From positions 62,001 through 126,000 of the forward strand of contig NIVC01002379.1 of NCBI GenBank assembly GCA_002269645.1: a stretch of 64,000 bases of DNA, written 5' to 3'. This DNA is from Macrostomum lignano. Its lineage: Eukaryota. Shown piece after piece: positions 1 through 64,000 of this stretch; within the stretch, counting starts at the first letter, position 1; each line of letters starts with the position of its first letter. The translations under genes were made by a program, and so were the position numbers. The notes beneath the pieces are model-generated. The model saw nothing but the letters and a program-made list of their open reading frames with translations, ran no database searches and was not told the origin of the DNA.

Positions 1-545
1 AATCTCCCCTCCCCCCCTCCCAACAGTTCTAGAATCTCTCCAAAGAGTTCTAGAATCTCCACCAATAGCTCTAGAATCTCCCCCCCCCCCCCAACAGCTC
101 TAGAATCTCCCCCAACAGTTCTAGAATCTCCCCCAACAGCTCTAGAATCCCCCCAACAGCTCTAGAATCTCCCCCAACAGCTCTAGAATCCCCCCAACAG
201 CTCTAGAATCCCCCAACAGCTCTAGAATCCCCCCCAACAGCTCTAGAATCTCCCCCCCCCCAACAGCTCTAGAATCTCCCCCCCAACAGCTCTAGAATCT
301 CCCCCCCCAACAGCTCTAGAATCTCCCCCCCCCCAACAGCTCTAGAATCTCCCCCCCCCAACAGCTCTAGAATCTCCCCCCCCCCAACAGCTCTAGAATC
401 TCCCCCCCCCCAACAGCTCTAGAATCTCCCCCCCCCCAACAGCTCTAGAATCTCCCCCCCCAACAGCTCTAGAATCTCCCCCCCAACAGCTCTAGAATCT
501 CCCCCCCCAACAGCTCTAGAATCTTCCCCCAACAGCTCTAGAATC
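1..545. repeat. Tandem repeat of AACAGCTCTAGAATCT plus a variable poly-C run
   Basis: Directly visible repeated unit with a length-variable C tract. Confidence 0.9.
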
Positions 546-772
546 ACCCTACTTCACTAAAGCACACTTAAGTCATTTTAGACCCTGTGACCTGGCTCAA
601 AGATTGAAAGCGACTAGTAATAAAGTTCAATAATAAAAGTACATTCATGCCCTCATGACATCGGGTACATGCACGCATGCAACAAGCGTACAATAGAATT
701 AGAACGCTATACTAAGTATTCAGTTTATTTGGCGGTGATACATGGCTGTCCCATCTGCATGAGCTTGTCAAG

Positions 773-8459
<7,687 letters not shown>

Positions 8460-9054
8460 CTGCTTCCAGGGAGGGGGGGGGAGCTTTCGGAGTTGCGGAG
8501 TTGCTTTGCAAAAGCAGCAGACGGACAAAAAGGTTGAGTTGAAATTTGACTTGACAGTCAGAACTTGCGAATAGGATATATAGCTCGTAGATAGAGCGAG
8601 GGGGGTAAGAGGTTCTGGAATCGAATCCCCTAGTGGTCCGGCCTCTCTAACCCAATCCCTCTTCCAGTGAGTCTCTGAAATAGTCCAGCAGTGCCGCTCT
8701 ATATATATATATATACATACATATGCATATCGAGACAGCAAGTTCCACTGGGCACTTGAGCGCGCAGTCTCAAAAATGAAAGGTTCAGACAGACACGGGA
8801 TTTGGAGAGCCCGATGATGAATGCGGGGTGGTGGCGCAGGCCGTAAATCAAATATGTTTACTTAGAAAGTGTGTTTTATAAAGTCAGCTTGCATCTTGCG
8901 GTTCTAACTTTAACAGTAAGTTTATTCAAAGCTAGTATTTATTCATATTTTTATACCTTCATCAGTTTATGAAATATTGACATTAGCTTTTTAGTGATCT
9001 GTTCTAATGCAGGATTGTCATACTAATATTGCTGAATTCACTATTCATTCTACT

Positions 9055-11190
9055 CGTGTCTGCTCACATATCTACTCGTGTCTGCTCATCTATCTACTGT
9101 GTGTGCTCATCTATCTACTGTGTCTGCTCATCTATCTACTGTGTCTACTCACATATCTACTGTGTTTGCTCATCTATCTACTGTGTCTGCTCACATATCT
9201 ACTCGTGTCTGCTCACATATCTACTGTGTTTGCTCATCTATCTACTGTGTCTGCTCACATATCTACTGTGTTTGCTCATCTATCTACTGTGTCTGCTCAT
9301 CTATCTACTGTGTCTGCTCATCTATCTACTGTGTCTGCTCATCTATCTACTGTGTCTGCTCACATATCTACTCGTGTCTGCTCATCTATCTACTGTGTCT
9401 GCTCATCTATCTACTCGTGTCTGCTCATCTATCTACTGTGTCAGCTCATCTATCTACTGTGTCTGCTCACATATCTACTCGTGTCTGCTCATCTATCTAC
9501 TGTGTCTGCTCATCTATCTACTCGTGTCTGCTCATCTATCTACTGTGTCTGCTCATCTATCTACTGTGTCTGCTCATCTATCTACTCGTGTCTGCTCATC
9601 TATCTACTCATGTCTGCTCATCTATCTACTGTGTCTGCTCATCTATCTACTCGTGTCTGCTCATCTATCTACTGTGTTTGCTCATCTATCTACTCGTGTC
9701 TGCTCACATATCTACTGTGTCTTCTCACCTATCTACTGTGTCTTCTCACATATCTACTGTGTCTGCTCACATATCTACTGTGTCTTCTCACATATCTACT
9801 GTGTCTTCTCACATATCTACTGTGTCTGCTCACATATCTACTGTGTCTTCTCATCTATCTACTGTGTCGGCTCATCTATCTACTGTCTGCTCATCTATCT
9901 ACTCGTGTCTGCTCATCTATCTACATGTGTCTGCTTATCTATCTACATGTGTCTGCTCATCTATCTACTGTGTCTGCTCATCTATCTACTGTGTCTGCTC
10001 ATCTATCTACTCGCTTCTGCTCATCTATTTACTCGTGTCTGCTCGTCAATCTATTGTCTGCTCACATATCTACTGTGTCTGCTCATCTATCTACTGTGTC
10101 TGCACATCTATCTACTCGTGTCTGCTCATCTATCTACTGTGTCTGCTCACATATCTACTCGTGTCTGCTCATCTATCTACTCGTGTCTGCTCGTCTATCT
10201 ACTCGCGTCTGCTCACATATCTACTCGTGTCTGCTCATCTATCTACTGTGTCTGCTCATCTATCTACTGTGTCTGCTCATCTATCTACTCGTGTCTGCTC
10301 ATCTATCTACTGTGTCTACTCATCTATCTACTGTCTGCTTATCTATCTACTGTGTCTGCTCATCTATCTACTGTATCTGCTCATCTGTCTACTCGTGTCT
10401 GCTCATTTATCTACTCATGTCTGCTCATCTATCTACTGTGTCTGCTCATCTGTCTACTGTGTCTGCTCATCTATCTACTGTGTCTGCTCATCTATCTACT
10501 GTGTGTGCTCATCTATCTACTGTGTCTGCTCATCTATCTACTGTGTCTGCTCATCTATCTACTGTGTCTGCTCATCTATCTACATGTGTCTGCTTATCTA
10601 TCTACATGTGTCTGCTCATCTATCTACTGTGTCTGCTCATCTATCTACATGTGTCTGCTCATCTATCTACATGTGTCTGCTCACATATCTACTGTGTCTG
10701 CTCACATATCTACTGTGTCTTCTCATCTATCTACTGTGTCTGCTCATCTATCTACTCGTGTCTGCTCATCTATCTACTCGTGTCTGCTCATCTATCTACT
10801 GTGTCTGCTTACATATCTACTCGTGTCTGCTCATCTATCTACTGTGTCTGCTTACATATCTACTCGTGTCTGCTCATCTATCTACTGTCTGCTCATCTAT
10901 CTACTGTGTCTGCTCATCTATCTACTGTATCTGCTCATCTGTCTACTCGTGTCTGCTCATTTATCTACTCATGTCTGCTCATCTATCTACATGTATCTTC
11001 TCATCTATCTACATGTGTCTGCTCATCTATCTACTGTGTCTGCTCACATATCTACTGTGTCTGCTCACATATCTACTGTGTCTGCTCACATATCTACTGT
11101 GTCTGCTCACATATCTACTGTGTCTGCTCATCTATCTACTGTATCTGCTCATCTATCTACTGTGTCTGCTCATCTATCTACTGTGTCTGC
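9055..11190. repeat. Satellite, about 20-22-bp unit TCTGCTCATCTATCTACTGTG
   Basis: Visible array that produces spurious long ORFs in all three + frames. Confidence 0.93.
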
Positions 11191-12289
11191 ACAAGTGTAA
11201 ATTATTTTTCTGAGAATAGTCTTCATTTTCTTATCGATTCGGCCAGAAGAACTGCACAAAAACATGGCAAGAATCCCTTCTATATTCTATCCGCATTCCA
11301 TCACCCCAGGGTGCGCATTCGAGGGACAGGGAATAATACTGGCTGGCACGAATCCTGATCCCCTCCCTCTGATCCCCGCTCTCGAATAGTCCCATAGCCA
11401 AGGATTCCTGGAGCGGGCAGAGCGCATGGAGCTCTGGTGCACAGAATCTGGAGAGGATCCAGAGGAACACTGGAATGGATACCGCTGCCAGAGCGCATGG
11501 ATTTCTAAAACTTTCATGGATTTCTCTGTCCAGAATCTGGAAAGGAAATTGCTAATCTATCAGACAGACGCAGGGCCTCGCGCAACAGAAAATGCCATAG
11601 ACAATAAAGGAATTTTCAGTAGCCAATCAATTGGGGGCTTTGCGCAGCAAATTTTGCACCCCCCAGATTTAAGGCAGACTAGCAATCCATGGTTTTATTC
11701 ATCCATTGGTGCGGCGCACTTCAGGTTCAGGTAAGTCCCAACTCCAGACAATGTAAGGCTAAGCATTCCGCCAGCTAGCAAAAAAATCGCCCCACTCTTA
11801 CGTACATCCCCCCGACCGTTCGGAAGGTTCAGAGGGATGGCGAAACCCAGGAATCGGCAGGAACGGAGGCGCACAGCGAATGCAGACTCCTACAGGGGAA
11901 TGCAGGAGCCCCCGGGGCCAGACCTATAAACATTTAGTTCCCTGTTCTACCTGGCCTGGGAGGTAAGTTTCCCGCGTGCGCAAAAGGGGAAGGGGGTGAA
12001 GAAGAAGGAAGGCAGACTGCGAGCATTTATACGCGGCCGGTCTAGCGAAGTTCGCTAAAAGAGGGGAAAGCAGTCCCGCAGGCAGACCCAGGCAACCCAG
12101 AAGCCGTCATGCAGCACCACCCGACACCGTCAGCGGGGCATTCAAAGCTGTACACTCTGGCCAGCGTGTTCAACGAGAAGGCGCCGCCTGACTACACTAA
12201 GATATCGGCGCTGTATCCGCAGCGACAGGTGAGATTTTAGGGGGCTGCGGCTTGAGAATATTAGGGCAAGTGGGGTCAGAGACGATTAG

Positions 12290-12955
12290 AAAGAGTGAGA
12301 GAATACGTGAGAGGGTGATAGAAGATGAGAGAGGGTGAGACAAGATTTAAGAGAGTGAGAGAAGATGGGAGAGAATGAGAGAAGTTGGGAGAGGGTGAGA
12401 CAAGATTAGAGAGGGTGAGGGAAGATAGGGGAGGTGAGAGAAGATGAAAGAGGGTGAGAGAAGTTGGGAAACGGTGAGAGAAGTTGGGAGAGGGTGAGAA
12501 AAGATAAGAGAGGGTGAGAGAAGATGGGAGAGGGTGAGAGAAGATGGGAGAGGGTGAGAGAAGATGGGAGAGGGTGAGAGAAGATGGGAGAGAATGAGAG
12601 AAATTGGGAGAGGGTGAGAGAAGTTGGGAGAGGGTGAGATAGGATAACAGAGAGTGAGAGAAGATGGGAGAGGGTGAGAAAAGATAGGAGAGGGTGAGAA
12701 AAGATAGGAGAGGGTGAGAGAAGATGGGAGAGGGTGAGAGAAGATGGGAGAGGGTGAGAGAAGATAGGGGAGGGTGAGAGAAGATGAGAGAAGGTGAGAG
12801 AAGTTGGGAGACGGTGAGATAGGATAACAGAGAGTGAGAGAAGATAAGAGACAGTGAGAGAAGATGAGCGAGAGTGAGAGATGATAGGAGAGGATGAGAG
12901 AAGATAGGAGAGGGTGAGAGAAGATGGTAGAGGGTGAGAGAGGATGGGAGAGGGT
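12290..12955. repeat. Purine-rich repeat, about 20-bp unit GAGAAGATGGGAGAGGGTGA
   Basis: Visible array with strong strand asymmetry. Confidence 0.88.
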
Positions 12956-13096
12956 AAGTGCAGCAGCAGCCATTACACTGAGTGTATGAGCAGGCAGAGG
13001 ACTCACAATTCGCGGACAAGCAAGCAACAGAGAATCCAATTAAAACCCAATCCAACAAATTTATTCATTTATTTACCAGCAAGACGAGTCCTACAG

Positions 13097-13693
13097 ATAC
13101 AAGCCGGCTGGAGGGGGAGGCGGCGGCATTGTGCTGGTCTCGCCGCACCCGACGGGCGCCAGCCAGGGCTCCATCAGCATCCCGGTCAGCGTGCAGCGCC
13201 GTCTGCAGATCAGCGAATCGCAGGCCTCCACCGGGGCGGCCTCGCCGTCGGCCACATTAGCAGGCGGCGGCGGCAGCGGAGCCGTCATGACGATGTCGCT
13301 CTACGACGGAGTGACAAGCAGCGGCGAGCTGGTCAGCAACTACCTGGAGGGTGGCGGGCCGCCGCAGCCGCAGCCACTGATGATGTCCGCCGCCGCCGCA
13401 CGACGGGCCAACGCTGCAGCCGCCGCTGCGGCAGCCGCGGCCGCCTCCGCCGTCGAGGTCGGCGATCCCAACGCTATGGTCGGCGACGAAAGCGAAGACG
13501 AGCCGGTCTGCTTCCGCTGCCGCCGCTGCCTGCCCGCCGGGCTGGCGCTGCAACTGGCCGCGCTAAACGCCTTCTTCCACCCCTACTGCTTCCTGTGCTA
13601 CCAGTGCCAGGCCCCGCTGACCCAGACTTCGTCGTTCTACCACGCCGCAGGTAGCAACAGTTATCTGCATGTAGTTGTTATTGAGCTGCCTGT

Positions 13694-13766
<73 letters not shown>

Positions 13767-13767
13767 C

Positions 13768-13840
<73 letters not shown>

Positions 13841-13841
13841 A

Positions 13842-13884
<43 letters not shown>

Positions 13885-13885
13885 A

Positions 13886-13920
<35 letters not shown>

Positions 13921-13921
13921 C

Positions 13922-13952
<31 letters not shown>

Positions 13953-13975
13953 CTTAGTTAGTTAGTTAGTTAGTC

Positions 13976-14056
<81 letters not shown>

Positions 14057-14057
14057 A

Positions 14058-14100
<43 letters not shown>

Positions 14101-14101
14101 A

Positions 14102-14136
<35 letters not shown>

Positions 14137-14558
14137 CTTAGTTAGTTAGTCAGTTAGTTAGTTAGTAGCATCAGAGTTGGTCCTTAGGCGTGTTAATCGC
14201 ACGAGTCTCCATTTCAGGCCGCCTGCTCTGCGAAGGCTGCGTGAACGACGCCCTAGAAATGTGCGACGCCTGCCGACAGCCCGTCACGGAGCGAATCCTG
14301 CGCGCCCTCGGCAAGCCCTACCACCCCGCCTGCTTCCGCTGCACCCAGTGCCGCCGCAAGCTGGACGGCCAAGGCTTCACCGTGGACGTGCACAACCGGG
14401 TGCTCTGTCTGGACGACTTCCACCGGAAGTACGCGCCAAGGTGCGCCGCCTGCAGGCAGCCCATCACGCCGGCCAGGGGCCAGACTGAGACCCGGCGCGT
14501 GCTGGTTGACAACCAGAGCTACCACGTTGGCTGTTACCATGGAAACAGCATGGCCTGA
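13097..14558 (+). CDS. Zyxin/LPP/TRIP6/Ajuba-type LIM-domain protein, exons 13097-13650 and 14218-14558; a further 5' exon may lie at about 12109-12228
   Basis: LIM Cys/His patterns: CFRC...HPYCFLCYQC...CEGC; CDAC...HPACFRCTQC...CLDD; CAAC...HVGC. Linker FHRKYAPRCAAC is typical of the family. The phase-1 GT-AG intron joins G|GC. The phase of the 5' exon is unresolved. Confidence 0.85.
13696..14166. repeat. (TTAG)n microsatellite in the LIM intron
   Basis: Directly visible. Confidence 0.95.
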
Positions 14559-14689
14559 TTCCGGACAATTGGAATTTTCATGCATAGCCCCAATGCTAAG
14601 AATTCAGTGTGACAATTTTGTGTGAAATACTCATTTTCACCCTTGAGGGGTGTGACCTGTGGGGTGATTTGTGGGGTGATACTCAGTGA

Positions 14690-15465
14690 GGGACACAGTG
14701 ACCTGTGCTAGGACACAATACATACTCAATGAGGGACACAGTGTTCTGTGCTAGGACACAATGCATACTCAATGAGGGACACATTATCCTATGCTGCTAG
14801 GGCACAATGCACACTCAATGAGGGACACAATGACCTGTGCTAGGACACAATGCACATTCAATGAGGGACACATTACCCTGTGCTAGGACACAATGCACAT
14901 TCAATGAGGGACACATTACCCTGTGCTAGGACACAGTGCACACTCAATGAGCGACACAATGACCTCTGCTAGGACACAATGCACACTCAATGAGGAACAC
15001 ATTACCCTGTGCTAGGACACAATGCACATGCACACTCAATGAGGAACACATTACCCTGTGCTAGGACACAATGCACATGCACACTCAATGAGGAACACAT
15101 TACCCTGTGCTAGGACACAATGCACATGCACACTCAATGAGGGACACATTACCCTGTGCTAGGACACAATGCACATGCACACTCAATGAGGAACACATTA
15201 CCCTGTGCTAGGACACAATGCACATGCACACTCAATGAGGAACACATTAACCTGTGCTAGGACACAATGCACATGCACACTCAATGAGGGACACATTACC
15301 CTGTGCTAGGACACAATGCACATGCACACTCAATGAGGGACACATTACCCTGTGCTAGGACACAATGCACATGCACACTCAATGAGGGACACATTACCCT
15401 GTGCTAGGACACAATTAATACTGAATGAGGGACACACTATCCTGTGCTAGGACACCTAATGTAAA
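14690..15465. repeat. Minisatellite, about 44-49-bp unit CTGTGCTAGGACACAATGCAC...TCAATGAGGGACACATTACC
   Basis: Visible tandem array. Confidence 0.88.
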
Positions 15466-16790
15466 CTCACGTTTGCGATTTTAAACGCGACATAATATAA
15501 TCCTCAGAGTAAGACTCATTTAGGACACACTACTGCTTGGGGACACAAAGTACGTACGCTCCTAGCAACTGTAAATTGACATGCTTGATCAAATCTTTTC
15601 GGTATTCTTCACCGTATGTACTTCATCAACCTGTTATTTAGTTAAATAATTTAGCAAACCTCTTAGGCTTCTCAATTAAAATACTGAAATCAGCCATTAA
15701 TTGTAGACCAGAATTGTTTACGACTACGAGTACAGTTGCACAAATATACTCGCAAAAATATTTAACAAACCCAGTTGTTTACATTTCTCAAAAACTGACT
15801 GACCATAAGTTCGCAAAATCGGCAAGTTCAAGATCATGATCTTGTTTTCATAACTACTTCAGCGAAACCACTCAAATTTCGCTGAAATGACTTTCGAATT
15901 GCTAAACTAAGCAAGGTTTCTTGCTGTTGTCTATGGTAAAAAATGTGTCAGAGAAACGGTTAAAGCAGAGACAGTGGAATTGGTAGGCTAGTGCTTAAAT
16001 GCTTGCCTGAATTATTCATTTGCTTGACGATTTGACAGTTTTTACCATAGACAATTAGCATAGAGGATACGAATGTGTTCAGTTTTTCGATATTGGATTA
16101 ATTTGCTTGTTTGCAAGCTCTACTAGCTTACAGTATAAAATACTGGTATAGAATTATCCAACTTTCAGCCTACTTTTAGGCATATTGAGCGCGAATTACT
16201 GTCAGATTTTGCAATCAAATGGTAGACTTGTTAGGTTTTGGCTTTTCTCATAGAGAGGTCACAGATTTCGCGATGAGAATATCGAGACTAAATAACTTGA
16301 ATAATTGTCTACTGCAGCGGATTGGTTGATTTTGAGTTCTATAGGGTTGGCCATAGAACAATGCTTTTAAACGAGCCTCCAAATATTTTTCGCTATGACT
16401 TTCGAGTTTAGCTCGTACCGTCCTGAGTGAGCTTTCGGCCTACTTTTAGGCATATTGAGCGCAAATTACTGCCGGATTTTGCTGATTATGAGTATTTTAT
16501 GATGCCAACAAAAAGAATTTGACACAAGAAACAGAATCACAAAGAACATTATTTTCCCAATAGTGATTAAAATGTTACAAAAATGCCTTTCATTCTCGCT
16601 GACAACTTTTATTTCTAAGCCTTGAATTTGCATTCAGTTTGTTAATGTTAAGCCAGCGTGTCATTATTTTAATTAGTGCATAAGCAAGGGACAGACTGTT
16701 CGCTTCTTTGTGAGGCAGGTTTTGCCATAGACATCCCCCCTCGGCTCTCTTCTCCAGTAATATTTATGAAATCATACAGATAATCATATA

Positions 16791-18425
16791 TCAATCAGCC
16801 GTTTTGCCCAAGGACTGCGGCTTAACCATGCCCCGCATGCTGAAGTAGCACCTGGCAACGCTGACGCTTGCACCTGCAGTTTCACCTGCCGTCCCTGACG
16901 CAGCCTGCCGCCGACCGGGGAACAGGGCGATGCACATGGAATACTGTGGCATGGAGTCCATCAGTTTAGCCAGAGGCTCATCCAGCCCAGACAAGTCAGT
17001 CGCTGCTGTCCCATTGCAGTCCCGATCTCGCAGCCGGAGGACCACCAATCGGCTGCACTTCACCTCGGCTCTGGCGGCTTCAACAGCTGCGGCATCGCTG
17101 GCCGAGTCAGCCACCAGGTAAGTCGATGGCAGGCTGGCCAGGTACTCCTCGGCTGAGTGGCCGTCCGACTGAACTCGGTCGAACACGCGGAAGGAGACGC
17201 CGTGCATGCGGAGCCAGTCGAACAGGCTGGCGGTGGTAGCGCCAGCGGAATGGCTGGCGTGGAAGCCGCCGTGGCCGGGCCTGGCCGGAGATGCTGCTGC
17301 GGTCGCATCTTCAGCTGCAATCCGGGGTCGCTTAGCCGACGGTGGAGAGTCGGCAGCAGCAGCAGCAGCAGCGTCAGCGTCAGCAGCCGACGGGTTCCAA
17401 TCGCCGGAGGCGGCATCGCCGAATTCCAGTGACCTGGCGAGTTTCAACTGCACCAGATTCAGCGCGGCCAGCGCGTCCTCGGCCGAGTTGTGACCGACAG
17501 CGTCGTCCGACTGGATGTCGCGGCCGAGAAATCGCTGGGCAAGCGACTTCAGGCTGGACTTGTGCCGCCGATGGCCGGACAGGTTGAACACCACCGAGGT
17601 GTCGATGCAGCTTGGATGGTAGAGCCGCAGGGCGTGCAGGTCGCAGTTAAGCGAATGGCCAACCAAGATGGCGTTGGGCGGGAGCAGCTGGGCCAGCTGA
17701 TCCTGCGGAGTGAGATCAGGAAATCTGATTTGAGATCGTAGACCAGAATCGTAGCACAAGCGGTTGGACCGTCGGAGTCACAACTGAAAGGTCGGGGGTT
17801 CGATTCTCCTCGACCCACTCGAAACTAATGGGTGCCAGCATTAGCTGGGGTAATAAAATAAAAAACAAAAACAATAAAATACTCTACATACTACTGATGT
17901 AAAATGAACAGTAGAAATATTATAACATAAGGAGTTGAAAAAATTCACCTGGACCTCCGCTAAAGTGACAGTGGCTTTGTCAAGCATCTCTCTGGTGATG
18001 CCAGACTTAGCTGTGAGGTAGTTCAGCACAGGATTAGCCGGCTTAACAAGCTGGTCTAGCAGTATCCGGCCCGACTCGTCAACTAACGTAGCCCTGGCCA
18101 GCTCATGCTGCTGCGAACTCTCCCCAGCCGGCCCCTCGGTGACGACCATCTCGCAGTCCAGGCCGAACATTGGCGAGCTCGGGCCGGCTGGCTGGTAGGC
18201 CGGCAGGCTGGTCTTGTAGTCCGGCCCGGACTGGGGGCCGCCGCCGCCGCAGCTGCGCAGGCCCGGCATCGGGTAGTTCTCGTGCAGCAGCTGCACGGAG
18301 GAGAGCAGCAGCTGAGTGCGCGGGAACCTGTCCCTGTGCGATGGTTGGCGGGTTGCGGGCTGCCGCTGCTGTATGAGGGCTGTGGGCAACTGGTGCTTGT
18401 GTCGCTAGGTGGTGATGTCTCTGTG

Positions 18426-18456
<31 letters not shown>

Positions 18457-18457
18457 G

Positions 18458-18508
<51 letters not shown>

Positions 18509-18626
18509 GTGTCTGTTTGTCTGTCTGTCTGTGTGTCTGTCTGTGTGTCTGTCTGTCTGTCTGCTGTCTGTCTGTCTTAGTGTCTGTCTGGCTGTCTGTT
18601 TGTCTGTCTGGCTGTCTGTCTGCCTT

Positions 18627-18676
<50 letters not shown>

Positions 18677-19400
18677 AGGCAGTAATGTGTCTCTCAGTGA
18701 GTGTGCACTGTGTCCATGCACAGCAATTGTGTCCTTTGGTGGGTGTAAATCATTAAATGTACTCAAGCGCAGAACACCAGAGCAGTTATCGCCGCATCGC
18801 CGCTCACCTCTCAGGAAAAGCCGCATGCTTCTCCGGTGGATCAACCAGGGTGCCAATGCTTATGTCAGAGCGCGCCGCAGGCGAAGCTTCCCCAGCCGCT
18901 GCGGCTGTCGAGCCCGTTTGCAATTTCTTTCTCCGTTTCTGCAGCCAGTTCAGCAGCAGCTGCCGGTCTCCGAGAGCCACCGACTGCAGCGGCAGGCTGA
19001 ACAGGTCCGGGCCTACCCGGTCCGAATAGGCGTACGGCGACATCAGCCGCATCGCCTGCGGGCATTCGAGGGTGTGGGGTGTGAATGACTGTCTCACTGC
19101 TGTGGTGCTTTGCCGCTGCACCGGCTTAACTTATTCTGAAGTCTGTCTGTCTGTTTGTCGTCTGTCCAAGTGTCTGTCTTAGTGTCTGTCTGTGTGTCTG
19201 TCTGTCTGTCTGTCTGTCAGAGTGTCTGTCTGTCTGTCTGTCTGTCTGTCGGTTTGTCTGTCTTAGTGTCTGTCTGTCTGTCTGTCTGTCTGTGTGTCTG
19301 TCTGTCTGTCTGTCTGTGTGTCTGTCCTGTCTGTCTGTCTGTCTGTCTGTCTGTCGGTTTGTCTGTCTGTGTGTCTGTCTGTCTGTCTGTGTGTCTGTCC

Positions 19401-19443
<43 letters not shown>

Positions 19444-21214
19444 GTGTCTGTCTGTCTGTCTGTGTGTCTGTCCTGTCTGTCTGTCTGTCTGTCTGTCGGT
19501 TTGTCTTCTGTCTAAGTTTCTGTCTTAGTGTCTGTCTTAGTGTTTACCTTAGTGTCTGTCTTAGTGTCTATCTGTCTGTTTTTGTCTCTGTTTAGTGTGT
19601 GCCTGTCCGCCCGCCCGTCCGTCCGTCTATTTGTCTCAGTGTCTGTCCGAGCATCTGCCCATGGGAAACCGCATTACCTGATAGAAGTTGGCCATAAACT
19701 TGGGCAGCTGTGCAGCAGCCGACGGAGGCGCAGAGTCGAAGACAATGACGAGAATGCGGGGCACGCAGTTGGGCTTGGCGATCTTGCACCATCGTGGCTG
19801 CTGCAGGCAGCGATAGGTCAGCAGCATGTAGCTCAGCAGGCACTGCACGTCCGCCAGCACAAATTTGGGAAACTTTCGTCCGCTGGCATCGTCGTCCTCG
19901 TTGTCGTCCGGCTCTGAGTCGGAATCGCTGTCCGAGGCGCAGCCAGGAAACAGCGGTTGGACGGCCGACTGCGGCTGCGTGGCCATCAAAAAGGCGCGGT
20001 GGCTCGGCTGGCGCCGCTGCCGGGCCTGTGCGAGGATTTAAAGGGCGATTCTTGGTATGTTTAGGGGCGATTCTCGGGATGTTTAGGGGCGATTCTTGGG
20101 ATGTTTAGGGGCGATTCTTGGGATTTTTAGGGACGATTCTCGGGATGTTTAGGGTCGATTCTTAGGATGTTTAGGATCGATTCTTAGGATGTTTAGGATC
20201 GATTCTTGGGATGTTTAGGATTGATTCTTGGGATGTTTAGGATCGATTCTTGGAATGTTTAGGGGCGATTCTTGAGATGTTTAGGATCGATTCTTGGGAT
20301 GTTTAGGATCGATTCTTGGGATGTTTAGGATTGATTCTTGGGATGTTTAGGATCGATTCTTGGAATGTTTAGGGGCGATTCTTGAGATGTTTAGGATCGA
20401 TTCTTGGGATGTTTAGGATCGATTCTTGGGATGTTTAGGATCGATTCTTGGGATGTTTAGGATCGATTCTTGGGATGTTTAGAGGCGATTCTTGGGATGT
20501 TTAAGGGCGATTCTTGGGATGTTTAGGGCGATTCTTGAGATGTTTAGGGGCGATTCTTGGGATGTTTAGAGACGATTCTTGAGATGTTTAGGGGCGATTC
20601 TCGGGATGTTTAGGGTCGATTCTTGGGATGTTTAGGATCGATTATTGGGATGTTTAGGGGCGATTCTTGGGATTTTTAGGGACGATTCTTGGGATGTTTA
20701 GGGTCGATTCTTAGGATGTTTAGGATCGATTCTTGGGATGTTTAGGGGCGATTCTTGGTATGTTTAGGGGCGATTCTTGGTATGTTTAAGGGCGATTTTT
20801 GGGATGTTTAGGGGCGATTCTTGGTATGTTTAGGGGCGATTCTTGGGATGTTTAGGGGCGATTCTTGGGATGTTTAGGGGCGATTCTTGGTATGTTTAGG
20901 GGCGATTCTTGGTATGTTTAGGGGCGATTCTTGGGATGTTTAGGGGCGATTCTTGGGATGTTTAGGGGAGATTCTTGGAATGTTTAGGGGCGATTCTTGG
21001 AATGTTTAAAATACATTAATAAAGAATTGGTTCAATCCAAAAAGGATTAACATCGATAAGTAAAATTCCACACCTTGTCCATGAACACAATAAATTTTGG
21101 CTTTTCAGGTTGTCGACGCGGCTTTGCTTGAGTCCAGCCGGAGTCATCGTTGCCGTCGGTCGCTCCCGCTGCTGCTGGTCCCGTTGCGGCTGCTCCAGAA
21201 TCTTCTGTGCTCAT
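16791..21214 (-). CDS. DEDDh RNA exonuclease (REXO1/REXO5-like), exons 21214-21074, 20025-19678, about 19115-18808, 18327-17949, 17702-16791
   Basis: Motifs [40 protein letters not shown] and HNSAEDA. GT-AG junctions are phase-compatible; the exon 3 acceptor is uncertain. Confidence 0.88.
17745..17817 (+). mobile_element. Degenerate tRNA-derived SINE head in the exonuclease intron
   Basis: A-box-like TAGCACAAGCGG and B-box-like GGTTCGATTCTCC; shares CGTCGGA.T.AC.ACTGAAAGGTCGGG.GTTCGATT with the copy at about 60045. Confidence 0.5.
18418..18675. repeat. (TCTG)n microsatellite, intronic
   Basis: Directly visible. Confidence 0.93.
19140..19610. repeat. (TCTG)n microsatellite, intronic
   Basis: Directly visible. 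Confidence 0.93.
20036..21006. repeat. Intronic minisatellite, 21-bp unit GGGGCGATTCTTGGGATGTTTA-like
   Basis: Visible array in exonuclease intron 1. Confidence 0.92.
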
Positions 21215-21269
21215 TCTGATTGAATGTTGCCCAGTCACCGCTCATGGAATAGTGGGGGCTGATATTATT

Positions 21270-21868
21270 ATCTAATAGACTAATGCCTATCACTGACTCA
21301 GTATCAAATAGACTAATGCCTATCACTGACTCAGACAGTATCAAATAGACTAATGCCTATCACTAACTTAGTATCCTAATGCCTATCACTGACTCAGTAT
21401 CTAATAGACTAATTCCTATCACTGACTTAGAATCTAATAGACAAATGCCTATCACTGACTCAATATCAAATAGACAAATGCCTATCACTAACTCAGTATC
21501 TAATAGACTAATGACTATCACTAACTCAGTATCTAATAGACTAATGCCTATCACTAACTCAGTATCTAATAGACTAATGCCTATCACTAACTTAGTATCT
21601 AATAGACTAATGCCTATCACTAACTTAGTATCCTAATGCCTATCACTGACTCAGTATCAAATAGACTAATGACTATCACTAACTCAGTATCTAATAGACT
21701 AATGACTATCACTGACTCAGTATCTAATAGACTAATGCCTATCAACTTAGTATCCTAATGCCTATCACTGACTCAGTATCAAATAGACTAATGACTATCA
21801 CTGACTCAGTATCTAATAGACTAATGCCTATCACTAACTCAGTATCTAATAGACTAATGCCTATCATT
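21270..21868. repeat. Minisatellite, 33-bp unit CTAATAGACTAATGCCTATCACTAACTCAGTAT
   Basis: Visible tandem array. Confidence 0.9.
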
Positions 21869-22389
21869 CTAGTAGCGAAATGAGAAAAACTAAACACAAA
21901 AAAATCGAGCTTATAAAGATAGAATAAACAAATTTATTGAATGAGAATAGAAAGGTAAAAATATTCAAGAATTAATTATAAGTTTCTCTTCAAACATTAA
22001 ATACACATTATGCCCAGGTTAGAATTTTTTATTTTAGATTTCTAAAGCTACGCCATGTCTTCAAGCAAAACTGAACTTAGCTAGATAAATACTATCGAAT
22101 AAAGAGCCTAAAAAATGTCATGCATAAAGAAATCAACAGAAACATGCTATACAATTAGTGCTAAAAAAACACACTGCATCACTATGAAAACTAATGTGTA
22201 ATGCTGCTAAAAAATTGACTACTCAGATTCGATAATAGCAAAAATAGTTTTAAAAACAATGAGATTGATGGGGCATGAATGAAACTCTAGACTAGATGAT
22301 GGGGCATGCATGCGCAACACCCGGCCGCCGACCTGGTGAGGGACCCAGCCAAGGTAAGTCGCAAAAATGCCAACCAAAAAATAGGTAGT

Positions 22390-22453
22390 ACTAATTAGAT
22401 GACGAGGCATTTAACTTTAGAAACACAGTCATTGTTACTCCTGCCGTTTACCC
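22390..22453 (-). pseudogene. 64-bp diverged fragment of eukaryotic 28S rRNA (H69-H71 region)
   Basis: The reverse complement GGGTAAACGGCAGGAGTAACAATGACTGTGTTTCTAAAGTTAAATGCCTCGTCATCTAATTAGT aligns without gaps to the conserved LSU segment GGGTAAACGGCGGGAGTAACTATGACTCTCTTAAGGTAGCCAAATGCCTCGTCATCTAATTAGT (recalled reference; 53/64 matches by hand). Confidence 0.7.
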
Positions 22454-22859
22454 AAAATTACGTTAATTTTTCTTAGATCTACTTTATAGGTAAGTTGCAT
22501 TTTTGGTGCAAAATAAGCCGGTGTATATCAGGGGGGTTGCGCATGTATGTGATGGGGCAGCTAGCAAAGAGGCAAGAACAGCTCTAACAAGTATGAGATA
22601 AGCCAGACTTTTATGCAAGTGTGTTTCTCCAATTTGCACTTACATGTTTACCAAGCTATAGAGGACACCCGCAGTCACAGCAAGGGCTGTGCGCGCACAT
22701 TGTCACACAACCGGCAAGAGGCACTAAAGCCCATTCCGCCGACTACCCTGGCATGTACACTTCACTGTGCCTTGGGGTTTGGCCCTCAAGGCCGTTAATT
22801 GCACTGAGCAGAGCCAAGCCGAGATTCCAATTTAGCCCAATTTAGACACTGATCGTCCA

Positions 22860-23777
22860 TTATTAGTATATCCATGTCTATGGCCCTGACCTCCACCGCC
22901 TACGTGCTAAGAGGCAGGGCGATTAAATATATTGTTTTAAGCTCTTTGGCTCGCCACCAGAGCAGCCCAAGTTACATTATACTAAAGCATATAACATGGC
23001 GTCGCAAGCAGGATTCGAACCTGCGAGGGAATATCCCATTGGATTTCAACATATGTATGACGGACGCATTCCTTCTATTATGCTGTATGGACACCCAGCA
23101 AGAGATTCACTTCCTGCTCATCGAAGAAGCTTTAATCCCGAATGGTACAACACGATTAAACAAATGGAGGACACAGCATCAGAAATTCACGAGGCTGTGG
23201 AGCAACAGTACAACAAGTCCAAGAGAAGCTTCGATGGAATCCGAATAGGGTCGACTGTAGTTCTTCAAGAGCCAACAACGAAACTGTGGCAACGGAGAGA
23301 AGTAGTGGTAGAGGTCAGAAAACACCGCGACTACCTGGTAAAGTTGGCGAGCGGCAGAATACTACGGAGAAACCGTATTTACGTACGGCCAACATTGCCA
23401 CTGACCGCCGACAACTGGCAAATGACAAAGACGACAAACGGCGAAAGTACAAGACGTACGGAGACGACTCGTACTACGACGGCCAATCAACCAAGCAAGG
23501 AGAAACCTCGAAGTAGCTCGAGAGCAACGAAGGGCATCCCGCCCGCCCGACTCCAGTACAGTAGGCTAGGACATCCAAAAGTTAATTTTGTCGAGTGACA
23601 AGGACACTGACTTGAAAGGGGAGATTATGTGGATGGACTCTTATTAGTATATCCATGTCTATGGCTCTGACCTCCACCGCCTACGTGCTAAGAGGCAGGG
23701 CGATTAAATATATTGTTTTAAGCTCCTTGGCTCGCCACCAGAGCAGCCCAAGTTACATTATACTAAAGCATATAACA
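22860..23777 (+). mobile_element. Internally deleted Ty3/gypsy-like LTR element: 5'-truncated LTR (22860-22996), extended tRNA-Ser PBS (22997-23049), integrase C-terminal fragment, PPT (23614-23624), 3' LTR (about 23625-23777)
   Basis: A 137-bp direct repeat with 2 mismatches, both copies ending TATAACA. TGG-starting PBS, polypurine tract GAAAGGGGAGA, and ORF YGHPARDSLP...GSTVVLQ...RDYLVKLASGRILRRNR resembling a gypsy integrase tail. Confidence 0.85.
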
Positions 23778-23841
23778 CAAATGAATGCGACTGCACTTGG
23801 AATCGAGCCTGGGCCGCTGGCACTCCGGAGCTAGGCTACAT

Positions 23842-25090
23842 TTAGTCATCAATGGACGAAGAGCCAGAAGACTGATAAACAGTATCGATAACAGTATAGG
23901 TGAGCAGGTCCAGTTCAGCCCGAGGCACCAGGTCCACTTCCGGCATCTGTACAACGGGCGCGTGCTGAGAAGAAGTCTTATTGCTGTTCATGGACTGCGA
24001 CTGGCCAGCACGACTGTCCTTCAGCTGATCGTCCAGCAACAGGGCGTGCGTCGGCGACCGGTACTCGAAGCCGAGGAATCTGCAGACCAGGCCGACGCTG
24101 CCGCCGCCCGGAGATGACCGGCCGGGCCGCTGCAGACAGGCCAGCAGGCTGTTCAGGTAGGCGTCCAGGTCGCGGCGCAGCTCGGCAGCGTCCGGGCCAC
24201 CGAGGAATCGCTTGCTGGGCAGGTCCGGCAGGCGGGCAAGCCTGTGGTAGGAAGGGGGTAGACAGCATCTGATTGGCTGTGTACAACATGTACAGTACTG
24301 GCTGTTTACAACTTGTACAGTACTGGCTTTGTACGACTTGCACAGTACTGGCTGTGTACAACTTGTACAGTACTGGCTTTGTACGACTTGTACAGTACTG
24401 GCTTTGTACGACTTGCACAGTACTGGCTGTGTACAACTTGCACAGTACTGGCTGTGTACAACTTTCACAGTACTGGCTGTGTACAACTTGCACAGTACTG
24501 GCTTTGTACAACTTGTACAGTACTGGCTTTGTACAACTTGTACAGTACTGGCTTTGTACAACTTGTACAGTACTGGCTTTGTACAACTTGTACAGTACTG
24601 GCTTTGTACGACTTGTACAGTACTGGCTTTGTACGACTTGCACAGTACTGGCTGTGTACAACTTGCACAGTACTGGCTGTGTACAACTTGAACAGACTAG
24701 GAAGGCTTGCTTTCAAAGCTGGCGTAAGCAACCTTTTAGATGCGTACTAAGCGAGGCAGACACTGCTTAACTTGAAAGTGCTGGACGGTGAATGCGCTAA
24801 GTGAGGGGAACAGCTCAATGGAAGGATTTGATCAAATAGAACAGCTTGGAGGTAAAAAAACAAGAAAAGTAAAACACAACACACCTGGGCGATGCGGCCC
24901 GCAGCTGCCTGTGAAGGCGCTCAAAGTCGGAGTACCGCTTCTCAACCGCGTGACAGAAGGTCGAGCCCCGATAGATGCTCAGCTGATAAGCAGTGAAGGG
25001 TTTGCTGCTGGCACTGCCAGACTGCGGCATGCATCTCACTGTCCGCTGACCAACAATGGTGATGTAGAGACCAGACAGTGGGTCCAGCAT
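23842..25090 (-). CDS. PX (phox homology) domain protein, exons 25090-24885 and 24241-23842, about 201 aa
   Basis: PX motifs YQLSI...VEKRYSDFERLHRQL and LPDLPSKRFL...RRDLDAYLNSL; phase-2 GT-AG intron. Confidence 0.8.
24275..24690. repeat. Intronic minisatellite, 21-bp unit TGTACAACTTGTACAGTACTG-like
   Basis: Visible array in the PX-gene intron. Confidence 0.9.
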
Positions 25091-28000
25091 GACCGAGCAG
25101 CCTCACTTAATGCTTTAAATGACTGTAAAAAGCTGTACAAATCATTAATTTATGTGGCAAAAGGCTCTTAATTTTTTTTCTGAAAGTAGCTTTTTATTAT
25201 CATAGACAAATGTTACAGGTACTATATAAAACAAATGAATAAAAATCCTATAACATCTATGAATAGAGTTGGCAAGAAATAGAAACATAACAAAAAGTCA
25301 TTATATATGTTTACACCTATAAGTACAAAGCCTAAGACATGAAGTAAGAGGAAATAGCTTCACTTTTGAATAGAAAGCAAATAAGCAAAAAGCTTTAAAA
25401 AGATATTTAAAATGAAGCTAAAATGAAGCTATTAACAATAGAATTAGCTATAACCATTTTTTTGTATCAATATCTGTACCCATAGTAATTTTTTCCATAG
25501 CCCAAGGGTCAACAAACCCTGTGGCCAGCAAAGCCTCTATCTAACCTAATGTCCTTTGAAACTTCACCATAGTAATCTGGCCAGCTTATGGTTTGTGTCT
25601 CTTCTCAACTCTCTTTCTCTCCTCTCCCCCATCTCCTTTTATTTTATTTTCTCTTCTCTCTTCTCTCTCCCTTGTCTCTCCTCTTGCCTCTTTCTTCTCT
25701 ACTCTTATCTTGACAACATAGCTCTAATATTATCCTATCTCACCTCTTCTCTCCCCTCTTGTTTTCTATTCCTGCTCCTTTCCTCTCTCACATCATAGCC
25801 CACAGCCATGAGCTAGATTCTTCAGCTAGCTCTTAAATTAATAAATTTTGCCAATCCCTTGCCATATCTGTATATGAGTATATCTATAGCCAATTATAGC
25901 TAAGGTCATATTTTTAGTCAAAAAGATACACCAACCAACATCTGGGAACATTTTTAATATTGTGGAATAAGAAAAATATTGCTACAGAAGTAGTATTCCA
26001 CCATAGCTATGGCTACAGCTATGGGATCTTATGGAAAATATGGTAAAATAGGTGACTATAGCAATGGATACACCTATAGTAGATAGCTGCTCTTATAGCT
26101 ACAACTACGGAAATACGATAGTTGCTATTATATTCTGTAGATTCCCATGGCCATAGTTATAAATTAAAAAAACAAAAAAATATTCAAAACAGGTAGAGTA
26201 AAACAAAGATAACTTAGTAACCTGTATCATAGATTAAAAAGCTTATAAATTATAGGCCTACCTAATATGAATATGATCATAATATGATATGATAAATATG
26301 AAAATATAGTATTATCATATTATTATTATATTATGATATATATGATAATATAAAAATGATAATATAATATAAATCTTAAATTTTAATATATAGGAATATG
26401 ATAATATTGGAGACCCTATGGCTATAGAATATAGAGAATTGGAATAAGCCATAGTTTTATTTACTGCTATAGCTATGGCACATAGACCCCCTTTTAGTAG
26501 AATATAACACAGAAGCATTTTTTGTTTGTTGTATTATATATCTTATATCTGTGTTAGAGTCAGACATGTAGGCAAATATAAATGAGGTTTTTATCATTTA
26601 ATAAGGGTTGTTCCTTTGGGGGTGGTTGAACCCTTTATAACCCCTTTCACCTAGAACCCCTTTCCAATGAACCCTTTCCAATGAAACTTCTTATAATGAC
26701 CCCCTTCAATTTCCCTTTCCCCACCCCTTCTAGCCAGGCTACAGGTGCTCCCAGGCACCTAAAGATGTCATGTGGAATGCACTGTTTTACTTCCTAATAT
26801 CTTTTAGGATCTAAAGGCTTTGAGGGTTATTGCCACTCAATAGTCCCTTTAAAACAGTGGGAAGTTCTTGGCATAGCTCTAAGTGGGTCTACAAAAAGGA
26901 TTTTGCTATGGATATTATGCAGATAGAAAACTAATAATGTCAGTAATATAAATATATCAGTAGGCTATAAAATGTTATATAAAGTGAATTCACAAAGATT
27001 AATTGAGAAGAAAATTAGCTAGGATAGGCCAATTTATTTAATGGTTAGGCCTACATATATCTGGTTTATTTTTATTATCTAATGGTAGGCCATGCTAAGT
27101 TATAATCACTAGGGCCTACTTAACAACTAATAAGTAGCAAGGCAGGTCATAGGCCTACTTCATCTTATTGCTTACTTTAGGCCTATCTTCAACCACTTTA
27201 GCATTAAAATTCTAAATAAGTTCTAAATCTAAGCAATTCTAGCAAACTAGGCCTATATTTGATAAAAGCTAGATTTTCACCTTGAATGCCAAGAATTGGT
27301 TTAAAAATGAAAGACTATGAAATTGAAAGACTCATGCAAAAAATGTAATGTCTGCAATGTCAACAATAGTGGAATTACATATTAACTTTTAAGCTAAAAA
27401 AGAATATAGACTTCAAGTCAAAAAGTTTCATTAGGCCTACTAGGGATTAAACTACTAATCTTTTTAGAGCCATGTTTCCTAATTAAAAAATCGTGGCTAA
27501 ATATTCTTGTGGTTAAGTCTATAGCAAACAAGCATGAGTATGCTATTTATTGGCATTTTCTATTGCCCTAGGGTGTATGTGAGGAGAGGACCCTACCTAG
27601 TAGTGTAGTACATTACAAAAAATAGAGCTAATAATTGAGCAATGATAAGTTATAAATATAACCATCTATAAATTTAGCTATAGGCCTATGCACTAATGCA
27701 CTATGCTTTTGAGAGCAAAAATCTACATCATTGGCTTTCATGTGATATGCCTTTAGGCCTGATGCCAAGCCCATAGGCTTATGACAAAAATAATAATAAT
27801 AGGGATCTAGGCTAGCTAATACTAATAATTAGTATAAAAGAGATTAATTTTGAAAACGTAATTTTAGTCGTTTGCATGCATCGACGTCCGTCCGCGGCGC
27901 GCGGCCAGCCAGACCTGGCCAGCACCCCGTGCGGGCCAGATTGAAAATGCAATCAAATTTAAATTACTGTGACGATCAACTTCATGGAAAATAATGAGCG

Positions 28001-28218
28001 AAAACCACGATGCGTACGAGCCAGGTGTTCAAAAGTAGCCAGTGAAACTTTTGATCGCTGAGCAAAGACAAAAACACATACAGAGACAATTTTTCACACA
28101 TTTTGAAGAAAATCTGTTATTTCCAATGAAACTATTTGAATACAATTTTTACGAATTAATTCAAATATAAGGGATAGGGACACAACCCCATCAAACTGGG
28201 CCGCCGTCACTTGCTATC

Positions 28219-28565
28219 AGTAGTAGGTAAAAAGACGCTTCTAGACCCAGAACCCCTATTTAACATGCTGATTTGAAGGGCTAGTGGGGGGACACGAGGG
28301 GGTACTAAAAAAACACATCTAAATACCCTTTACCCCCCTTAAACACACTACCTCCCACTACCTCCCATTAACACCACCAACTCACACAAATCACACAATA
28401 TTCACCCATATTCCCAATAACACACCCTATCACAACCAAACAATCCCCTCGCGTCCCCCCATTAATAGCCCTTCAAATCATCATTTTCAATAGGTCTGAT
28501 CTAGAAGCGTCTTTTTACCTACTACTACTTTATAACCCCAGGCCGCGCCGCAGGCGCGTAGGGTC
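28219..28565 (+). repeat. Left TIR (347 bp) containing an internal inverted copy of the terminus
   Basis: Reverse complement of 48372-48718; no mismatch found on manual comparison. Confidence 0.95.
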
Positions 28566-28941
28566 AGGGGCTTGGGCACAAGAGTTTAAACTGAGTCATG
28601 GTATAGAAGCACTCAACAAAAAAATTACTCTCATAGCCACTATTGTTCATTTTATCACAGCGAAAGGCAGCAACACAACTGGCACAAACTGACTCACGCG
28701 CAGGGAGGTGCAGAAAATGCTACTTGTTGAGACGTGTTTTTCAATAAAAGCAGACTGTCTCACAGCCATCTACAGTATAAGAAGTAATTTGCTGTTTCTG
28801 CCATCTTGCAAAATCTTGCTGCAGCAGGAATTGAACGCCCACTCTACTTCAACTCTATAAAAACCACAACCATCAACCCCGCTCTTGCTCACCTCTTAGA
28901 AAATAAAAAAATATTTAGCATCCATTAAACATTAGCTAAAA

Positions 28942-29778
28942 ATGGCATCTTCCAGCGATAGAAAGCGCCCAAGTAAGATTGTAGCCTCCATTAAAAGTAT
29001 TAGCGCCAAAGATCAAGCTAGCTCAGCAGTTGCAATTAGCCGCATGCCTCCAGCGGAGCAGGACTTGCTGCTAAAGCAGCTAGTGAAGATTGAATCTGAG
29101 TCCGAAGAGCGAGAGAAGAAGGAGAAGAAGAAAGAGGCCACGGACAAAAGCCAGCGAGAAAGTCGGTTTATTGGTCGTCTCATTGAAAAAATGAGACAAG
29201 TTGAAAACGAGAGATATACCATCAAAACTCGGTAAGTTAAATTTTTTCGAATATTATCTCCCAATGAAAAACAATTTCAACAACTTAGTTAATTTCATTT
29301 TAGGTTCGACAACGCTAAGGAAGTGTGTACCACCGAAGTTGGCGCCATTGAAGCACAATTGATTAATCAATTTAATCACCTGGAAAGCTTCATCTCGAAC
29401 CTGGATGTCTTGGGGTGTTTTGCCCGCAAGAAACAAGCGGAGGTTGTTGTCACCATGCGTGAAAAGCTAGGTCTGAGAATCGATGCCATTTCGCAAAAAC
29501 TGGCGATTGACGTCAAGTTCACTCAGCGCCTATTTACTTTTTCGGCGCTTATTAGCGCATACCCCGCACTGGTAATTTCTGGGTATTCTTTTGAAACCCT
29601 GTTGACGTTCAAAAAGCCAATCGAGAAGCTGGCGACTGAAGATGAGAATTTCCGTTGCCTCATTGAGCGCCAAATCACCTACGATTTCGAAGGAGAGGAT
29701 GATGACACAATGCTTTTCGATGAAGACACAATTTCCGCTGCCACAAGTGAAATGGGGGCGTCCAGCATCAATGAATGA
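28942..29778 (+). CDS. Polinton hypothetical protein, spliced: exons 28942-29231 and 29304-29778, 254 aa
   Basis: A 72-nt GTAAGT...TTTCATTTTAG intron joins the 97-aa and 151-aa ORFs in frame (CG|G TTC GAC AAC...). TATAAAA upstream at about 28856 and AATAAA at 29834. Confidence 0.75.
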
Positions 29779-30068
29779 ATGAATTGTTGACAAATGTCCA
29801 GAAAAAATTCTGGATTTCCAAAAAACACATTGAAATAAAAGCTTCTTTTGTGCTCCAACGGAGCAGGCCATGGTGCCACTGGGCACAGCCCGCGAACCAT
29901 AGGTTCATTTTTGGATAGAGAATCTTTTGTGTTTGCGTCTTCTTTATTTTCTATACAAAAAAGAGTAAAAAAAGAGCTATAAAATAAAACCGCTCGAGAT
30001 GCTTGCACACTACCCTTTTCTTTAGTGTCTGCAACTTAATTTTTCTGTTACTAAAAATAGAACAAAAA

Positions 30069-30479
30069 ATGACACACGTTACACATATGCAAAATCTGAA
30101 CGAATTGCAGGTAGGAGACCCAGTTGAATACCGAGGTGAGGGTCTTTTTGATGTGGTTGGTACAGCAGCAAATTTCGTTAAAGACAATATGGGTCTTATA
30201 GGCCAAGCAGGCTCTGCAGCAGGTTCTATAACAAACGCTGTAAAGGGCGGAATCGAAGCAGCGAGGGCAGTAGAAGAACTAAAGAAATTGAGAGAATTTA
30301 ACGACACCCTCTCACAAATAAAAGCAATAAAAGATTTGAAACTAGCGCAGGAAACAACTCAAGCCGCACAACCAACAGAAACCCCCACGAAAAGCACACC
30401 AATAAGTAATAAAGATATTCAGGATTTTAATAAAATTTTAACCACAATTAAAGGTGGAAAAGGATTAAAGAAGTTTTAA
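30069..30479 (+). CDS. Polinton small putative virion core/membrane-active protein, 136 aa
   Basis: AAAAAATG start context; RGEG|LFD followed by an amphipathic Ala/Gly-rich helix; C-terminal GGKG|L. Confidence 0.7.
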   Translation: MTHVTHMQNLNELQVGDPVEYRGEGLFDVVGTAANFVKDNMGLIGQAGSAAGSITNAVKGGIEAARAVEELKKLREFNDTLSQIKAIKDLKLAQETTQAAQPTETPTKSTPISNKDIQDFNKILTTIKGGKGLKKF

Positions 30480-30489
30480 TAATATAAAA

Positions 30490-31449
30490 ATGGACACAGT
30501 TAATGACGAAAAACGGCTATATTTTATAGGAGAAATTGTAGATACTTTAAATCTAGACGATAATAAACATAGTCACGCAATGTTAAAAAGATTGGATCGC
30601 TTAGGCAAAAAATTTGACTACGACATCAATACATTTAAACTTGCTGCGAAATATGCACAAGAAGGAAGACCAATATCCTTTAAGAATCGCGGTAGAAACT
30701 ATAGGCTAACAGACTCCGATGTGAAATTTTTATTGGAGACTCACACTAAAAAGGACGGCGGGCTGTTACCTATTCTACCAATTCTTTTAGGACTTGGGGC
30801 AGCTGGAGCAGCTGGTTTAGCAGGAAAAAGAATTCATGATAACATAAAACAGTTAGGAGAATTAAAAGCAAAAGAAGGGGGTATATTACCCCTCGCAACT
30901 TTGCTCCCAATAATTTTTGCAGGAATTGGAGCAGCTGGAGGAGTCGCTGGAGGAGCGGCTGGAATTGCAAAAGCAGTAAATGACAAAAAAGCTGCGGATG
31001 AAAAAGCCAAAAGAGAGGCCGAATTTCAAAGACAGCAAATAACACAGGACGCACAATTCAAACAAAAACTTATAGATACAATTAATAGTAGCTCAACAAC
31101 AGCAGAACAAAAAAGAAATGCAGAAGCTAAATTAGCAGCTGGAAAAGGTTTAATTTTAAAAGGAACGACCCAAGGAAGCGGAGTTGTCGCAGATAAACTA
31201 TATGAGTTTGGGCAAACTTTAGAAAAAACGGGCGAGAAAGCTAAAGGATTTTTTGACAATATTGGAGCCAATTTTAGACCTGCGGTTCAGAAGATTTTTA
31301 ATAAGTTAGGAAAAGATTTTAACATAATCGAAAAACATGACGGAAGTGGTCTATATCTCGAAATGAGGCCAAAAGCAGGTTCAGGAATCTTCTTAAATGC
31401 AAACGTTATGGGCAGCGGATTACTGTTACCGAAAGCAAATCTCGAATAG
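30490..31449 (+). CDS. Polinton putative core protein with two adenovirus pX-like hydrophobic segments, 319 aa
   Basis: DGG|LLPILPILLGLGAAGAAG and EGG|ILPLATLLPIIFAGIGAAGGVAGGAAGIA, plus several GSG motifs. Confidence 0.75.
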   Translation: MDTVNDEKRLYFIGEIVDTLNLDDNKHSHAMLKRLDRLGKKFDYDINTFKLAAKYAQEGRPISFKNRGRNYRLTDSDVKFLLETHTKKDGGLLPILPILLGLGAAGAAGLAGKRIHDNIKQLGELKAKEGGILPLATLLPIIFAGIGAAGGVAGGAAGIAKAVNDKKAADEKAKREAEFQRQQITQDAQFKQKLIDTINSSSTTAEQKRNAEAKLAAGKGLILKGTTQGSGVVADKLYEFGQTLEKTGEKAKGFFDNIGANFRPAVQKIFNKLGKDFNIIEKHDGSGLYLEMRPKAGSGIFLNANVMGSGLLLPKANLE

Positions 31450-31535
31450 GGCTCCTGTGGGGAGGGTCAGGACGACTAAAACCTAAAATTAAAAAAACCA
31501 TTAATTCAAACATTGTATAAATTACATTCTATAAA

Positions 31536-34500
31536 ATGGAATCAATTTTAGCTCAAATCGACAACCCAGAACTTAGAGCGCAATTAATAGCTCAAATCGA
31601 AGCACAACGAATTGCCGATAGGGCTGAAATAGAAGCTAGAGTTAGAGCAGAAAATGAAATACGTTTAGAAAGACAATTAAATGATATTGATAATCCTCAA
31701 CAACAAAGACAAAATGTAGCTGAAGTAATAAATATAGATATTGATATAAATACTGATTATAAAGAATATTTTAAAAAAATGAAAGATAAATTAAAGATCA
31801 TATTAGATAATTATACTACGAAACCTAATAACAAACGACAGCCAATTAAGTATAAAATAGAAATTGAAACAGAATTTAAAAAACCAAGTATGATTAATGC
31901 AAATTCAGAAATTGAAGCAATAAATACCTTTTCACAAGAATCATATAAGACACTCCTATCAATGAGAAATTATGACAACCAATTTAATCAAATAGAAGCT
32001 GAGTTTGATGAATGGATAGATAAAATGACAGAAAACGGATCAGGATTCATTTTTGTATCTTGTAACTCAGTAATAGTAAAGATAGTTCCAATTGAAATTC
32101 TTAAAGGACGATCACACATGGATCCTGGATTTAAATCACCAATGATAATAAATCCTGATAATAAAGATGATAAGTGTTTATTATGGTGTTTATTAATTCA
32201 TAAGTATCACAAACAAGTAAAATCCCACACTAATAAAATATATAATTATAGACAATATGAGGATGAAATAATAATGAAAAACATATCATACCCAGTAGCT
32301 ATAGATGATATATATAAGATTGAAAAAATGAATGGGTTAAATATTAATGTGTTTACAATTGAAGAACCAGAAGATCTAGAAGAAATTAAAACTGATAAAG
32401 AATGGTATAAGAAAAGATGTTATTTAGTAAAGCCAGCAACAGATATAACAGCACCTGATCAAATCGACCTTTTGTACATACAGAATGAAAACAATACTCA
32501 TTATATATACATAAAGGACATTAATTCCTTTTTAAGAGAAAATAGAAATAGGATGTTATTATGTAGAAACTGTTTCACATTTAAAAAAACTGAAACAGCT
32601 CTTAAAAACCACCAAAGGTTTTGTTTGGATCACAAATTTACTAACGTTGTTATGCCCGATGAAAAAGAACAAATCCTAAAGTTCCAACAACATTATATGG
32701 CAATTAAAAAACCAATAGTAATATATGCTGATTTTGAAGCAACAAATGTTCCCTTAAAAGAACCGCCGACAGTATCTGATGGTGAATGTACAAAAAAATT
32801 AGCACAACAGTTCCCAAATAGTTATTGTATATATGTACACTCCGTAGCTGATAATATATTTAAATCAAGGATGTTTACTTACCATGGTAAGGATGCCGCA
32901 AAACACATGGCAGAAGAATTAGTAAATGTTTTTGAATTTATTCAAAATCAATATGATAAGTTATCAAAAAATATTAATATGACAGATAAGGATAAAGAAG
33001 ATTATAAAAATGCAACAAATTGTTTTATGTGTAAAAGGGCTATAAGTGGGAGATATAAGATACGAGAGCATTGCCATCTAACAGGAATTTATCGTGGGGC
33101 AGCATGTAAATCATGTAACGCAAAAGAAGGAAAAGGATGTAAGGAAATACCAGTATTTTTTCATAATGGTTCCGGATATGATTTTCATTTCTTAGTTAGA
33201 GAATTGCTTCATTTAGGTAGAGATGAATATGAAGTAAATATATTACCTAAAACATCAGAAAATTACATATCAATAACATATGGTAAAAAATACTCCCATC
33301 TAGTTTTTCTAGACTCCTTGAGGTTCTTATCAACCTCTTTAGCTAATGTAGTTTCATCATTAGTTCCAAAACCATGGGATTTAGAAATAGTAAAGAAAAA
33401 CTTTCCAATCTTATTGAATCGGTTCAAAAAGGAAAAACTATCCGAGGAAGAACTAATGCTATTAACTCGCAAGGGCATCTATCCATATGAATATGTAACA
33501 TCTGAAAAGGTATTTAATGATACTCAACTACCCCCAATTGATAAGTTTTACTCAATATTATCACAATCAAATATAACCGAATCGGATTATGAACACGCTC
33601 AAAAAGTATGGAAATATTTTAATTGTAAAACATTTAAAGATTATCATAACCTATACCTTAAAGCAGATGTTCTCCTATTAGCTGATGCGTTTGAAAACTT
33701 TAGGAATCATACATATGAGAATTTTAAAATTGATCCAGCATATTGTTTCAGTGCACCAGGATTAACATGGGCATGTGGTTTGAAATATACAGATGTTGAG
33801 ATTGATTTACTAACTGATCATGATATGTTGTTAATGATTGAGAGAGGAATTCGAGGAGGATTCTCAGGGGTACTAGGAGATAGATATACTAAAGTAAATA
33901 ATAAATATCTACCAAATTATAATAAAAAAGAAAAATCATCATATGTATTATATCTAGATGCAAACAATTTATATGGTGGGTGTATGAAACAAAAATTACC
34001 AATAGCTGATTTCCAATGGGAAGACGATCCAGATTATTACAAAAACATTCCCGAAGGAAGGGGATGTATCGTAGAAGTGGATTTGCAATATACTCGGGAA
34101 GCAAAAGCAAAAACATATAAATATCCCCTAGCTCCAGAGCATTGTTCAGTTAATGAAGACGATTTATCACAAACACAAAAAGATTACCTCAAAGCGGATA
34201 ATACAAAACATCTAGCAACAAAAAAGTTAATATTAAATTTACATGATAAGAAAAACTATGTAGTGCATTATAAGCTTCTACATTTTTATGAAAAGCAGGG
34301 ACTAAAAGTTACAAAAGTACATCGAACAATATCGTTTATTGAGGAAGAGTGGTTAGCTAAATATATCGACTTTAATTCAAATCAGAGACAGTTGTCAAAA
34401 ACAAATTTTGAGAAAGATTATTGGAAATTAATGAATAATGCTTTTTATGGAAAAACGGTTGAAAATATTAGAGATAGAACCCAATTCCATTTAGAAAAGG

Positions 34501-35498
34501 ATATTGATAAAGCAAAGAAATATTTCTCAAAACCTAATTTTAAAGACTTTATAAAATTTGATGATAAGTTTATGGGAATTCATATGAGAAATAAAACAAC
34601 AAAATTTCTTAAACCAATCTTTATTGGAATGGTAGTTTTAGATTTTGCAAAGCTGGTAATGTATGAATATTATTATGATGTTATAAATAAAACTTGGCCA
34701 GATAACTATCCAATATATGCAGACACCGATAGTTTGGTATTTAAGGTTGAAACTCCGGATGTCTATAAAGACATGGAAACAATTCAGGATACATTGGATA
34801 CATCCGACTATCCTGATAACCATCCCTTAAAATCAAATAAAAATAAGAAAGTTGTACTTAAAATGAAAGATGAATTAAATAGCAAAATCATAACCGAGTT
34901 TATAGCAATAAGATCAAAATGCTATGCATTTAAGGTTTTAGGACAGGAGGGAGAGGTAAAAAAAATAAAAGGGGTATCAAGAGCAGCAGTAAAAAAGATA
35001 ACATTTGATGATTATAAAAACGTACTTTTAGATTATCTTAATACAATTGAAAATTACCATGCTCCACAATATCGATTAAATTCAGATAAGCATCAAATGT
35101 ATGTCATCGAGACAGATAAAAAAACATTAAATCCTTATGATGATAAAAGGTATTTAGATAATATAATTAAAACATATCCATATGGTTTAAAAGAAGAAAT
35201 TAAAAACATGCAAAATGATAAAAAACAAAAAGAGGATATAATAAATAAATATAAAGAATACATTGAGTCAATAAATAATTATTATTATGATTGTGATTGT
35301 GAATCCGATTGCGAATGCGAATATAATAAATTTTTAGAATATGAAAAAGATATTGATAAATATTATGAAACATTTCCAAAAGAACTTAAAAAAATAAATA
35401 AGGACAAAGCATTGGATAACTGGAAGAGACTAACAGAAGGATTACTTAAGCTACATACTGATCGGGTCTGTAAAAAACTAAAGCATGTAATTGTTTAA
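31536..35498 (+). CDS. polB: Protein-primed family B DNA polymerase (pPolB), 1320 aa
   Basis: Exonuclease motifs YADFEA and FHNGSGYDFHF; polymerase motifs YLDANNLYG, KLMNNAFYGK and YADTDS; uninterrupted ORF. Confidence 0.97.
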   Translation: MESILAQIDNPELRAQLIAQIEAQRIADRAEIEARVRAENEIRLERQLNDIDNPQQQRQNVAEVINIDIDINTDYKEYFKKMKDKLKIILDNYTTKPNNKRQPIKYKIEIETEFKKPSMINANSEIEAINTFSQESYKTLLSMRNYDNQFNQIEAEFDEWIDKMTENGSGFIFVSCNSVIVKIVPIEILKGRSHMDPGFKSPMIINPDNKDDKCLLWCLLIHKYHKQVKSHTNKIYNYRQYEDEIIMKNISYPVAIDDIYKIEKMNGLNINVFTIEEPEDLEEIKTDKEWYKKRCYLVKPATDITAPDQIDLLYIQNENNTHYIYIKDINSFLRENRNRMLLCRNCFTFKKTETALKNHQRFCLDHKFTNVVMPDEKEQILKFQQHYMAIKKPIVIYADFEATNVPLKEPPTVSDGECTKKLAQQFPNSYCIYVHSVADNIFKSRMFTYHGKDAAKHMAEELVNVFEFIQNQYDKLSKNINMTDKDKEDYKNATNCFMCKRAISGRYKIREHCHLTGIYRGAACKSCNAKEGKGCKEIPVFFHNGSGYDFHFLVRELLHLGRDEYEVNILPKTSENYISITYGKKYSHLVFLDSLRFLSTSLANVVSSLVPKPWDLEIVKKNFPILLNRFKKEKLSEEELMLLTRKGIYPYEYVTSEKVFNDTQLPPIDKFYSILSQSNITESDYEHAQKVWKYFNCKTFKDYHNLYLKADVLLLADAFENFRNHTYENFKIDPAYCFSAPGLTWACGLKYTDVEIDLLTDHDMLLMIERGIRGGFSGVLGDRYTKVNNKYLPNYNKKEKSSYVLYLDANNLYGGCMKQKLPIADFQWEDDPDYYKNIPEGRGCIVEVDLQYTREAKAKTYKYPLAPEHCSVNEDDLSQTQKDYLKADNTKHLATKKLILNLHDKKNYVVHYKLLHFYEKQGLKVTKVHRTISFIEEEWLAKYIDFNSNQRQLSKTNFEKDYWKLMNNAFYGKTVENIRDRTQFHLEKDIDKAKKYFSKPNFKDFIKFDDKFMGIHMRNKTTKFLKPIFIGMVVLDFAKLVMYEYYYDVINKTWPDNYPIYADTDSLVFKVETPDVYKDMETIQDTLDTSDYPDNHPLKSNKNKKVVLKMKDELNSKIITEFIAIRSKCYAFKVLGQEGEVKKIKGVSRAAVKKITFDDYKNVLLDYLNTIENYHAPQYRLNSDKHQMYVIETDKKTLNPYDDKRYLDNIIKTYPYGLKEEIKNMQNDKKQKEDIINKYKEYIESINNYYYDCDCESDCECEYNKFLEYEKDIDKYYETFPKELKKINKDKALDNWKRLTEGLLKLHTDRVCKKLKHVIV

Positions 35499-35805
35499 GC
35501 ATAATATCCATTTCAATTTCATATTTTATTGAGCACCAATTTTCCTCACAGTCAGTGGGGTAACTTAAACATTCTTTTACTTTTTTCCTAAGTATTTTTA
35601 TTCGTCTAACCAATCTATCTATTTCAATTTCAATTACTGTTTCAGCATAAGCAATTGCAGATTTAATAAAACGTTTTCTTTTATCTAAATCATATCGGAT
35701 AGGAAACATATCTTCATCATAATCACTATAAAATAAACTATTTAATTTTTTATTAATATAATTAAGTTCACGCTCTTTAGTGATAAGGATTTTTATTGTC
35801 TCCAT
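35446..35805 (-). CDS. Polinton hypothetical protein, 119 aa
   Basis: TATAAGAAAATG start context; converges on and overlaps the pPolB end; no recognised domain. Confidence 0.55.
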   Translation of the reverse strand: METIKILITKERELNYINKKLNSLFYSDYDEDMFPIRYDLDKRKRFIKSAIAYAETVIEIEIDRLVRRIKILRKKVKECLSYPTDCEENWCSIKYEIEMDIMLKQLHALVFYRPDQYVA

Positions 35806-35965
35806 TTTCTTATAAAAAATTTAAACTTATTCGGGGTCATCCTCCCAAACCGAAGCCAATTTTACAGTCCTATCACTCTTTTTATTTTTTGCTTGTTTTA
35901 GTTTAAATTGCAACCCACCCTCCATACTGTATTTCCATTTTTAATCTAAAAAAATAACAAAAAAA

Positions 35966-37983
35966 ATGAAAGACATTTACGAATGTAAAAAATGTAATGT
36001 GCGCATGCATAGAGGGCAAACAGCAAACGGAGATATACGGGCCGACTTGGGGCCTCTCGCCTAGAACGGTCCGTTGGATTTATACCGGCATCATCCGGCC
36101 CAGTATCACATACGCGAGTCTCATCTGGACTAGCGTGCTGGAGCAGAAGGCCGCCCGTCAGCGGCTGTACCAGCTTCAGGGCAGCATTTGCCGTGCCATC
36201 ACAGGTGCGTACCCGTCCACCCCTTACGAGGGGCTGAACACTATCCTTAACCTACCTCCGCTTCACCTATTTATTAGGGCGGAGGCTATGAAGTCTGCCT
36301 CCCGGCTTATCAGAGATAAAACGTTAAATAACGCGCCCTCTGGCTTTATGCCAATGAAAACATTAATCCCGCATATGGACTTTGTCCGCCGCGACCTTAA
36401 CAACATCCACATGGACCTGGGCAATGTGGATAGTCGACCTCCCGCCCTCAACATCAGGAGGGGCTTCAAGACCGCCATCCCTGGCCGAGACAACATTCCG
36501 CTGGATGTCGGTGTGAACCGGCGCAGCCAGGGCATTCACTGCTTCACCGACGGCTCGCTGTTCAACGGCCGCGCTGGAGCGGGTATTGCCATTTTCCACG
36601 AGGGTAAGATGCTTCTCCAGGAAAGTCTGCACCTCGGTGAGAACACCTCAGTTTTCCAAGCTGAAATTTGCGCCATTGAGCAGTGTGCCCAGCAACTATT
36701 TCAGGCGAACATTAATAATTTTGACATTAATTTCTACACTGATAGCCAAGCTGCTATTAAGGCCTTAACCACTGAGAATATCTCCGCTGCTACAGTATCT
36801 CAATGCCACCGCAGTGTGCAATCTCTCTCAGTCCTTAACAGGATTAGAATTATCTGGACACCTGGTCACAGCAACATCCTGGGCAACGAGCTCGCGGACT
36901 CTCTCGCCAAGGAGGGCAGCAACCCAGACGGCAACCACCGTCTGATGAGGCTACCCACCCCCAGGTCGCAAGTCACCCGCCATATCAACAGGTGGCTCCA
37001 TCAGCAGCACCAGCTCCACTGGAACAGCTGCACCGAGTACAGGCAGAGCCGCTCTGCCATGCCTAACCTGAACAGGAAAGTCTCTGATTATCTGATTTCG
37101 CTTAACAGAACCGACCTCAGGGAGATGTGCATGGTCCTAACCGGCCACGGATTCTTCCAGAGACATATATCGTTGCAAACCGGTTGCCCTCCCACCTGTC
37201 CCTTCTGTGGCATAGGAGAGGAGACCGCGGAGCATCACGTCACCTTCTGCCCTTACTTCAACAAGGCGCGGCACAAATACCTCGGCCACCCCCAGCGGAT
37301 GGACGAGCTGACCACCGCGGACAATATCCGAGACCTCCGCGCCTTCGTCCGGGACTCCGGCCGGATGAGGGTCGCCGATGCCTCCACTGCGGACCTGCCG
37401 ACTACTGGCGGGGACTGGGCGCACCCCCAAGGCTAATCCTTGTGCTCTTTTACCTTGGGGTTGCGATAGGGGCCTCGCGGCCTATTCGCGGCGCCTGCGC
37501 CCCCCGTCAGTAGTAAGTAGTAAGTAAGTAAACGGAGATATATATCATATGTGTTATTCATGTTCTAAAATATATCAATTTGAAAAAATAAAAAAGATTG
37601 AAAATTCATATTACTATTTTAAAAACACAATTTTAAGAAATCTTACAAGAGACATTTCCGATCCAATTTTAATTCCGGGAAATAATGTTTATTTATATAA
37701 TAACTTTTTCCATTTAAATAAAGGAAAGGGATTAAGTTCGAAAGACTCCGAAAGGATTTTAATTTTAGTTGGATATTATTTTAATTTTCTTATGCGAGAG
37801 AATACAAAGTTTATAAGGATTGGTAACATACCTAACGAAATGTTATTGAAAAAGTCATTAGAATTTTTATGTATTGATAAAAAATTTAAACCTAGGATTA
37901 CAAGAGAGTTACCACTTTGGGAAGAATATATAACGTATGCATTAAATAAACTAAACAACCTGAAGTTCTACAGTACTTCCTGA
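35966..37983 (+). pseudogene. Polinton zinc-ribbon gene (170 aa when restored) interrupted by a LINE
   Basis: Removing 36038-37542 restores [33 protein letters not shown]... (CxxC-x17-CxxC) at an exact codon boundary. Confidence 0.85.
36038..37529 (+). mobile_element. 5'-truncated non-LTR retrotransposon with RNase H (LOA/Lian/R1-like), 1492 bp
   Basis: 13-bp TSD AAACGGAGATATA (36025-36037 and 37530-37542); WGLSP...[18 protein letters not shown]-terminus; RNase H motifs FTDGS / AE / TDS / GNELAD; CCHC knuckle; (TAAG)-like tail; GC-rich relative to the Polinton. Confidence 0.92.
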
Positions 37984-38604
37984 CCGCGGACTTTGTAACC
38001 CGGTAGCAATAGTTTCCGGTTTGTATTCAATAGTTTCTATCGGAGGAGCTTTGGGTTTGTCCAAACGCAATTCCTTCAATTCCATATCGGTAAAAGTTTC
38101 AACATCCAAAATTCTATTTCTATCTTTTAAATATTTTTCATATAACTCAACCGCGGTTGATAATTCATGAATAGTTATCTCTCCGTCATCCAATATTTTT
38201 TGCACATATAAATATAATTGATTTTTATATTGTTTTGCAACATCTCTTAAAGATTTATATTTTTCCTTTCTTTTTTTAAGATATAATTTAATTGCTAAAA
38301 GTATTGATAAGTTCCTGATCAATTCAAAACCTGATATTGAGCCAATTGAAATACCTAAAAATAATTGAGATAAATTAAGAGTTGGAAATGATTGTAAAAC
38401 ACCTAAAACAATTACACATAACATCGATAAGCTTCCAAATCCAATATTGAAAAAATCCATATTTCTGATATGATTTGAAATTCTTCTCACTTTTTTAGTA
38501 TATAAATCATAATCATAATTTATTCGATCAACATTACTCAACATGTGACCCTTGCGTTGGTTAAAATGATCACGTTCCCTTTTATCTGCTTCAGACACCG
38601 ACAT
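37951..38604 (-). CDS. Polinton two-transmembrane-helix protein, 217 aa
   Basis: Two hydrophobic segments followed by a basic helix and ILDDGEITIHE; located in the minus-strand structural gene cluster. Confidence 0.75.
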   Translation of the reverse strand: MSVSEADKRERDHFNQRKGHMLSNVDRINYDYDLYTKKVRRISNHIRNMDFFNIGFGSLSMLCVIVLGVLQSFPTLNLSQLFLGISIGSISGFELIRNLSILLAIKLYLKKRKEKYKSLRDVAKQYKNQLYLYVQKILDDGEITIHELSTAVELYEKYLKDRNRILDVETFTDMELKELRLDKPKAPPIETIEYKPETIATGLQSPRSGSTVELQVV

Positions 38605-38917
38605 TTTCGTCTATTTTTAATAGCACCAAAATGAATTCCCCGCGCTCTTTGGGGATCTGCCCCGAGCTCAATAGGTATTGTATCAGACTTATTCTTTCTT
38701 TTTTCTCCCATTTAAATCCTATTTTCCAAAACTCTTGAAGTATAATATGATTTTTTAATAACTTAATTAATTCTTGAAGCTTCTTATTATCCTGAACATT
38801 TACAGTACTAAATAAAAATTTGGTATGAGATTTGAATGTTTTTATATTTGATTCTTGTTTAGGAATAGGAATAATAACATTATTTTGCCGCATCGATGGA
38901 GTTCTACTAAAAGCCAT
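38591..38917 (-). CDS. Polinton hypothetical protein, 108 aa
   Basis: TATATAAAATG start; N-terminus MAFSRTPS resembles that of the adjacent fibre-like gene. Confidence 0.65.
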   Translation of the reverse strand: MAFSRTPSMRQNNVIIPIPKQESNIKTFKSHTKFLFSTVNVQDNKKLQELIKLLKNHIILQEFWKIGFKWEKKERISLIQYLLSSGQIPKERGEFILVLLKIDENVGV

Positions 38918-38960
38918 TTTATATAGAAATATTTAAGTTATCGCCCCGTAGGGTCGCACC

Positions 38961-41006
38961 TTAGGTGATTTGAGTTTGTGGCTGTTCCAAATATGCGCTC
39001 GCAGCAAAATCATATCCTGCTGATGTGCTACCACAAACGGCTGCACCACGAATAAAATGTGCAGCATCCGATCCTCCGGTTCGAGCACCAAAACCCATAA
39101 GTGTTCCCGTTTTATCTAAATCTCCCCAAGTTCCGCTATCATATGTAAAAAAGTTTTGCCCAATTAACGTATACACTTTAGTTGAAACATTGAATGTGCT
39201 TATTTGATACCAAACTCTTTGATTAAGAATATTAATTTCAAAAAAGTGCCAATCACCATTATCAATATTAGCATAGGTTATAGTTTGATCTGCGTCATTA
39301 AGAACATCATTACGAACCGTAGCTCCGTCTGATTTTACATTACTCCATAGAACTCCAACTCTGTCATGCCATTCACTAGCAAACACTATCAAACCCGCGT
39401 TGGTTGTTAATCCAGATCCAAATTCCGTTGTTGGACGTTGGTGACAGTATGCATAAAACCAAACAGCGTCAGCACCATCTCCTGTAGTATTAGCAACTCG
39501 GAAATAGAAGGAGGCGGATATATTACGAAAATGGGTGAAATTAAATTGTAACGCTCCAGACCGACCCGATGCTTCATCAGTAATTCTAGCACCATTTTGA
39601 TAATCTATATAAGAAGCATCTCCAACAAAACTTCCTGTTGGAAAAATATCGCCGGCGGTGGTTGGGTTTTGATACCCAGTCCAATTGCAAATTACGGGCT
39701 CGTACAAAGCGGCATCAATTGCAGGTATTCCATCCAATTTTATTTTATCATTAAAAGACATTCGGCCATCCGCCGTTGGTGTTACTCGCGTGTCAACATA
39801 ACCTTTAGTAACAACAGAACTGTTATCGTTTATATTAGAGACATTGGTGATCGTATTGGAACCCATATCAATTGATTGATTAACTACTCCCAGATTTAAA
39901 TCAATAATTGTAAAAGTCTGCCTATAAATCTGAAAGGTTGACAGGCCGGGGTTTGTAGCACCCGAAGTTGATGTAAGACAGAACAATCTGAAATATGAAT
40001 ATGTTTTATCAAAATTTTGTGTGACATTAATTGTTTGAGTTGAGTTATTTATTTCTACAGAACTATCCGCAGGTATTAAAACATCCCAGCTCGTATTGTC
40101 ATTACTTCCTTCAAATCGCCATGATGCTGGATGCTCGGTTGATGGCGACGGTCTTCCACGTAAATCAATTTTATAACACATTATTGCAGATGGACATTGA
40201 ACCTGAATCCAATAATCGGTTTGTGTATTATTGGTCGCCCAATCTGTTGCATTATCTCCATCAAAAGCTTTCCAGCTTGCAAAATCGGTTGTATTAAATG
40301 CTGTGCTGGCTGTAATTGCAAAACCATTTCCACTCCAATCTGACATAGTAGGTATGTGGCCGGTTTCAACCGTTTGGAATCGATCCTGTTTTGGTGTTCC
40401 ACCTCCAACTATATTATCAACTTCGGTTTTGGTATAAGAATCAGCAACATTCCGTTTCAAATTTAATGAATTATCAACTTCGGTTTTGGTATAGGAATCG
40501 GCTATGTTCCGTTTCAAATTTAATGAATTATCGACTTCGGTTTTGGTATAAGAATCGGTTATGTTCCGTTTCAAATTTAATGAATTATCGACTTCGGTTT
40601 TGGTATAAGAATCAGATATATCTCTTTTCAAATTTAATGAATTATCAACCTCTGTTTTGGTATAAGAATCAGATATATCTCTTTTTAAATTTAGGGAATT
40701 ATCGACTTCTGTTTTGGTATAAGAATCAGATATATCTCTTTTTAAATTTAATGAATTATCAACTTCGGTTTTGGTATAGGAATCGGCTACGTTCCGTTTC
40801 AGATTTAGTGAATCATCGATTTGAGTTTTAGTATAGGAATCTGCAACGTTTCTTTTTAAATTTAATTTATTATCAATTTCAGTTTTTTTATAACCTTCAT
40901 CCTCATTAATATATCGATTATCTCCGAATGTAACACTGATGCCACCAGATGTGCCACCACCAGTACTTGTTGTTCCGTTCCATGAGGGTGTTCCAGAAAA
41001 TAACAT
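38961..41006 (-). CDS. Fibre/receptor-binding-like protein, 681 aa: 8 x 19-aa repeats, a discoidin (F5/8C)-like domain and a ConA/legume-lectin-like domain
   Basis: YTKTEVDNSLNLKRxxxDS repeats; WKAFDG...WIQVQ...WRFEGSND...YSYFRL; VVTKGYVD fibre-type motif; C-terminal GADAVWF...WHFFEI...GFGARTGG. Domain calls are by eye. Confidence 0.75.
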   Translation of the reverse strand: MLFSGTPSWNGTTSTGGGTSGGISVTFGDNRYINEDEGYKKTEIDNKLNLKRNVADSYTKTQIDDSLNLKRNVADSYTKTEVDNSLNLKRDISDSYTKTEVDNSLNLKRDISDSYTKTEVDNSLNLKRDISDSYTKTEVDNSLNLKRNITDSYTKTEVDNSLNLKRNIADSYTKTEVDNSLNLKRNVADSYTKTEVDNIVGGGTPKQDRFQTVETGHIPTMSDWSGNGFAITASTAFNTTDFASWKAFDGDNATDWATNNTQTDYWIQVQCPSAIMCYKIDLRGRPSPSTEHPASWRFEGSNDNTSWDVLIPADSSVEINNSTQTINVTQNFDKTYSYFRLFCLTSTSGATNPGLSTFQIYRQTFTIIDLNLGVVNQSIDMGSNTITNVSNINDNSSVVTKGYVDTRVTPTADGRMSFNDKIKLDGIPAIDAALYEPVICNWTGYQNPTTAGDIFPTGSFVGDASYIDYQNGARITDEASGRSGALQFNFTHFRNISASFYFRVANTTGDGADAVWFYAYCHQRPTTEFGSGLTTNAGLIVFASEWHDRVGVLWSNVKSDGATVRNDVLNDADQTITYANIDNGDWHFFEINILNQRVWYQISTFNVSTKVYTLIGQNFFTYDSGTWGDLDKTGTLMGFGARTGGSDAAHFIRGAAVCGSTSAGYDFAASAYLEQPQTQIT

Positions 41007-41016
41007 TTTTTACTGT

Positions 41017-41490
41017 CTATTTTATAGAATCTAAAATAGCCCTAAAGTCTTCGGGTCTTTCCTTCGAGTTATTAATTTTATATAAAAAATATAACGCCGC
41101 TTGCCCGCAATAACTTTTATCAAATGTTTGAAATTGTTCGTGATGATCTCCACATAAACGATTTTTAGTATGATTAAATTTATCTTTTATTTCCTGTAAC
41201 GGAGGAAGCGCGTATGAATCAAAAAAATAAACAAGTTTAGGTTTTGAATAAACTGCTGACCAATGAACACCGTTTTCTTTTGTTGTTTCAATATTAACAA
41301 TGTAAGATCCATATCTTGGTAAGTCTTTTATCTCATCCCGCATAACACATCTAAATGGTTTTATTTTTAACTGCCGCGCCCAATTTGTTAATTCGATATT
41401 GCTTGTTGTGTCTGTTCCATATCTTTGTTTGAACCCGCCCCACGTTAGTGATGGCGAGGACTCTGTCCGTCTGTCCCAACTCATAGTCAT
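41017..41490 (-). CDS. Adenain-like (C5/Ulp1-fold) cysteine protease, 157 aa
   Basis: GVHW, FFDSY, Q and YCG catalytic arrangement typical of Polinton proteases. Confidence 0.9.
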   Translation of the reverse strand: MTMSWDRRTESSPSLTWGGFKQRYGTDTTSNIELTNWARQLKIKPFRCVMRDEIKDLPRYGSYIVNIETTKENGVHWSAVYSKPKLVYFFDSYALPPLQEIKDKFNHTKNRLCGDHHEQFQTFDKSYCGQAALYFLYKINNSKERPEDFRAILDSIK

Positions 41491-41491
41491 T

Positions 41492-41665
41492 TTATGTTCC
41501 TGAAAAACTTTTGGTTTTAGTTAGTTTAGTAGGTGTGGGTTTTAACAGCTCCTTTCTTATTTTATCTGCTTGTAACTGTCTTAATTTTGTTAGTTCTAGT
41601 TCATAATTATCTTCAGCTTTTTTAACTTTTTCCGTTTGTTTTTTTAACGCATTGTTGTTACCCAT
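41492..41665 (-). CDS. Small ORF below the track cutoff, 57 aa (MGNNNALKKQTEKVKK...KSFSGT)
   Basis: Fills the gap between the penton and protease genes; has the TAAAAATG start context; its stop codon abuts the protease start context. Confidence 0.65.
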   Translation of the reverse strand: MGNNNALKKQTEKVKKAEDNYELELTKLRQLQADKIRKELLKPTPTKLTKTKSFSGT

Positions 41666-41675
41666 TTTTACTATA

Positions 41676-42461
41676 TTAAACCTGTTTTATACGTAAAATT
41701 ACTGTTATTGATTGACCACCAAAACTTATTAATCTATCGCTTTCATCTACGATCCTAATATAAATTGATTGAACGCTATATTGATTTAAAGGATAATATA
41801 TTGGGGTTTGGGGTGCAACAATCATTTTCTCTCCAATTGGAACAGCAAGAAACGGGATTGAATAAATAATTCCACGTTGAACCAAAACCCCATTATTATC
41901 TGTTATATAACCGCCGTTTGATATGTCGGTTGTTATATTAATTGTATTGACTCCGCCCTCAATGTTTCCCACGGTATCACCGGTGCTTGATGCGGTAACT
42001 ATTCGGGAATTAAATCCAAGTATGGTTCTGAGTGAGTTTGCAATTGTGAAATCAACCTGATATCCTGATCCTAGTGATAGGGTGAATCTTCCCGACGGTA
42101 AATCAACACCTATAACAATCGCACCAGCTACCCAATCACCATTATCCGTTAATTCTCCTTCTATGTAAGCATTCAAATCGGTATAGCTATACGCCCCTGG
42201 ATTAACGCTAAAAGTTGTCCAATTGGCTCCGGAATCTTTAGAATATCTAAATTGATTATTTGTTGCATTAATTAATTGAGGCATGTTAAAAACCGAAAAT
42301 AGTATCAAACCTATTTGATAACTTAGGCTTTGATCTAGTTGTAACGGATCGCGCAATTGAATCCGTTGCTCGCTGCTTGTCATTATAAACTGTAAGGTTG
42401 TGCTAAATTTTGAATTAGTTCGATCTACCAATTGTTTTATAGTGTCTAAATTTGTTGCCAT
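41676..42461 (-). CDS. Minor capsid (penton) protein, 261 aa from MATNLD
   Basis: Beta-rich sequence with YQIGL, NNQFRY, PGAYS..DLN and IYSIP...P...YYPL...I.IRIVDE patterns; lies between ATPase and protease; TATAAAAATG start. Confidence 0.82.
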   Translation of the reverse strand: MATNLDTIKQLVDRTNSKFSTTLQFIMTSSEQRIQLRDPLQLDQSLSYQIGLILFSVFNMPQLINATNNQFRYSKDSGANWTTFSVNPGAYSYTDLNAYIEGELTDNGDWVAGAIVIGVDLPSGRFTLSLGSGYQVDFTIANSLRTILGFNSRIVTASSTGDTVGNIEGGVNTINITTDISNGGYITDNNGVLVQRGIIYSIPFLAVPIGEKMIVAPQTPIYYPLNQYSVQSIYIRIVDESDRLISFGGQSITVILRIKQV

Positions 42462-42515
42462 TTTTATAGTGGGGAATAATAGCATCGGCGGCAAGAGAAC
42501 CAAAGATTTGAGATT

Positions 42516-43277
42516 TTACTCCTCGTCCTCATTATCTTCTTTTATCAAATTTGTTAAGATTCGATTTCTTCTTTCTAACCTAGGGTTGACATATATGTGT
42601 TTGTATTGACTATCATCCCAAATTTTTTTACACATACTTTTAAATGGTTTTGTATCCAACCCCGGATTAAATCTAGCGTGTATATTTTGTAAATCATAGT
42701 CATCTAAATCAAACATTACACAACAGCTAGCATTCTTTTTTATAATCGATTCTAATTCTCTAAAGGATTGAGTAAGATAAAAAGCTCCAATTCCATCTCC
42801 TCTACCACTAACAAAAATTTCTTTTTGCAATTCTTGATCTCCGTCATTAATACAATCGTCAAAAATAATTAGTGTTTTATCATATTTAGGAATTTTGTCA
42901 TAAGTTAATCTGTTTGATATTGTAATTGTTGGAGAATTGTTGTCTATATTTTCTGGATCTTCTGCCGTTTTTTTACATAAATCCTCAATGTCTGTTAGTT
43001 TAAATCTTGGTTCATCATCGTCCTCATATTGCTCATATGCTCTTAACATTCTAAATAAGATATCTTTTTTTAATTTGTTTTTTAATCCGTGTTTAAGAAA
43101 TTCATAATATTTTATTCTAGGTTTGTTAGTATAAATTATTAAATTATTATAGTCTAACATTCCATCGGTTGTTAACAAGTCATAAACAAAGTGGGTTTTT
43201 CCTTTGCCCGATCCACCAATTACTAAACAAAGAAAAGGATCATTTGGAAATATTTTATAATGTTTTGCTTTTACCAT
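42516..43277 (-). CDS. A32/FtsK-like genome packaging ATPase, 253 aa
   Basis: Walker A GGSGKGKT, Walker B LIIFDD, and R...IGAFYLTQ. Confidence 0.93.
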   Translation of the reverse strand: MVKAKHYKIFPNDPFLCLVIGGSGKGKTHFVYDLLTTDGMLDYNNLIIYTNKPRIKYYEFLKHGLKNKLKKDILFRMLRAYEQYEDDDEPRFKLTDIEDLCKKTAEDPENIDNNSPTITISNRLTYDKIPKYDKTLIIFDDCINDGDQELQKEIFVSGRGDGIGAFYLTQSFRELESIIKKNASCCVMFDLDDYDLQNIHARFNPGLDTKPFKSMCKKIWDDSQYKHIYVNPRLERRNRILTNLIKEDNEDEE

Positions 43278-43297
43278 TTTTTAAGTAAATAATTTAA

Positions 43298-44779
43298 CTA
43301 ATCTTTATCTACGGGCGCATCCCGAACAACGGTTCCGTCGGCTTTAGCAATTGATATATATTCCTCTAGAAACAATACGTGGGCGTCTAGTGCCTGATTA
43401 CCGGTTTTATTAATCTCTAACATATAATTCAAACCAACATTGGCTACATTTTCTTTCTGTGCAGTTAGATCAAAAACAACTACTGGGTGAATGTTTAGAA
43501 ACTCCGTGGGTGTGTACTGAGGAACAGCATACGCTTCATTTTTGGTATAATCTTGATAATATTTTATAAAATCATTAACATTATTATTTGCTATGTTTAG
43601 ATTTAAGGGCTCTTTAACAGGATAATATTGATCATCAACCTGCAGGCGGATATTCTGAACATTAAACTCGTTAATAGCTGAAACCGCGTTGTCGGTTGCA
43701 GTGGCTGCCTGAGCTGCTACATCCTCTGATTGAAGCCAATATAAATCCCCGTTTGCTCTTTTACTCCTTCTATTTGTTATTTTAAACCAAACAAAAATAT
43801 ATCTCACCCGACGTTTTGATATCGTTATCTGCCACTGAAATGAATCCTGATTGTTGTTAATGGTTCGCATAAAGTGGCGCCGATTCAAATAAAATATTTC
43901 TTGATCAACCATTATCTGCTTATTAACATGTGCTAAAAGAGGCGCCGTTAGCTCTAGTTTTGGTACGACTAATTGAATTGATGCTATACGAATTGCGATA
44001 TCGGTTGAAATTGAGGTTCCATAAAGTATCCTAGGCTGATATCCACCAGATATTTGCAACTGTACCCCAAATTTTAATCCTTTCCATACCCGATTTGGTG
44101 AGAAGAACCCAAATAGTGGAAAGATTGAAAAGTCTTGCTCATATGCGCTTGCTGTGGTTAAAACCGCTACTGGGAATTTATTCTGACGATCTATAAAACC
44201 GGTATTAATATCTTTTGTGTTAGTCATGGTGGTTACAACTGGAACTATATTGGTATTAAGATAAGCTATAAGGGCTGCGGTATCTGCGCCGGCTGCATTT
44301 TGTACATTAGGGAAAACTACTGCTTGTCCATTACCCTTATCAGGCATCCACCCAACACTATCACCAACTTGTTTTGATAAATAAGTATAATTTAAATGTT
44401 TCAAAACTCCATTAATCTCTGCTGGGTTTGTTGATGTCTCAACCTCGGCTCCATTAACAGTTAGTTGAGCTTGGGAAAAACATTTATAAAACCAATCATT
44501 TTCTATAATAATTCCAGAACGATCTGGGATATCACCGGCTGCAAGAGCAGTTCCATCGTTTCTGGTATACAACCATCTAACGCGGAAAAACGCGTTTTTC
44601 ATATCTAAAACGCTGTCGCTTGCCCCAACGTCAAAAGTTACCGTTCCCGTAGTAAAATTGTTTGAATTATCACTTGTTGGTAGGGTATAATTTAAATCTC
44701 TTGCCCTGATCTCATTAATATACTGCCGGTGCTTTTTAAAATGAAATTTATCACTCCATATGGTTTTTGTTTCAGCCAT
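43298..44779 (-). CDS. Major capsid protein (double jelly-roll), 493 aa
   Basis: Size, beta-rich composition, position next to the ATPase, and Polinton-MCP-like patterns (FSQAQLTVNGAEVE; C-terminal VVFDLT). Confidence 0.85.
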   Translation of the reverse strand: MAETKTIWSDKFHFKKHRQYINEIRARDLNYTLPTSDNSNNFTTGTVTFDVGASDSVLDMKNAFFRVRWLYTRNDGTALAAGDIPDRSGIIIENDWFYKCFSQAQLTVNGAEVETSTNPAEINGVLKHLNYTYLSKQVGDSVGWMPDKGNGQAVVFPNVQNAAGADTAALIAYLNTNIVPVVTTMTNTKDINTGFIDRQNKFPVAVLTTASAYEQDFSIFPLFGFFSPNRVWKGLKFGVQLQISGGYQPRILYGTSISTDIAIRIASIQLVVPKLELTAPLLAHVNKQIMVDQEIFYLNRRHFMRTINNNQDSFQWQITISKRRVRYIFVWFKITNRRSKRANGDLYWLQSEDVAAQAATATDNAVSAINEFNVQNIRLQVDDQYYPVKEPLNLNIANNNVNDFIKYYQDYTKNEAYAVPQYTPTEFLNIHPVVVFDLTAQKENVANVGLNYMLEINKTGNQALDAHVLFLEEYISIAKADGTVVRDAPVDKD

Positions 44780-44813
44780 TTTTTTAAGTTAAAAAAGTTT
44801 TTTATGTTAAAAA

Positions 44814-45482
44814 ATGAGTCAATTTATGGACGTTGATGGAGAGTTAGCAATTTATAAAGAAAAGCAAAAATATTCTGATTTTGTTAGAAATTTACAAAAA
44901 AGAAAGTTAGGAATACAACTCGCTGGCGAAAGATTTGCTGCCCCTTTTGTTAATCCTATTACGGGCAAACTTAGTGAACTAGAAAAAACAGATAAAGACC
45001 TTCTTGAAAAAATTGCTAAGAATACCGAGCCAAAAGAGGATGAAATTTTAGATGAGCCGCCTACTTATGATGTTGATCAAGTGCTATTGAGACTTGCAGA
45101 GATTAGGCGTGCAGAAAGGGATGGAGTTGAACAATTTACGAATGTCCCACGAAGCATTGCAATAGAGGAGTTAGATAATGATAATTACCGAATTGGTCGA
45201 GTTAATAAAAATCGAAATGATTTATATAGAGAATTGGGCGGAGCATATAGAATTATTACTAACCCTAGGGTTAAGTTTAACCCTGATTTTTATACTAGGG
45301 ATGAATTAGTAAGTGCTAAAATTTTTTATGATGATTTAGGAGTAGGAGCTGTTAAAAATACCAACTTGTATAAAAGGATTGTTGATTCTATAAATAACAA
45401 GCCGGCTGTTGGTGAAGGATTTAAAACTCCGCGAAAACTTGTTTTAGCTGCCGCGAAAGCTGCTGGACATACGGGTGTTTAA
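44814..45482 (+). CDS. Polinton conserved-type hypothetical protein, 222 aa
   Basis: Transcribed divergently from the MCP gene; C-terminal VGEG|F...AAGHT motif; AAAAAATG start. Confidence 0.7.
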   Translation: MSQFMDVDGELAIYKEKQKYSDFVRNLQKRKLGIQLAGERFAAPFVNPITGKLSELEKTDKDLLEKIAKNTEPKEDEILDEPPTYDVDQVLLRLAEIRRAERDGVEQFTNVPRSIAIEELDNDNYRIGRVNKNRNDLYRELGGAYRIITNPRVKFNPDFYTRDELVSAKIFYDDLGVGAVKNTNLYKRIVDSINNKPAVGEGFKTPRKLVLAAAKAAGHTGV

Positions 45483-45503
45483 TTAAATTTATTTTTTATA
45501 AAA

Positions 45504-46012
45504 ATGGATAATACGATAAATGAATGTCTTTGTAAACCTATTTATGATAAGGTAGGTTCTGACAGAATACTAAATAAGATATTTCAAGATGATTTAATAA
45601 TTGCAAACCGTATTAAAACAATTCAAATGAGGCTAGGATATCTTTATGAATTATTAGCTATTGAACATTTTGGTTTTGAAAAAATTAAGAAAATTGATTT
45701 AATTCATACTGAAAGAAAAATTGCGTTAGAGTTAAAATCTTCTGATAACACAGATAATTCATCGAGTCGATTTAGAAATATTCAAAAGTTATTAGAATTT
45801 AAAAATGTTAATCCTGAATTTGAGTTATATTATATTTGCATTAATAATACTACTAAAGCCCCCCCGTACAAAAGGTATTTGATAATGGAGTTACATTGTT
45901 AACTGGGGATTTTGCTTTAAATTTTTTATATGGTGATCAATATTTGGAAATTACTAAACTGATAGAAACGTGTTTTTTAAAGATTAAAAATGAGCAATCA
46001 ATTAGTGTTTGA
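45504..46012 (+). CDS. PD-(D/E)xK restriction-endonuclease-like protein; 169 aa if one C is added to the C7 run at 45859-45865
   Basis: GYLYE...IDL...ALELKSSDNTDNSSS resembles Eco47II-type nucleases. The -1 frame continues 48 codons (VQKVFDNGVTLLTGDFALNFLYGDQY...) to TGA at 46010. Confidence 0.6.
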
Positions 46013-47585
46013 AGGAGGCTTGTTGGATATTCAAAAAGGATTAACAAGCTTACCGCCAATCTTTACTACTGGTAGGTATACAAATGAATTACACATTCCA
46101 GGGTACTCGTTTGCAGGTTATCCCGTGGCCTGAGTGGTAGAAGCAAAGCTACTGCTAGTCACTATTAGTGGCAACATCTCCAAATTGCGTGAAACCCGTC
46201 ATACAACTTCAAGTACCACTTCAGTTGAGAAATCTTCTGAAGGAACACAGGTAACTCCTGTTCCCAATGGTAAAAAGCTTGAAGACATGGTGGCAATGCG
46301 CAGCCAAGCTCCTAAGTATTTTAAATATAAGGAGAAGGTTCAGAGAGCAGACGGAGATGGGCGGTAATCATCGCCGCTTAAGGTGTGCTCCAGCCTCATT
46401 CGAAAGATTGAGGGTAAACTACCTGGGACTAGACTGGATTTAAGATTAAATCCTGACAATACTCCAAAATCTGATTCAATTCCAATAAATGGGATTGATT
46501 GGTTAGCATACTATCACGACTTAGCATATAGAGATGCTGACAAGAACCCTCCCGAAGAAGCGTTAAGATTAAAACATGAAGCCGATCAAAAAATGATTCA
46601 AGGATTAGATAACTTACAAGGCTTATCAGTAGGCCAGAGATTAACTAGGTGGATGGTTAAAAAAATTCTACAATCTAAAGTTAAATTTGGTTTAGGAATT
46701 AATTACAACCAACATGGTAATAATTGTGTCGAATGTTTGTTATTAAGTGGTAGTGGGCTAAGTTATGATAAGGCTAAGGTTCTTCATAAAGAATACCGAA
46801 AACCTAAATTTTATAGAAAAATCATGAACTTCAAAAAGAATGAAATTTGGTATGCTGATTTAATGTCGATGCCAAATGATAAAGGATATAAATATATTTT
46901 AACAATATTAGATGGTTTTACTCGCTACGCGTGGGCTATTCCTTTAAAATCCAAAAAGGGAGAGGTGGTTGCTGCTGCTTTTAGAAGTCTTGGAGAAAAA
47001 AGCGAACGGTTGTGTGTTGACGAAGGAAAAGAATTTTACAATCCTCACATGTATAAATTGTATCATTTTGAAAAAGGACAAGAAAGGAAAAAGGACGCGA
47101 ATGGGGAGTATATTAATAAAATTTATTCTATTTATGGAGAGAGTAAAAACGCATTAATAGAAAGATTTAATAGAACTTTAGGTAAGAAATTATGGTTTCA
47201 GTTTAGTCTTAATGGTAACCAAAAGTGGGTAAAAATATTACCAGACGTCGTAAAAGATTATAACAATTCATATCATTCAGCTATAAAGATGACTCCTCAA
47301 CAAGCTTATAACAATCCTGAAAATGTTAAGGTTACTTTTGGAGATTTTGAAAAAAAGAAAACTAAAGGTTTTAAAGTTGGTGATTCTGTTTATATCTATA
47401 AATGGAAAGATAAGTTTGAAAAGGGAAGAAAAGGATATTGGAAAATAAGTGAGAAATTTACTATCAGTAAAGTTTTAAATACAAATCCCACAACCTATAT
47501 CATTGCTGATAAGGATGGTGAAGAAATATTGGGCTCATTTTATGAAAACCAGCTAATGCCGGTTTCATTTCAATCCGTTACTTAA
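45990..47585 (+). CDS. Parvovirus-type PLA2 domain fused to a retroviral-like (rve, DDE) integrase; exons 45990-46118 and 46422-47585, 430 aa
   Basis: Joined exons give ELHIPGYSFAG|PGTRLDLRL...PINGIDWLAYYHDLAY...HEAD (PLA2), then WYADL...ILDGFTRYAWAIPL...VDEGKEF...IERFNRTL...YNNSYHSAIKMTP (integrase), with no stop between the two domains. Confidence 0.9.
46119..46421 (+). ncRNA. Group I intron (IC1-like) ribozyme, 303 nt, no internal homing endonuclease
   Basis: P1 CAGGU/GCCUG with a U.G pair at the 5' splice site; P3 CAUCUCC (46175)/GGAGAUG (46353); P4 UGCGUG/UGCGCA; P5abc with A-rich bulge; P6; P7 G-A-GAGCA/UGCUCC; P8 GGCGGU/AUCGCC; P9 with GAAA loop; P9.0 AG/CU; P10 with the 3' exon CCUGGGA. 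Confidence 0.92.
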
Positions 47586-47802
47586 GGCAACAAGGTAGTA
47601 AATTTTTTATAACAAATAAAAACAATATTATTACTATTATAGTTACTAATATTATTATTGACATTTGTTCAACAGTTATCAAACTTAAATTATCATTAAG
47701 TTCATTAATTGGCACATTTCCGATATAGGAATAATTTACCTTCATTTTTTTAAATATATTTTTAACAATAATTGTTGTTTCTGTTACAGAATAATAGTTC
47801 AT
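47578..47802 (-). CDS. Small single-TM protein, 74 aa
   Basis: Hydrophobic IIILVTIIVIILFLFVI segment; TTAAAAAATG start. Confidence 0.6.
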   Translation of the reverse strand: MNYYSVTETTIIVKNIFKKMKVNYSYIGNVPINELNDNLSLITVEQMSIIILVTIIVIILFLFVIKNLLPCCLK

Positions 47803-47805
47803 TTT

Positions 47806-48036
47806 TTAACTATTTTTTTCGCAATTTAAACATTGTGCTAAAAGAAGACTTTGCTCCCCCTTATCCCAAATATAATCTAATTCTCCAATTTCAAGCGGAT
47901 ATATCTTTATATCTGGATATATATATACTTCATCGATTATTTTATACTTTATTAATTTTTTTATTGAATCAAGTGCGTTGAATATTGTTTGGGTTGATTC
48001 AGTTATTGAAAAGTAGGGTCTGTTATCTAATTTCAT
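47806..48036 (-). CDS. Small protein, 76 aa, paralogue of 48040-48354
   Basis: Shares the NR..FS, IIDEVY, YPL, GE and LN pattern with its neighbour. Confidence 0.7.
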   Translation of the reverse strand: MKLDNRPYFSITESTQTIFNALDSIKKLIKYKIIDEVYIYPDIKIYPLEIGELDYIWDKGEQSLLLAQCLNCEKNS

Positions 48037-48039
48037 TTT

Positions 48040-48354
48040 TTACATAAAAATTTCAATTTTGCTCTCTGAATCACTAGTTTCATATGAGCTATTTGTTGAG
48101 TTGGAATCGTCTGAACGAACCTCCCAATCGTCTGAATTTAAATAATCTCCAAGTTGAAATATTAACTCACCCTCTTGTTCTAGATCATACATCCCATCCA
48201 AATCTAGCGGATAAAGTTTTAGTTCTGTTTTGTCATCATATTTTAAATAAACTTCATCAATTATTCCATTCAGAATATGTTGTTTTATTATCTCTGAATT
48301 TTTAGCAACAGTCTCAAAAGTATCACTAACTGAAAAGGTGTAAACGCGGTTCAT
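48040..48354 (-). CDS. Small protein, 104 aa, with an acidic Ser-rich tail; paralogue of 47806-48036
   Basis: Shared motif pattern; CTAAAAATG start just inside the right TIR. Confidence 0.7.
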   Translation of the reverse strand: MNRVYTFSVSDTFETVAKNSEIIKQHILNGIIDEVYLKYDDKTELKLYPLDLDGMYDLEQEGELIFQLGDYLNSDDWEVRSDDSNSTNSSYETSDSESKIEIFM

Positions 48355-48371
48355 TTTTAGTAACAGAAAAA

Positions 48372-48718
48372 GACCCTACGCGCCTGCGGCGCGGCCTGGG
48401 GTTATAAAGTAGTAGTAGGTAAAAAGACGCTTCTAGATCAGACCTATTGAAAATGATGATTTGAAGGGCTATTAATGGGGGGACGCGAGGGGATTGTTTG
48501 GTTGTGATAGGGTGTGTTATTGGGAATATGGGTGAATATTGTGTGATTTGTGTGAGTTGGTGGTGTTAATGGGAGGTAGTGGGAGGTAGTGTGTTTAAGG
48601 GGGGTAAAGGGTATTTAGATGTGTTTTTTTAGTACCCCCTCGTGTCCCCCCACTAGCCCTTCAAATCAGCATGTTAAATAGGGGTTCTGGGTCTAGAAGC
48701 GTCTTTTTACCTACTACT
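48372..48718 (-). repeat. Right TIR (347 bp) with an internal terminus copy beginning at 48408
   Basis: Reverse complement of 28219-28565. Confidence 0.95.
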
Positions 48719-48813
48719 GCTATCATATTTATGTCATTCCGCGCCTTTCTTCTTTCAATTGTACAACTCATGATAATGTCAGTCACAAAATCCACAGAAG
48801 ATGACGCAAGTGA

Positions 48814-49073
<260 letters not shown>

Positions 49074-49549
49074 GTTTTTTTTATTTATTATTTAGCTATT
49101 TTTATGTTATCTCCGTTGGCTACAGAGCCTCAGTTAATCAGCTTGATACAAGTCGACGCAAACGGTTAATAAAAGCCAATGCCGATGCCGAAATCGGCTT
49201 AGTCTAGAATATTAAGGCTTTCTTGATTAGTTTAAGTTGTTTTCGGACCATATTTCATCAGATTTTTTATCCGTCTGTTATTTCTAGCACACACCAAATA
49301 TCTCACCGTTTGCGAGCTAATAAGTACTTTAATAAATACTACTGACATAGACCAACGTAACAACAGTCTTTAATTGTGGGTCGCATGCAGTTAAAACAGA
49401 TTGACAGTCAATCAAAAATCTAAATAAAGCTGCTATAGAGTATTATTATTCAGTAACTTCACTTAAAAAAGGCTTCAGTTAAGACAGAAATGAACCAAAT
49501 TTGACGTGAATTTGCAATTGAGATAGATGCTAATATAGCCAATGTCTAG

Positions 49550-50008
49550 ACGACCCAAGACACTAGGACAGATGCTAAATATAGTCCCTAGACACCCCTG
49601 GACACTAAGACAGATGCTAATATAGCCAATGTCTAGACACCCCAAGACACTAAGACAGATGCTAATATAGCCAATGCCTAGACACCCCTAGACACTAAGG
49701 CAGATGCTAATATAGCAGCCATGGCCTAGACACCCCTAGACACTAGGACAGATGCTAAATATAGTCCCTACACCCCTAGACACTAAGACAGATGCTAATA
49801 TAGCCAATGTCTAGACACCCCAAGACACTAAGACAGATGCTAATATAGCCAATGTCTAGACACCCCAAGACACTAAGACAGATGCTAATATAGCCAATGC
49901 CTAGACACCCCTAGACACTAGGACAGATGCTAAATATAGTCCCTAGACACCCCTGGACACTAAGGCAGATGCTAATATAGCCAATGCCTAGACACCCCTA
50001 GACACTAA
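49550..50008. repeat. Minisatellite, about 42-bp unit CTAGACACCCC...GACACTAAGACAGATGCTAATATAGCCAATG
   Basis: Visible tandem array. Confidence 0.85.
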
Positions 50009-50211
50009 GAATTGACTTAATTTACACTGACAGTAACACTAACGACGTTAAGTACACAGATTTAATTTATCACAGCAGTGCTTCCAGGGGGGTGTGTAGG
50101 ATGATAGGATGAGCGGCAGCTTACGGATAAATGAGCTGGTTCTTTGTGCAGACTTCTATATCCTTCAAATTTTCACAGACGGTTGTGTGGTCCAAGCACT
50201 AATGAACAAGC

Positions 50212-53098
50212 ATGCTGGTAGTAAGAGTGTTAAATCTCTCCAGTGCTCGACTGGTCAGTAGGCAACGCAATAGGAATTTTCTGAGCAGCTATGTATTCGG
50301 CACCACACGCGAGCCGCTTCGAGCTGATACAATCGGCCAAGCGTTGAACGCAGCTAGCCACAGGCAGCCAGATCAAAAAGCGTTCACATTGTGCTTCGGT
50401 AGTGAAACCGTAGGTAATTCGGTTCCGCGGATTGTACGCTCGATCGGTCAGCTTCGGACTGACGTTGACCGACTGGCGGCTGGACTGCTGGCGGCAGGCT
50501 TGGAGCCTGGCGATCGAATCGGCGTCTGGGACCCAACAGCCTGCAGTGGCTCACAACTCAGTTCGCGGCCGCCAAAGCTGGCCTCGTTCTGGTGCCCATG
50601 AACCCTGCCTATCGGGCTGACGAACTCCGTTACTGTGCAAACCGCGTCGGACTTCGGGCGCTAGTTTATTCGGCAAAGTTCAAGTCGTCGGACTACAATA
50701 GAATGCTAGATTTATGGCCACACTTGGGCACAACGCAAAAAAGCTGCCTGGCGAGTGAAGTACTTTTGGTTGACTCGGGGTGGCCTGGTAGGTCTTTGAA
50801 TCCCACCGCTGCCACCAGTGAAGTACTTATGGTTGTCTCGGGGTTGTCTCGCGCAGTGATTTGGGCTCTCCATCCTCTCAACCGGAAGCCTTCTATTACA
50901 TGTAGCTCTTAGTAGCGTAGGTAGTGCTGCCACCAGTTCCTTCAGGTCTCGGCCTTCGATGAGGTGAGCTTCCCGTCGGAACGAAATAACGAAGTCAACG
51001 AACACAGCACCGGGTGCAGATTTGCAGCTCAACGTATCAGGCGTCTCGTCAGCAGCACCTGCCGGGCTTGGTTGGTACAGGGGGGGGGGGGGCTGAGTTA
51101 GCCTCTCGTAGGCTTGAGGTTGGGCTTTAGTGGGGTCTCAGTCAGACCAGTACAAGCAGATTCAGTGTACGCAAAGGGCATAGTTCAGTCAATAATGCAC
51201 ACGGGATCTTAGAAGTTTAGAAGCACGCAAAGACTCCTTGACGGAAACAAGGGGGAGAGGGGTCCTATTTATAGCCGGGATTCTCCGCGCACAAGACCTC
51301 GTGACTTGTTCTATTTTTAGAACTGACGTCACGAGGTCTCGGGGCAGGGTCCCTGTGCGCGCAAGACCTCGTGACAAGTGACTCGTTCTAATTTTAGAAC
51401 TGACGTCACTTAAGGTCTCCGGCCAGAGTACACGCGGCTGTGACTCAGTTGCTATTTTTAGCAACATGAGTCACTCCTCTCCTTAGAGAAGGGAGGGATC
51501 CGAAAGCACGTGATTCTCCCGGTAAACAGGACCAGCGAGTGCAGTAAACATGTTTACTGCACTTTAAGACTCCAAGAACGCAAGATCTGTCATGTGACTT
51601 GCTCACAAGACAGAGGAAAACGGGACGGGAACGAAACAGAGACAGCCTACAGCAGAGAAGCTGAATGCTGAGAACAGAGACGCAGAAGGGCAGAATAGGC
51701 CAAGGGCAGCAACAGACGGGCCAGGGGGGCGGGAAGCTGACCAGCGGCAGACAGCAACCCAGGGCAAGGGCGAGGGAGACTGCTGACAAAGGGGAACGCC
51801 AAAAACAAAACCAGCGGCTCACTACACTAGGGGTTCAATGCCAACACTCAGCCACCTGATTGCCATGGACGATATCAATCGGCCAGGTGTCTTTGGATTC
51901 AATGAGATCTGTCCTGTCGGAGAAAATAGCGATGCACTCGACAGAACTGCTCGAATCGAGGTTCGAGTTCAAATGGATGACATTGCATGCATTTTATTCA
52001 CGTCTGGAACTACCGGAAGTCCGAAAGGGGCCGCGCTGACGCATCACAGCATACTCAACAATGCTCACTTCGCTGGGATTAATGCTGGTTTCGATGGATT
52101 CAGGCAGCGCATCTGTCTGCCGGTACCATTCTATCACTGCTTCGGCATGGCTATGGGCAATCTGCAGGTGCTGCTCCACTCTGCCAGCTTAGTCTATCCG
52201 GCACCGAGCTTCGACCCTGTGGCAACAATCGATGCAATAGAAACTGAGCGCTGCACAGCCGTCTACTGTACACCAACCATGCTGATCGATCTGCTAGAGC
52301 AGCCAGGTGTCGCTTCAAGGAATCTTTGCAGCCTGAGTGGTGGAATCATCGGGGGAGCGTCCTGTCCGCCGGAAATCATCAGACGAGCAATTTCGGAGCT
52401 CGGCATGTCCCGCGTGACAATGGGCTACGGAGCTACAGAACCGAGCCCGATTATTTTCCATTGCCGTTGGGATGACAGCCAGGAGAAGCAACAGAGTTTG
52501 GTTGGTCGGGTTGCGCCCCACGTGGAGGTAAAGATTGTTAACGCCGAAGGTCTTCTAGTGCCTAGAGGCCAGCTGGGCGAGATCTGCACCAGAGGCTACC
52601 TACTCATGCGAGGCTACCATAACCAACCAGAAGCAACGGGTGAAGTGATCGGGCCCGACCGGTGGTACAAGACTGGCGATCTCGGCTTTATCGATGAAGA
52701 CGGATACGGCTATGTCAAGGGACGCATCAAGGACATGGTTATTAGGCGGCGAGAAAATCTATCCAGCTGAGGTTGAAAACCTCCTGCACACTCATCCTTG
52801 TGTGTCGGAAGCTCAGGTTGTCGGCGTCCCGGATCCTCGTATGGGAGAGGAACTTTGCGCAGTGGTGCGTCTGAAGACCCCAGTGAGCGCCGAGGATTTG
52901 AGGGCCTACGTACGATGCCGAATTGCCCATTTTAAGGTACCGCGTTACGCAATTTTCAGAGACCACGAAATGCCCATGACGGTTACAGGCAAGGTGCAGA
53001 AGTTCAAGCTGCGTGAGGAAGTTGTCAAAGAACTTAAACTTGAATTTTTTAAAATGACTTTTAGAGGATGTATTTTAATTATAAAGAGAAAAGCATAA
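50212..53098 (+). pseudogene. ACSF2: ACSF2-like acyl-CoA synthetase, intron-poor, with two frameshifts (about 50531 and 52746) and a roughly 1.1-kb insertion
   Basis: GDRIGVW-GPN, NPAYR, FTSGTTGSPKG, YGATE, GEICTRGY, WYKTGDLG, GRIKDM..RGGE.IYP.EVE and TVTGKVQKF are spread over four pieces. Confidence 0.8.
50750..51826 (-). mobile_element. LTR-retrotransposon fragment (LTR plus start of the internal region) inserted antisense in the ACSF2-like gene; left boundary uncertain
   Basis: The minus strand starts TGTAG at 51826 and has duplicated enhancer-like blocks, TATAAATAG at about 51275, a TGG-starting PBS-like site at about 51149, then an open frame. Confidence 0.5.
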
Positions 53099-54048
53099 TA
53101 AGCCATATTTTTTTATGAATAATATATGCGTCCATAATTCGTACTACTCTTAGCTATACACTGAAAAAAATGGAGGACAGCAAAATTGAATAAAAAACGT
53201 TTTTATTCTGAATATGTAACAAAACCATGCCGCTCATGGTTATTAAATATTTATTTGCTCGACTTCGGCATGAGCAGACGTTTGAGTGCAACTTCTCAAG
53301 CAAATAAAGCATGGTTCCTTGCATCTAGAGTAAAGTCAGCACGTCTTCTGGGGCAGACACTTCAATTCCCAAAGCCTTCTTCTCGTATTTGATTGGGCCT
53401 CGATCTATTTAGATTGATTCAAAATCTCGCGAAGCCCGAAATTTGCATTCATCAGAAAGAGCATGCTTAAGCATAGATGAAATCATGGATAATCTGCAAC
53501 AACTGGAGCCCTGCATAAATTGGCCCCTAATCTGCATAGGTTTTGCAGAAACTATAAATAGCTACCCGGAAGCATTCATACTGTCTATACTTCCCTTCTT
53601 CATCAACAAATTCCAAGTGCAATTGCTCAAAACTACGAAACTACGAATAGCAATACCAACGACATATGACTAAGAATGATAGTAAATAAGCTTCTGCACT
53701 TTTAGAGCGCAACAGTAGGTAAATAAATGCAATAAAAACCAACTATCCAACAGTTTCGGAAGCATTAATACAAAGCCAAAAGAAATTAGACGCATTGCAC
53801 TTAACCAGAAAGATTACTTAGAATTTGTCAGTTCTTCGCTCTCGCTACTGCAACGCGGTAAACGTACTTTTCAATCAGATGGCTTGTTCACATCGACATC
53901 AAATGAGGCGAAATTTCGAGTGATGGCGCGACTTGCATTTTCATTCTTTATTACTCTGAACATTAGTCGTGCGAGTTGACGGCTCATTTGACGGCAGTGT
54001 AAATGAGTCTTTAAAGACTGCGAAAAAACGTAGCTGCATACCCGAGCT

Positions 54049-55534
54049 TCAGCAGTAGGGATAGCCAGTCAGTGCCGCTTTGTCCCCGGTGTACGCAAGT
54101 CGACTCTGTCGTTGCAGCTCATTAATACCGGCGTCTCCAAGCCGCCGACAGTCCATGGGACCGATGCTGAACGCTGGTGACCAGCGGTTAGCCAGAAACG
54201 TGAAGTCGTTCCCGGAGGCGGCGGCGGCATCGCCTCGTTCAAGCGCCCGACAGCGTCTCCGGATGAACTTGCTGAGACTGCGGAACACGCGAAGCTCTGT
54301 ACGAAATGAGGGACCTTCTTGGGCCACGCGTCTCCAGAAGCTGGCGTTGGCTGCCTGGTAGAGTTTGTAGTCAACGGGACTCCAGGCCTGGTGAACTCGC
54401 ATTAAGTCGGGACGTTGGGCAGCCATCATGCGGGGATAGCGACCAATATTTCGCGACACAAATAAAATGTCCTTGAAACTCCAGTTCATCAGGCGTTTCA
54501 AAAGCACAAGCGAATGCATGAAATAATCTGTGATGAGGATCAGATCGAAATCGGCTATGATGCTGGCAACAAATTTATCAGCATCTTGGCCTTCAACGTA
54601 ACCAAGGATGCGTGACATTGTATTCTTAGTCAGGCTATAGTTGTCCGGCACGCAGTAGCGCTTTGCAGCCCGGCGTGGTGATTGGTACTCTCTGTCGTAG
54701 CGCGGCAGGTCGCTCAGGTACGTCTCAAAAGCATCTGGCCGCCCACCTAGCCCTGTTAGGTGTTAGGAATATTTATTTGTATGGCTGGAAGATTATTTGT
54801 TAATCAAATAAATATATCAAACCTGATATCTCCGCCATATTGTAATAGGCAAACAGGGATTGAAGCTGCCGGAATGGCTCCCTCAGGCTAGTGATGTACA
54901 CACAGGGCTTGGCCATGAGGCCATCGAGGAAGGTGCGGTTGTACACGCACTGGTCCAGCAGTACGCTAGGATGGGAGACACCCGAAGGCAGAACGATGTA
55001 CTCCTGACGCAGAGGGTTCGGCCAGCCCAAATAGATTTTTTTGGGCAGCGGCATTGCGAAGCTGAGATGCCGAGACAGCCCGAATCTGCGCAGCATCGAA
55101 GTAATCGTTTCGCTAGCCGACTTAATCACCTTCAAGTAGACGAAGCTCTGCCGTTCTACACCTCGCCGGCGTTTGTTTTTTGAGCCTTCAACGTCGCCGG
55201 CAGCATCGTCTTCCTCGGAGTCCGGCAGCAGCAGCGGGGGCGGGGGCGGCCGTGGCTGTAGCTGCGCTCTGAGTGCCGCACCGAGGAACCGCCACATGCG
55301 GCTACCAACACTGTTACCGCCGCCGTTGTTGTGGTCGACAGCGTCGTGAACTTCACCATAACCGTGCGCTGAATCGTCTGGCTGGTTGCCAAACCAAGTG
55401 GCTGCGGTGGCTAGCAGCCATAGGCCGGCCAGCAGAAGGAGGCTGCGGATGGCGAGCCGTTTTACGGCGGCCGGATGAACGCAGCAGCGCATGTTGAGAC
55501 GGCCTGAACGCAGGACGTCTGTGGATGGATACAT
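54049..55534 (-). CDS. Galactose-3-O-sulfotransferase family type II membrane protein, exons 55534-54823 and 54752-54049
   Basis: N-terminal TM; 5'-PSB-like VYLKVIKSASET; 3'-PB-like ITSLREP...SLFAYY; FDLILITDYFMHSLVLLKRLMNW; W..VDYKLY..AN..FW; 70-nt GT-AG intron. Confidence 0.88.
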
Positions 55535-56463
55535 GCGATTTCCTTGCTCAAACCCATATAAGAACTTTCAGTCTGTAACCTTAGATTTAGAATTCAGTCA
55601 TTAAAACAAATGTTTTATAGAGTCAATAAGCAGACCTAGTTTCACTTCAAAGTGCTATGCTATATAAAGTATGTGGAGCCGTTTCTCTTCGAGAAATCTA
55701 TTGTTATTGTTGTGCACCTCAGGTAAGCCTAAAACAGACTACTGCACGAACTCTACATGGACAATATATGCAAGCATTGGCAGGCACCTATTGGTTTTAG
55801 TCCCGAATCAAACTTCATTGGATAACTTGTCGGGAACCTTGCCGACGTATAAAATATGTAGCCTTGAAATATGACTTATAATGGTGATTAACTGAGCTAG
55901 GACTAGTAAAATATTCGAGGGTTCAATCAGATTCAACAAGTCACGTAGTAATAGCCCATAAATCAAGCGACCAATATCATTCTGTTACTAGCACTTCTGA
56001 GCACTTACCGAGATCGACGCACAAAAATTTACACGCATAAATCAACGAGCCTGTGCCTATTTAGCAAGCTATAGCAAAATATGCTGCTCCTGCTGTTTAG
56101 TCTTTGCATTCCATAAAGTCAAACCGCTGAATCTGTCCGCGCTTAATCTAGTTGAGAGTGGTAGCCTGCCACACACGCACACGTGGCTCCTTACGTATGC
56201 TACGCACGTACGTACTACGTGCCTATTTGTGGGCGGGTGTGTATGACTACTCCAAGCTTCTCTGGTCCTGCAAGTACTCCAGCTCAATAGTGTACTTCGA
56301 AGTACACTCCAGGCATTGTCCGGACAGGAGAGAAATTTGAGCTCACCATACTGTACACTGAGGTCAATACGTTGCAGAATGTAGTGAATACTTGAGTATA
56401 GGGAGTGAACGGGCTTTTAACAGCGTCGGATTGCACGCTAGTTTTGTTTCTTTCGCTTTGATT

Positions 56464-56579
<116 letters not shown>

Positions 56580-58839
56580 CTCCTCAGTGGCTTTCTAATT
56601 CTATGATCTGTGCTGACGTGTTGATACGAGCGTGTTAATACATAATCCTCATCCTCTATCCATTTAATAAATTATATTGTTGTGGCAGTCGCACAAATGA
56701 CCAAATCCTTCAATTGAATTAATAATTTATTTTGTAGCCGAAATCGACATTCAGTGAAGCTTGAATTTGAATGGTGCATTGGCACTGCAATAAGGCATTG
56801 CTAGAGGCATCACTGTTTCATTCCCATGAAGCAATCATTTCATCATTGACGGTCCGTCGGGTGCTCCAGAGCAACAAGCCTTGACAAGAGAGCTCTTCAC
56901 AGATGCCTCTTGTCTCTCTGTATGTCTCTTAGACTGTACAGGGGTAAATTGACATAAAGTACAATTTTTTCAGCTTAAACAGGCACTAAAGCAGCCTTAG
57001 GAGATTCGGGACAGAGGGCGGAAGAAATGAAAAGGCGTGTAGGGATGGGCCAGCTGAGGCCGGGCGACTCTCCGCTTGCTGGCTTCAGTTTCTCTGACTT
57101 CGCTGCGGAGAAGCTGGAGAACCTATGCCTGCACACAGGCGCAAATCACCATCGGTAACAAGCGGCAAATAATAATTGGCCAGCGGACAGGAAACTGTAC
57201 CGCTAATGGAGATGAACCGTCTCGCTCTCTCCGATGTCTTTTTCCTGAGGGAGGGGGGGGGTAAACCTAGGGAAGCGGTGGCAATATCGATTGGGACCTC
57301 CGGCGAAGCGATAATATAGTTAGAAACAGTTAGAAAGAGAAGCGCGATAGTTCTTAGCTAACCTGTGCTATTTTGGCTGTGGAGACGCGGAAACTTTAAA
57401 GTTGCTATGCGGCTGTTTTGAATTCGATAATATAGATCATGTAGAAATGTGCAGCTTAGGCTACTGGTGCACTTTAGAAAGGTAATTTTACGTCAAAATA
57501 CAGGCTTTTTTGGTTTGGTGTGCTTCTATCTCCTGTGAGTAAGTTCTACTTACTTACTTGACTCAGCTGCAGGGGTTCCGGGCAACCGGATACAGCGGGG
57601 AGGCGTCGCCCCCCATTTCGCTAACCCTCTGGCAATGTGAGTAAGATATTCGCTAATTACCTTAATCCTTATCTCAGGTGGCACGACATAGTAAAAAGAT
57701 GCTGATTGTTGTCTCAAAAATACAACGCCTGTATCGGTCTATGGGATACTGAAAAGCAGCAAAGCGTCTGCATGGTCGTGTCCTATTCGACGAAGATACA
57801 AAAACACTTTGGGATTAAAAATCATTTATTTTTTGCCTGTCTCAGGTGCTCATAGCAGCCCAGGCTTAAGATCCTGGGTAAGCGGCTTATGCACATCGGT
57901 AGCTCAATCTCTTGATTGCCCGAACGTGCTTAAGTACAGAATTAGCACCTTTAAATCCTGTCCCGTTAGCCTCTTTTTGCTCGCTATTGGGTTGACACAA
58001 CTAAGGCTTGAATACATCAAAGAAACGAAAAACATCTCTATAAAGCCTATGCTTATAGCAGCCAATGAGAGCCGCGCAAAGTCAGATAGGATATAAATCC
58101 GGGTCCTTTGCTGTTCCTGTGAACACTGACAGCAGAAAGGCTCTGTAGCGATCCCAACAGACGTAAGCTCGTAAGATCTACAGAATGATTCCTCCTCTTT
58201 GTAACCATTAGTCTCTGCGTCCAAATGGGTCTCTGCCTGGGCGCCTGTTGGCACGGGAAATCCGATCGACAGTCTCGGGCTGATGACGGAGGCTGCTGCA
58301 GCGATGCAAAGCTGCGACAATTTCGTCAACTGGAACCGGTTTCGCCAGGACTCACAGCCGATGAGAAGAGTATCGGGTAAGCATCAGCATCCTGGAGTTG
58401 ATCAAATTAACTCTCACTAGCTACGGCGGCTCATGCCATATCTAGTATGGTTCCATTCAGTTGGGAACCCGATTTGTAGATGCTAAATAGGATTCCAATG
58501 GCTGTTTTTCAGCTCTCGAGAGTTAAGTACATGTATGAACACAGCATTAAAAGCAGTGCATTATCGTCCGCTTCTCTGAACCCCCATTTACCTCTTATAG
58601 ACTGCAAGTAAGTATCATAAATTTTAAATGAAGCCCTTAGTAAAAGGCTAAACACTTCTGTGTTGCTGGCTGCCTTTCCCTGTTCTAAACTGCCTACACT
58701 CGAATTATGCGTTTCAAATACCATCTGTACACTGAAAATAGTAAACTAGCAATCACTTATATGCATGCTACTCTATATGAATGGTTTCTCTAAACATAGA
58801 TCTCCCCAAAACGGCTGGGAGCTAACGGAATATAAATGA

Positions 58840-59110
58840 AAAGGTTAGGGACTAAAGAACTCCATGAGGATGCTATAGGGACTATAGAACTCGATGAGAA
58901 AGAAGGTTAGGGACTAAAGAACTCCATGAGAAGACTATGATGACTAAAAAACTTCATGAGAAGGTTATAGGGACTATAGAACTCGATGAGAAAACTAAGT
59001 AGGGACTAGCAAACTTGATGAGAAAGAAGGTTAGGGACTAAAGAACTCCACGAGAAGGCTATGGGGAATATAGAACTTCATCAGAAGATTATAGGGACTT
59101 TAAAACTCGA
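58840..59110. repeat. Degenerate tandem repeat (AGGGACTAAAGAACTCCATGAGAA-like)
   Basis: Visible diverged units. Confidence 0.75.
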
Positions 59111-60024
59111 TGGGCATAGTTAATTCATTGTGCTTTAATATCCGTACAATTTATTTTAGTACCTTTAAACAGTGCCTATTGTGCAGTCAATGATAGTAGT
59201 ACATGAATACAAGCTAACAATCAGATACTTTTCCTGTCAACAATGGAACTATTTAATAAACGATCAAATTAACAAACATCAATAACAGTTTTGTACTCTC
59301 ATTAACAGGTCAACGCTAGTCGAGCAGTCAGCAATGCAATTGAGGCAACTGCAGCGACCCTCCAGCAGTGACGATGCTTCAAGGAAGCTGCAAAAACGGA
59401 CGATGCTCTACGGCCTGAGGTCGATGCGTCCAGTTGACGAAGAGCCCGACGAGCAATTGAAATAGAAGGATGCTACGGTTTACGCTTCAAAATGCTGTCG
59501 GTAGACTGAACTGTCTCAGATCTGACCTTCTGAACTTTCAATTTGCAAATTAAGCGAGTGCTTGGTTTCTTAGATGCTGATGCACATGCTTTCTGCTATT
59601 TTTGGCCTGTTCCAGAGAATTTTCGATTGTCAAACACGTACCACCCAACAACCAAACGGTCGTTGAGACTTCTAGCTCAAAGTCATTTAAATCACCAATC
59701 TCAAATATTTTTGCTTAAATTAGTCATCTATACTGGCTGATCCCAAAGTAAGATTGGCATTCAGCTTTGAGTGCGTAAGTGTCTTAGCTAGGAGTTCTCG
59801 TACATAAGTTTTAGTCTTTTCTTGACGCACTTGTGGCAGGACAGTTTTGTACCAATCTCATTGTAATATTGGGAAGGTTTTTAGCCATAGAAAATTATTT
59901 ATTGTAAGCTCTTTTGTTTCTTTTTGTTAGAACTTGAAGAATTGGGGGACTAGAATAAAATTCAAACAGGTTGAATCACAACCACGTCCATCCACACAGG
60001 CTACGAGCGTTTATTATGACAAGG

Positions 60025-60150
60025 GGGTTGTAGCCTAATGGGTGGAGCGTCGGACTTACGACTGAAAGGTCGGGAGTTCGATTTTGGACCCAGTGGCCTT
60101 GAATTTGTGGCCTTGAGCAAGACACTTAACTCTGCATTGCTTCAGTTCGC
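60025..60150 (+). mobile_element. tRNA-derived SINE with a conserved central motif
   Basis: A-box-like TAGCCTAATGGG, B-box-like GAGTTCGATT, then CCTTGAGCAAGACACTTAAC, which resembles the V/Meta-SINE core. Confidence 0.6.
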
Positions 60151-62635
60151 CCAGCTTGGAAAAGTAATTTCTAAAGCTTCATTTTTAGCTAATTGATTTT
60201 GCGCTTCAACAGTAATCAAGAATCGATGGCTGGAACAACCGGCAATTAAAAAGGACAATTTTCTGATGTCGAAAAATTACGACCCCTCTAGCATTATAAG
60301 AAAGTGTTTCAAGTATTGATACGCAAGCTCACGAATCGGCACGATAAAAAGGTACTTGTTTTCATGGTTTCTTTTCCATCTGCAAAGACTGCTTGATGGA
60401 TAACCCATAGGCCGTTAACTCATCTGCTTCGATTGTCGTCTCAATAGCCAGATGAAAGTGTCCGCTTCAGAGACCTAATCGGCATGCCTTCTGATTCATG
60501 AAACCAGCTTTCAGTGAAAGCCTTAGCTTCTTCAGCTATCCAAAAGTTTTTATTCTATTCTATTCATTTCTTTGTGCCGTCGCTTCCCTCCTTAAAATGT
60601 TCATTTCCGAGGTTTCACCGTTGTAGTGTCGTGTAGCAAAGCAATCCACGCAGTTTTATTGCATTGTAAGCCGTGCTGTAGGCCCTAATTGTTCGCATTT
60701 TCCTATCACGCTATCCCAACAACGGGTACACGCATGGCTCAGAAAAACGAGCCACTCGACAATCTGTTGCAAACGAAGCAAAGTATTAATTCCAATTTCT
60801 TCAATGTAGCAACTACACAGCGTAGACTCCGGATAGACTCGTAGAAACTCGCAGATTGTAGAAGTTCAGCTTGTATGCGAGTAAATAATGGTTAAGCAAT
60901 GTAGGTATAAATTGACTATGGTCGAAAAGTAGAAGCCTAGCCCGAAGATTTTGGGACCGTTTTGTCTTCAGATTAACATAAATACAAGTATTGACTCTCC
61001 ATGACAGCTCCGCACTCTGATCAGGCAGATTTTCTAACTCTTCAAAAATAACACCGAGAACTTTCTAAGCTACTTGTAGTAGGGCATCCTGGTTTTAATG
61101 GGCAATAAAGCCATATGATCTTTGGTAATAACTATATTGGATTTCTGCAACAAATGATTTGTAAGTATGCATCTTCAGTATGGATATAGTTAAAATTACT
61201 GGATTTTTGCTTGCAGATATCAAATTAAAGCTAAGTTAACTAAAGAATACTGCATAAAAAGTCTAGAAAACATAAATTATAAAAGTAAATTACTTCTCAA
61301 AGCAAAAAACATGGAGCACAATAAACAACACTATTCTGATCTGGGTGTTTCAAAACACGATCACGTGACAATTGTACACATGTGTGCGCAATGCTCAACA
61401 TCTTTGAATTTAGTATATTAGTTCGTCGAAGAAGGTAAGTTTTAAAAAAACGATTGGCTTTTTGCTAATAGAGACGAAGCAGATATGTACTTTTTATGAA
61501 AAACGAATGGAAGCACCCGAACAAAGCGTAAAATGATAATCTGACTCGCTGAATCGACTATATCAGATGGTCGATCTTAACCTGCATTTTTGCAATGATT
61601 TTAACTAAAAAGTGGCGCTAGTTTTCAAGGCTGGGAGTGACGAGGATGCGCAGCCAAAGAACTGGTTGAATCCGGAATATCCGGAATAAAAGGATCTTTT
61701 TTTCTAGACTTTTACTGCATGAAAGAATCGATTTCACTGTCCACTTAACTTGGGAAAATTGTGCTGAAATGAGGAAGCACGCGGGTATTCATGTCAGTCT
61801 GGGGCTGATGTTGGATTTATTACAAGGTTAAACATTAAACAGTTTCTTAATTTCAGTGGAATCTCCCTTACGTGTCTCCAGTCAAACGTGTATTCAGCTC
61901 GAAAATAACGCACACTGGACCTCACCGGTAGCTATTCTATTTAAATTCTATTGCTTCATTTCGAAATTTGATACCGCACGAGCAGCAGAAGTGAAAATGT
62001 GGGGGCGGGATAGAATTTGTGTTCGAAAAGAAAGCTATTTTCGTCTCGTCTGCTTTATATTGTGTCGCTCATGCTTCAGGTAATGTTCAACATGACACAA
62101 ATAACGTGTTACGAATAATTTTCTTGTCGAAAAGGGATGCACAAATTTATAACCATGTATCAATCGGTGAATCTGGGAAAACAGTTTCAGGTTAACCTCA
62201 GGTTATGACTTAAGTGCCGCCCTAAAGCTACATGTAAGGCTACCGGTAAATCTGGGATAAGTATGATGCCCACAGGGATTCTACCGGAACTGCAATTTGT
62301 GAGCCCAGACAAAGTAGGTAAAAAAGGAATCAATTGTTTAGAAGTCTTACTTAGAATAAAGTCTGCTGCATCATACGCTGGGGCCTTTTGTGCTATTCTT
62401 GGCGTGTTCCTTCCAGGCGGGCGTCCTGACAAAAAGCAAACTTCTACACGTGCTGCGGAGTGGATTGGAGCTTCCCTGAAAAAAATCAGTTTTGTTATTT
62501 TTGTGCCGATGCATGTTATTCAGCTGCAGTTGGCAGACCAGATCAAGTACGAGTGTATGAAGTTTGTTGTAAAAAACAGACTCTCAATAGATTTATAAAC
62601 ATTTTCCATTCAGTCTTCGTACTGAAGGCGGTTGC

Positions 62636-63057
62636 GTACTGAAGGCAGTGGCGTATTGAAGACAGTGGCTTTCTGAAGACAGTGGCGTATTGAAGACAGT
62701 GGCGTATTGAAGACAGCGGCTTTCTGAAGACAGTGGCGTATTGAAGACAGTGGCTTACTGAAGACAGTGGCTTACTGAAGACAGTGGCTTTCTGAAGACA
62801 GTGGCTTTCTGAAGACAGTGTGGCGTATTGAAGACAGTGGCTTTCTGAAGACAGTGGCTTTCTGAAGACAGTGGCTTTCTGAAGACAGTGTGGCGTATTG
62901 AAGACAGTGGCTTTCTGAAGACAGTGGCTTACTGAAGACAGTGGCTTTCTGAAGACAGTGTGGCGTATTGAAGACAGTGGCTTTCTGAAGACAGTGGCTT
63001 ACTGAAGACGGTGGCTTTCTGAAGACGGTGGCTTTCTGAAGACAGTGGCGTATTGAA
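62636..63057. repeat. Minisatellite, 17-19-bp unit TGAAGACAGTGGC(TTTC/GTAT)
   Basis: Visible tandem array. Confidence 0.9.
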
Positions 63058-64000
63058 GAGGGTGACATACATCGAAATCGCAACTGTCTATCTGGTAGGT
63101 GATGCTCCCATATTTTTGTGTCACACCAAATTATCAAGTACGCGCCTGATGACTAACTAAGGACTATGGTAGATAGCTAGACAATCAGATTTTCACGATC
63201 TTCTATTCCAGCTGGCGTTGATGATGCGTAGCCACTGAATCCCTGTCTACATTGGATATCAGCAGGCTACGGGTCCCTGATGCAGGCGCTATGCATAGAT
63301 TTTTCTCTGCCAGTCTCGGCATGAAATCAGATCTCTGGCCGTCTTCACGCTTCTGTGATTAGCACACCAGGTCGACTCGTCCTCCAGCTCTCTCACCCTC
63401 GTTCCCTCCGTGCCGCTGCAACTATGGAGCTCAAACTATTCTGATATTAACCATGCAAAGATCAATCAAAATGCTGGCATAGGCTAGTCAATGCAGGCCC
63501 AGTAAACAGCAACTTTTTTATCTTTTTCTGGATGTCGTAGCTTCATGCTTTGGCTTTGATTTGACCACAATGTGATCTAATTATTTCTTCAGGAGCTCAA
63601 TCAAGGCCTCTTCTCTAGGATCTATAGGACGAAAACAGGCTGAAATCAAAGATACCTTAGATAGCCGTATTGATACGAAATTTCGATTTCACGATTCCTG
63701 ATTCTATGCAGCTGATATATTTTAAAGCAAACTTTCCACGCATCGCATCCCGAAAATGCTCAAAAAACGATTTTTTTCGTGGTTCTTTGGAAACAGCGAG
63801 CATCGTATGCCATGAAAGGTTCGACATATCTTATAGTGTAGAGGGTGCTTTCTAACGGATTGAAGCTGCATAAGTATTGAAATAATTTCAAAAGCGAACT
63901 CTGATACTTATGGTAGTGAAGCTCCTGTCAGGAATTCGGGTCATTCATCACTTGCATGATATGAATAGGCTTGAGAAGGGTCGATCAGCTTTTGAGCTAC

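Follow-up and report, generated by a model that had tools for sequence, protein, structure and literature searches.

Why should a transposable element carry, inside each of its terminal inverted repeats (TIRs), a second and inverted copy of its own tip? The question is raised by a 20,500-bp element in the 64-kb stretch of DNA analysed here (the window). This element is a Polinton/Maverick, as it combines TIRs and a 6-bp target duplication with integrase, polymerase, ATPase and capsid protein (Table 1). Its size and the length of its TIRs lie within the Polinton range (13–25 kb, with TIRs of 100–1500 bp), and the two end features that Polinton criteria ask for, the 6-bp target duplication and the (AGT)2 tips, are both present, such tips being described for Polintons in the available part of PMC8097293. 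Among the Polintons/Mavericks (adintoviruses), the HNH-bearing pPolB2 class is alike in size, TIRs, 6-bp duplication, integrase, ATPase and capsid protein, and the window element shares with it an HNH-type insert in the polymerase, which the accessible text of bioRxiv 10.1101/2023.08.22.554363 assigns to one Polinton polymerase class, pPolB2. The two TIRs agree at every one of their 347 positions (95% upper bound of divergence, 0.9%) and are flanked by GCTATC on both sides, which indicates a young insertion.

Table 1. Coordinates of the Polinton and of its parts in the window.
Feature	Position	Strand	Remarks
Whole Polinton/Maverick, 20,500 bp	28219..48718	.	TIRs, target duplication, core genes
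Left target-site duplication GCTATC	28213..28218	.	same 6 nt at 48719-48724
Right target-site duplication GCTATC	48719..48724	.	
Left TIR, 347 bp	28219..28565	+	347/347 identical to right TIR
Outer arm: terminus (AGT)2AG and ~76 nt	28219..28302	+	
Loop, 143 nt, unstructured on both strands	28303..28445	+	
Inner inverted copy of the terminus, extra AGT unit 28527-28529	28446..28529	-	
TIR tail, 36 nt: TTATAA, then GC hairpin, 6-bp core stem and GCA loop (28544-28558)	28530..28565	+	
Right TIR, mirror image	48372..48718	-	tail 48372-48407, inner arm 48408-48491, C-free loop 48492-48634, outer arm 48635-48718
pPolB polymerase, 1320 aa	31536..35498	+	polymerase motifs read by eye; homologs, some with PF03175
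Endonuclease VII / HNH-type motif in polymerase, aa 496-528	33021..33119	+	Pfam PF02945 E 5e-7
Nested retrotransposon-like fragment, GC-rich, RNase H ORF, short tandem-repeat tail	36038..37529	+	13-bp target duplication 36025-36037, 37530-37542
Probable maturation protease	41017..41490	-	His-Asp-Gln-Cys order read by eye; no Pfam match
Packaging ATPase	42516..43277	-	Pfam Pox_A32 E 6.3e-7
Major capsid protein (MCP), double jelly-roll type	43298..44779	-	model pLDDT 83; best Foldseek match mavirus MCP, E 6.5e-15
Retroviral-like (rve) integrase	46593..47585	+	Pfam PF00665 E 4.8e-8; 1142 homologs

Each TIR has the layout of a fold-back. The original prediction, made from the letters of the window, held that the first ~85 bp recur inverted near 28444–28529 with one extra AGT unit, and this is the case: the outer arm (28219–28302) and the reverse complement of 28443–28526 are identical in 73 of 88 columns, including the first 27 nt without exception, the other 15 columns being mismatched or gapped, and the inner arm is one AGT unit longer. 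The stretch from 28303 to 28450 is likewise free of G as claimed (0 in 148 nt; A58 C61 T29), with a chance of ~3e-13 at the G content of the element. The last G of the outer arm directly precedes this tract, which runs on into the inner arm; the unpaired loop is therefore not 148 but 143 nt long, the last five G-free bases belonging to the inner arm. On the strand bearing the 3' terminus the loop has the composition C0 G57 T58 A28, and it contains a 12-nt direct repeat at 28346 and 28356. A GC hairpin with a GCA loop is indeed present, but the length of 36 once given to it in bp is that of the whole tail in nt, the core stem being 6 bp. The mirrored structure noted at 48372–48718 proved to be the right TIR, and the two TIRs of the window have the same polarity. 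A complete terminus stands at each end of the 311-nt unit, the two facing as in a small Polinton, and the 6 nt past the end of the inner arm differ from the target duplication.

The polymerase of the window element has no Pfam match to PF03175. A structural model of its residues 60–620, searched with Foldseek, matched Y-family polymerases (probability 0.99, E 0.014) and an OTU domain (probability 0.47), with OTUD3 among the matches and none at E ≤ 0.001; these model-based matches seem to fit the layout of a terminal protein (TP, LF/PAD-derived) and a vOTU domain in the available portion of PMC11071308. One Cys and one His are conserved and form a candidate vOTU pair. The endonuclease VII motif is intact, where the His/His/Asn residues are invariant in 81/81 aligned rows, and by the strict pattern the motif is found in 45 of the 81 rows of the polymerase group; among solved structures the sole sequence match of this domain was the restriction nuclease Hpy99I (E 1.1). 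The provisional assignment of the protease is based on the His-Asp-Gln-Cys order, which we take to be the motif of a maturation protease. No Rep/NS1 HUH nickase was matched by Pfam in the 19 ORFs scanned, and seven of the larger ORFs of the element had no match of any kind. Named homologs of the element proteins are few (mussel, spiders, wasps, aphid); together with flanks rich in microsatellites they suggest that the host is an animal.

Several further features of the locus were recorded. The retrotransposon-like fragment inserted in the Polinton seems to break an ORF. A 681-aa ORF (38961–41006, minus strand) contains tandem repeats of 19 aa along with an F5/8 type C (carbohydrate-binding) domain and is a possible fibre or attachment protein, while a 132-aa ORF (45504–45902, plus strand) has a sub-threshold match to the Eco47II restriction endonuclease family (E 1.4e-4) and is a possible second nuclease. 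A 24-nt motif (23/24 identical) occurs at 30040–30063 (+) and 48349–48371 (-), just ahead of the start codons of ORF 30069 and ORF 48354–48040, and is likely a promoter or 5' leader motif; the latter ORF starts directly inside the right TIR. An A-run precedes the ATG in most genes of the element. The host flanks (1–25000 and 48813–49073) are dense in micro- and minisatellites with periods of 4 to 49 nt, and a GATA-type array follows ~95 nt beyond the element on its right side.

By computation, folding of the 311-nt unit yields -67.4 kcal/mol, where 100 dinucleotide shuffles give -16.6 ± 3.2 kcal/mol (lowest -26.0), and the loop alone gives 0.0 kcal/mol on one strand and -0.3 kcal/mol on the other; the tail hairpin, including its weaker outer stem, reaches -8.8/-10.2 kcal/mol. 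On either strand the base of the computed stem (-76/-79 kcal/mol) falls exactly at the tip of the element, and on the strand with the 3' end the terminal OH is base-paired but recessed, the inner copy reaching three bases beyond it. As computed, the 3' terminus can turn back as a primer, which is a feature of parvovirus-type rolling hairpins. The proposed pairing of the 3' end on the inner copy is supported by geometry and energetics, full rolling-hairpin replication being conjectural. Pairing of the TIRs from end to end (-464 kcal/mol) is far stabler than two local folds, so local folding would need a kinetic advantage. As to the G-quadruplex proposed as a check, a strict element was rejected, as no motif of four G3+ runs with loops up to 12 nt occurs in the TIR and the gquad mode of ViennaRNA returned none; the G4Hunter-type score peaks at 1.6, in the loop, and a non-canonical quadruplex is thus possible. 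Two sub-threshold chance matches were obtained from Rfam, both outside the TIR.

Sibling copies were sought in public sequencing runs of the organism of the window; 24 such runs exist in the form of contigs, and 20 of them contain the stretch or part of it. Four of the runs were aligned to 28100–29299 at 85% likeness; the joints and loose ends considered are those listed, a part of the whole, and the contigs omit rare forms and break at the shared 27-nt block. The inner copy is kept in the sibling subfamilies seen: four of the six listed joints, one per run (28302>28436, 28302>28498, 28323>28492 and 28251>28495), link a piece of the outer arm to a piece of the inner arm over a middle that does not align, which argues that siblings keep the fold-back with a different loop. 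The sibling loops no longer align to the window loop at 85%, and the listed loose ends within them are G-free in all three cases (before 28436 in X1 and X2, behind 28330 in X7). In the window copy, TGATTTGAAGGG is found in both arms; sibling loose ends before 28281 show CCGTTTTAAGGGT on the outer side, and those before 28492, on the inner side, show a motif complementary to the outer-side change, which suggests that the two arms change together, both changes likely lying on one element. The substitution T28530C was seen at high depth in 8, 7 and 2 contigs (X1, X2 and X7, respectively) that run from the inner copy on into the tail, pointing to an inner copy with extra AGT that is multi-copy. 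In the depth bins that cover the outer and the inner tip, the value summed over contigs is in each case ~100x that of the flank; both tips are hence present in many siblings.

In three runs, the depth of contigs identical to the loop is 1.7–2.6 times that of interior contigs, near the value of 2 predicted by two TIRs, depth not being equal to copy number. An X11 contig of 539 nt covers loop, inner arm and interior with no differences and in the orientation of the window. From loose ends behind 28528, one sibling inner copy appears one base shorter, and the 3' half of the GC hairpin of the tail is present in one sibling loose end; loose ends past the inner copy are alike between two runs, unlike random flanks. 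Judged from these contigs, the fold-back structure is retained among siblings. The two other forms that had been proposed, a 311-bp unit that inverts in flip-flop manner and one that occurs solo as a mini-element, were not encountered: none of the six listed joints changes strand, in contigs that may lose rare forms, and no solo unit lies within the 64-kb window. Beyond 28528–28529, a G-free, C/A-rich tract of ~34–124 nt replaces the TTATAA tail in some siblings (loose ends in X1, X2 and X11), and 159 nt at 28646–28804 are replaced by five letters in a sibling subfamily ~4–6x deeper than the window copy in all four runs.

For other Polintons, loci were taken from alignment-based integrase and polymerase profile scans of viral contigs (14 loci, the best 80 of 463, and 27), a single-protein integrase scan of the viral contigs having given no match. 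Few of 120 fetched loci have a true element end. The 19-nt tip had no exact match in the viral contig set, and the TIR had no blastn match in 126 fetched loci. Fold-back screens covered 448 end-motif sites (94 loci and the window element) and 315 sites (26 loci), at a background of 3 passes in 3000 random positions. The sites that passed were the window element, L079, L075, L090 and one AT-rich palindrome (L009, the same as L109), which was dropped because it is internal rather than terminal. Among 30 contig ends examined (one counted twice), a plausible terminus with flank was found only in L079; in L112, L103, L099, L105 and L109 the end motif sits in apparent genes or spacers, and these were rejected as termini. 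Most contig ends of relatives have no fold-back, few of them being true termini.

L079 is a distant Polinton of the other polymerase class (PF03175, protease, PC4, integrase), in which ACTACT follows the last gene and is preceded by a 150-nt fold-back (15330–15485; -49/-51 kcal/mol). This fold-back probably lies at the element terminus, the other end and the target duplication being missing from the locus. Its inner copy is without AGTAGT, so the last 6 nt are unpaired and the stem starts at nt 7; its loop is structured and not G-free, the fold-back has a short, stable-looking tip loop, and its polymerase gave no endonuclease VII match. On the strength of this end, fold-back ends appear to occur outside the family of the window element. 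L075 (1930–2044) and L090 (911–1025) contain related 115-nt near-perfect hairpins, both fully paired and identical at 94/115 positions in opposite orientation, with (AC)3A-like ends and paired changes. The hairpin is terminal in L075 but lies between divergent polymerase and PLA2/integrase genes in L090, for which reason both were excluded as termini; a terminus, a misjoin, a MITE or the junction of a circle or concatemer are all conceivable. Two Polinton-like viral contigs (L112, 11572–11934; L113, 5705–6067) contain 24-nt GC-rich palindromes in arrays, with more single copies in L112, and a 525-nt self-inverted stretch (84% identity) lies at a contig end in L007 (3844–4368), an apparent inverted duplication of the polymerase 3' end.

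Polinton replication has been modelled as protein priming on an end-to-end racket structure (as cited in PMC4196379, available part), and the Polintons of the literature, in the text available, are described with no inverted inner tip copy around a G-free loop such as the window element has. The closest precedent is a preprint on Halocafeteria virophages and PLVs, whose accessible text proposes hairpin priming from ~52-nt terminal palindromes (bioRxiv 10.64898/2026.07.28.741278). These palindromes share with the window element their position inside the TIR beside the target duplication, but they come from a screen that allows gaps of up to 10 nt and would miss a 143-nt loop, and they belong mostly to non-pPolB elements, in contrast to 84-nt arms in a pPolB element. 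No comparable architecture is found in the available text of 10.1101/2022.07.28.501842, PMC12721341, 10.64898/2026.10.13.758929, PMC11296320 and PMC8502044. Within the full-text literature covered, that preprint is the one close precedent; Repbase reports, subscription journals and the supplements of the preprint lie outside this scope and may mention the architecture.

Streptomyces telomeres are protein-capped, and their first 13 nt fold onto an inner palindrome, the 3' end being extended in vitro (PMC4513846, in the part available). The 3' strand of the window TIR likewise folds its tip onto an inner complementary copy. According to the same portion of that source, the Streptomyces hairpins are closed by G:A pairs and the self-primed extension in vitro is a side product; these telomeres differ further in being bacterial, with an internal origin, end patching by Tap/Tpg, tightly packed short palindromes and no integrase. 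In the ITRs of parvoviruses and AAV the 3' end folds back as a primer, a Rep nickase is needed, and flip and flop ends result (PMC11575299, available part). The window element differs from these in having no Rep match among the ORFs scanned, no flipped joint among the six listed and a large unstructured loop. Some parvovirus ends do keep one orientation. In the phi29 system, DNA priming works well from a 3'-recessed end, which serves poorly as a terminal-protein origin, and origins with a 5' overhang are weak for protein priming (PMC4150772, as available), a behaviour that fits self-priming.

The reading that we favour, at a probability of roughly 45%, is that the fold-back is a maintained cis-element which makes the single-stranded DNA terminus self-priming and self-templating, beside ordinary protein priming. 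Self-priming by such a fold is plausible, and it is favoured by the recessed and paired 3' OH of the computed structure together with the primer behaviour of phi29 ends and the extension of Streptomyces telomeres. The retention of both arms among siblings with different loops, G-free where seen, the suggested joint change of the arms and the fold-back of L079 also speak for it. By its base make-up the loop shuts out competing folds. Folded single strands would arise at excision or strand displacement, and a DNA polymerase would then extend the recessed 3' end. Were this extension short, it would rebuild or mend the tip, as with the extra AGT in the case that the integrase trims the free genome ahead of joining. 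Retroviral-type integrases trim 2–3 nt before joining, so the integrated tip could be one AGT shorter than the free tip. A long extension would start second-strand synthesis without the parental terminal protein that an excised copy would lack; the hairpin end thus formed would have to be nicked, and the endonuclease VII domain of the polymerase is a candidate for this. The C-free, G/T-rich loop on the 3' strand may be selected, or it may be the footprint of cytosine deamination on an exposed single strand. Some findings stand against this reading. The flip and flop ends predicted by an AAV-type resolution are missing from the listed joints, and the unpaired last 6 nt of L079 could neither prime nor be restored from the inner copy. 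The contigs, to which the analysis is confined, show no replication intermediate, hairpin end or dimer, and the sibling inner copy that appears one base shorter and the far greater stability of end-to-end TIR pairing count against the reading as well. The endonuclease motif is common in the polymerase group and hence need not be tied to fold-backs, and the signs of protein priming (the AGT repeat and the TP/vOTU-like domains) remain, so self-priming may be dispensable. A fully combined scheme, in which lytic rounds are protein-primed, the fold-back lets a fresh TP-free excised copy prime itself and rebuild the trimmed AGT from the inner copy, the endonuclease VII domain opens the hairpin ends and the G/T-rich 3' loop serves as a telomere-like single-stranded cap, is rather doubtful as a whole.

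The fold might instead be a cruciform excision signal, extruded from both strands, in which a four-way junction at the border of host and element is cut by the endonuclease VII domain or the integrase and the element is released with nicked hairpin ends. T4 endonuclease VII resolves four-way junctions, and the intact motif in the polymerase, the coincidence of the stem base with nt 1, the equal folding of both strands and a loop unstructured on both agree with this; but extrusion from duplex would probably be costly with a 143-nt loop and 15 imperfect columns in the arms, the domain has Hpy99I as its sole match among solved structures, and L079 has a fold-back that starts at nt 7 without such a domain. 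We regard this explanation as unlikely, and to the same degree the one in which the inner copy dates from a template switch that placed a copy of the tip further inward and is now a relic, homogenised by occasional hairpin-mediated conversion and with no selected role. A relic would account for the imperfect arms and, by way of conversion, for the joint change of the two arms as well as selection does, and the absence of fold-backs from most relative contig ends, few of which are true termini, points the same way. It sits poorly with an inner copy that persists in high-depth siblings whose loops have diverged beyond 85% alignment, with the G-free composition of the sibling loops seen and of a zone bounded by the stem at both ends, and with the separate fold-back of an unrelated end, L079.

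Folding would be incidental if the arms were duplicated protein-binding sites in duplex DNA, for integrase, polymerase-TP or host transcription factors, and if the loop with TTATAA were a promoter or enhancer for genes inside the TIRs. The confinement of perfect identity to the first 27 nt, a plausible footprint, speaks for such sites, as do TTATAA placed inward of the inner copy, the motif common to the region upstream of ORF 30069 that directly follows the right TIR together with an ATG at 48354, and CACCC and CCTCCC boxes in the loop. Left unexplained are the lack of any G over 143 nt bounded by the stem and the turnover of loop sequence at constant composition, and we hold this account to be distinctly unlikely. 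A local panhandle, in which the fold rebuilds a duplex origin for TP priming on a displaced strand with no pairing of ends over 20 kb, has behind it the model commonly applied to displaced strands, as yet unproven (PMC11886824, available part), the preference of phi29 for duplex over single-stranded origins (PMC4150772, likewise) and the TP/vOTU-like domains that seem present in the modelled polymerase; it is nevertheless quite improbable, as folding leaves the window element with a recessed 3' end and a long 5' extension, and L079 with a 6-nt 3' overhang, both of which are weak or inactive phi29 origins in the accessible text of PMC4150772. Inversion of the 311-bp unit in flip-flop manner, or its movement as a mini-element bounded by AGTAG ends of its own, is very improbable, for, despite a full terminus at both of its ends in the orientation of a small Polinton, the joints, the loop depth, the mutually alike sibling ends past the inner copy, the 6 nt beyond its inner end and the lack of a solo copy in the window all speak against it.

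For the restart of protein-primed replication after a Polinton has been excised, the racket and panhandle models are proposals (PMC4196379, PMC11886824, in the parts available). A retained fold-back of exact geometry makes definite predictions: ends that snap back, a tip that in its free form exceeds the integrated one by three bases, and a substrate on which the polymerase's endonuclease domain could act. Even as a relic, the fold-back would be of use as a marker, one that escapes palindrome screens limited to short gaps. If true, self-priming would link the ends of Polintons to the logic of parvoviruses and Streptomyces telomeres.

Follow-up and report, generated by a model that had tools for sequence, protein, structure and literature searches.

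The element described here raises the question of how a phospholipase A2 (PLA2) and a DDE integrase came to share a single reading frame split by a group I intron, and of what becomes of the interrupted gene and of its joined product. The window, that is, the whole stretch of DNA analysed, covers 64,000 nucleotides of the Macrostomum lignano genome. From the computed anatomy of the gene, its insertion site, the family-wide fusion, the intact catalytic residues, the purifying selection and the conserved ribozyme pairings we infer, with moderate confidence, that in vivo the intron is spliced out by its own activity, and that the joined PLA2-integrase is packaged and cut at the motif KVKFGLG by the protease of the element.

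A long inverted repeat at each terminus, ends of the form AG...CT and target-site duplications of 6 bp characterise Polintons, or Mavericks. The element that holds the gene has these three features, together with an rve integrase and an A32 ATPase, and is a Polinton/Maverick (Table 1). Its polymerase domain, capsid and protease had no Pfam or PDB match, and the expected motifs are present in the ORFs; within the PolB-like ORF Pfam matched the nuclease alone, and comparison of the polymerase and the protease with the PDB yielded nothing useful. An endonuclease VII insert in PolB is known from some nematode, oomycete and insect Polintons, as far as the accessible text of the sources goes. The protease was identified by its motifs and by 35% identity to its counterpart in locus L051, without a library match, and its family label is one that we presume. 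A 99.9% identical copy of the element lies at a different site, on contig C283, with a 6-bp duplication of its own and an intron that is A-ended like that of the window; the lineage has thus moved recently, with an integrase possibly supplied by another copy. The window copy contains an RNase H-bearing retroelement fragment (35936-37526) that is missing from the C283 copy, and a fibre-like ORF (38961-41009) combines 19-residue repeats with a discoidin (F5/8 C) domain. The genome is that of an animal, with 86 Wnt matches as opposed to none in 14 control genomes. Its genes occur in two to four near-copies, so the copy counts given below include redundant haplotypes.

Table 1. Features of the element and of the PLA2-integrase gene, in window coordinates.
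Feature	Position	Strand	Basis or remark
Polinton/Maverick, 20.5 kb	28219-48718	.	5'-AG...CT-3' ends, 6-bp target-site duplication
Target-site duplication, 6 bp	28213-28218 and 48719-48724		Flanks the Polinton
Left terminal inverted repeat, ~350 nt (354-nt arms)	28219-28565	+	Arms 99% complementary
Right terminal inverted repeat, ~350 nt	48372-48718	-	Arms 99% complementary
Predicted core protein	30490-31449	+	Two pX-like hydrophobic segments after GG, five G-x-G motifs
PolB-like ORF, protein-primed, with endonuclease VII insert	31536-35498	+	Polymerase motifs read directly
Predicted maturation cysteine protease	41017-41490	-	H, D, Q, C motifs read directly
A32-type packaging ATPase	42516-43277	-	Pfam Pox_A32 over cut-off
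Predicted major capsid protein	43298-44779	-	Lead only (Atlas)
Free-standing nuclease-like ORF, directly upstream of the fusion gene	45504-45902	+	Eco47II-like, E 1.5e-4, under cut-off
Exon 1, 43 codons, ends GYSFAG	45990-46118	+	AAAATG start context, N-terminal GG motif, first half of PLA2 calcium loop
Group I intron of 303 nt that lacks a homing-endonuclease ORF	46119-46421	+	Intronless siblings, Rfam
Terminal intron base A (group I norm, G)	46421	+	
Exon 2, 387 codons, begins PGT (whole span)	46422-47585	+	
Rest of PLA2 domain in exon 2	46422-46676	+	PGT, D-x5-HD-x2-Y helix, second Asp
YHD and HEAD	46512-46520 and 46575-46586	+	Within the PLA2 part
KVKFGLG, predicted protease cleavage site	46677-46697	+	Family-conserved G-x-G / G-G motif
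LSGSG, second candidate site	46743-46757	+	This clade alone; LSGGG in many siblings
Retroviral-type DDE integrase	46782-47585	+	D 46857, D 47019, E 47160

Joined, the two exons form one frame of 430 codons; read through without splicing, the gene would meet a stop 4 codons into the insert and give a 47-aa product. The calcium loop, the HD..Y helix and the second Asp that mark the parvovirus-type PLA2 of PF08398 were all found, and these PLA2 residues, like the D, D and E of the integrase, are invariant or nearly so in a 74-member alignment. Phospholip_A2_4 (PF08398) matched an intronless sibling with an E of 5.5e-8 and 33.4 bits (cut-off 23.9), and Pfam rve matched exon 2 (E 6e-8). In the PDB, a profile of the family matched foamy-virus integrase with an E of 2e-12 and, at a weak E of 0.014, parvovirus VP1. 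By its motifs the first domain is predicted to be a phospholipase A2. The initial annotation had described a 430-aa two-exon frame with PLA2 motifs and a DDE integrase, and coordinates, Pfam and alignment all agree with it, the spliced form being a prediction. Neither an HHCC zinc domain nor a chromodomain was detected in the exon 2 integrase; among the 74 family members the former is found in none and the latter in 12.

The fusion is family-wide and inherited, and is no local mutation. We compared 102 distinct sibling loci, after removal of 8 duplicate loci and 5 stretches of context; these were chosen by protein similarity, so the sample is biased to intact copies. The initial annotation had named a stop between PLA2 and integrase in the siblings as a sign of a local mutation, and no linker stop occurs in any of the 102. 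In 90 loci the frame runs on for 370 codons or more past the RLD motif; a stop cuts it short in the integrase of 10 others and in the PLA2 of 2. A survey for N-terminal PLA2 domains on integrases, likewise proposed there, found PF08398 and PF00665 together in 74 of the 120 homologues listed among 475, a tally counted by hand, and three ESM Atlas clusters with both domains have 184, 111 and 72 members. Both halves are under strong purifying selection: in 81 colinear copies the PLA2 part of exon 2 has a pN/pS of 0.05-0.07 and the integrase one of 0.11-0.13. The fusion is still the design of one lineage, for among 30 viral loci located with the alignment one is fused, nine have a separate PLA2 and 20 have no PLA2 in the DNA examined. 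A second PLA2-integrase family, about 59% identical, is present in the same genome (L081, L347-L353).

In the accessible text of PMC8502044, PLA2X is a gene of its own in Alpha adintoviruses and Polintons, and a role in entry has been proposed for it (PMC8502044, PMC5803895). The present element is like those with the PLA2X of Alpha adintoviruses or the Sf Maverick CAP in that a parvovirus-VP1-type PLA2 occurs beside integrase, protease, ATPase and capsid genes (PMC8502044, PMC5803895). However, whereas PLA2X as described in these portions has a C-terminal pX-like part, here the PLA2 is fused to the integrase, and the pX-like segments are in a separate gene, that of the core protein. The window integrase also differs from that of an adintovirus, as defined by Starrett and Buck, in having no C-terminal chromodomain. 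Within the accessible parts of the Polinton literature, including PMC5803895, PMC3671162, PMC4642659, PMC7805220, PMC11131425 and PMC12567637, we found no PLA2-integrase fusion and no animal Polinton with a group I intron; such a fusion might be mentioned in subscription papers, in Repbase or in bioRxiv supplements. Fused proteins are already present in databases, though we found no published description of them.

The insert that splits the calcium loop has the features of a group I intron. A genome search with an uninterrupted homologue retrieved three intronless siblings (L021-L023), each with one continuous ORF in which the Gly and Pro codons adjoin at this point, and this defines the ends of the insert. 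Rfam recognised it as a group I intron with bounds of 46109-46412 (71.3 bits, E 4e-16), and the P1-P9 core could be traced, with P1 (U.G 46118:46128 at the 5' site), P3, P4, P5abc, P6, P8 and P9. P7 (46345-49/46386-90) keeps the canonical G-C binding pair, and the P9.0 pairs (46392-93/46419-20) directly precede the terminal base; the terminal G of group I introns is absent. The end given by Rfam, a G that is in frame and would add three residues, was rejected, as it falls inside P9 and the intronless siblings do not have those residues. Spliceosomal removal was rejected as well, since none of 12 in-frame GT-AG pairs restores the exact loop. The pairings are well kept: across 56 distinct type-A introns, the type of the window (41 of them A-ended), the P1 U.G, all seven P3 pairs and all five P7 pairs are present in 56/56. 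Four P2 pairs change jointly (40 vs 16) and the other helices show further two-sided changes, in counts that include related copies more than once. The contigs listed from four sequencing runs, three guessed to be RNA and one of unknown kind, show no joint across 46118/46422, with 80 further loose ends outside the listing; the intron is covered in two of the three guessed-RNA runs, and the contigs come mostly from diverged siblings, so this result says little about splicing either way. Judged by its conserved core, the intron likely splices itself out, which would rejoin the calcium loop at the Gly/Pro boundary.

What is unusual is the animal nuclear setting and the fact that the majority of the introns are A-ended. 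A 2013 review restricts nuclear group I introns, in its accessible text, to the rRNA genes of microorganisms (PMC3679873), whereas here dozens of intron copies interrupt a protein-coding gene in an animal genome. Protist Polinton-like viruses offer the nearest likeness, with small RF00028 introns of 309-376 nt in nuclear-integrated virus genes; as far as that source's accessible part goes, those introns occur in a few protist groups and near the capsid gene, unlike the present ones with their animal host, PLA2 calcium loop and mostly A ends (PMC12220804).

The terminal base, on which the initial annotation did not remark, may bear on whether the window copy can make its enzymes. Among the 75 type-A copies the last base is A in 56 and G in 18, with one misregistered. 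In the accessible portion of PMC8146996 the terminal G of group I introns is called universally conserved and catalytically important, with the coral ND5-717 intron as an exception; that A-ended intron ligates its exons exactly, at lower efficiency (PMC6545197). The hexacoral intron is obligatory and mitochondrial, with a fixed A, unlike the introns described here, which are optional and nuclear-integrated and in which A and G segregate among near-identical copies (PMC6545197, PMC8146996). The terminal A would probably lower the efficiency of splicing in this family too. We consider it unlikely, if worth weighing, that A-ended introns splice poorly or never and that the window copy is one of a set of non-autonomous elements mobilised by the protein of G-ended or intronless copies. 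The importance attached to the terminal G, together with a P7 that retains its canonical binding pair, would fit such a loss, and 18 G-ended and 3 intronless copies exist as possible donors. On the exon-2 tree the intron classes are intermixed, a pattern suggestive of recombination or homing, and integrase made by the other two kinds could mobilise A-ended copies; pN/pS is similar in all intron classes of the 81 colinear copies, a comparison that this mixing blurs. However, A is the majority form, genes with an A-ended intron are intact in 48 of 56 cases vs 16 of 18 with a G-ended one, the A-ended introns retain the core pairings, and the coral intron splices despite its A. Near-identical natural introns with A and G ends offer a clean test of how well the second step of splicing copes when the terminal G is lost.

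The initial annotation had proposed that splicing gates both functions. This stands in so far as both enzymes depend on removal of the intron; an evolved switch is a different matter, as the intron is absent in the three siblings and from most homologues. Sorted by insert, the 102 loci comprise 75 with the type-A intron, 19 with a second type at the same boundary, three with none and five that could not be parsed. That the intron is held by 94 of the 97 classed loci, mostly in its A-ended form, might suggest that the terminal A holds back both enzymes until splicing is allowed by conditions or by a host factor, all the more since the reduced splicing of the coral intron is discussed as regulatory in the accessible text of PMC6545197, and since relatives may restrict their integrase by a frame change at the PLA2-integrase joint (see below). 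We find an evolved switch improbable, because the intron is optional, at least three intron types share one site, insertion into a conserved active-site codon is the behaviour of a selfish intron and the high frequency is compatible with homing. In the second family of the genome five of six parsed copies are intronless, and the remaining one (L349) has a related, G-ended group I intron of 85 bits in which type-A and type-B modules are mixed. Optional presence and several types at a single conserved codon are what a selfish intron would show, and we regard this one as most likely a mobile parasite that exploits the conserved calcium loop. Regulated gating forms no part of the explanation that we prefer.

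The source of the intron was also sought. Four weak phage matches were obtained; the best viral introns were 69-73% identical over about 190 nt, and none of the 122 pattern loci had a PLA2 or integrase match. In distant relatives Rfam found no group I intron in the 18 metagenome loci scanned (of 79), blanks that count for little, as Rfam missed four type-A and two type-B known introns in one scan and three and two in another. The upstream nuclease ORF is a possible candidate for mobilising the intron. This slot holds either the Eco47II-like ORF or, in many siblings, an HNH-like one (for example L021:921-1490), labelled from its motifs, with no Pfam match; both nuclease types accompany type-A introns, with no clear link between nuclease and intron. 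The N-termini of several proteins (P0274, the P0007 cluster, P0003, P0043 and P0080) look like the translated 3' end region of a group I intron that continues into PGT. The translated core of the window intron is matched by P0274, so a related intron is likely present at the same site in a lineage that is 47% identical.

Type-B inserts (L041-L044, L087-L089 and others, 19/102) are 326-328 nt long and lie at the same codon boundary as type A. They have P2, P2.1 and P5abc in common with it and a different group I-like core that Rfam missed. Their 3' boundary is ambiguous: depending on the end chosen, the calcium loop would lose two residues or gain one. The exon codons behind the insert are complementary to its 5' end. 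A type-A size class of 331-337 nt also exists (L040, L090-L094 and others), and contigs show extra letters near 46268.

The fused protein itself carries a motif that points to processing. In 74 proteins the PLA2 ends with K-x-K-(L/F)-G, whose last Gly is invariant. Next to this Gly stands x-G in 60 of them, G in seven, both in two and neither in five, and a linker of 8 to 78 residues comes behind. Adenain cleaves (M/I/L)xGx|G sites, a rule that LSGSG fits and KVKFGLG, with Lys at P4, does not. The initial annotation had singled out LSGSG as the cleavage site. The motif is indeed there, but a second motif of this kind occurs in only 5/58 homologues, which rules it out as a family-wide site, vs 69/74 for the KVKFGLG type; LSGSG may be an extra site within this clade. 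GG|X and GX|G are the cleavage sites of the mavirus protease described in the accessible text of PMC6048507. The same 69 of 74 proteins carry such a sequence in the variable linker. G-x-G and G-G motifs also cluster in the predicted core proteins of the element. We regard KVKFGLG as the better site on all three grounds: it is kept across the family, it matches the mavirus rule and it recurs in core proteins. The core protein of the window (Adeno_PX, E 0.022, under the cut-off) is likely a substrate of the same protease.

Mavirus virions contain an integrase and two pieces of a hydrolase, and this, with the specificity of the mavirus protease, makes a protease-processed virion polyprotein the best reading of the fusion, and by analogy a likely one (PMC6048507). 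The two systems would have in common a clan CE protease of GG|X and GX|G specificity and an rve integrase that enters the particle with a processed hydrolase, on the side of the present element by prediction; they differ in that the integrase and hydrolase of mavirus are separate genes, its hydrolase is of the alpha/beta type and is no PLA2 (PMC6048507). Under the polyprotein reading the precursor would be packaged and cleaved after G-x at KVKFGLG, and the PLA2 would serve entry and perhaps bring the integrase into the particle. A Polinton particle has never been seen, according to the accessible text of bioRxiv 10.64898/2026.06.19.733378; the widespread fusion, the conserved protease motif and the strong selection on PLA2 are hard to account for without a particle stage. 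The fusion also offers a direct test of Polinton protease specificity.

The protein might instead work uncut, with PLA2 standing in for the absent N-terminal zinc domain and G-x-G playing a structural part. The lack of HHCC throughout the family and linkers as short as 8 residues would suit this, as would the presence of the K..G-x-G motif at the end of free-standing PLA2X proteins, where it is perhaps part of the end of the PLA2 fold. Yet the swap of G-x-G for G-G at one invariant Gly mirrors the two motifs of a related protease, linker length varies tenfold, and integrases of the same type do without PLA2 in 29/30 viral loci, so that we find an uncut fusion doubtful.

Some relatives join the two domains differently. 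Parsing succeeded for 38 of the 79 metagenome loci, and in 27 of them both sides are intact; PLA2 and integrase are in frame in 17 of these, at -1 in seven and at +1 in three. A run of A6-A9 stands just behind the G-x-G motif in all ten shifted loci (L154, L156, L160, L165, L175, L180, L181, L183, L213 and L224) vs one of the 17 in-frame loci. No ATG precedes the first catalytic Asp in nine of the ten. If these frames are real, the integrase of such relatives would be made solely as a recoded PLA2 fusion, as in Gag-Pol, and recoding of this kind is a possible explanation of the frame change. Only 1/21 A-runs is followed by a folded structure with z below -2, and this, with the mixed shift directions, leaves slippage mutation or assembly error as further possibilities. 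The joint of the window has no A-run. In retroviral Gag-Pol the enzyme reaches the particle at the C-terminus of a precursor of the core protein and is freed by the viral protease. The likeness lies in such a route, predicted for the present element, and in the frame change at the joint of some relatives; the differences are that the element is DNA virus-like, that the window gene is in frame and that no stimulatory structure was found behind the A-runs. We put forward tentatively, as a rather speculative extension, that animal Polintons load their integrase as a Gag-Pol-like PLA2-integrase precursor whose dose is limited by A-run recoding at the joint in some lineages and, in the present one, by a self-splicing intron that its terminal A throttles. 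On that reading the intron would be a functional group I ribozyme within the mRNA of a protein-coding gene in an animal nucleus, and would occur naturally in A-ended and G-ended versions side by side. Frameshifts have been proposed in Polintons for the penton and the hexon-protease, the integrase not being included in the accessible text (PMC11071296).

On reading the sequence, an internal start may offer a further route to the integrase, at an in-frame ATG (46593) that heads a frame of 330 codons and shares its AAAATG context with 13 further starts in the element. It is very improbable, however, that integrase comes mainly from this start or from one at 46824 without need of splicing, since the Met at 46593 occupies a conserved position of the PLA2 helix (Met in 53 and Leu in 11 of 64), a start at 46824 would drop the conserved LHK helix, and the shifted relatives mostly offer no such ATG.

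In six other loci (L053-L058) a G-x-G motif and a lysine run mark the junction between a PLA2X and the protease gene, in a layout like that of the PLA2-integrase gene with a different enzyme. The joint is in frame in L057 and L058, at -1 in L053, L055 and L056, and at +1 in L054.

Follow-up and report, generated by a model that had tools for sequence, protein, structure and literature searches.

The last nucleotide (omega) of a group I intron in a Polinton of Macrostomum lignano is a standing A/G polymorphism, neither an assembly error nor a peculiarity of one copy. Of 114 copies fetched, each counted as a separate place although single-copy genes recur in the assembly, 84 end in A, 30 in G and none in C or U. 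On balance, comparison of these copies suggests that omega-A does not mark a dead copy but is a tolerated natural allele, probably spliced at the A. The terminal G of group I introns is, to our knowledge, called universally conserved. As far as the literature searched goes, the natural segregation of omega-A and omega-G in a group I intron appears to be new; omega-A itself is already known from the ND5-717 intron.

The window analysed is a stretch of 64,000 nucleotides (contig NIVC01002379.1, positions 62,001 to 126,000 of the forward strand), and coordinates are given as positions within it.

The element and its interrupted gene

The intron lies in an element of 20.5 kb with inverted repeats of 354 nt that are 99% alike and a 6-bp target duplication. 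An rve integrase (PF00665) and an A32-type packaging ATPase (PF04665) score over the Pfam cut-off within it, and on these features it is classed as a Polinton/Maverick. Two ORFs of 1320 and 493 amino acids have no match to a polymerase or capsid family in Pfam; the 1320-aa ORF carries PolB-like motifs, and the labels of protein-primed family B polymerase and capsid protein are putative. The parts of the element that matter here are as follows.

28219..48718, unstranded: Polinton/Maverick-type element, with terminal inverted repeats of about 350 nt and a 6-bp target duplication
45504..45902, + strand: Eco47II-like nuclease ORF, free-standing, upstream of exon 1 (Pfam RE_Eco47II, E 1.4e-4, below cut-off)
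45990..46118, + strand: exon 1, 43 codons, the last being the first Gly of the PLA2 G-P-G loop
46119..46421, + strand: group I intron, 303 nt, without an internal ORF, splitting the G-P-G loop of the PLA2-integrase gene
46422..47585, + strand: exon 2, 387 codons, with the remaining PLA2-like domain and the rve integrase

The integrase in exon 2 is matched by Pfam rve at E 6e-8, and the first in-frame Met of this exon is codon 58. The half domain left in exon 2 matches Phospholip_A2_4 at E 0.002, below the cut-off, which is exceeded in the intron-less homologues P0001 and P0003. PLA2-like genes have been described for adintoviruses in the accessible text of one study (PMC8502044), and no relatives of the PLA2-integrase were found in the viral contigs searched. 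The frame of the Eco47II-like nuclease terminates early in the window copy; a 228-aa relative inside the intron of a second Polinton family (family B, below) is above the Pfam cut-off, and a free-standing nuclease lies upstream of exon 1 in 29 of the 114 loci of the window's own family. Three contigs (C506, C952 and C393) hold both a Wnt match and an intron copy, as expected of an animal genome.

Other features of the element were noted in passing. A GC-rich, RNase H-bearing piece of a retroelement (35970-37500) is inserted in the Polinton and contains all 8 GGNCC words of the element. On the minus strand, the 681-aa ORF at 38961-41006 combines 19-residue repeats with an F5/8 type C domain, and its product may be fibre-like.

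Intron boundaries and ribozyme structure

The intron is the sole Rfam match in the window (RF00028, 71.3 bits against a cut-off of 50, E 4e-16). The original prediction placed its 3' boundary after A46421 on the basis of P9.0, P10 and restoration of the G-P-G loop, and all three are present in the sequence. Three intron-less alleles from the same genome (L031-L033) read Gly^Pro-Gly in open frames, indicating a precise interruption of the gene, and G-P-G-T is found in all four outside homologues that cover the site (P0001 and P0003-P0005; P0002 begins later). Because these three alleles and four homologues all read G-P-G, the junction after A46421 is fixed. The local alignment to RF00028 halts at G46412, which reflects the fit of the model and is not a mapped splice site. 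In one intron-less allele, L033, the last base of exon 1 is C and not U, leaving it without the U that the 5' splice site would need to form U.G.

The structural elements on which the argument depends are these.

46114..46132, + strand: P1, with a U46118.G46128 wobble at the exon end; its loop side, 46121-46127, is the P10 guide
46343..46349, + strand: P7 5' strand, equivalent to 262-268; G46345 corresponds to G264, G46347 to 266 and C46348 to 267
46379..46391, + strand: J8/7 and P7 3' strand; G46385 occupies the place of A306 and C46388 that of G309, and C46390 is C311
46392..46393, + strand: P9.0 5' strand (AG), A46392 and G46393 pairing with U46420 and C46419
46394..46413, + strand: P9 hairpin with a GAAA loop; G46412 pairs with C46395, and 46397:46410 shows C-G/A-U covariation
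46419..46420, + strand: P9.0 3' strand (CU), pairing in the sequence with 46392..46393
46421..46421, + strand: omega, the last intron nucleotide, A here, preceding the CCN GGN (Pro-Gly) codons

Position equivalents in P7 and J8/7 were mapped onto the base triples named in the accessible part of PMC10020454. P7 pairs G46343-(A46344)-G46345 A G C A46349 with U46386 G C U C46390 C46391. The guanosine-binding pair G264-C311 (G46345-C46390), which had been predicted to be kept, is indeed present with a bulged 263 in 112/112 copies, and the U.G pair at the 5' splice site occurs in every one of the 112 copies that have a 5' end. The predicted P10 is also there, the guide at 46121-46127 forming 6 of 7 pairs with exon 46422-46428, though the window copy is a best case. 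Among 83 omega-A copies just 2 reach 6 of 7 and most form 4 or 5, and in the commonest omega-A haplotype no more than 4 of 7 pairs are in register.

Pairing of the core helices P3, P4, P6, P7 and P8 is retained across variants, and two-sided changes occur in P2, P3 and P9. Subgroup IC1 introns are marked by P2, P2.1, an extended P5 and an IC1-type 3' domain. Of the features of this subgroup, P2 and P2.1 pair here; there is a single short P9, with no P9.1 or P9.2. About a quarter of the copies belong to a 333-nt class, having a 30-nt insertion in the P5 region near 46268, and in other copies the N-terminus of exon 1 has in-frame insertions of short units that resemble this 30-nt insertion.

Omega-A and omega-G across copies

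Searching the genome by pattern gave 77 omega-A and 25 omega-G copies, without a single C or U at this position. Both alleles remain diverse when identical sequences are merged, with 28 distinct junction haplotypes for A against 16 for G, and 56 distinct introns against 21. Copy counts of both alleles are inflated because the assembly repeats single-copy genes (Wnt matches lie in 2-4 contigs), and the copies are not independent of each other, a single exon-2 haplotype being dominant.

The assembly contains many one-base indels in runs, and these make a sequencing error at 46421 worth considering, as is a mutation private to the window copy. Both are refuted by the 84 of 114 copies ending in A, by their 28 haplotypes and by independent runs, and we give such an explanation practically no credence. 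A contig of run X1 spans 46370-46469 without a difference from the window, contigs of runs X1, X14 and X9 carry omega-A with 0 differences over 89-168 bases, and a second genomic place is 100% identical to the window copy over 481 nt. The original prediction left the choice between a natural omega-A variant and a copy-specific inactivating mutation; with 84 of 114 copies and 28 distinct junction haplotypes ending in A, the first is upheld and the second falls. It had also named G at 46421 in sibling copies as evidence against it, and here the outcome is divided, with G in 30 of 114 and A in 84.

By their terminal A, the window copy and 84 of 114 copies in all fall outside the canonical omega-G group I introns; the omega-A form is filed as a group I variant because published work classes the omega-A intron ND5-717 as group I.

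Indirect evidence on a probable tolerance of omega-A

Linkage with omega fades within about 6 nt (r2 0.33 at -1, 0.53 at +3, 0.35 at +6 and at most 0.18 elsewhere). A tree of the introns, which omits the 2 of 114 copies without a 5' end and whose branch order is unreliable owing to recombination, needs 11 A/G changes (7 forced by supported branches) compared with a shuffled mean of 18.7, and two A/G pairs of copies are identical across the rest of the intron. Hitch-hiking of omega-A is therefore unlikely, given linkage this short and 11 changes of state. As the omega site recombines nearly freely, a null allele there should be purged like other nulls. Only 12 of 71 core positions are variable, and G-to-A changes at 23 core G positions reach no more than 3 of 112 copies, against 84 of 114 at omega.

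Translation of exon-2 codons 1-40 requires splicing, since they lie upstream of the first in-frame Met. With either allele these codons are strongly constrained, pN/pS being 0.059 with A and 0.043 with G in a sample of 50/84 omega-A and 16/30 omega-G copies (the others were dropped for broken frames). Linkage being short, this constraint is not assignable to A by itself. The frame of exon 2 is open in 51/84 omega-A and 16/30 omega-G copies (p 0.52).

Omega-A copies could instead be non-splicing passengers, served in trans by omega-G or intron-less elements, with the intron kept and spread at the DNA level by splitting GGNCC, and with an integrase that may start at the Met of exon-2 codon 58. 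We regard this as unlikely, although several observations suit it. The word GGNCC is absent from the element outside the inserted retroelement (0, against 22-64 for control words), and intron-less alleles have the GGNCC site with no nuclease within their three loci; that the nuclease cuts at GGNCC is a prediction from its Pfam family, the empty site forming this word. Unspliced RNA also reaches a stop within 5 codons. On the other hand, supply in trans should tolerate other killing changes equally, so that their low rate counts against passengers: ribozyme-killing changes 30-230 nt away from omega, like changes to Pro-Gly, are found in about 3% of copies at most. Two more observations speak against passengers: 0 of 114 copies have C or U at omega, and nuclease presence shows no significant difference between alleles (24/84 A against 5/30 G copies, p 0.23); omega showed no link with nuclease presence or with gene intactness.

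The reading of omega-A as an allele spliced at A also has to be weighed against a different 3' site. Were omega-A copies to splice after G46412, nine extra mRNA bases would add Gly-Lys-Leu to the PLA2 loop with the integrase in frame, and 46421 would therefore be a silent third position of Leu. This site is G in 113 of 114 copies and is where the Rfam alignment terminates. Its nine bases encode GKL with only silent variation in 84/84 omega-A copies, while 16 of 30 omega-G copies deviate (GKQ, RKL, GKR, GKM). That pattern agrees equally well with the rival site and with constraint on P9.0, which is intact in 84/84 omega-A and 17/30 omega-G copies (28/28 and 9/16 haplotypes), a contrast that comes from only 2-3 mutation events and that a Gly-Lys-Leu coding constraint would equally yield. 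However, G46412 is paired inside the covarying P9 and, from the sequence, would have neither P9.0 nor P10; no homologue has an insertion in G-P-G (3/3 in the genome, 4/4 outside); the G of family B falls exactly at the 46421 position, with nine different bases before it; and CTC and CTT, equally silent, are absent from the copies. We thus hold splicing after G46412 to be distinctly improbable, more so than passengers. The original prediction had objected that this site would break P9 and insert GKL into the loop. The alternative is indeed weakened, but the purely synonymous variation of the nine bases in omega-A copies speaks for it.

Adenosine deaminases have neighbour preferences, and inosine can bind in a G pocket. 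A host deaminase might edit omega-A to inosine, filling the G pocket and making splicing subject to a host licence, and omega-A does have a U on its 5' side in 84/84 copies and lies between two helices. Contigs of X1, X9 and X14 show A with no differences, a weak objection as these runs may be DNA; editing seems to us very improbable.

Among the contigs listed for 8 of 14 presumed-RNA runs there was no joint across the intron, which is no evidence either way as they are possibly DNA and rare forms may have been lost. Runs X1, X3, X5 and X8 were compared with the window and X4, X9, X11 and X14 with an omega-A copy of the commonest haplotype, and a junction contig with 30+30 bases could be missed in this comparison. 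In the same runs, unspliced contigs span the 3' boundary of omega-A haplotypes as well as that of more divergent ones. A splice branch was considered where contigs stop at the 5' splice site, but rejected because a variant 30 bases away accounts for these ends.

Two further ideas about omega-A were discarded. Compensation by a stronger P10 is contradicted by mean duplex energies of -4.6 kcal/mol for A and -6.2 kcal/mol for G (17 and 15 haplotypes, p 0.058), which run in the opposite direction. Avoidance of a DNA word was rejected because 0 of 10 words spanning omega are depleted in the element.

The P7 module and its origin

The GAGCA/UGCUC form of P7 is present in 113 of 114 copies, the remaining copy keeping a G.U pair. 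A core pattern gave 113 matches in the genome, with GAGCA in all among the 100 matches listed, and in the 112 of 114 copies matched by pattern 266-309 is G-C and 306 is G. The original prediction had described this P7 as a compensatory double change. The variant is real, but it is not private to one copy and is part of a larger block that includes G306.

Polarity is given by family B, another Polinton family, whose homologous intron interrupts the gene at the same point, is about 880 nt long and has an Eco47II-like nuclease ORF inside it. The Rfam search of the genome scored 28 of 29,353 first-look candidates, and family B as used here is those 28. All of them combine omega-G and a P9.0 of CU with A at 306 and a P7 whose 5' strand is GACUU; the 3' side of P7 is AAGUCC in 26 and AAGUAC in 2. 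Since family B carries omega-G (28/28 scored) and an ordinary P7, both omega-A and the GAGCA core are derived states within the window's family. The two families agree at 132/150, 16/17 and 23/24 positions in flanking stretches but at 20/42 from P7 through J8/7, and this local drop suggests that the P7-P8 block entered the window's family as a unit.

Other differences between the families were also seen. In P4 (46190 and 46298), most copies of the window's family have a two-sided change, U.G against the G-C of family B. Several bases of the P5 extension (46206-46260) occur in only 2 copies of the window's own family yet match family B, which suggests exchange between families in the window copy. 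In family B (L141-L168) the nuclease ORF lies within P2.1 and reads on into the ribozyme core.

The same GAGCA/UGCUC P7 turned up in 5 loci from viruses and 15 from metagenomes, several of which are duplicates, and all 20 have G at 306, a position at which the search pattern permitted A or G. Five viral loci were tested with Rfam, L035 and L037 being unconfirmed. Of the 20 introns, which lie in giant-virus capsid genes, 13 have a readable end: 8 clearly end in G, 5 end in G if the 5' exon is taken as one base longer, and none end in A. The GAGCA P7 is thus a module of three positions, shared with a broader lineage of viral introns and situated away from the omega layer. It is probably older than omega-A and separate from it, having probably entered the family as a block, and it may be permissive for omega-A.

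Five of these capsid introns (L127, L128, L130, L135 and L136) apparently lack a U.G pair in their 5' splice site, and by eye their P9.0 and P10 fit best with an exon ending in G paired to C. The viral contig L036 has, at 19-2258, at least 7 group I intron matches nearly end to end, one of them with a GAGCA P7.

P7 as a switch to adenosine was rejected, as the same P7 occurs in A copies, G copies and omega-G giant-virus introns. A causal link from the P7 change to omega-A is not supported, given its presence in 30/30 omega-G copies (one with G.U); being fixed in both allele classes, the variant cannot separate A from G. The mark of an adenosine-specific pocket is missing too, with an unaltered 264-311 pair and a P7 state not confined to omega-A copies.

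A possible second step at A

Omega-A slows the second step of splicing in model introns. For the intron described here, the first step would be ordinary, with free guanosine bound in the normal G264-C311 pocket. In the second, A would be unable to form the usual base triple at the omega layer. Our preferred reading, judged from pairing and variation in the copies, is that step 2 nevertheless takes place at A46421 without the omega triple, probably more slowly, with the 3' site set mainly by P9.0 stacked on P7 and by a modest P10; we consider this somewhat the better bet. P9.0 and P10 guide the choice of 3' splice site in the accessible accounts of other introns (PMC6155759, PMC2588497). If P9.0 sets the site, it would follow that both its pairs are kept in every omega-A copy while one can be lost in omega-G copies. 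G306, with G266-C309, would belong to the fourth triple layer as a module of its own, apart from that of omega.

Slow splicing could possibly make omega-A a throttle on integrase expression. In a bolder and rather doubtful version, this lineage would be freed from the terminal-G rule: a swapped-in P7/P8 module (G306.G266-C309) and a strict P9.0 would permit ligation after A efficiently enough to make omega a common A/G polymorphism, and A would have become the majority by tuning PLA2-integrase output of a nuclease-armed Polinton within an animal's cells.

Comparison with known systems

In the literature searched, which covers few subscription papers, we found neither a segregating omega-A/G intron nor the GAGCA P7 module, and no group I intron in an animal Polinton. 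The accessible parts of PMC8706829, PMC2532722, PMC4094466, PMC8393795, PMC6247863, PMC11296320 and PMC10748475 contain nothing on omega-A. Nuclear group I introns were described in 2013 as confined to rRNA genes of microorganisms, in the available portion of a review (PMC3679873). RF00028 introns of about 300-380 nt have been described in protein genes of protist Polinton-like viruses (Rhodomonas, Paulinella, Desmodesmus; PMC12220804); in contrast, the present intron has an animal host and a PLA2-integrase gene, and the accessible text of that study is silent on omega and P7. Giant-virus capsid introns (IMG/VR and metagenome; L034-L038 and L126-L140) share GAGCA/UGCUC P7 and G306 in 20/20 loci, but they have omega-G where readable and only short core stretches of them align with the window intron.

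Engineered adenosine-using group I introns, as ascribed to Been and Perrotta in 1991, reportedly need an altered binding pocket, whereas G264-C311 is unaltered here in 112/112 copies. The G-binding pocket of Tetrahymena consists of four triples, the fourth being A306-C266-G309, in the part of the structural account available (PMC10020454). By sequence, the window intron has in common with it the A263/262-312, G264-C311 and A261/A265-U310 layers and a 2-bp P9.0; it differs in its fourth layer, G-G-C in place of A306-C266-G309, and in having A at omega in most copies (PMC10020454, same portion).

The nearest precedent is the one named by the original prediction, and it holds: the hexacoral mitochondrial ND5-717 intron ends in A, with ligated exons confirmed by RT-PCR, according to the accessible text of two studies (PMC6545197, PMC8146996). 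It is the one natural exception to the terminal G that we found in print, and it is giant, mitochondrial and hard to assay. The intron described here, if spliced at A, would be a rare natural test case for how group I ribozymes find their 3' end; were its A alleles passengers, interest would narrow to the intron itself. It occurs naturally in A and G forms that share the rest of the intron sequence, and it comes with an outgroup whose core is ordinary and with covariation data from a population. With these natural alleles, the choice of a 3' site without the omega-G triple, the effect of the fourth layer and slow splicing as a selected regulator are all testable, and the answers bear on ribozyme-based RNA circularisation and trans-splicing, in which the terminal G is a design constraint. 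Both introns have a natural omega-A and a conserved core, as far as the available descriptions of ND5-717 go. In those descriptions ND5-717 is obligatory, sits at site 717 of mitochondrial ND5, has a giant, gene-bearing P8 and has A as the described state. The window intron differs from this type: it is 303 nt long with a short P8, interrupts a PLA2-integrase gene of a nuclear Polinton, has empty alleles, and carries A and G segregating on near-identical cores.

What the first reader, a model, noticed from the sequence alone, without database searches (positions are those of the whole stretch)
46119..46421. A self-splicing group I intron inside a Polinton/adintovirus gene integrated in an animal-like nuclear genome
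Seen in sequence: a 303-nt insert splits the PLA2 Ca2+-loop codons GGT|CCT, and all core helices pair. P1 is exon CAGGU with IGS GCCUG (U46118.G46128). P2/P2.1 hairpins follow. P3 is a perfect 7-bp pair. P4-P6 carry the P and Q elements (AAAUUGCGUGAA, AAUGCGCAGCC). P5abc has an A-rich bulge and a GAAA loop. P7, P8, J8/7 (GCUUAAGGUG), P9 with GAAA, P9.0 and P10 are present. Established: this is the IC1 architecture typical of nuclear rDNA introns of protists, fungi and algae, also known in some algal and giant viruses. To my knowledge such introns are not described in bilaterian nuclear protein-coding genes. Inference: the polintovirus lineage acquired a ribozyme intron, and splicing is required for expression of its PLA2-integrase protein.
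Basis: partly seen in the sequence, partly recalled or inferred. Interest (0 to 1): 0.96.

Follow-up and report, generated by a model that had tools for sequence, protein, structure and literature searches.

The report
Ribozyme intron in an animal Polinton
A 303-base group I (ribozyme-type) intron interrupts the phospholipase-integrase gene of a freshly integrated 20.5-kb Polinton/adintovirus-like element in what looks like an animal chromosome, a setting where such introns have not been described, although whether this particular copy can still complete splicing is open.

Summary
Rfam's group I model (RF00028) matches 46109-46412 (+) at 71.3 bits (threshold 50, E 4e-16), and it is the only RNA-family hit in the window. 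Of the 105 base pairs I laid out, 101 are standard. Intron-less relatives of the protein read straight across the proposed junction with no gap, which fixes the insert at 46119-46421. The host gene encodes a parvovirus-type PLA2 domain fused to an rve integrase. The element (28219-48718) has 347-nt perfect terminal inverted repeats, AG...CT termini, a 6-bp target duplication, a protein-primed PolB closest in fold to adintovirus/MELD PolB, and an A32-like ATPase. It is therefore a Polinton/Maverick, and it integrated recently. A flanking exon about 60% identical to a solved CNGA3 channel indicates an animal host that is not human. At least two related lineages hold both insert-carrying and insert-free copies at 90-100% protein identity, so the intron is gained or lost precisely. 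There are three caveats. One normally invariant reactive-site nucleotide is non-canonical in this copy. No RNA evidence was available. Group I hits in protist Polinton-like viruses are already published.

The parts
46119..46421 (+). Group I intron (303 nt), with bounds set by protein homology at the junction
   Evidence: RF00028 scores 71.3 bits, E 4e-16. 101 of 105 laid-out pairs are standard. The exon rows abut at alignment columns 97/98 of A1.
46114..46132 (+). P1 hairpin: the last 5 exon bases plus the first intron bases paired with the internal guide sequence
   Evidence: 8/8 standard pairs. The Rfam alignment puts U46118 and G46128 on the model's conserved U and G.
46134..46172 (+). P2 and P2.1 hairpins
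   Evidence: 7/7 and 6/6 pairs. Both are recovered by the unconstrained fold.
46175..46359 (+). P3 (46175-46181 with 46353-46359), enclosing the P4-P6 domain and the 5' strand of P7
   Evidence: 7/7 Watson-Crick pairs. This long-range helix is recovered by the unconstrained fold.
46207..46284 (+). P5abc extension with a GAAA loop (L5b) and an A-rich bulge
   Evidence: 27/27 pairs in P5a, P5b and P5c; recovered by the fold.
46343..46391 (+). P7 (5' strand 46343-46349, 3' strand 46386-46391), enclosing the 3' strand of P3, P8 and J8/7
   Evidence: P7 6/6 and P8 5/5. J8/7 aligns to the Rfam consensus.
46394..46413 (+). P9 hairpin with a GAAA loop
   Evidence: 7/8 pairs; Rfam alignment.
45990..47585 (+). 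PLA2-integrase gene: exon 1 at 45990-46118 (43 codons), the intron, and exon 2 at 46422-47585 (387 codons plus stop)
   Evidence: Exon 2 hits rve PF00665 and, weakly, PLA2 PF08398. There are 475 relatives, most carrying PF00665 plus PF08398. Exon 1 is 68-75% identical to the matching part of the nearest intron-less relatives. Unspliced read-through stops after 47 codons.
28219..48718 (.). Polinton/Maverick-type element, 20,500 bp
   Evidence: TIRs, termini and TSD; low GC of about 0.33 against 0.45-0.55 in the flanks.
28219..28565 (+). Left terminal inverted repeat (347 nt)
   Evidence: 0 mismatches to the right TIR over 347 nt; starts with AG.
48372..48718 (-). Right terminal inverted repeat (347 nt)
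   Evidence: 0 mismatches to the left TIR; ends with CT.
28213..28218 (.). Left copy of the 6-bp target-site duplication (GCTATC)
   Evidence: Identical hexamer at 48719-48724.
48719..48724 (.). Right copy of the 6-bp target-site duplication (GCTATC)
31536..35498 (+). Protein-primed family-B DNA polymerase (1320 aa) with an Endonuclease VII/HNH-type insert
   Evidence: Pfam Endonuclease_7. 3,660 representatives at E<=1e-30, and sampled relatives share the insert. The model has pLDDT 85. Foldseek gives phi29 polymerase 4e-18, MELD virus PolB 6e-53 and Adintovirus sp. 1.7e-46.
42516..43277 (-). A32-like genome-packaging ATPase (253 aa)
   Evidence: Pfam Pox_A32 at 29.5 bits, cut-off 22.8.
5468..6160 (-). 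Host flank: exon of a cyclic-nucleotide-gated channel alpha subunit
   Evidence: E 1.2e-74 to the solved CNGA3 chain 8ev8_A, about 60% identical by my count of the printed alignment. It is closer to that chain than to the 6wej chain, which I take to be nematode TAX-4.

Best explanation
The 303-nt insert at 46119-46421 is a true group I intron with IC1-like peripheral helices. It is carried by a lineage of Polinton/adintovirus-type elements and sits between the two codons at the centre of the Ca2+-binding loop of the PLA2 domain in the element's PLA2-integrase gene. The proposed mechanism follows the established group I pathway and is inferred here, not shown. The gene is transcribed through the intron. 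The RNA folds into the P4-P6 and P3-P9 domains. The 5' exon end pairs with the internal guide sequence (P1). An external guanosine bound in P7 cleaves after the exon's last U. P10 and P9.0 then bring the 3' exon into place, and the exons are ligated to give one 430-codon reading frame. Without splicing, translation stops 4 codons into the intron, so the PLA2-integrase can be made only after ribozyme splicing. The intron has no endonuclease gene of its own. In at least two related lineages, insert-carrying and insert-free copies coexist at 90-100% protein identity, so the intron is gained or lost precisely, which points to accurate splicing or homing somewhere in the family. In this copy every helix is intact but one normally invariant reactive-site nucleotide is non-canonical, so whether this copy completes both steps is open.
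For: The RF00028 hit covers the whole model at 71.3 bits, E 4e-16, and is the only hit even at E<=1. 101 of 105 pairs are standard, with GAAA loops on L5b and L9, and the unconstrained fold recovers most helices, z -2.59. The junction is exact against intron-less relatives, and the flanking residues are the best conserved nearby (15/16, 14/18, 13/18 and 17/18 relatives share them). The unspliced frame ends after 47 codons. At least 12 relatives have gene calls that begin at, or within 13 residues upstream of, the same junction, with N-termini unrelated to exon 1. P0003's N-terminus matches the window's translated intron 3' end at 11 of 13 residues, against 60% over the whole protein. P0007 (insert) and P0008 (no insert) are 100% identical over 386 residues, and P0243 (no insert) shares a >=90% cluster with P0003. 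The integration is real and recent: perfect 347-nt TIRs and a 6-bp TSD.
Against: I had no RNA evidence. One normally invariant reactive-site nucleotide departs from the family rule in this copy (direct reading). The second step of splicing uses the intron's terminal G, and both steps use the G-binding site in P7 (PMC3984707), so any such departure can impair a step. I could not do DNA-level covariation, because relatives' DNA was not fetched. The evidence for the insert in relatives is indirect, resting on gene calls that start inside it. P0008-type uninterrupted proteins could in principle be spliced gene models rather than intron-less DNA. The subgroup (IC1) was not tested with subgroup models.
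Confidence: 0.7

Rival explanations
1. This is a group I intron, but in this copy it is an inactive relic. The fold is preserved, yet the single non-canonical reactive-site nucleotide blocks one chemical step, so this copy cannot make its PLA2-integrase. Either the element was integrated by an integrase supplied by another copy, or the base call is wrong.
For: One departure at a normally invariant reactive-site nucleotide (direct reading); the role of these nucleotides is described in PMC3984707. Multi-copy families are evident among relatives (34 members in one 90% cluster), so supply in trans is plausible.
Against: The TIRs have no mismatch in 347 nt, so very little time has passed for decay. 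All other helices and both exons are intact. I counted no stops or frameshifts in the polymerase, ATPase or integrase.
Confidence: 0.2
2. The insert is not removed as a group I intron. Either the spliceosome removes it, or the gene is expressed as two separate products: a 47-residue peptide and an integrase started internally.
For: The locus is nuclear, where spliceosomal splicing is the rule. An ORF beginning inside the insert runs in frame into exon 2 (46383-47585).
Against: The insert does not begin with GT or end with AG. The nearest GT...AG combination I read by eye shifts the frame into a stop. The internal ORF starts with GTG and would lack half of the Ca2+ loop that relatives keep intact. 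The RF00028 score is far above chance.
Confidence: 0.04
3. The animal context is an artefact. The contig is chimeric or comes from a non-animal contaminant, so this is one more protist Polinton-like virus with a group I intron, of the kind already counted in PMC12220804.
For: The host species could not be named: the flank ORF is not on record, and the sulfotransferase exon has no detectable relatives by word search. An F5/8 type C (discoidin) domain in the 681-aa ORF is reported mainly in rhizarian PLVs (PMC12220804). Most protein relatives come from unnamed metagenome assemblies.
Against: The identical 6-bp duplication on both sides of perfect TIRs shows integration into this very sequence. 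The same contig carries a CNG alpha-subunit exon about 60% identical to a solved CNGA3 chain, E 1e-74, a level I would expect only within animals (inference). The PolB fold is closest to adintovirus/MELD PolB.
Confidence: 0.04
4. The resemblance to a group I intron is chance.
For: None beyond the general possibility.
Against: E 4e-16 over the full model. The placement between codons is exact. The translated 3' end is conserved in a relative.
Confidence: 0.01

Closest known systems
Nuclear IC1 group I introns of rRNA genes (Tetrahymena LSU type)
   Same: The core is the same (P1-P10, the P/Q and R/S pairings). So are the P2 and P2.1 hairpins, the P5abc extension with an A-rich bulge and GAAA loop, the GAAA loop on P9, and the size of about 300 nt.
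   Different: [quoted passage not shown] There are no helices beyond P9. The genome looks animal. One reactive-site nucleotide is non-canonical. Subgroup membership was not tested with a subgroup model.
RF00028 introns in integrated Polinton-like viruses of protists (Paulinella micropora, Rhodomonas lacustris, Desmodesmus armatus; PMC12220804)
   Same: These are group I introns of 309-376 bp inside small integrating dsDNA virus elements. In R. lacustris they lie in a 'gene' of about 50 codons, much like the 43-codon exon 1 here.
   Different: Those hosts are protists. The gene there lies just upstream of the capsid gene and is unannotated, whereas here it is the PLA2-integrase. That paper gives counts only. 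I made no sequence comparison, so homology between the two sets is unknown.
Group I introns in protein-coding genes of phages and of giant or algal viruses (own knowledge; phage cases reviewed in PMC3984707)
   Same: A ribozyme intron sits in a conserved codon stretch of a viral gene, with patchy presence among close relatives.
   Different: Those viruses replicate in bacteria, or in protists and algae. Many of those introns carry, or sit next to, homing endonuclease genes. None was found here, and the neighbouring 132-aa ORF gave only a sub-threshold nuclease hit.
Adintovirus PLA2X gene (PMC8502044)
   Same: A parvovirus-type PLA2 domain encoded by a Polinton/adintovirus-type element of animals.
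   Different: There the PLA2 domain is fused to an adenovirus pX-like domain. Here, and in 475 relatives, it is fused to an rve integrase. That paper reports no ribozyme intron.
Mitochondrial group I introns of cnidarians, sponges and placozoans (own knowledge; see PMC10167242)
   Same: To my knowledge these are the only group I introns so far described in animals.
   Different: They lie in the organelle genome, in respiratory-chain genes, and not in a nuclear, virus-derived gene.

Membership tests
Group I intron (Rfam RF00028) | Covariance-model score at or above the curated gathering score | tested here: met
   71.3 bits against 50; full model 1-253; E 4.1e-16.
Group I intron (Rfam RF00028) | Core helices P3-P9, including the P3/P7 pseudoknot, and the P4-P6 domain | tested here: met
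   P3 7/7, P4 7/7, P5 5/5, P6a 4/4, P7 6/6, P8 5/5, P9 7/8. The Rfam alignment agrees.
Group I intron (Rfam RF00028) | Splice sites defined by P1 (5' exon with the guide sequence) and by P10/P9.0 (3' exon) | tested here: met
   P1 8/8, P10 5/6, P9.0 2/2. These helices place the splice sites exactly where protein homology places the junction.
Group I intron (Rfam RF00028) | All normally invariant reactive-site nucleotides canonical (5' splice-site wobble pair, guanosine-binding pair of P7, intron-terminal nucleotide) | tested here: not met
Two of the three are canonical and one departs by a single base (direct reading).
Group I intron (Rfam RF00028) | Guanosine-dependent self-splicing of the RNA | not testable with these tools
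   No RNA data or assay was available.
Subgroup IC1 | Peripheral elements P2, P2.1 and P5abc | tested here: met
Subgroup IC1 | Best score with a subgroup-specific model, and the typical 3' extension beyond P9 | not testable with these tools
   Rfam holds only one group I model. No helices beyond P9 are present, since 8 nt remain after P9.
Mobile group I intron with homing endonuclease | Endonuclease ORF inside the intron | tested here: not met
   The longest internal ORF is 77 codons with a GTG start and has no Pfam match.
Polinton/Maverick (features as listed in PMC10748475) | Length 13-25 kb with terminal inverted repeats of 100-1,500 bp | tested here: met
   20,500 bp; 347-nt TIRs with 0 mismatches.
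Polinton/Maverick (features as listed in PMC10748475) | Target-site duplication of 5-8 bp | tested here: met
   6 bp, GCTATC, on both sides.
Polinton/Maverick (features as listed in PMC10748475) | Protein-primed family-B DNA polymerase | tested here: met
   Model pLDDT 85; phi29 polymerase 4e-18; MELD/adintovirus PolB 6e-53 to 2e-45.
Polinton/Maverick (features as listed in PMC10748475) | Retroviral-type (rve) integrase | tested here: met
   PF00665 at 33.2 bits, cut-off 32.6; 475 relatives with PF00665.
Polinton/Maverick (features as listed in PMC10748475) | Packaging ATPase, maturation protease, major and minor capsid proteins | tested here: inconclusive
   The ATPase is met (Pox_A32 at 29.5 bits). 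No protease or capsid family was detected by Pfam, PDB sequence search or NCBIfam. No fold test was run on these ORFs.
Adintovirus (exogenous animal virus, PMC8502044) | PLA2X (PLA2 + pX) or gasdermin-type accessory gene; found as a free viral genome | tested here: not met
   PLA2 is fused to the integrase, not to pX. The copy is integrated, with a TSD. Only a weak Adeno_PX hit (E 0.022) was seen, in another ORF. The polymerase fold is nevertheless closest to adintovirus/MELD PolB.

The most novel reading that the evidence does not exclude
A lineage of precisely gained and lost group I introns circulates among Polinton/adintovirus-type viruses of animals and is spliced by its own ribozyme from nuclear transcripts of a protein-coding gene. 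That would be the first ribozyme intron operating in an animal nuclear gene context. Production of the element's PLA2-integrase would then depend on RNA self-splicing rather than on the host spliceosome.
Probability: 0.5. Interest if true: 0.9.

Novelty: new member of a known kind. Interest (0 to 1): 0.78.

Why it matters
Group I introns are described in nuclear rRNA genes of protists and fungi, in organelles, in bacteria and phages, and in some protist viruses. In animals they are known only from a few mitochondrial genomes, and reviews state that nuclear ones are restricted to rRNA genes (PMC10964413). A structurally complete group I intron inside the integrase gene of a freshly integrated Polinton in an animal chromosome extends that range to a new compartment and host group. 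It also shows that Polinton/adintovirus-type viruses can carry ribozymes into animal germ lines. Near-identical copies with and without the intron give a natural system, readable from sequence and expression data alone, for asking how an endonuclease-less group I intron spreads or is lost. It also affects annotation: gene finders split such genes into a tiny upstream ORF and a truncated integrase. Several relatives in the protein database appear to be split this way, and the same may apply to the '~50-amino-acid gene' reported for protist PLVs.

Tried and rejected
I tried to name the host and failed. An exact look-up of a flank ORF found nothing on record. The sulfotransferase exon found no relatives by word search. 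The acyl-CoA synthetase exon returned only bacterial-type proteins near 50% identity, because the length window excluded longer eukaryotic kin.

I considered a Paulinella-type protist origin, because PMC12220804 reports group I hits and discoidin domains in rhizarian PLVs. I set it aside after the CNG-channel exon result, the TSD and the adintovirus-like PolB fold.

I tested a free-standing nuclease next to the intron ('collaborative homing'). The 132-aa ORF at 45504-45902 has only a sub-threshold RE_Eco47II hit and nothing in PDB or NCBIfam. Its single-sequence model has pLDDT 40, so I ran no fold search on it.

Pfam, PDB sequence and NCBIfam searches did not identify capsid or protease genes. 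The supplements of PMC12220804 held as text contain no per-intron table.

I examined alternative splice-site pairs by eye. All of them either shift the frame into a stop or delete conserved Ca2+-loop residues, so I rejected them.

The P6/P6b rows of my pair table were mis-registered by one base. The Rfam alignment gives the correct register.
Full report
**Observation.** Rfam's group I model RF00028 matches window 46109-46412 (+) over its whole length at 71.3 bits (gathering score 50), with E 4.1e-16 for the window. It stays the only RNA-family match in the element when the threshold is relaxed to E<=1. I laid the canonical group I helices out by coordinate and counted pairs.
- P1 is 8/8, with exon U46118 opposite G46128, the positions the Rfam alignment places on the model's conserved U and G.
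- P2 is 7/7, P2.1 6/6, P3 7/7 (all Watson-Crick), P4 7/7 and P5 5/5.
- P5a/b/c together are 27/27, with a GAAA loop and an A-rich bulge.
- P6a is 4/4, P7 6/6, P8 5/5, P9 7/8 with a GAAA loop, P9.0 2/2 and P10 5/6.
- In all, 101 of 105 pairs are standard. Three of the four exceptions are in P6/P6b, where I mis-set the register by one base; the Rfam alignment shows the right one.

An unconstrained fold of 46109-46430 recovers P1, P2, P2.1, the long-range P3, P5abc, P6a/b, P8 and P9. Its z-score is -2.59, against -0.89 for the reverse strand.

**The junction and the host gene.** I made no query, fold or alignment row of the joined exons, so that step is left out.
- Exon 2 carries an rve integrase core (PF00665). 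Its first 126 residues give a weak PLA2 hit (PF08398, E 0.004), which is expected because half of the Ca2+ loop lies in exon 1.
- Exon 2 has 475 relatives at E<=0.001, most of them annotated with both PF00665 and PF08398.
- In an alignment with 18 relatives, the exon-1 row ends at column 97 and the exon-2 row begins at column 98, and 16 relatives read through both columns.
- Exon 1 is 75% and 68% identical to the matching stretch of the two nearest uninterrupted relatives.
- The residues on either side of the junction are the best conserved in the region, which is the usual kind of site for a group I intron.
- Unspliced read-through from the start codon stops after 47 codons.
- The intron holds no endonuclease gene. 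Its longest ORF is 77 codons, GTG-started, with no Pfam match.

One of the normally invariant reactive-site nucleotides of the intron is non-canonical in this copy. It is a single-base departure, not a stop, frameshift, insertion or deletion.
- If it is a defect, it is a break in a gene of a virus-like element of an animal. I therefore give the count (one) and the kind, and withhold the place, the base and the canonical state. I propose no change.
- It matters because both chemical steps depend on these nucleotides (mechanism as reviewed in PMC3984707).
- The two TIRs have no mismatch in 347 nt, so little time has passed since integration. The departure is therefore unlikely to be slow post-integration decay. 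It was probably already in the integrating copy, or it is tolerated, or it is a base-call error.

**The element.**
- The low-GC block is bounded by 347-nt inverted repeats with no mismatch. They start with AG and end with CT, and they are flanked on both sides by the same hexamer, GCTATC. The element is 20,500 bp, at 28219-48718.
- The 1320-aa ORF (31536-35498) belongs to a very large family, with 3,660 representatives at E<=1e-30. Sampled members share an Endonuclease VII/HNH-type insert.
- A model of its residues 540-1320, built with 26 relatives, has mean pLDDT 85. Its best solved match is the phi29 protein-primed polymerase (E 4e-18).
- Its best predicted viral matches are PolB of 'MELD virus sp.' (E 6e-53, TM 0.78), 'Adintovirus sp.' (1.7e-46) and 'Drosophila-associated adintovirus 3' (2e-45).
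- An A32-like packaging ATPase is present.
- These features meet the published definition of a Polinton: 13-25 kb, TIRs of 100-1,500 bp, a TSD of 5-8 bp, pPolB and an integrase (PMC10748475). The HNH-type insert recalls the 'pPolB2' class described in that paper.
- Capsid and protease genes were not identified by sequence searches.
- In the polymerase, ATPase and integrase I counted no stops or frameshifts.
- A GC-rich block coinciding with an RNase H-domain ORF lies inside the element and is bracketed by a short imperfect direct repeat. It may be cargo, or it may be one nested insertion. I did not cut it out or compare across it.

**The host genome.**
- The flanks hold multi-exon eukaryotic genes: acyl-CoA synthetase exons, galactose-3-O-sulfotransferase exons and an exon of a cyclic-nucleotide-gated channel alpha subunit.
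- The channel exon matches a solved CNGA3 chain at E 1.2e-74, with about 60% identity (128 of 213 alignment columns by my count). It is closer to that chain than to the chain I take to be nematode TAX-4.
- I infer an animal genome. It is not human, because that identity is far too low, so the rule on human contigs does not apply.
- The species could not be named. The flanks are packed with micro- and minisatellites.

**Relatives.** The element sits in an animal genome and its polymerase is closest to adintovirus-type PolB, so its relatives may be viruses of animals. I therefore did not fetch their DNA by look-up, pattern or accession and worked from proteins only.
- Of 70 relatives with a recognisable junction, about 55 read through it.
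- At least 12 gene calls begin at, or within 13 residues upstream of, the junction, with N-termini unrelated to exon 1.
- P0003's N-terminus matches the window's translated intron 3' end at 11 of 13 residues, while the two proteins are 60% identical overall. Such conservation of a non-coding stretch fits constraint on the RNA.
- P0007 (starts in the insert) and P0008 (uninterrupted) are 100% identical over 386 residues. P0243 (uninterrupted) is in the same >=90% cluster as P0003.
- So two lineages are polymorphic for the insert, which means it is gained or lost precisely.

**How it most likely works.**
- Shown: the RNA family, the helices, the exact junction, the premature stop in the unspliced frame, the element type and the polymorphism among relatives.
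- Inferred: the gene is transcribed through the intron, the ribozyme removes itself by the two-step guanosine-initiated pathway, and the 430-codon PLA2-integrase can be translated only after that.
- The spread of the intron without its own endonuclease is unexplained. A neighbouring 132-aa ORF with a sub-threshold restriction-endonuclease hit could not be tested further.

**Comparison with what is known.**
- RF00028 hits have been counted in integrated Polinton-like viruses of three protists, in one case inside a gene of about 50 codons upstream of the capsid gene (PMC12220804).
- The adintovirus description reports a PLA2 domain fused to pX, not to the integrase, and no ribozyme intron (PMC8502044).
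- My full-text searches found no report of a group I intron in a Polinton, Maverick or adintovirus of an animal.
- The ribozyme itself is ordinary. The gene, the element type and the host group are new for it.

**Slips and omissions.**
- My notebook mentions which relatives' gene calls start directly at the junction, and it says that P7 has its usual pair. I have not repeated or extended that here.
- Steps left out: the joined-exon query; the DNA of relatives; the place and nature of the single-base departure; any functional or revival experiment.

Noticed in passing
window 28219-28526 and 48411-48718: Each terminal inverted repeat is itself internally palindromic. The outermost 27 nt recur, inverted and 100% complementary, about 254 nt further in, so each end could fold back on itself (pairs I3 and I8).
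   Followed up: no
window 35997-37436: A sharply bounded GC-rich block (0.55-0.69, against about 0.27 on both sides) coincides with a 479-aa ORF carrying an RNase H domain (PF00075, E 2.5e-13). A short imperfect direct repeat brackets it. It is either a captured cargo gene or a nested insertion.
   Followed up: partly
window 31536-35498: The protein-primed polymerase carries an Endonuclease VII/HNH-type insert that sampled relatives share. This resembles the 'pPolB2 with HNH' class reported for nematode and oomycete Polintons (PMC10748475).
   Followed up: partly
window 38961-41006 (-): A 681-aa ORF has an F5/8 type C (discoidin) domain and contains 8.4 tandem copies of a 57-nt, in-frame unit at 40413-40893. 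It may be a fibre or attachment protein. Discoidin domains are reported mainly in rhizarian PLVs (PMC12220804).
   Followed up: no
window 45504-45902 (+): The 132-aa ORF immediately upstream of exon 1 has a sub-threshold hit to the Eco47II restriction endonuclease family (E 1.4e-4). If real, it could be a free-standing nuclease next to an endonuclease-less intron. Further searches and a model gave nothing usable.
   Followed up: partly
window 30490-31449 (+): A 319-aa ORF has a weak hit to adenovirus protein X (Adeno_PX, E 0.022). Adintovirus accessory proteins are reported to carry pX-like domains (PMC8502044).
   Followed up: no
window 3477-5492 and 13694-14166: A (TAAC) array of about 505 copies and a (TTAG) array of 118 copies, about 8.7 kb apart, form long inverted arms of roughly 94% complementarity. 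Between them lie a CNG-channel exon and a 21-nt x 100 array (9049-11190) that is open in all three + frames.
   Followed up: no
window 50212-53098 (+) and 54049-55534 (-): Host genes lie to the right of the element. One is a multi-exon acyl-CoA synthetase whose 310-aa exon is about 50% identical to actinobacterial enzymes. The other is a galactose-3-O-sulfotransferase in two exons with no relatives detectable by word search.
   Followed up: partly
relatives P0003, P0007, P0012, P0026 and others: Several database proteins of this family appear to be truncated gene calls that begin inside or at the end of the insert and have lost their PF08398 annotation. Automatic annotation therefore probably mis-splits such genes. 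The '~50-aa gene' holding group I introns in Rhodomonas PLVs (PMC12220804) may be a similar first exon.
   Followed up: partly
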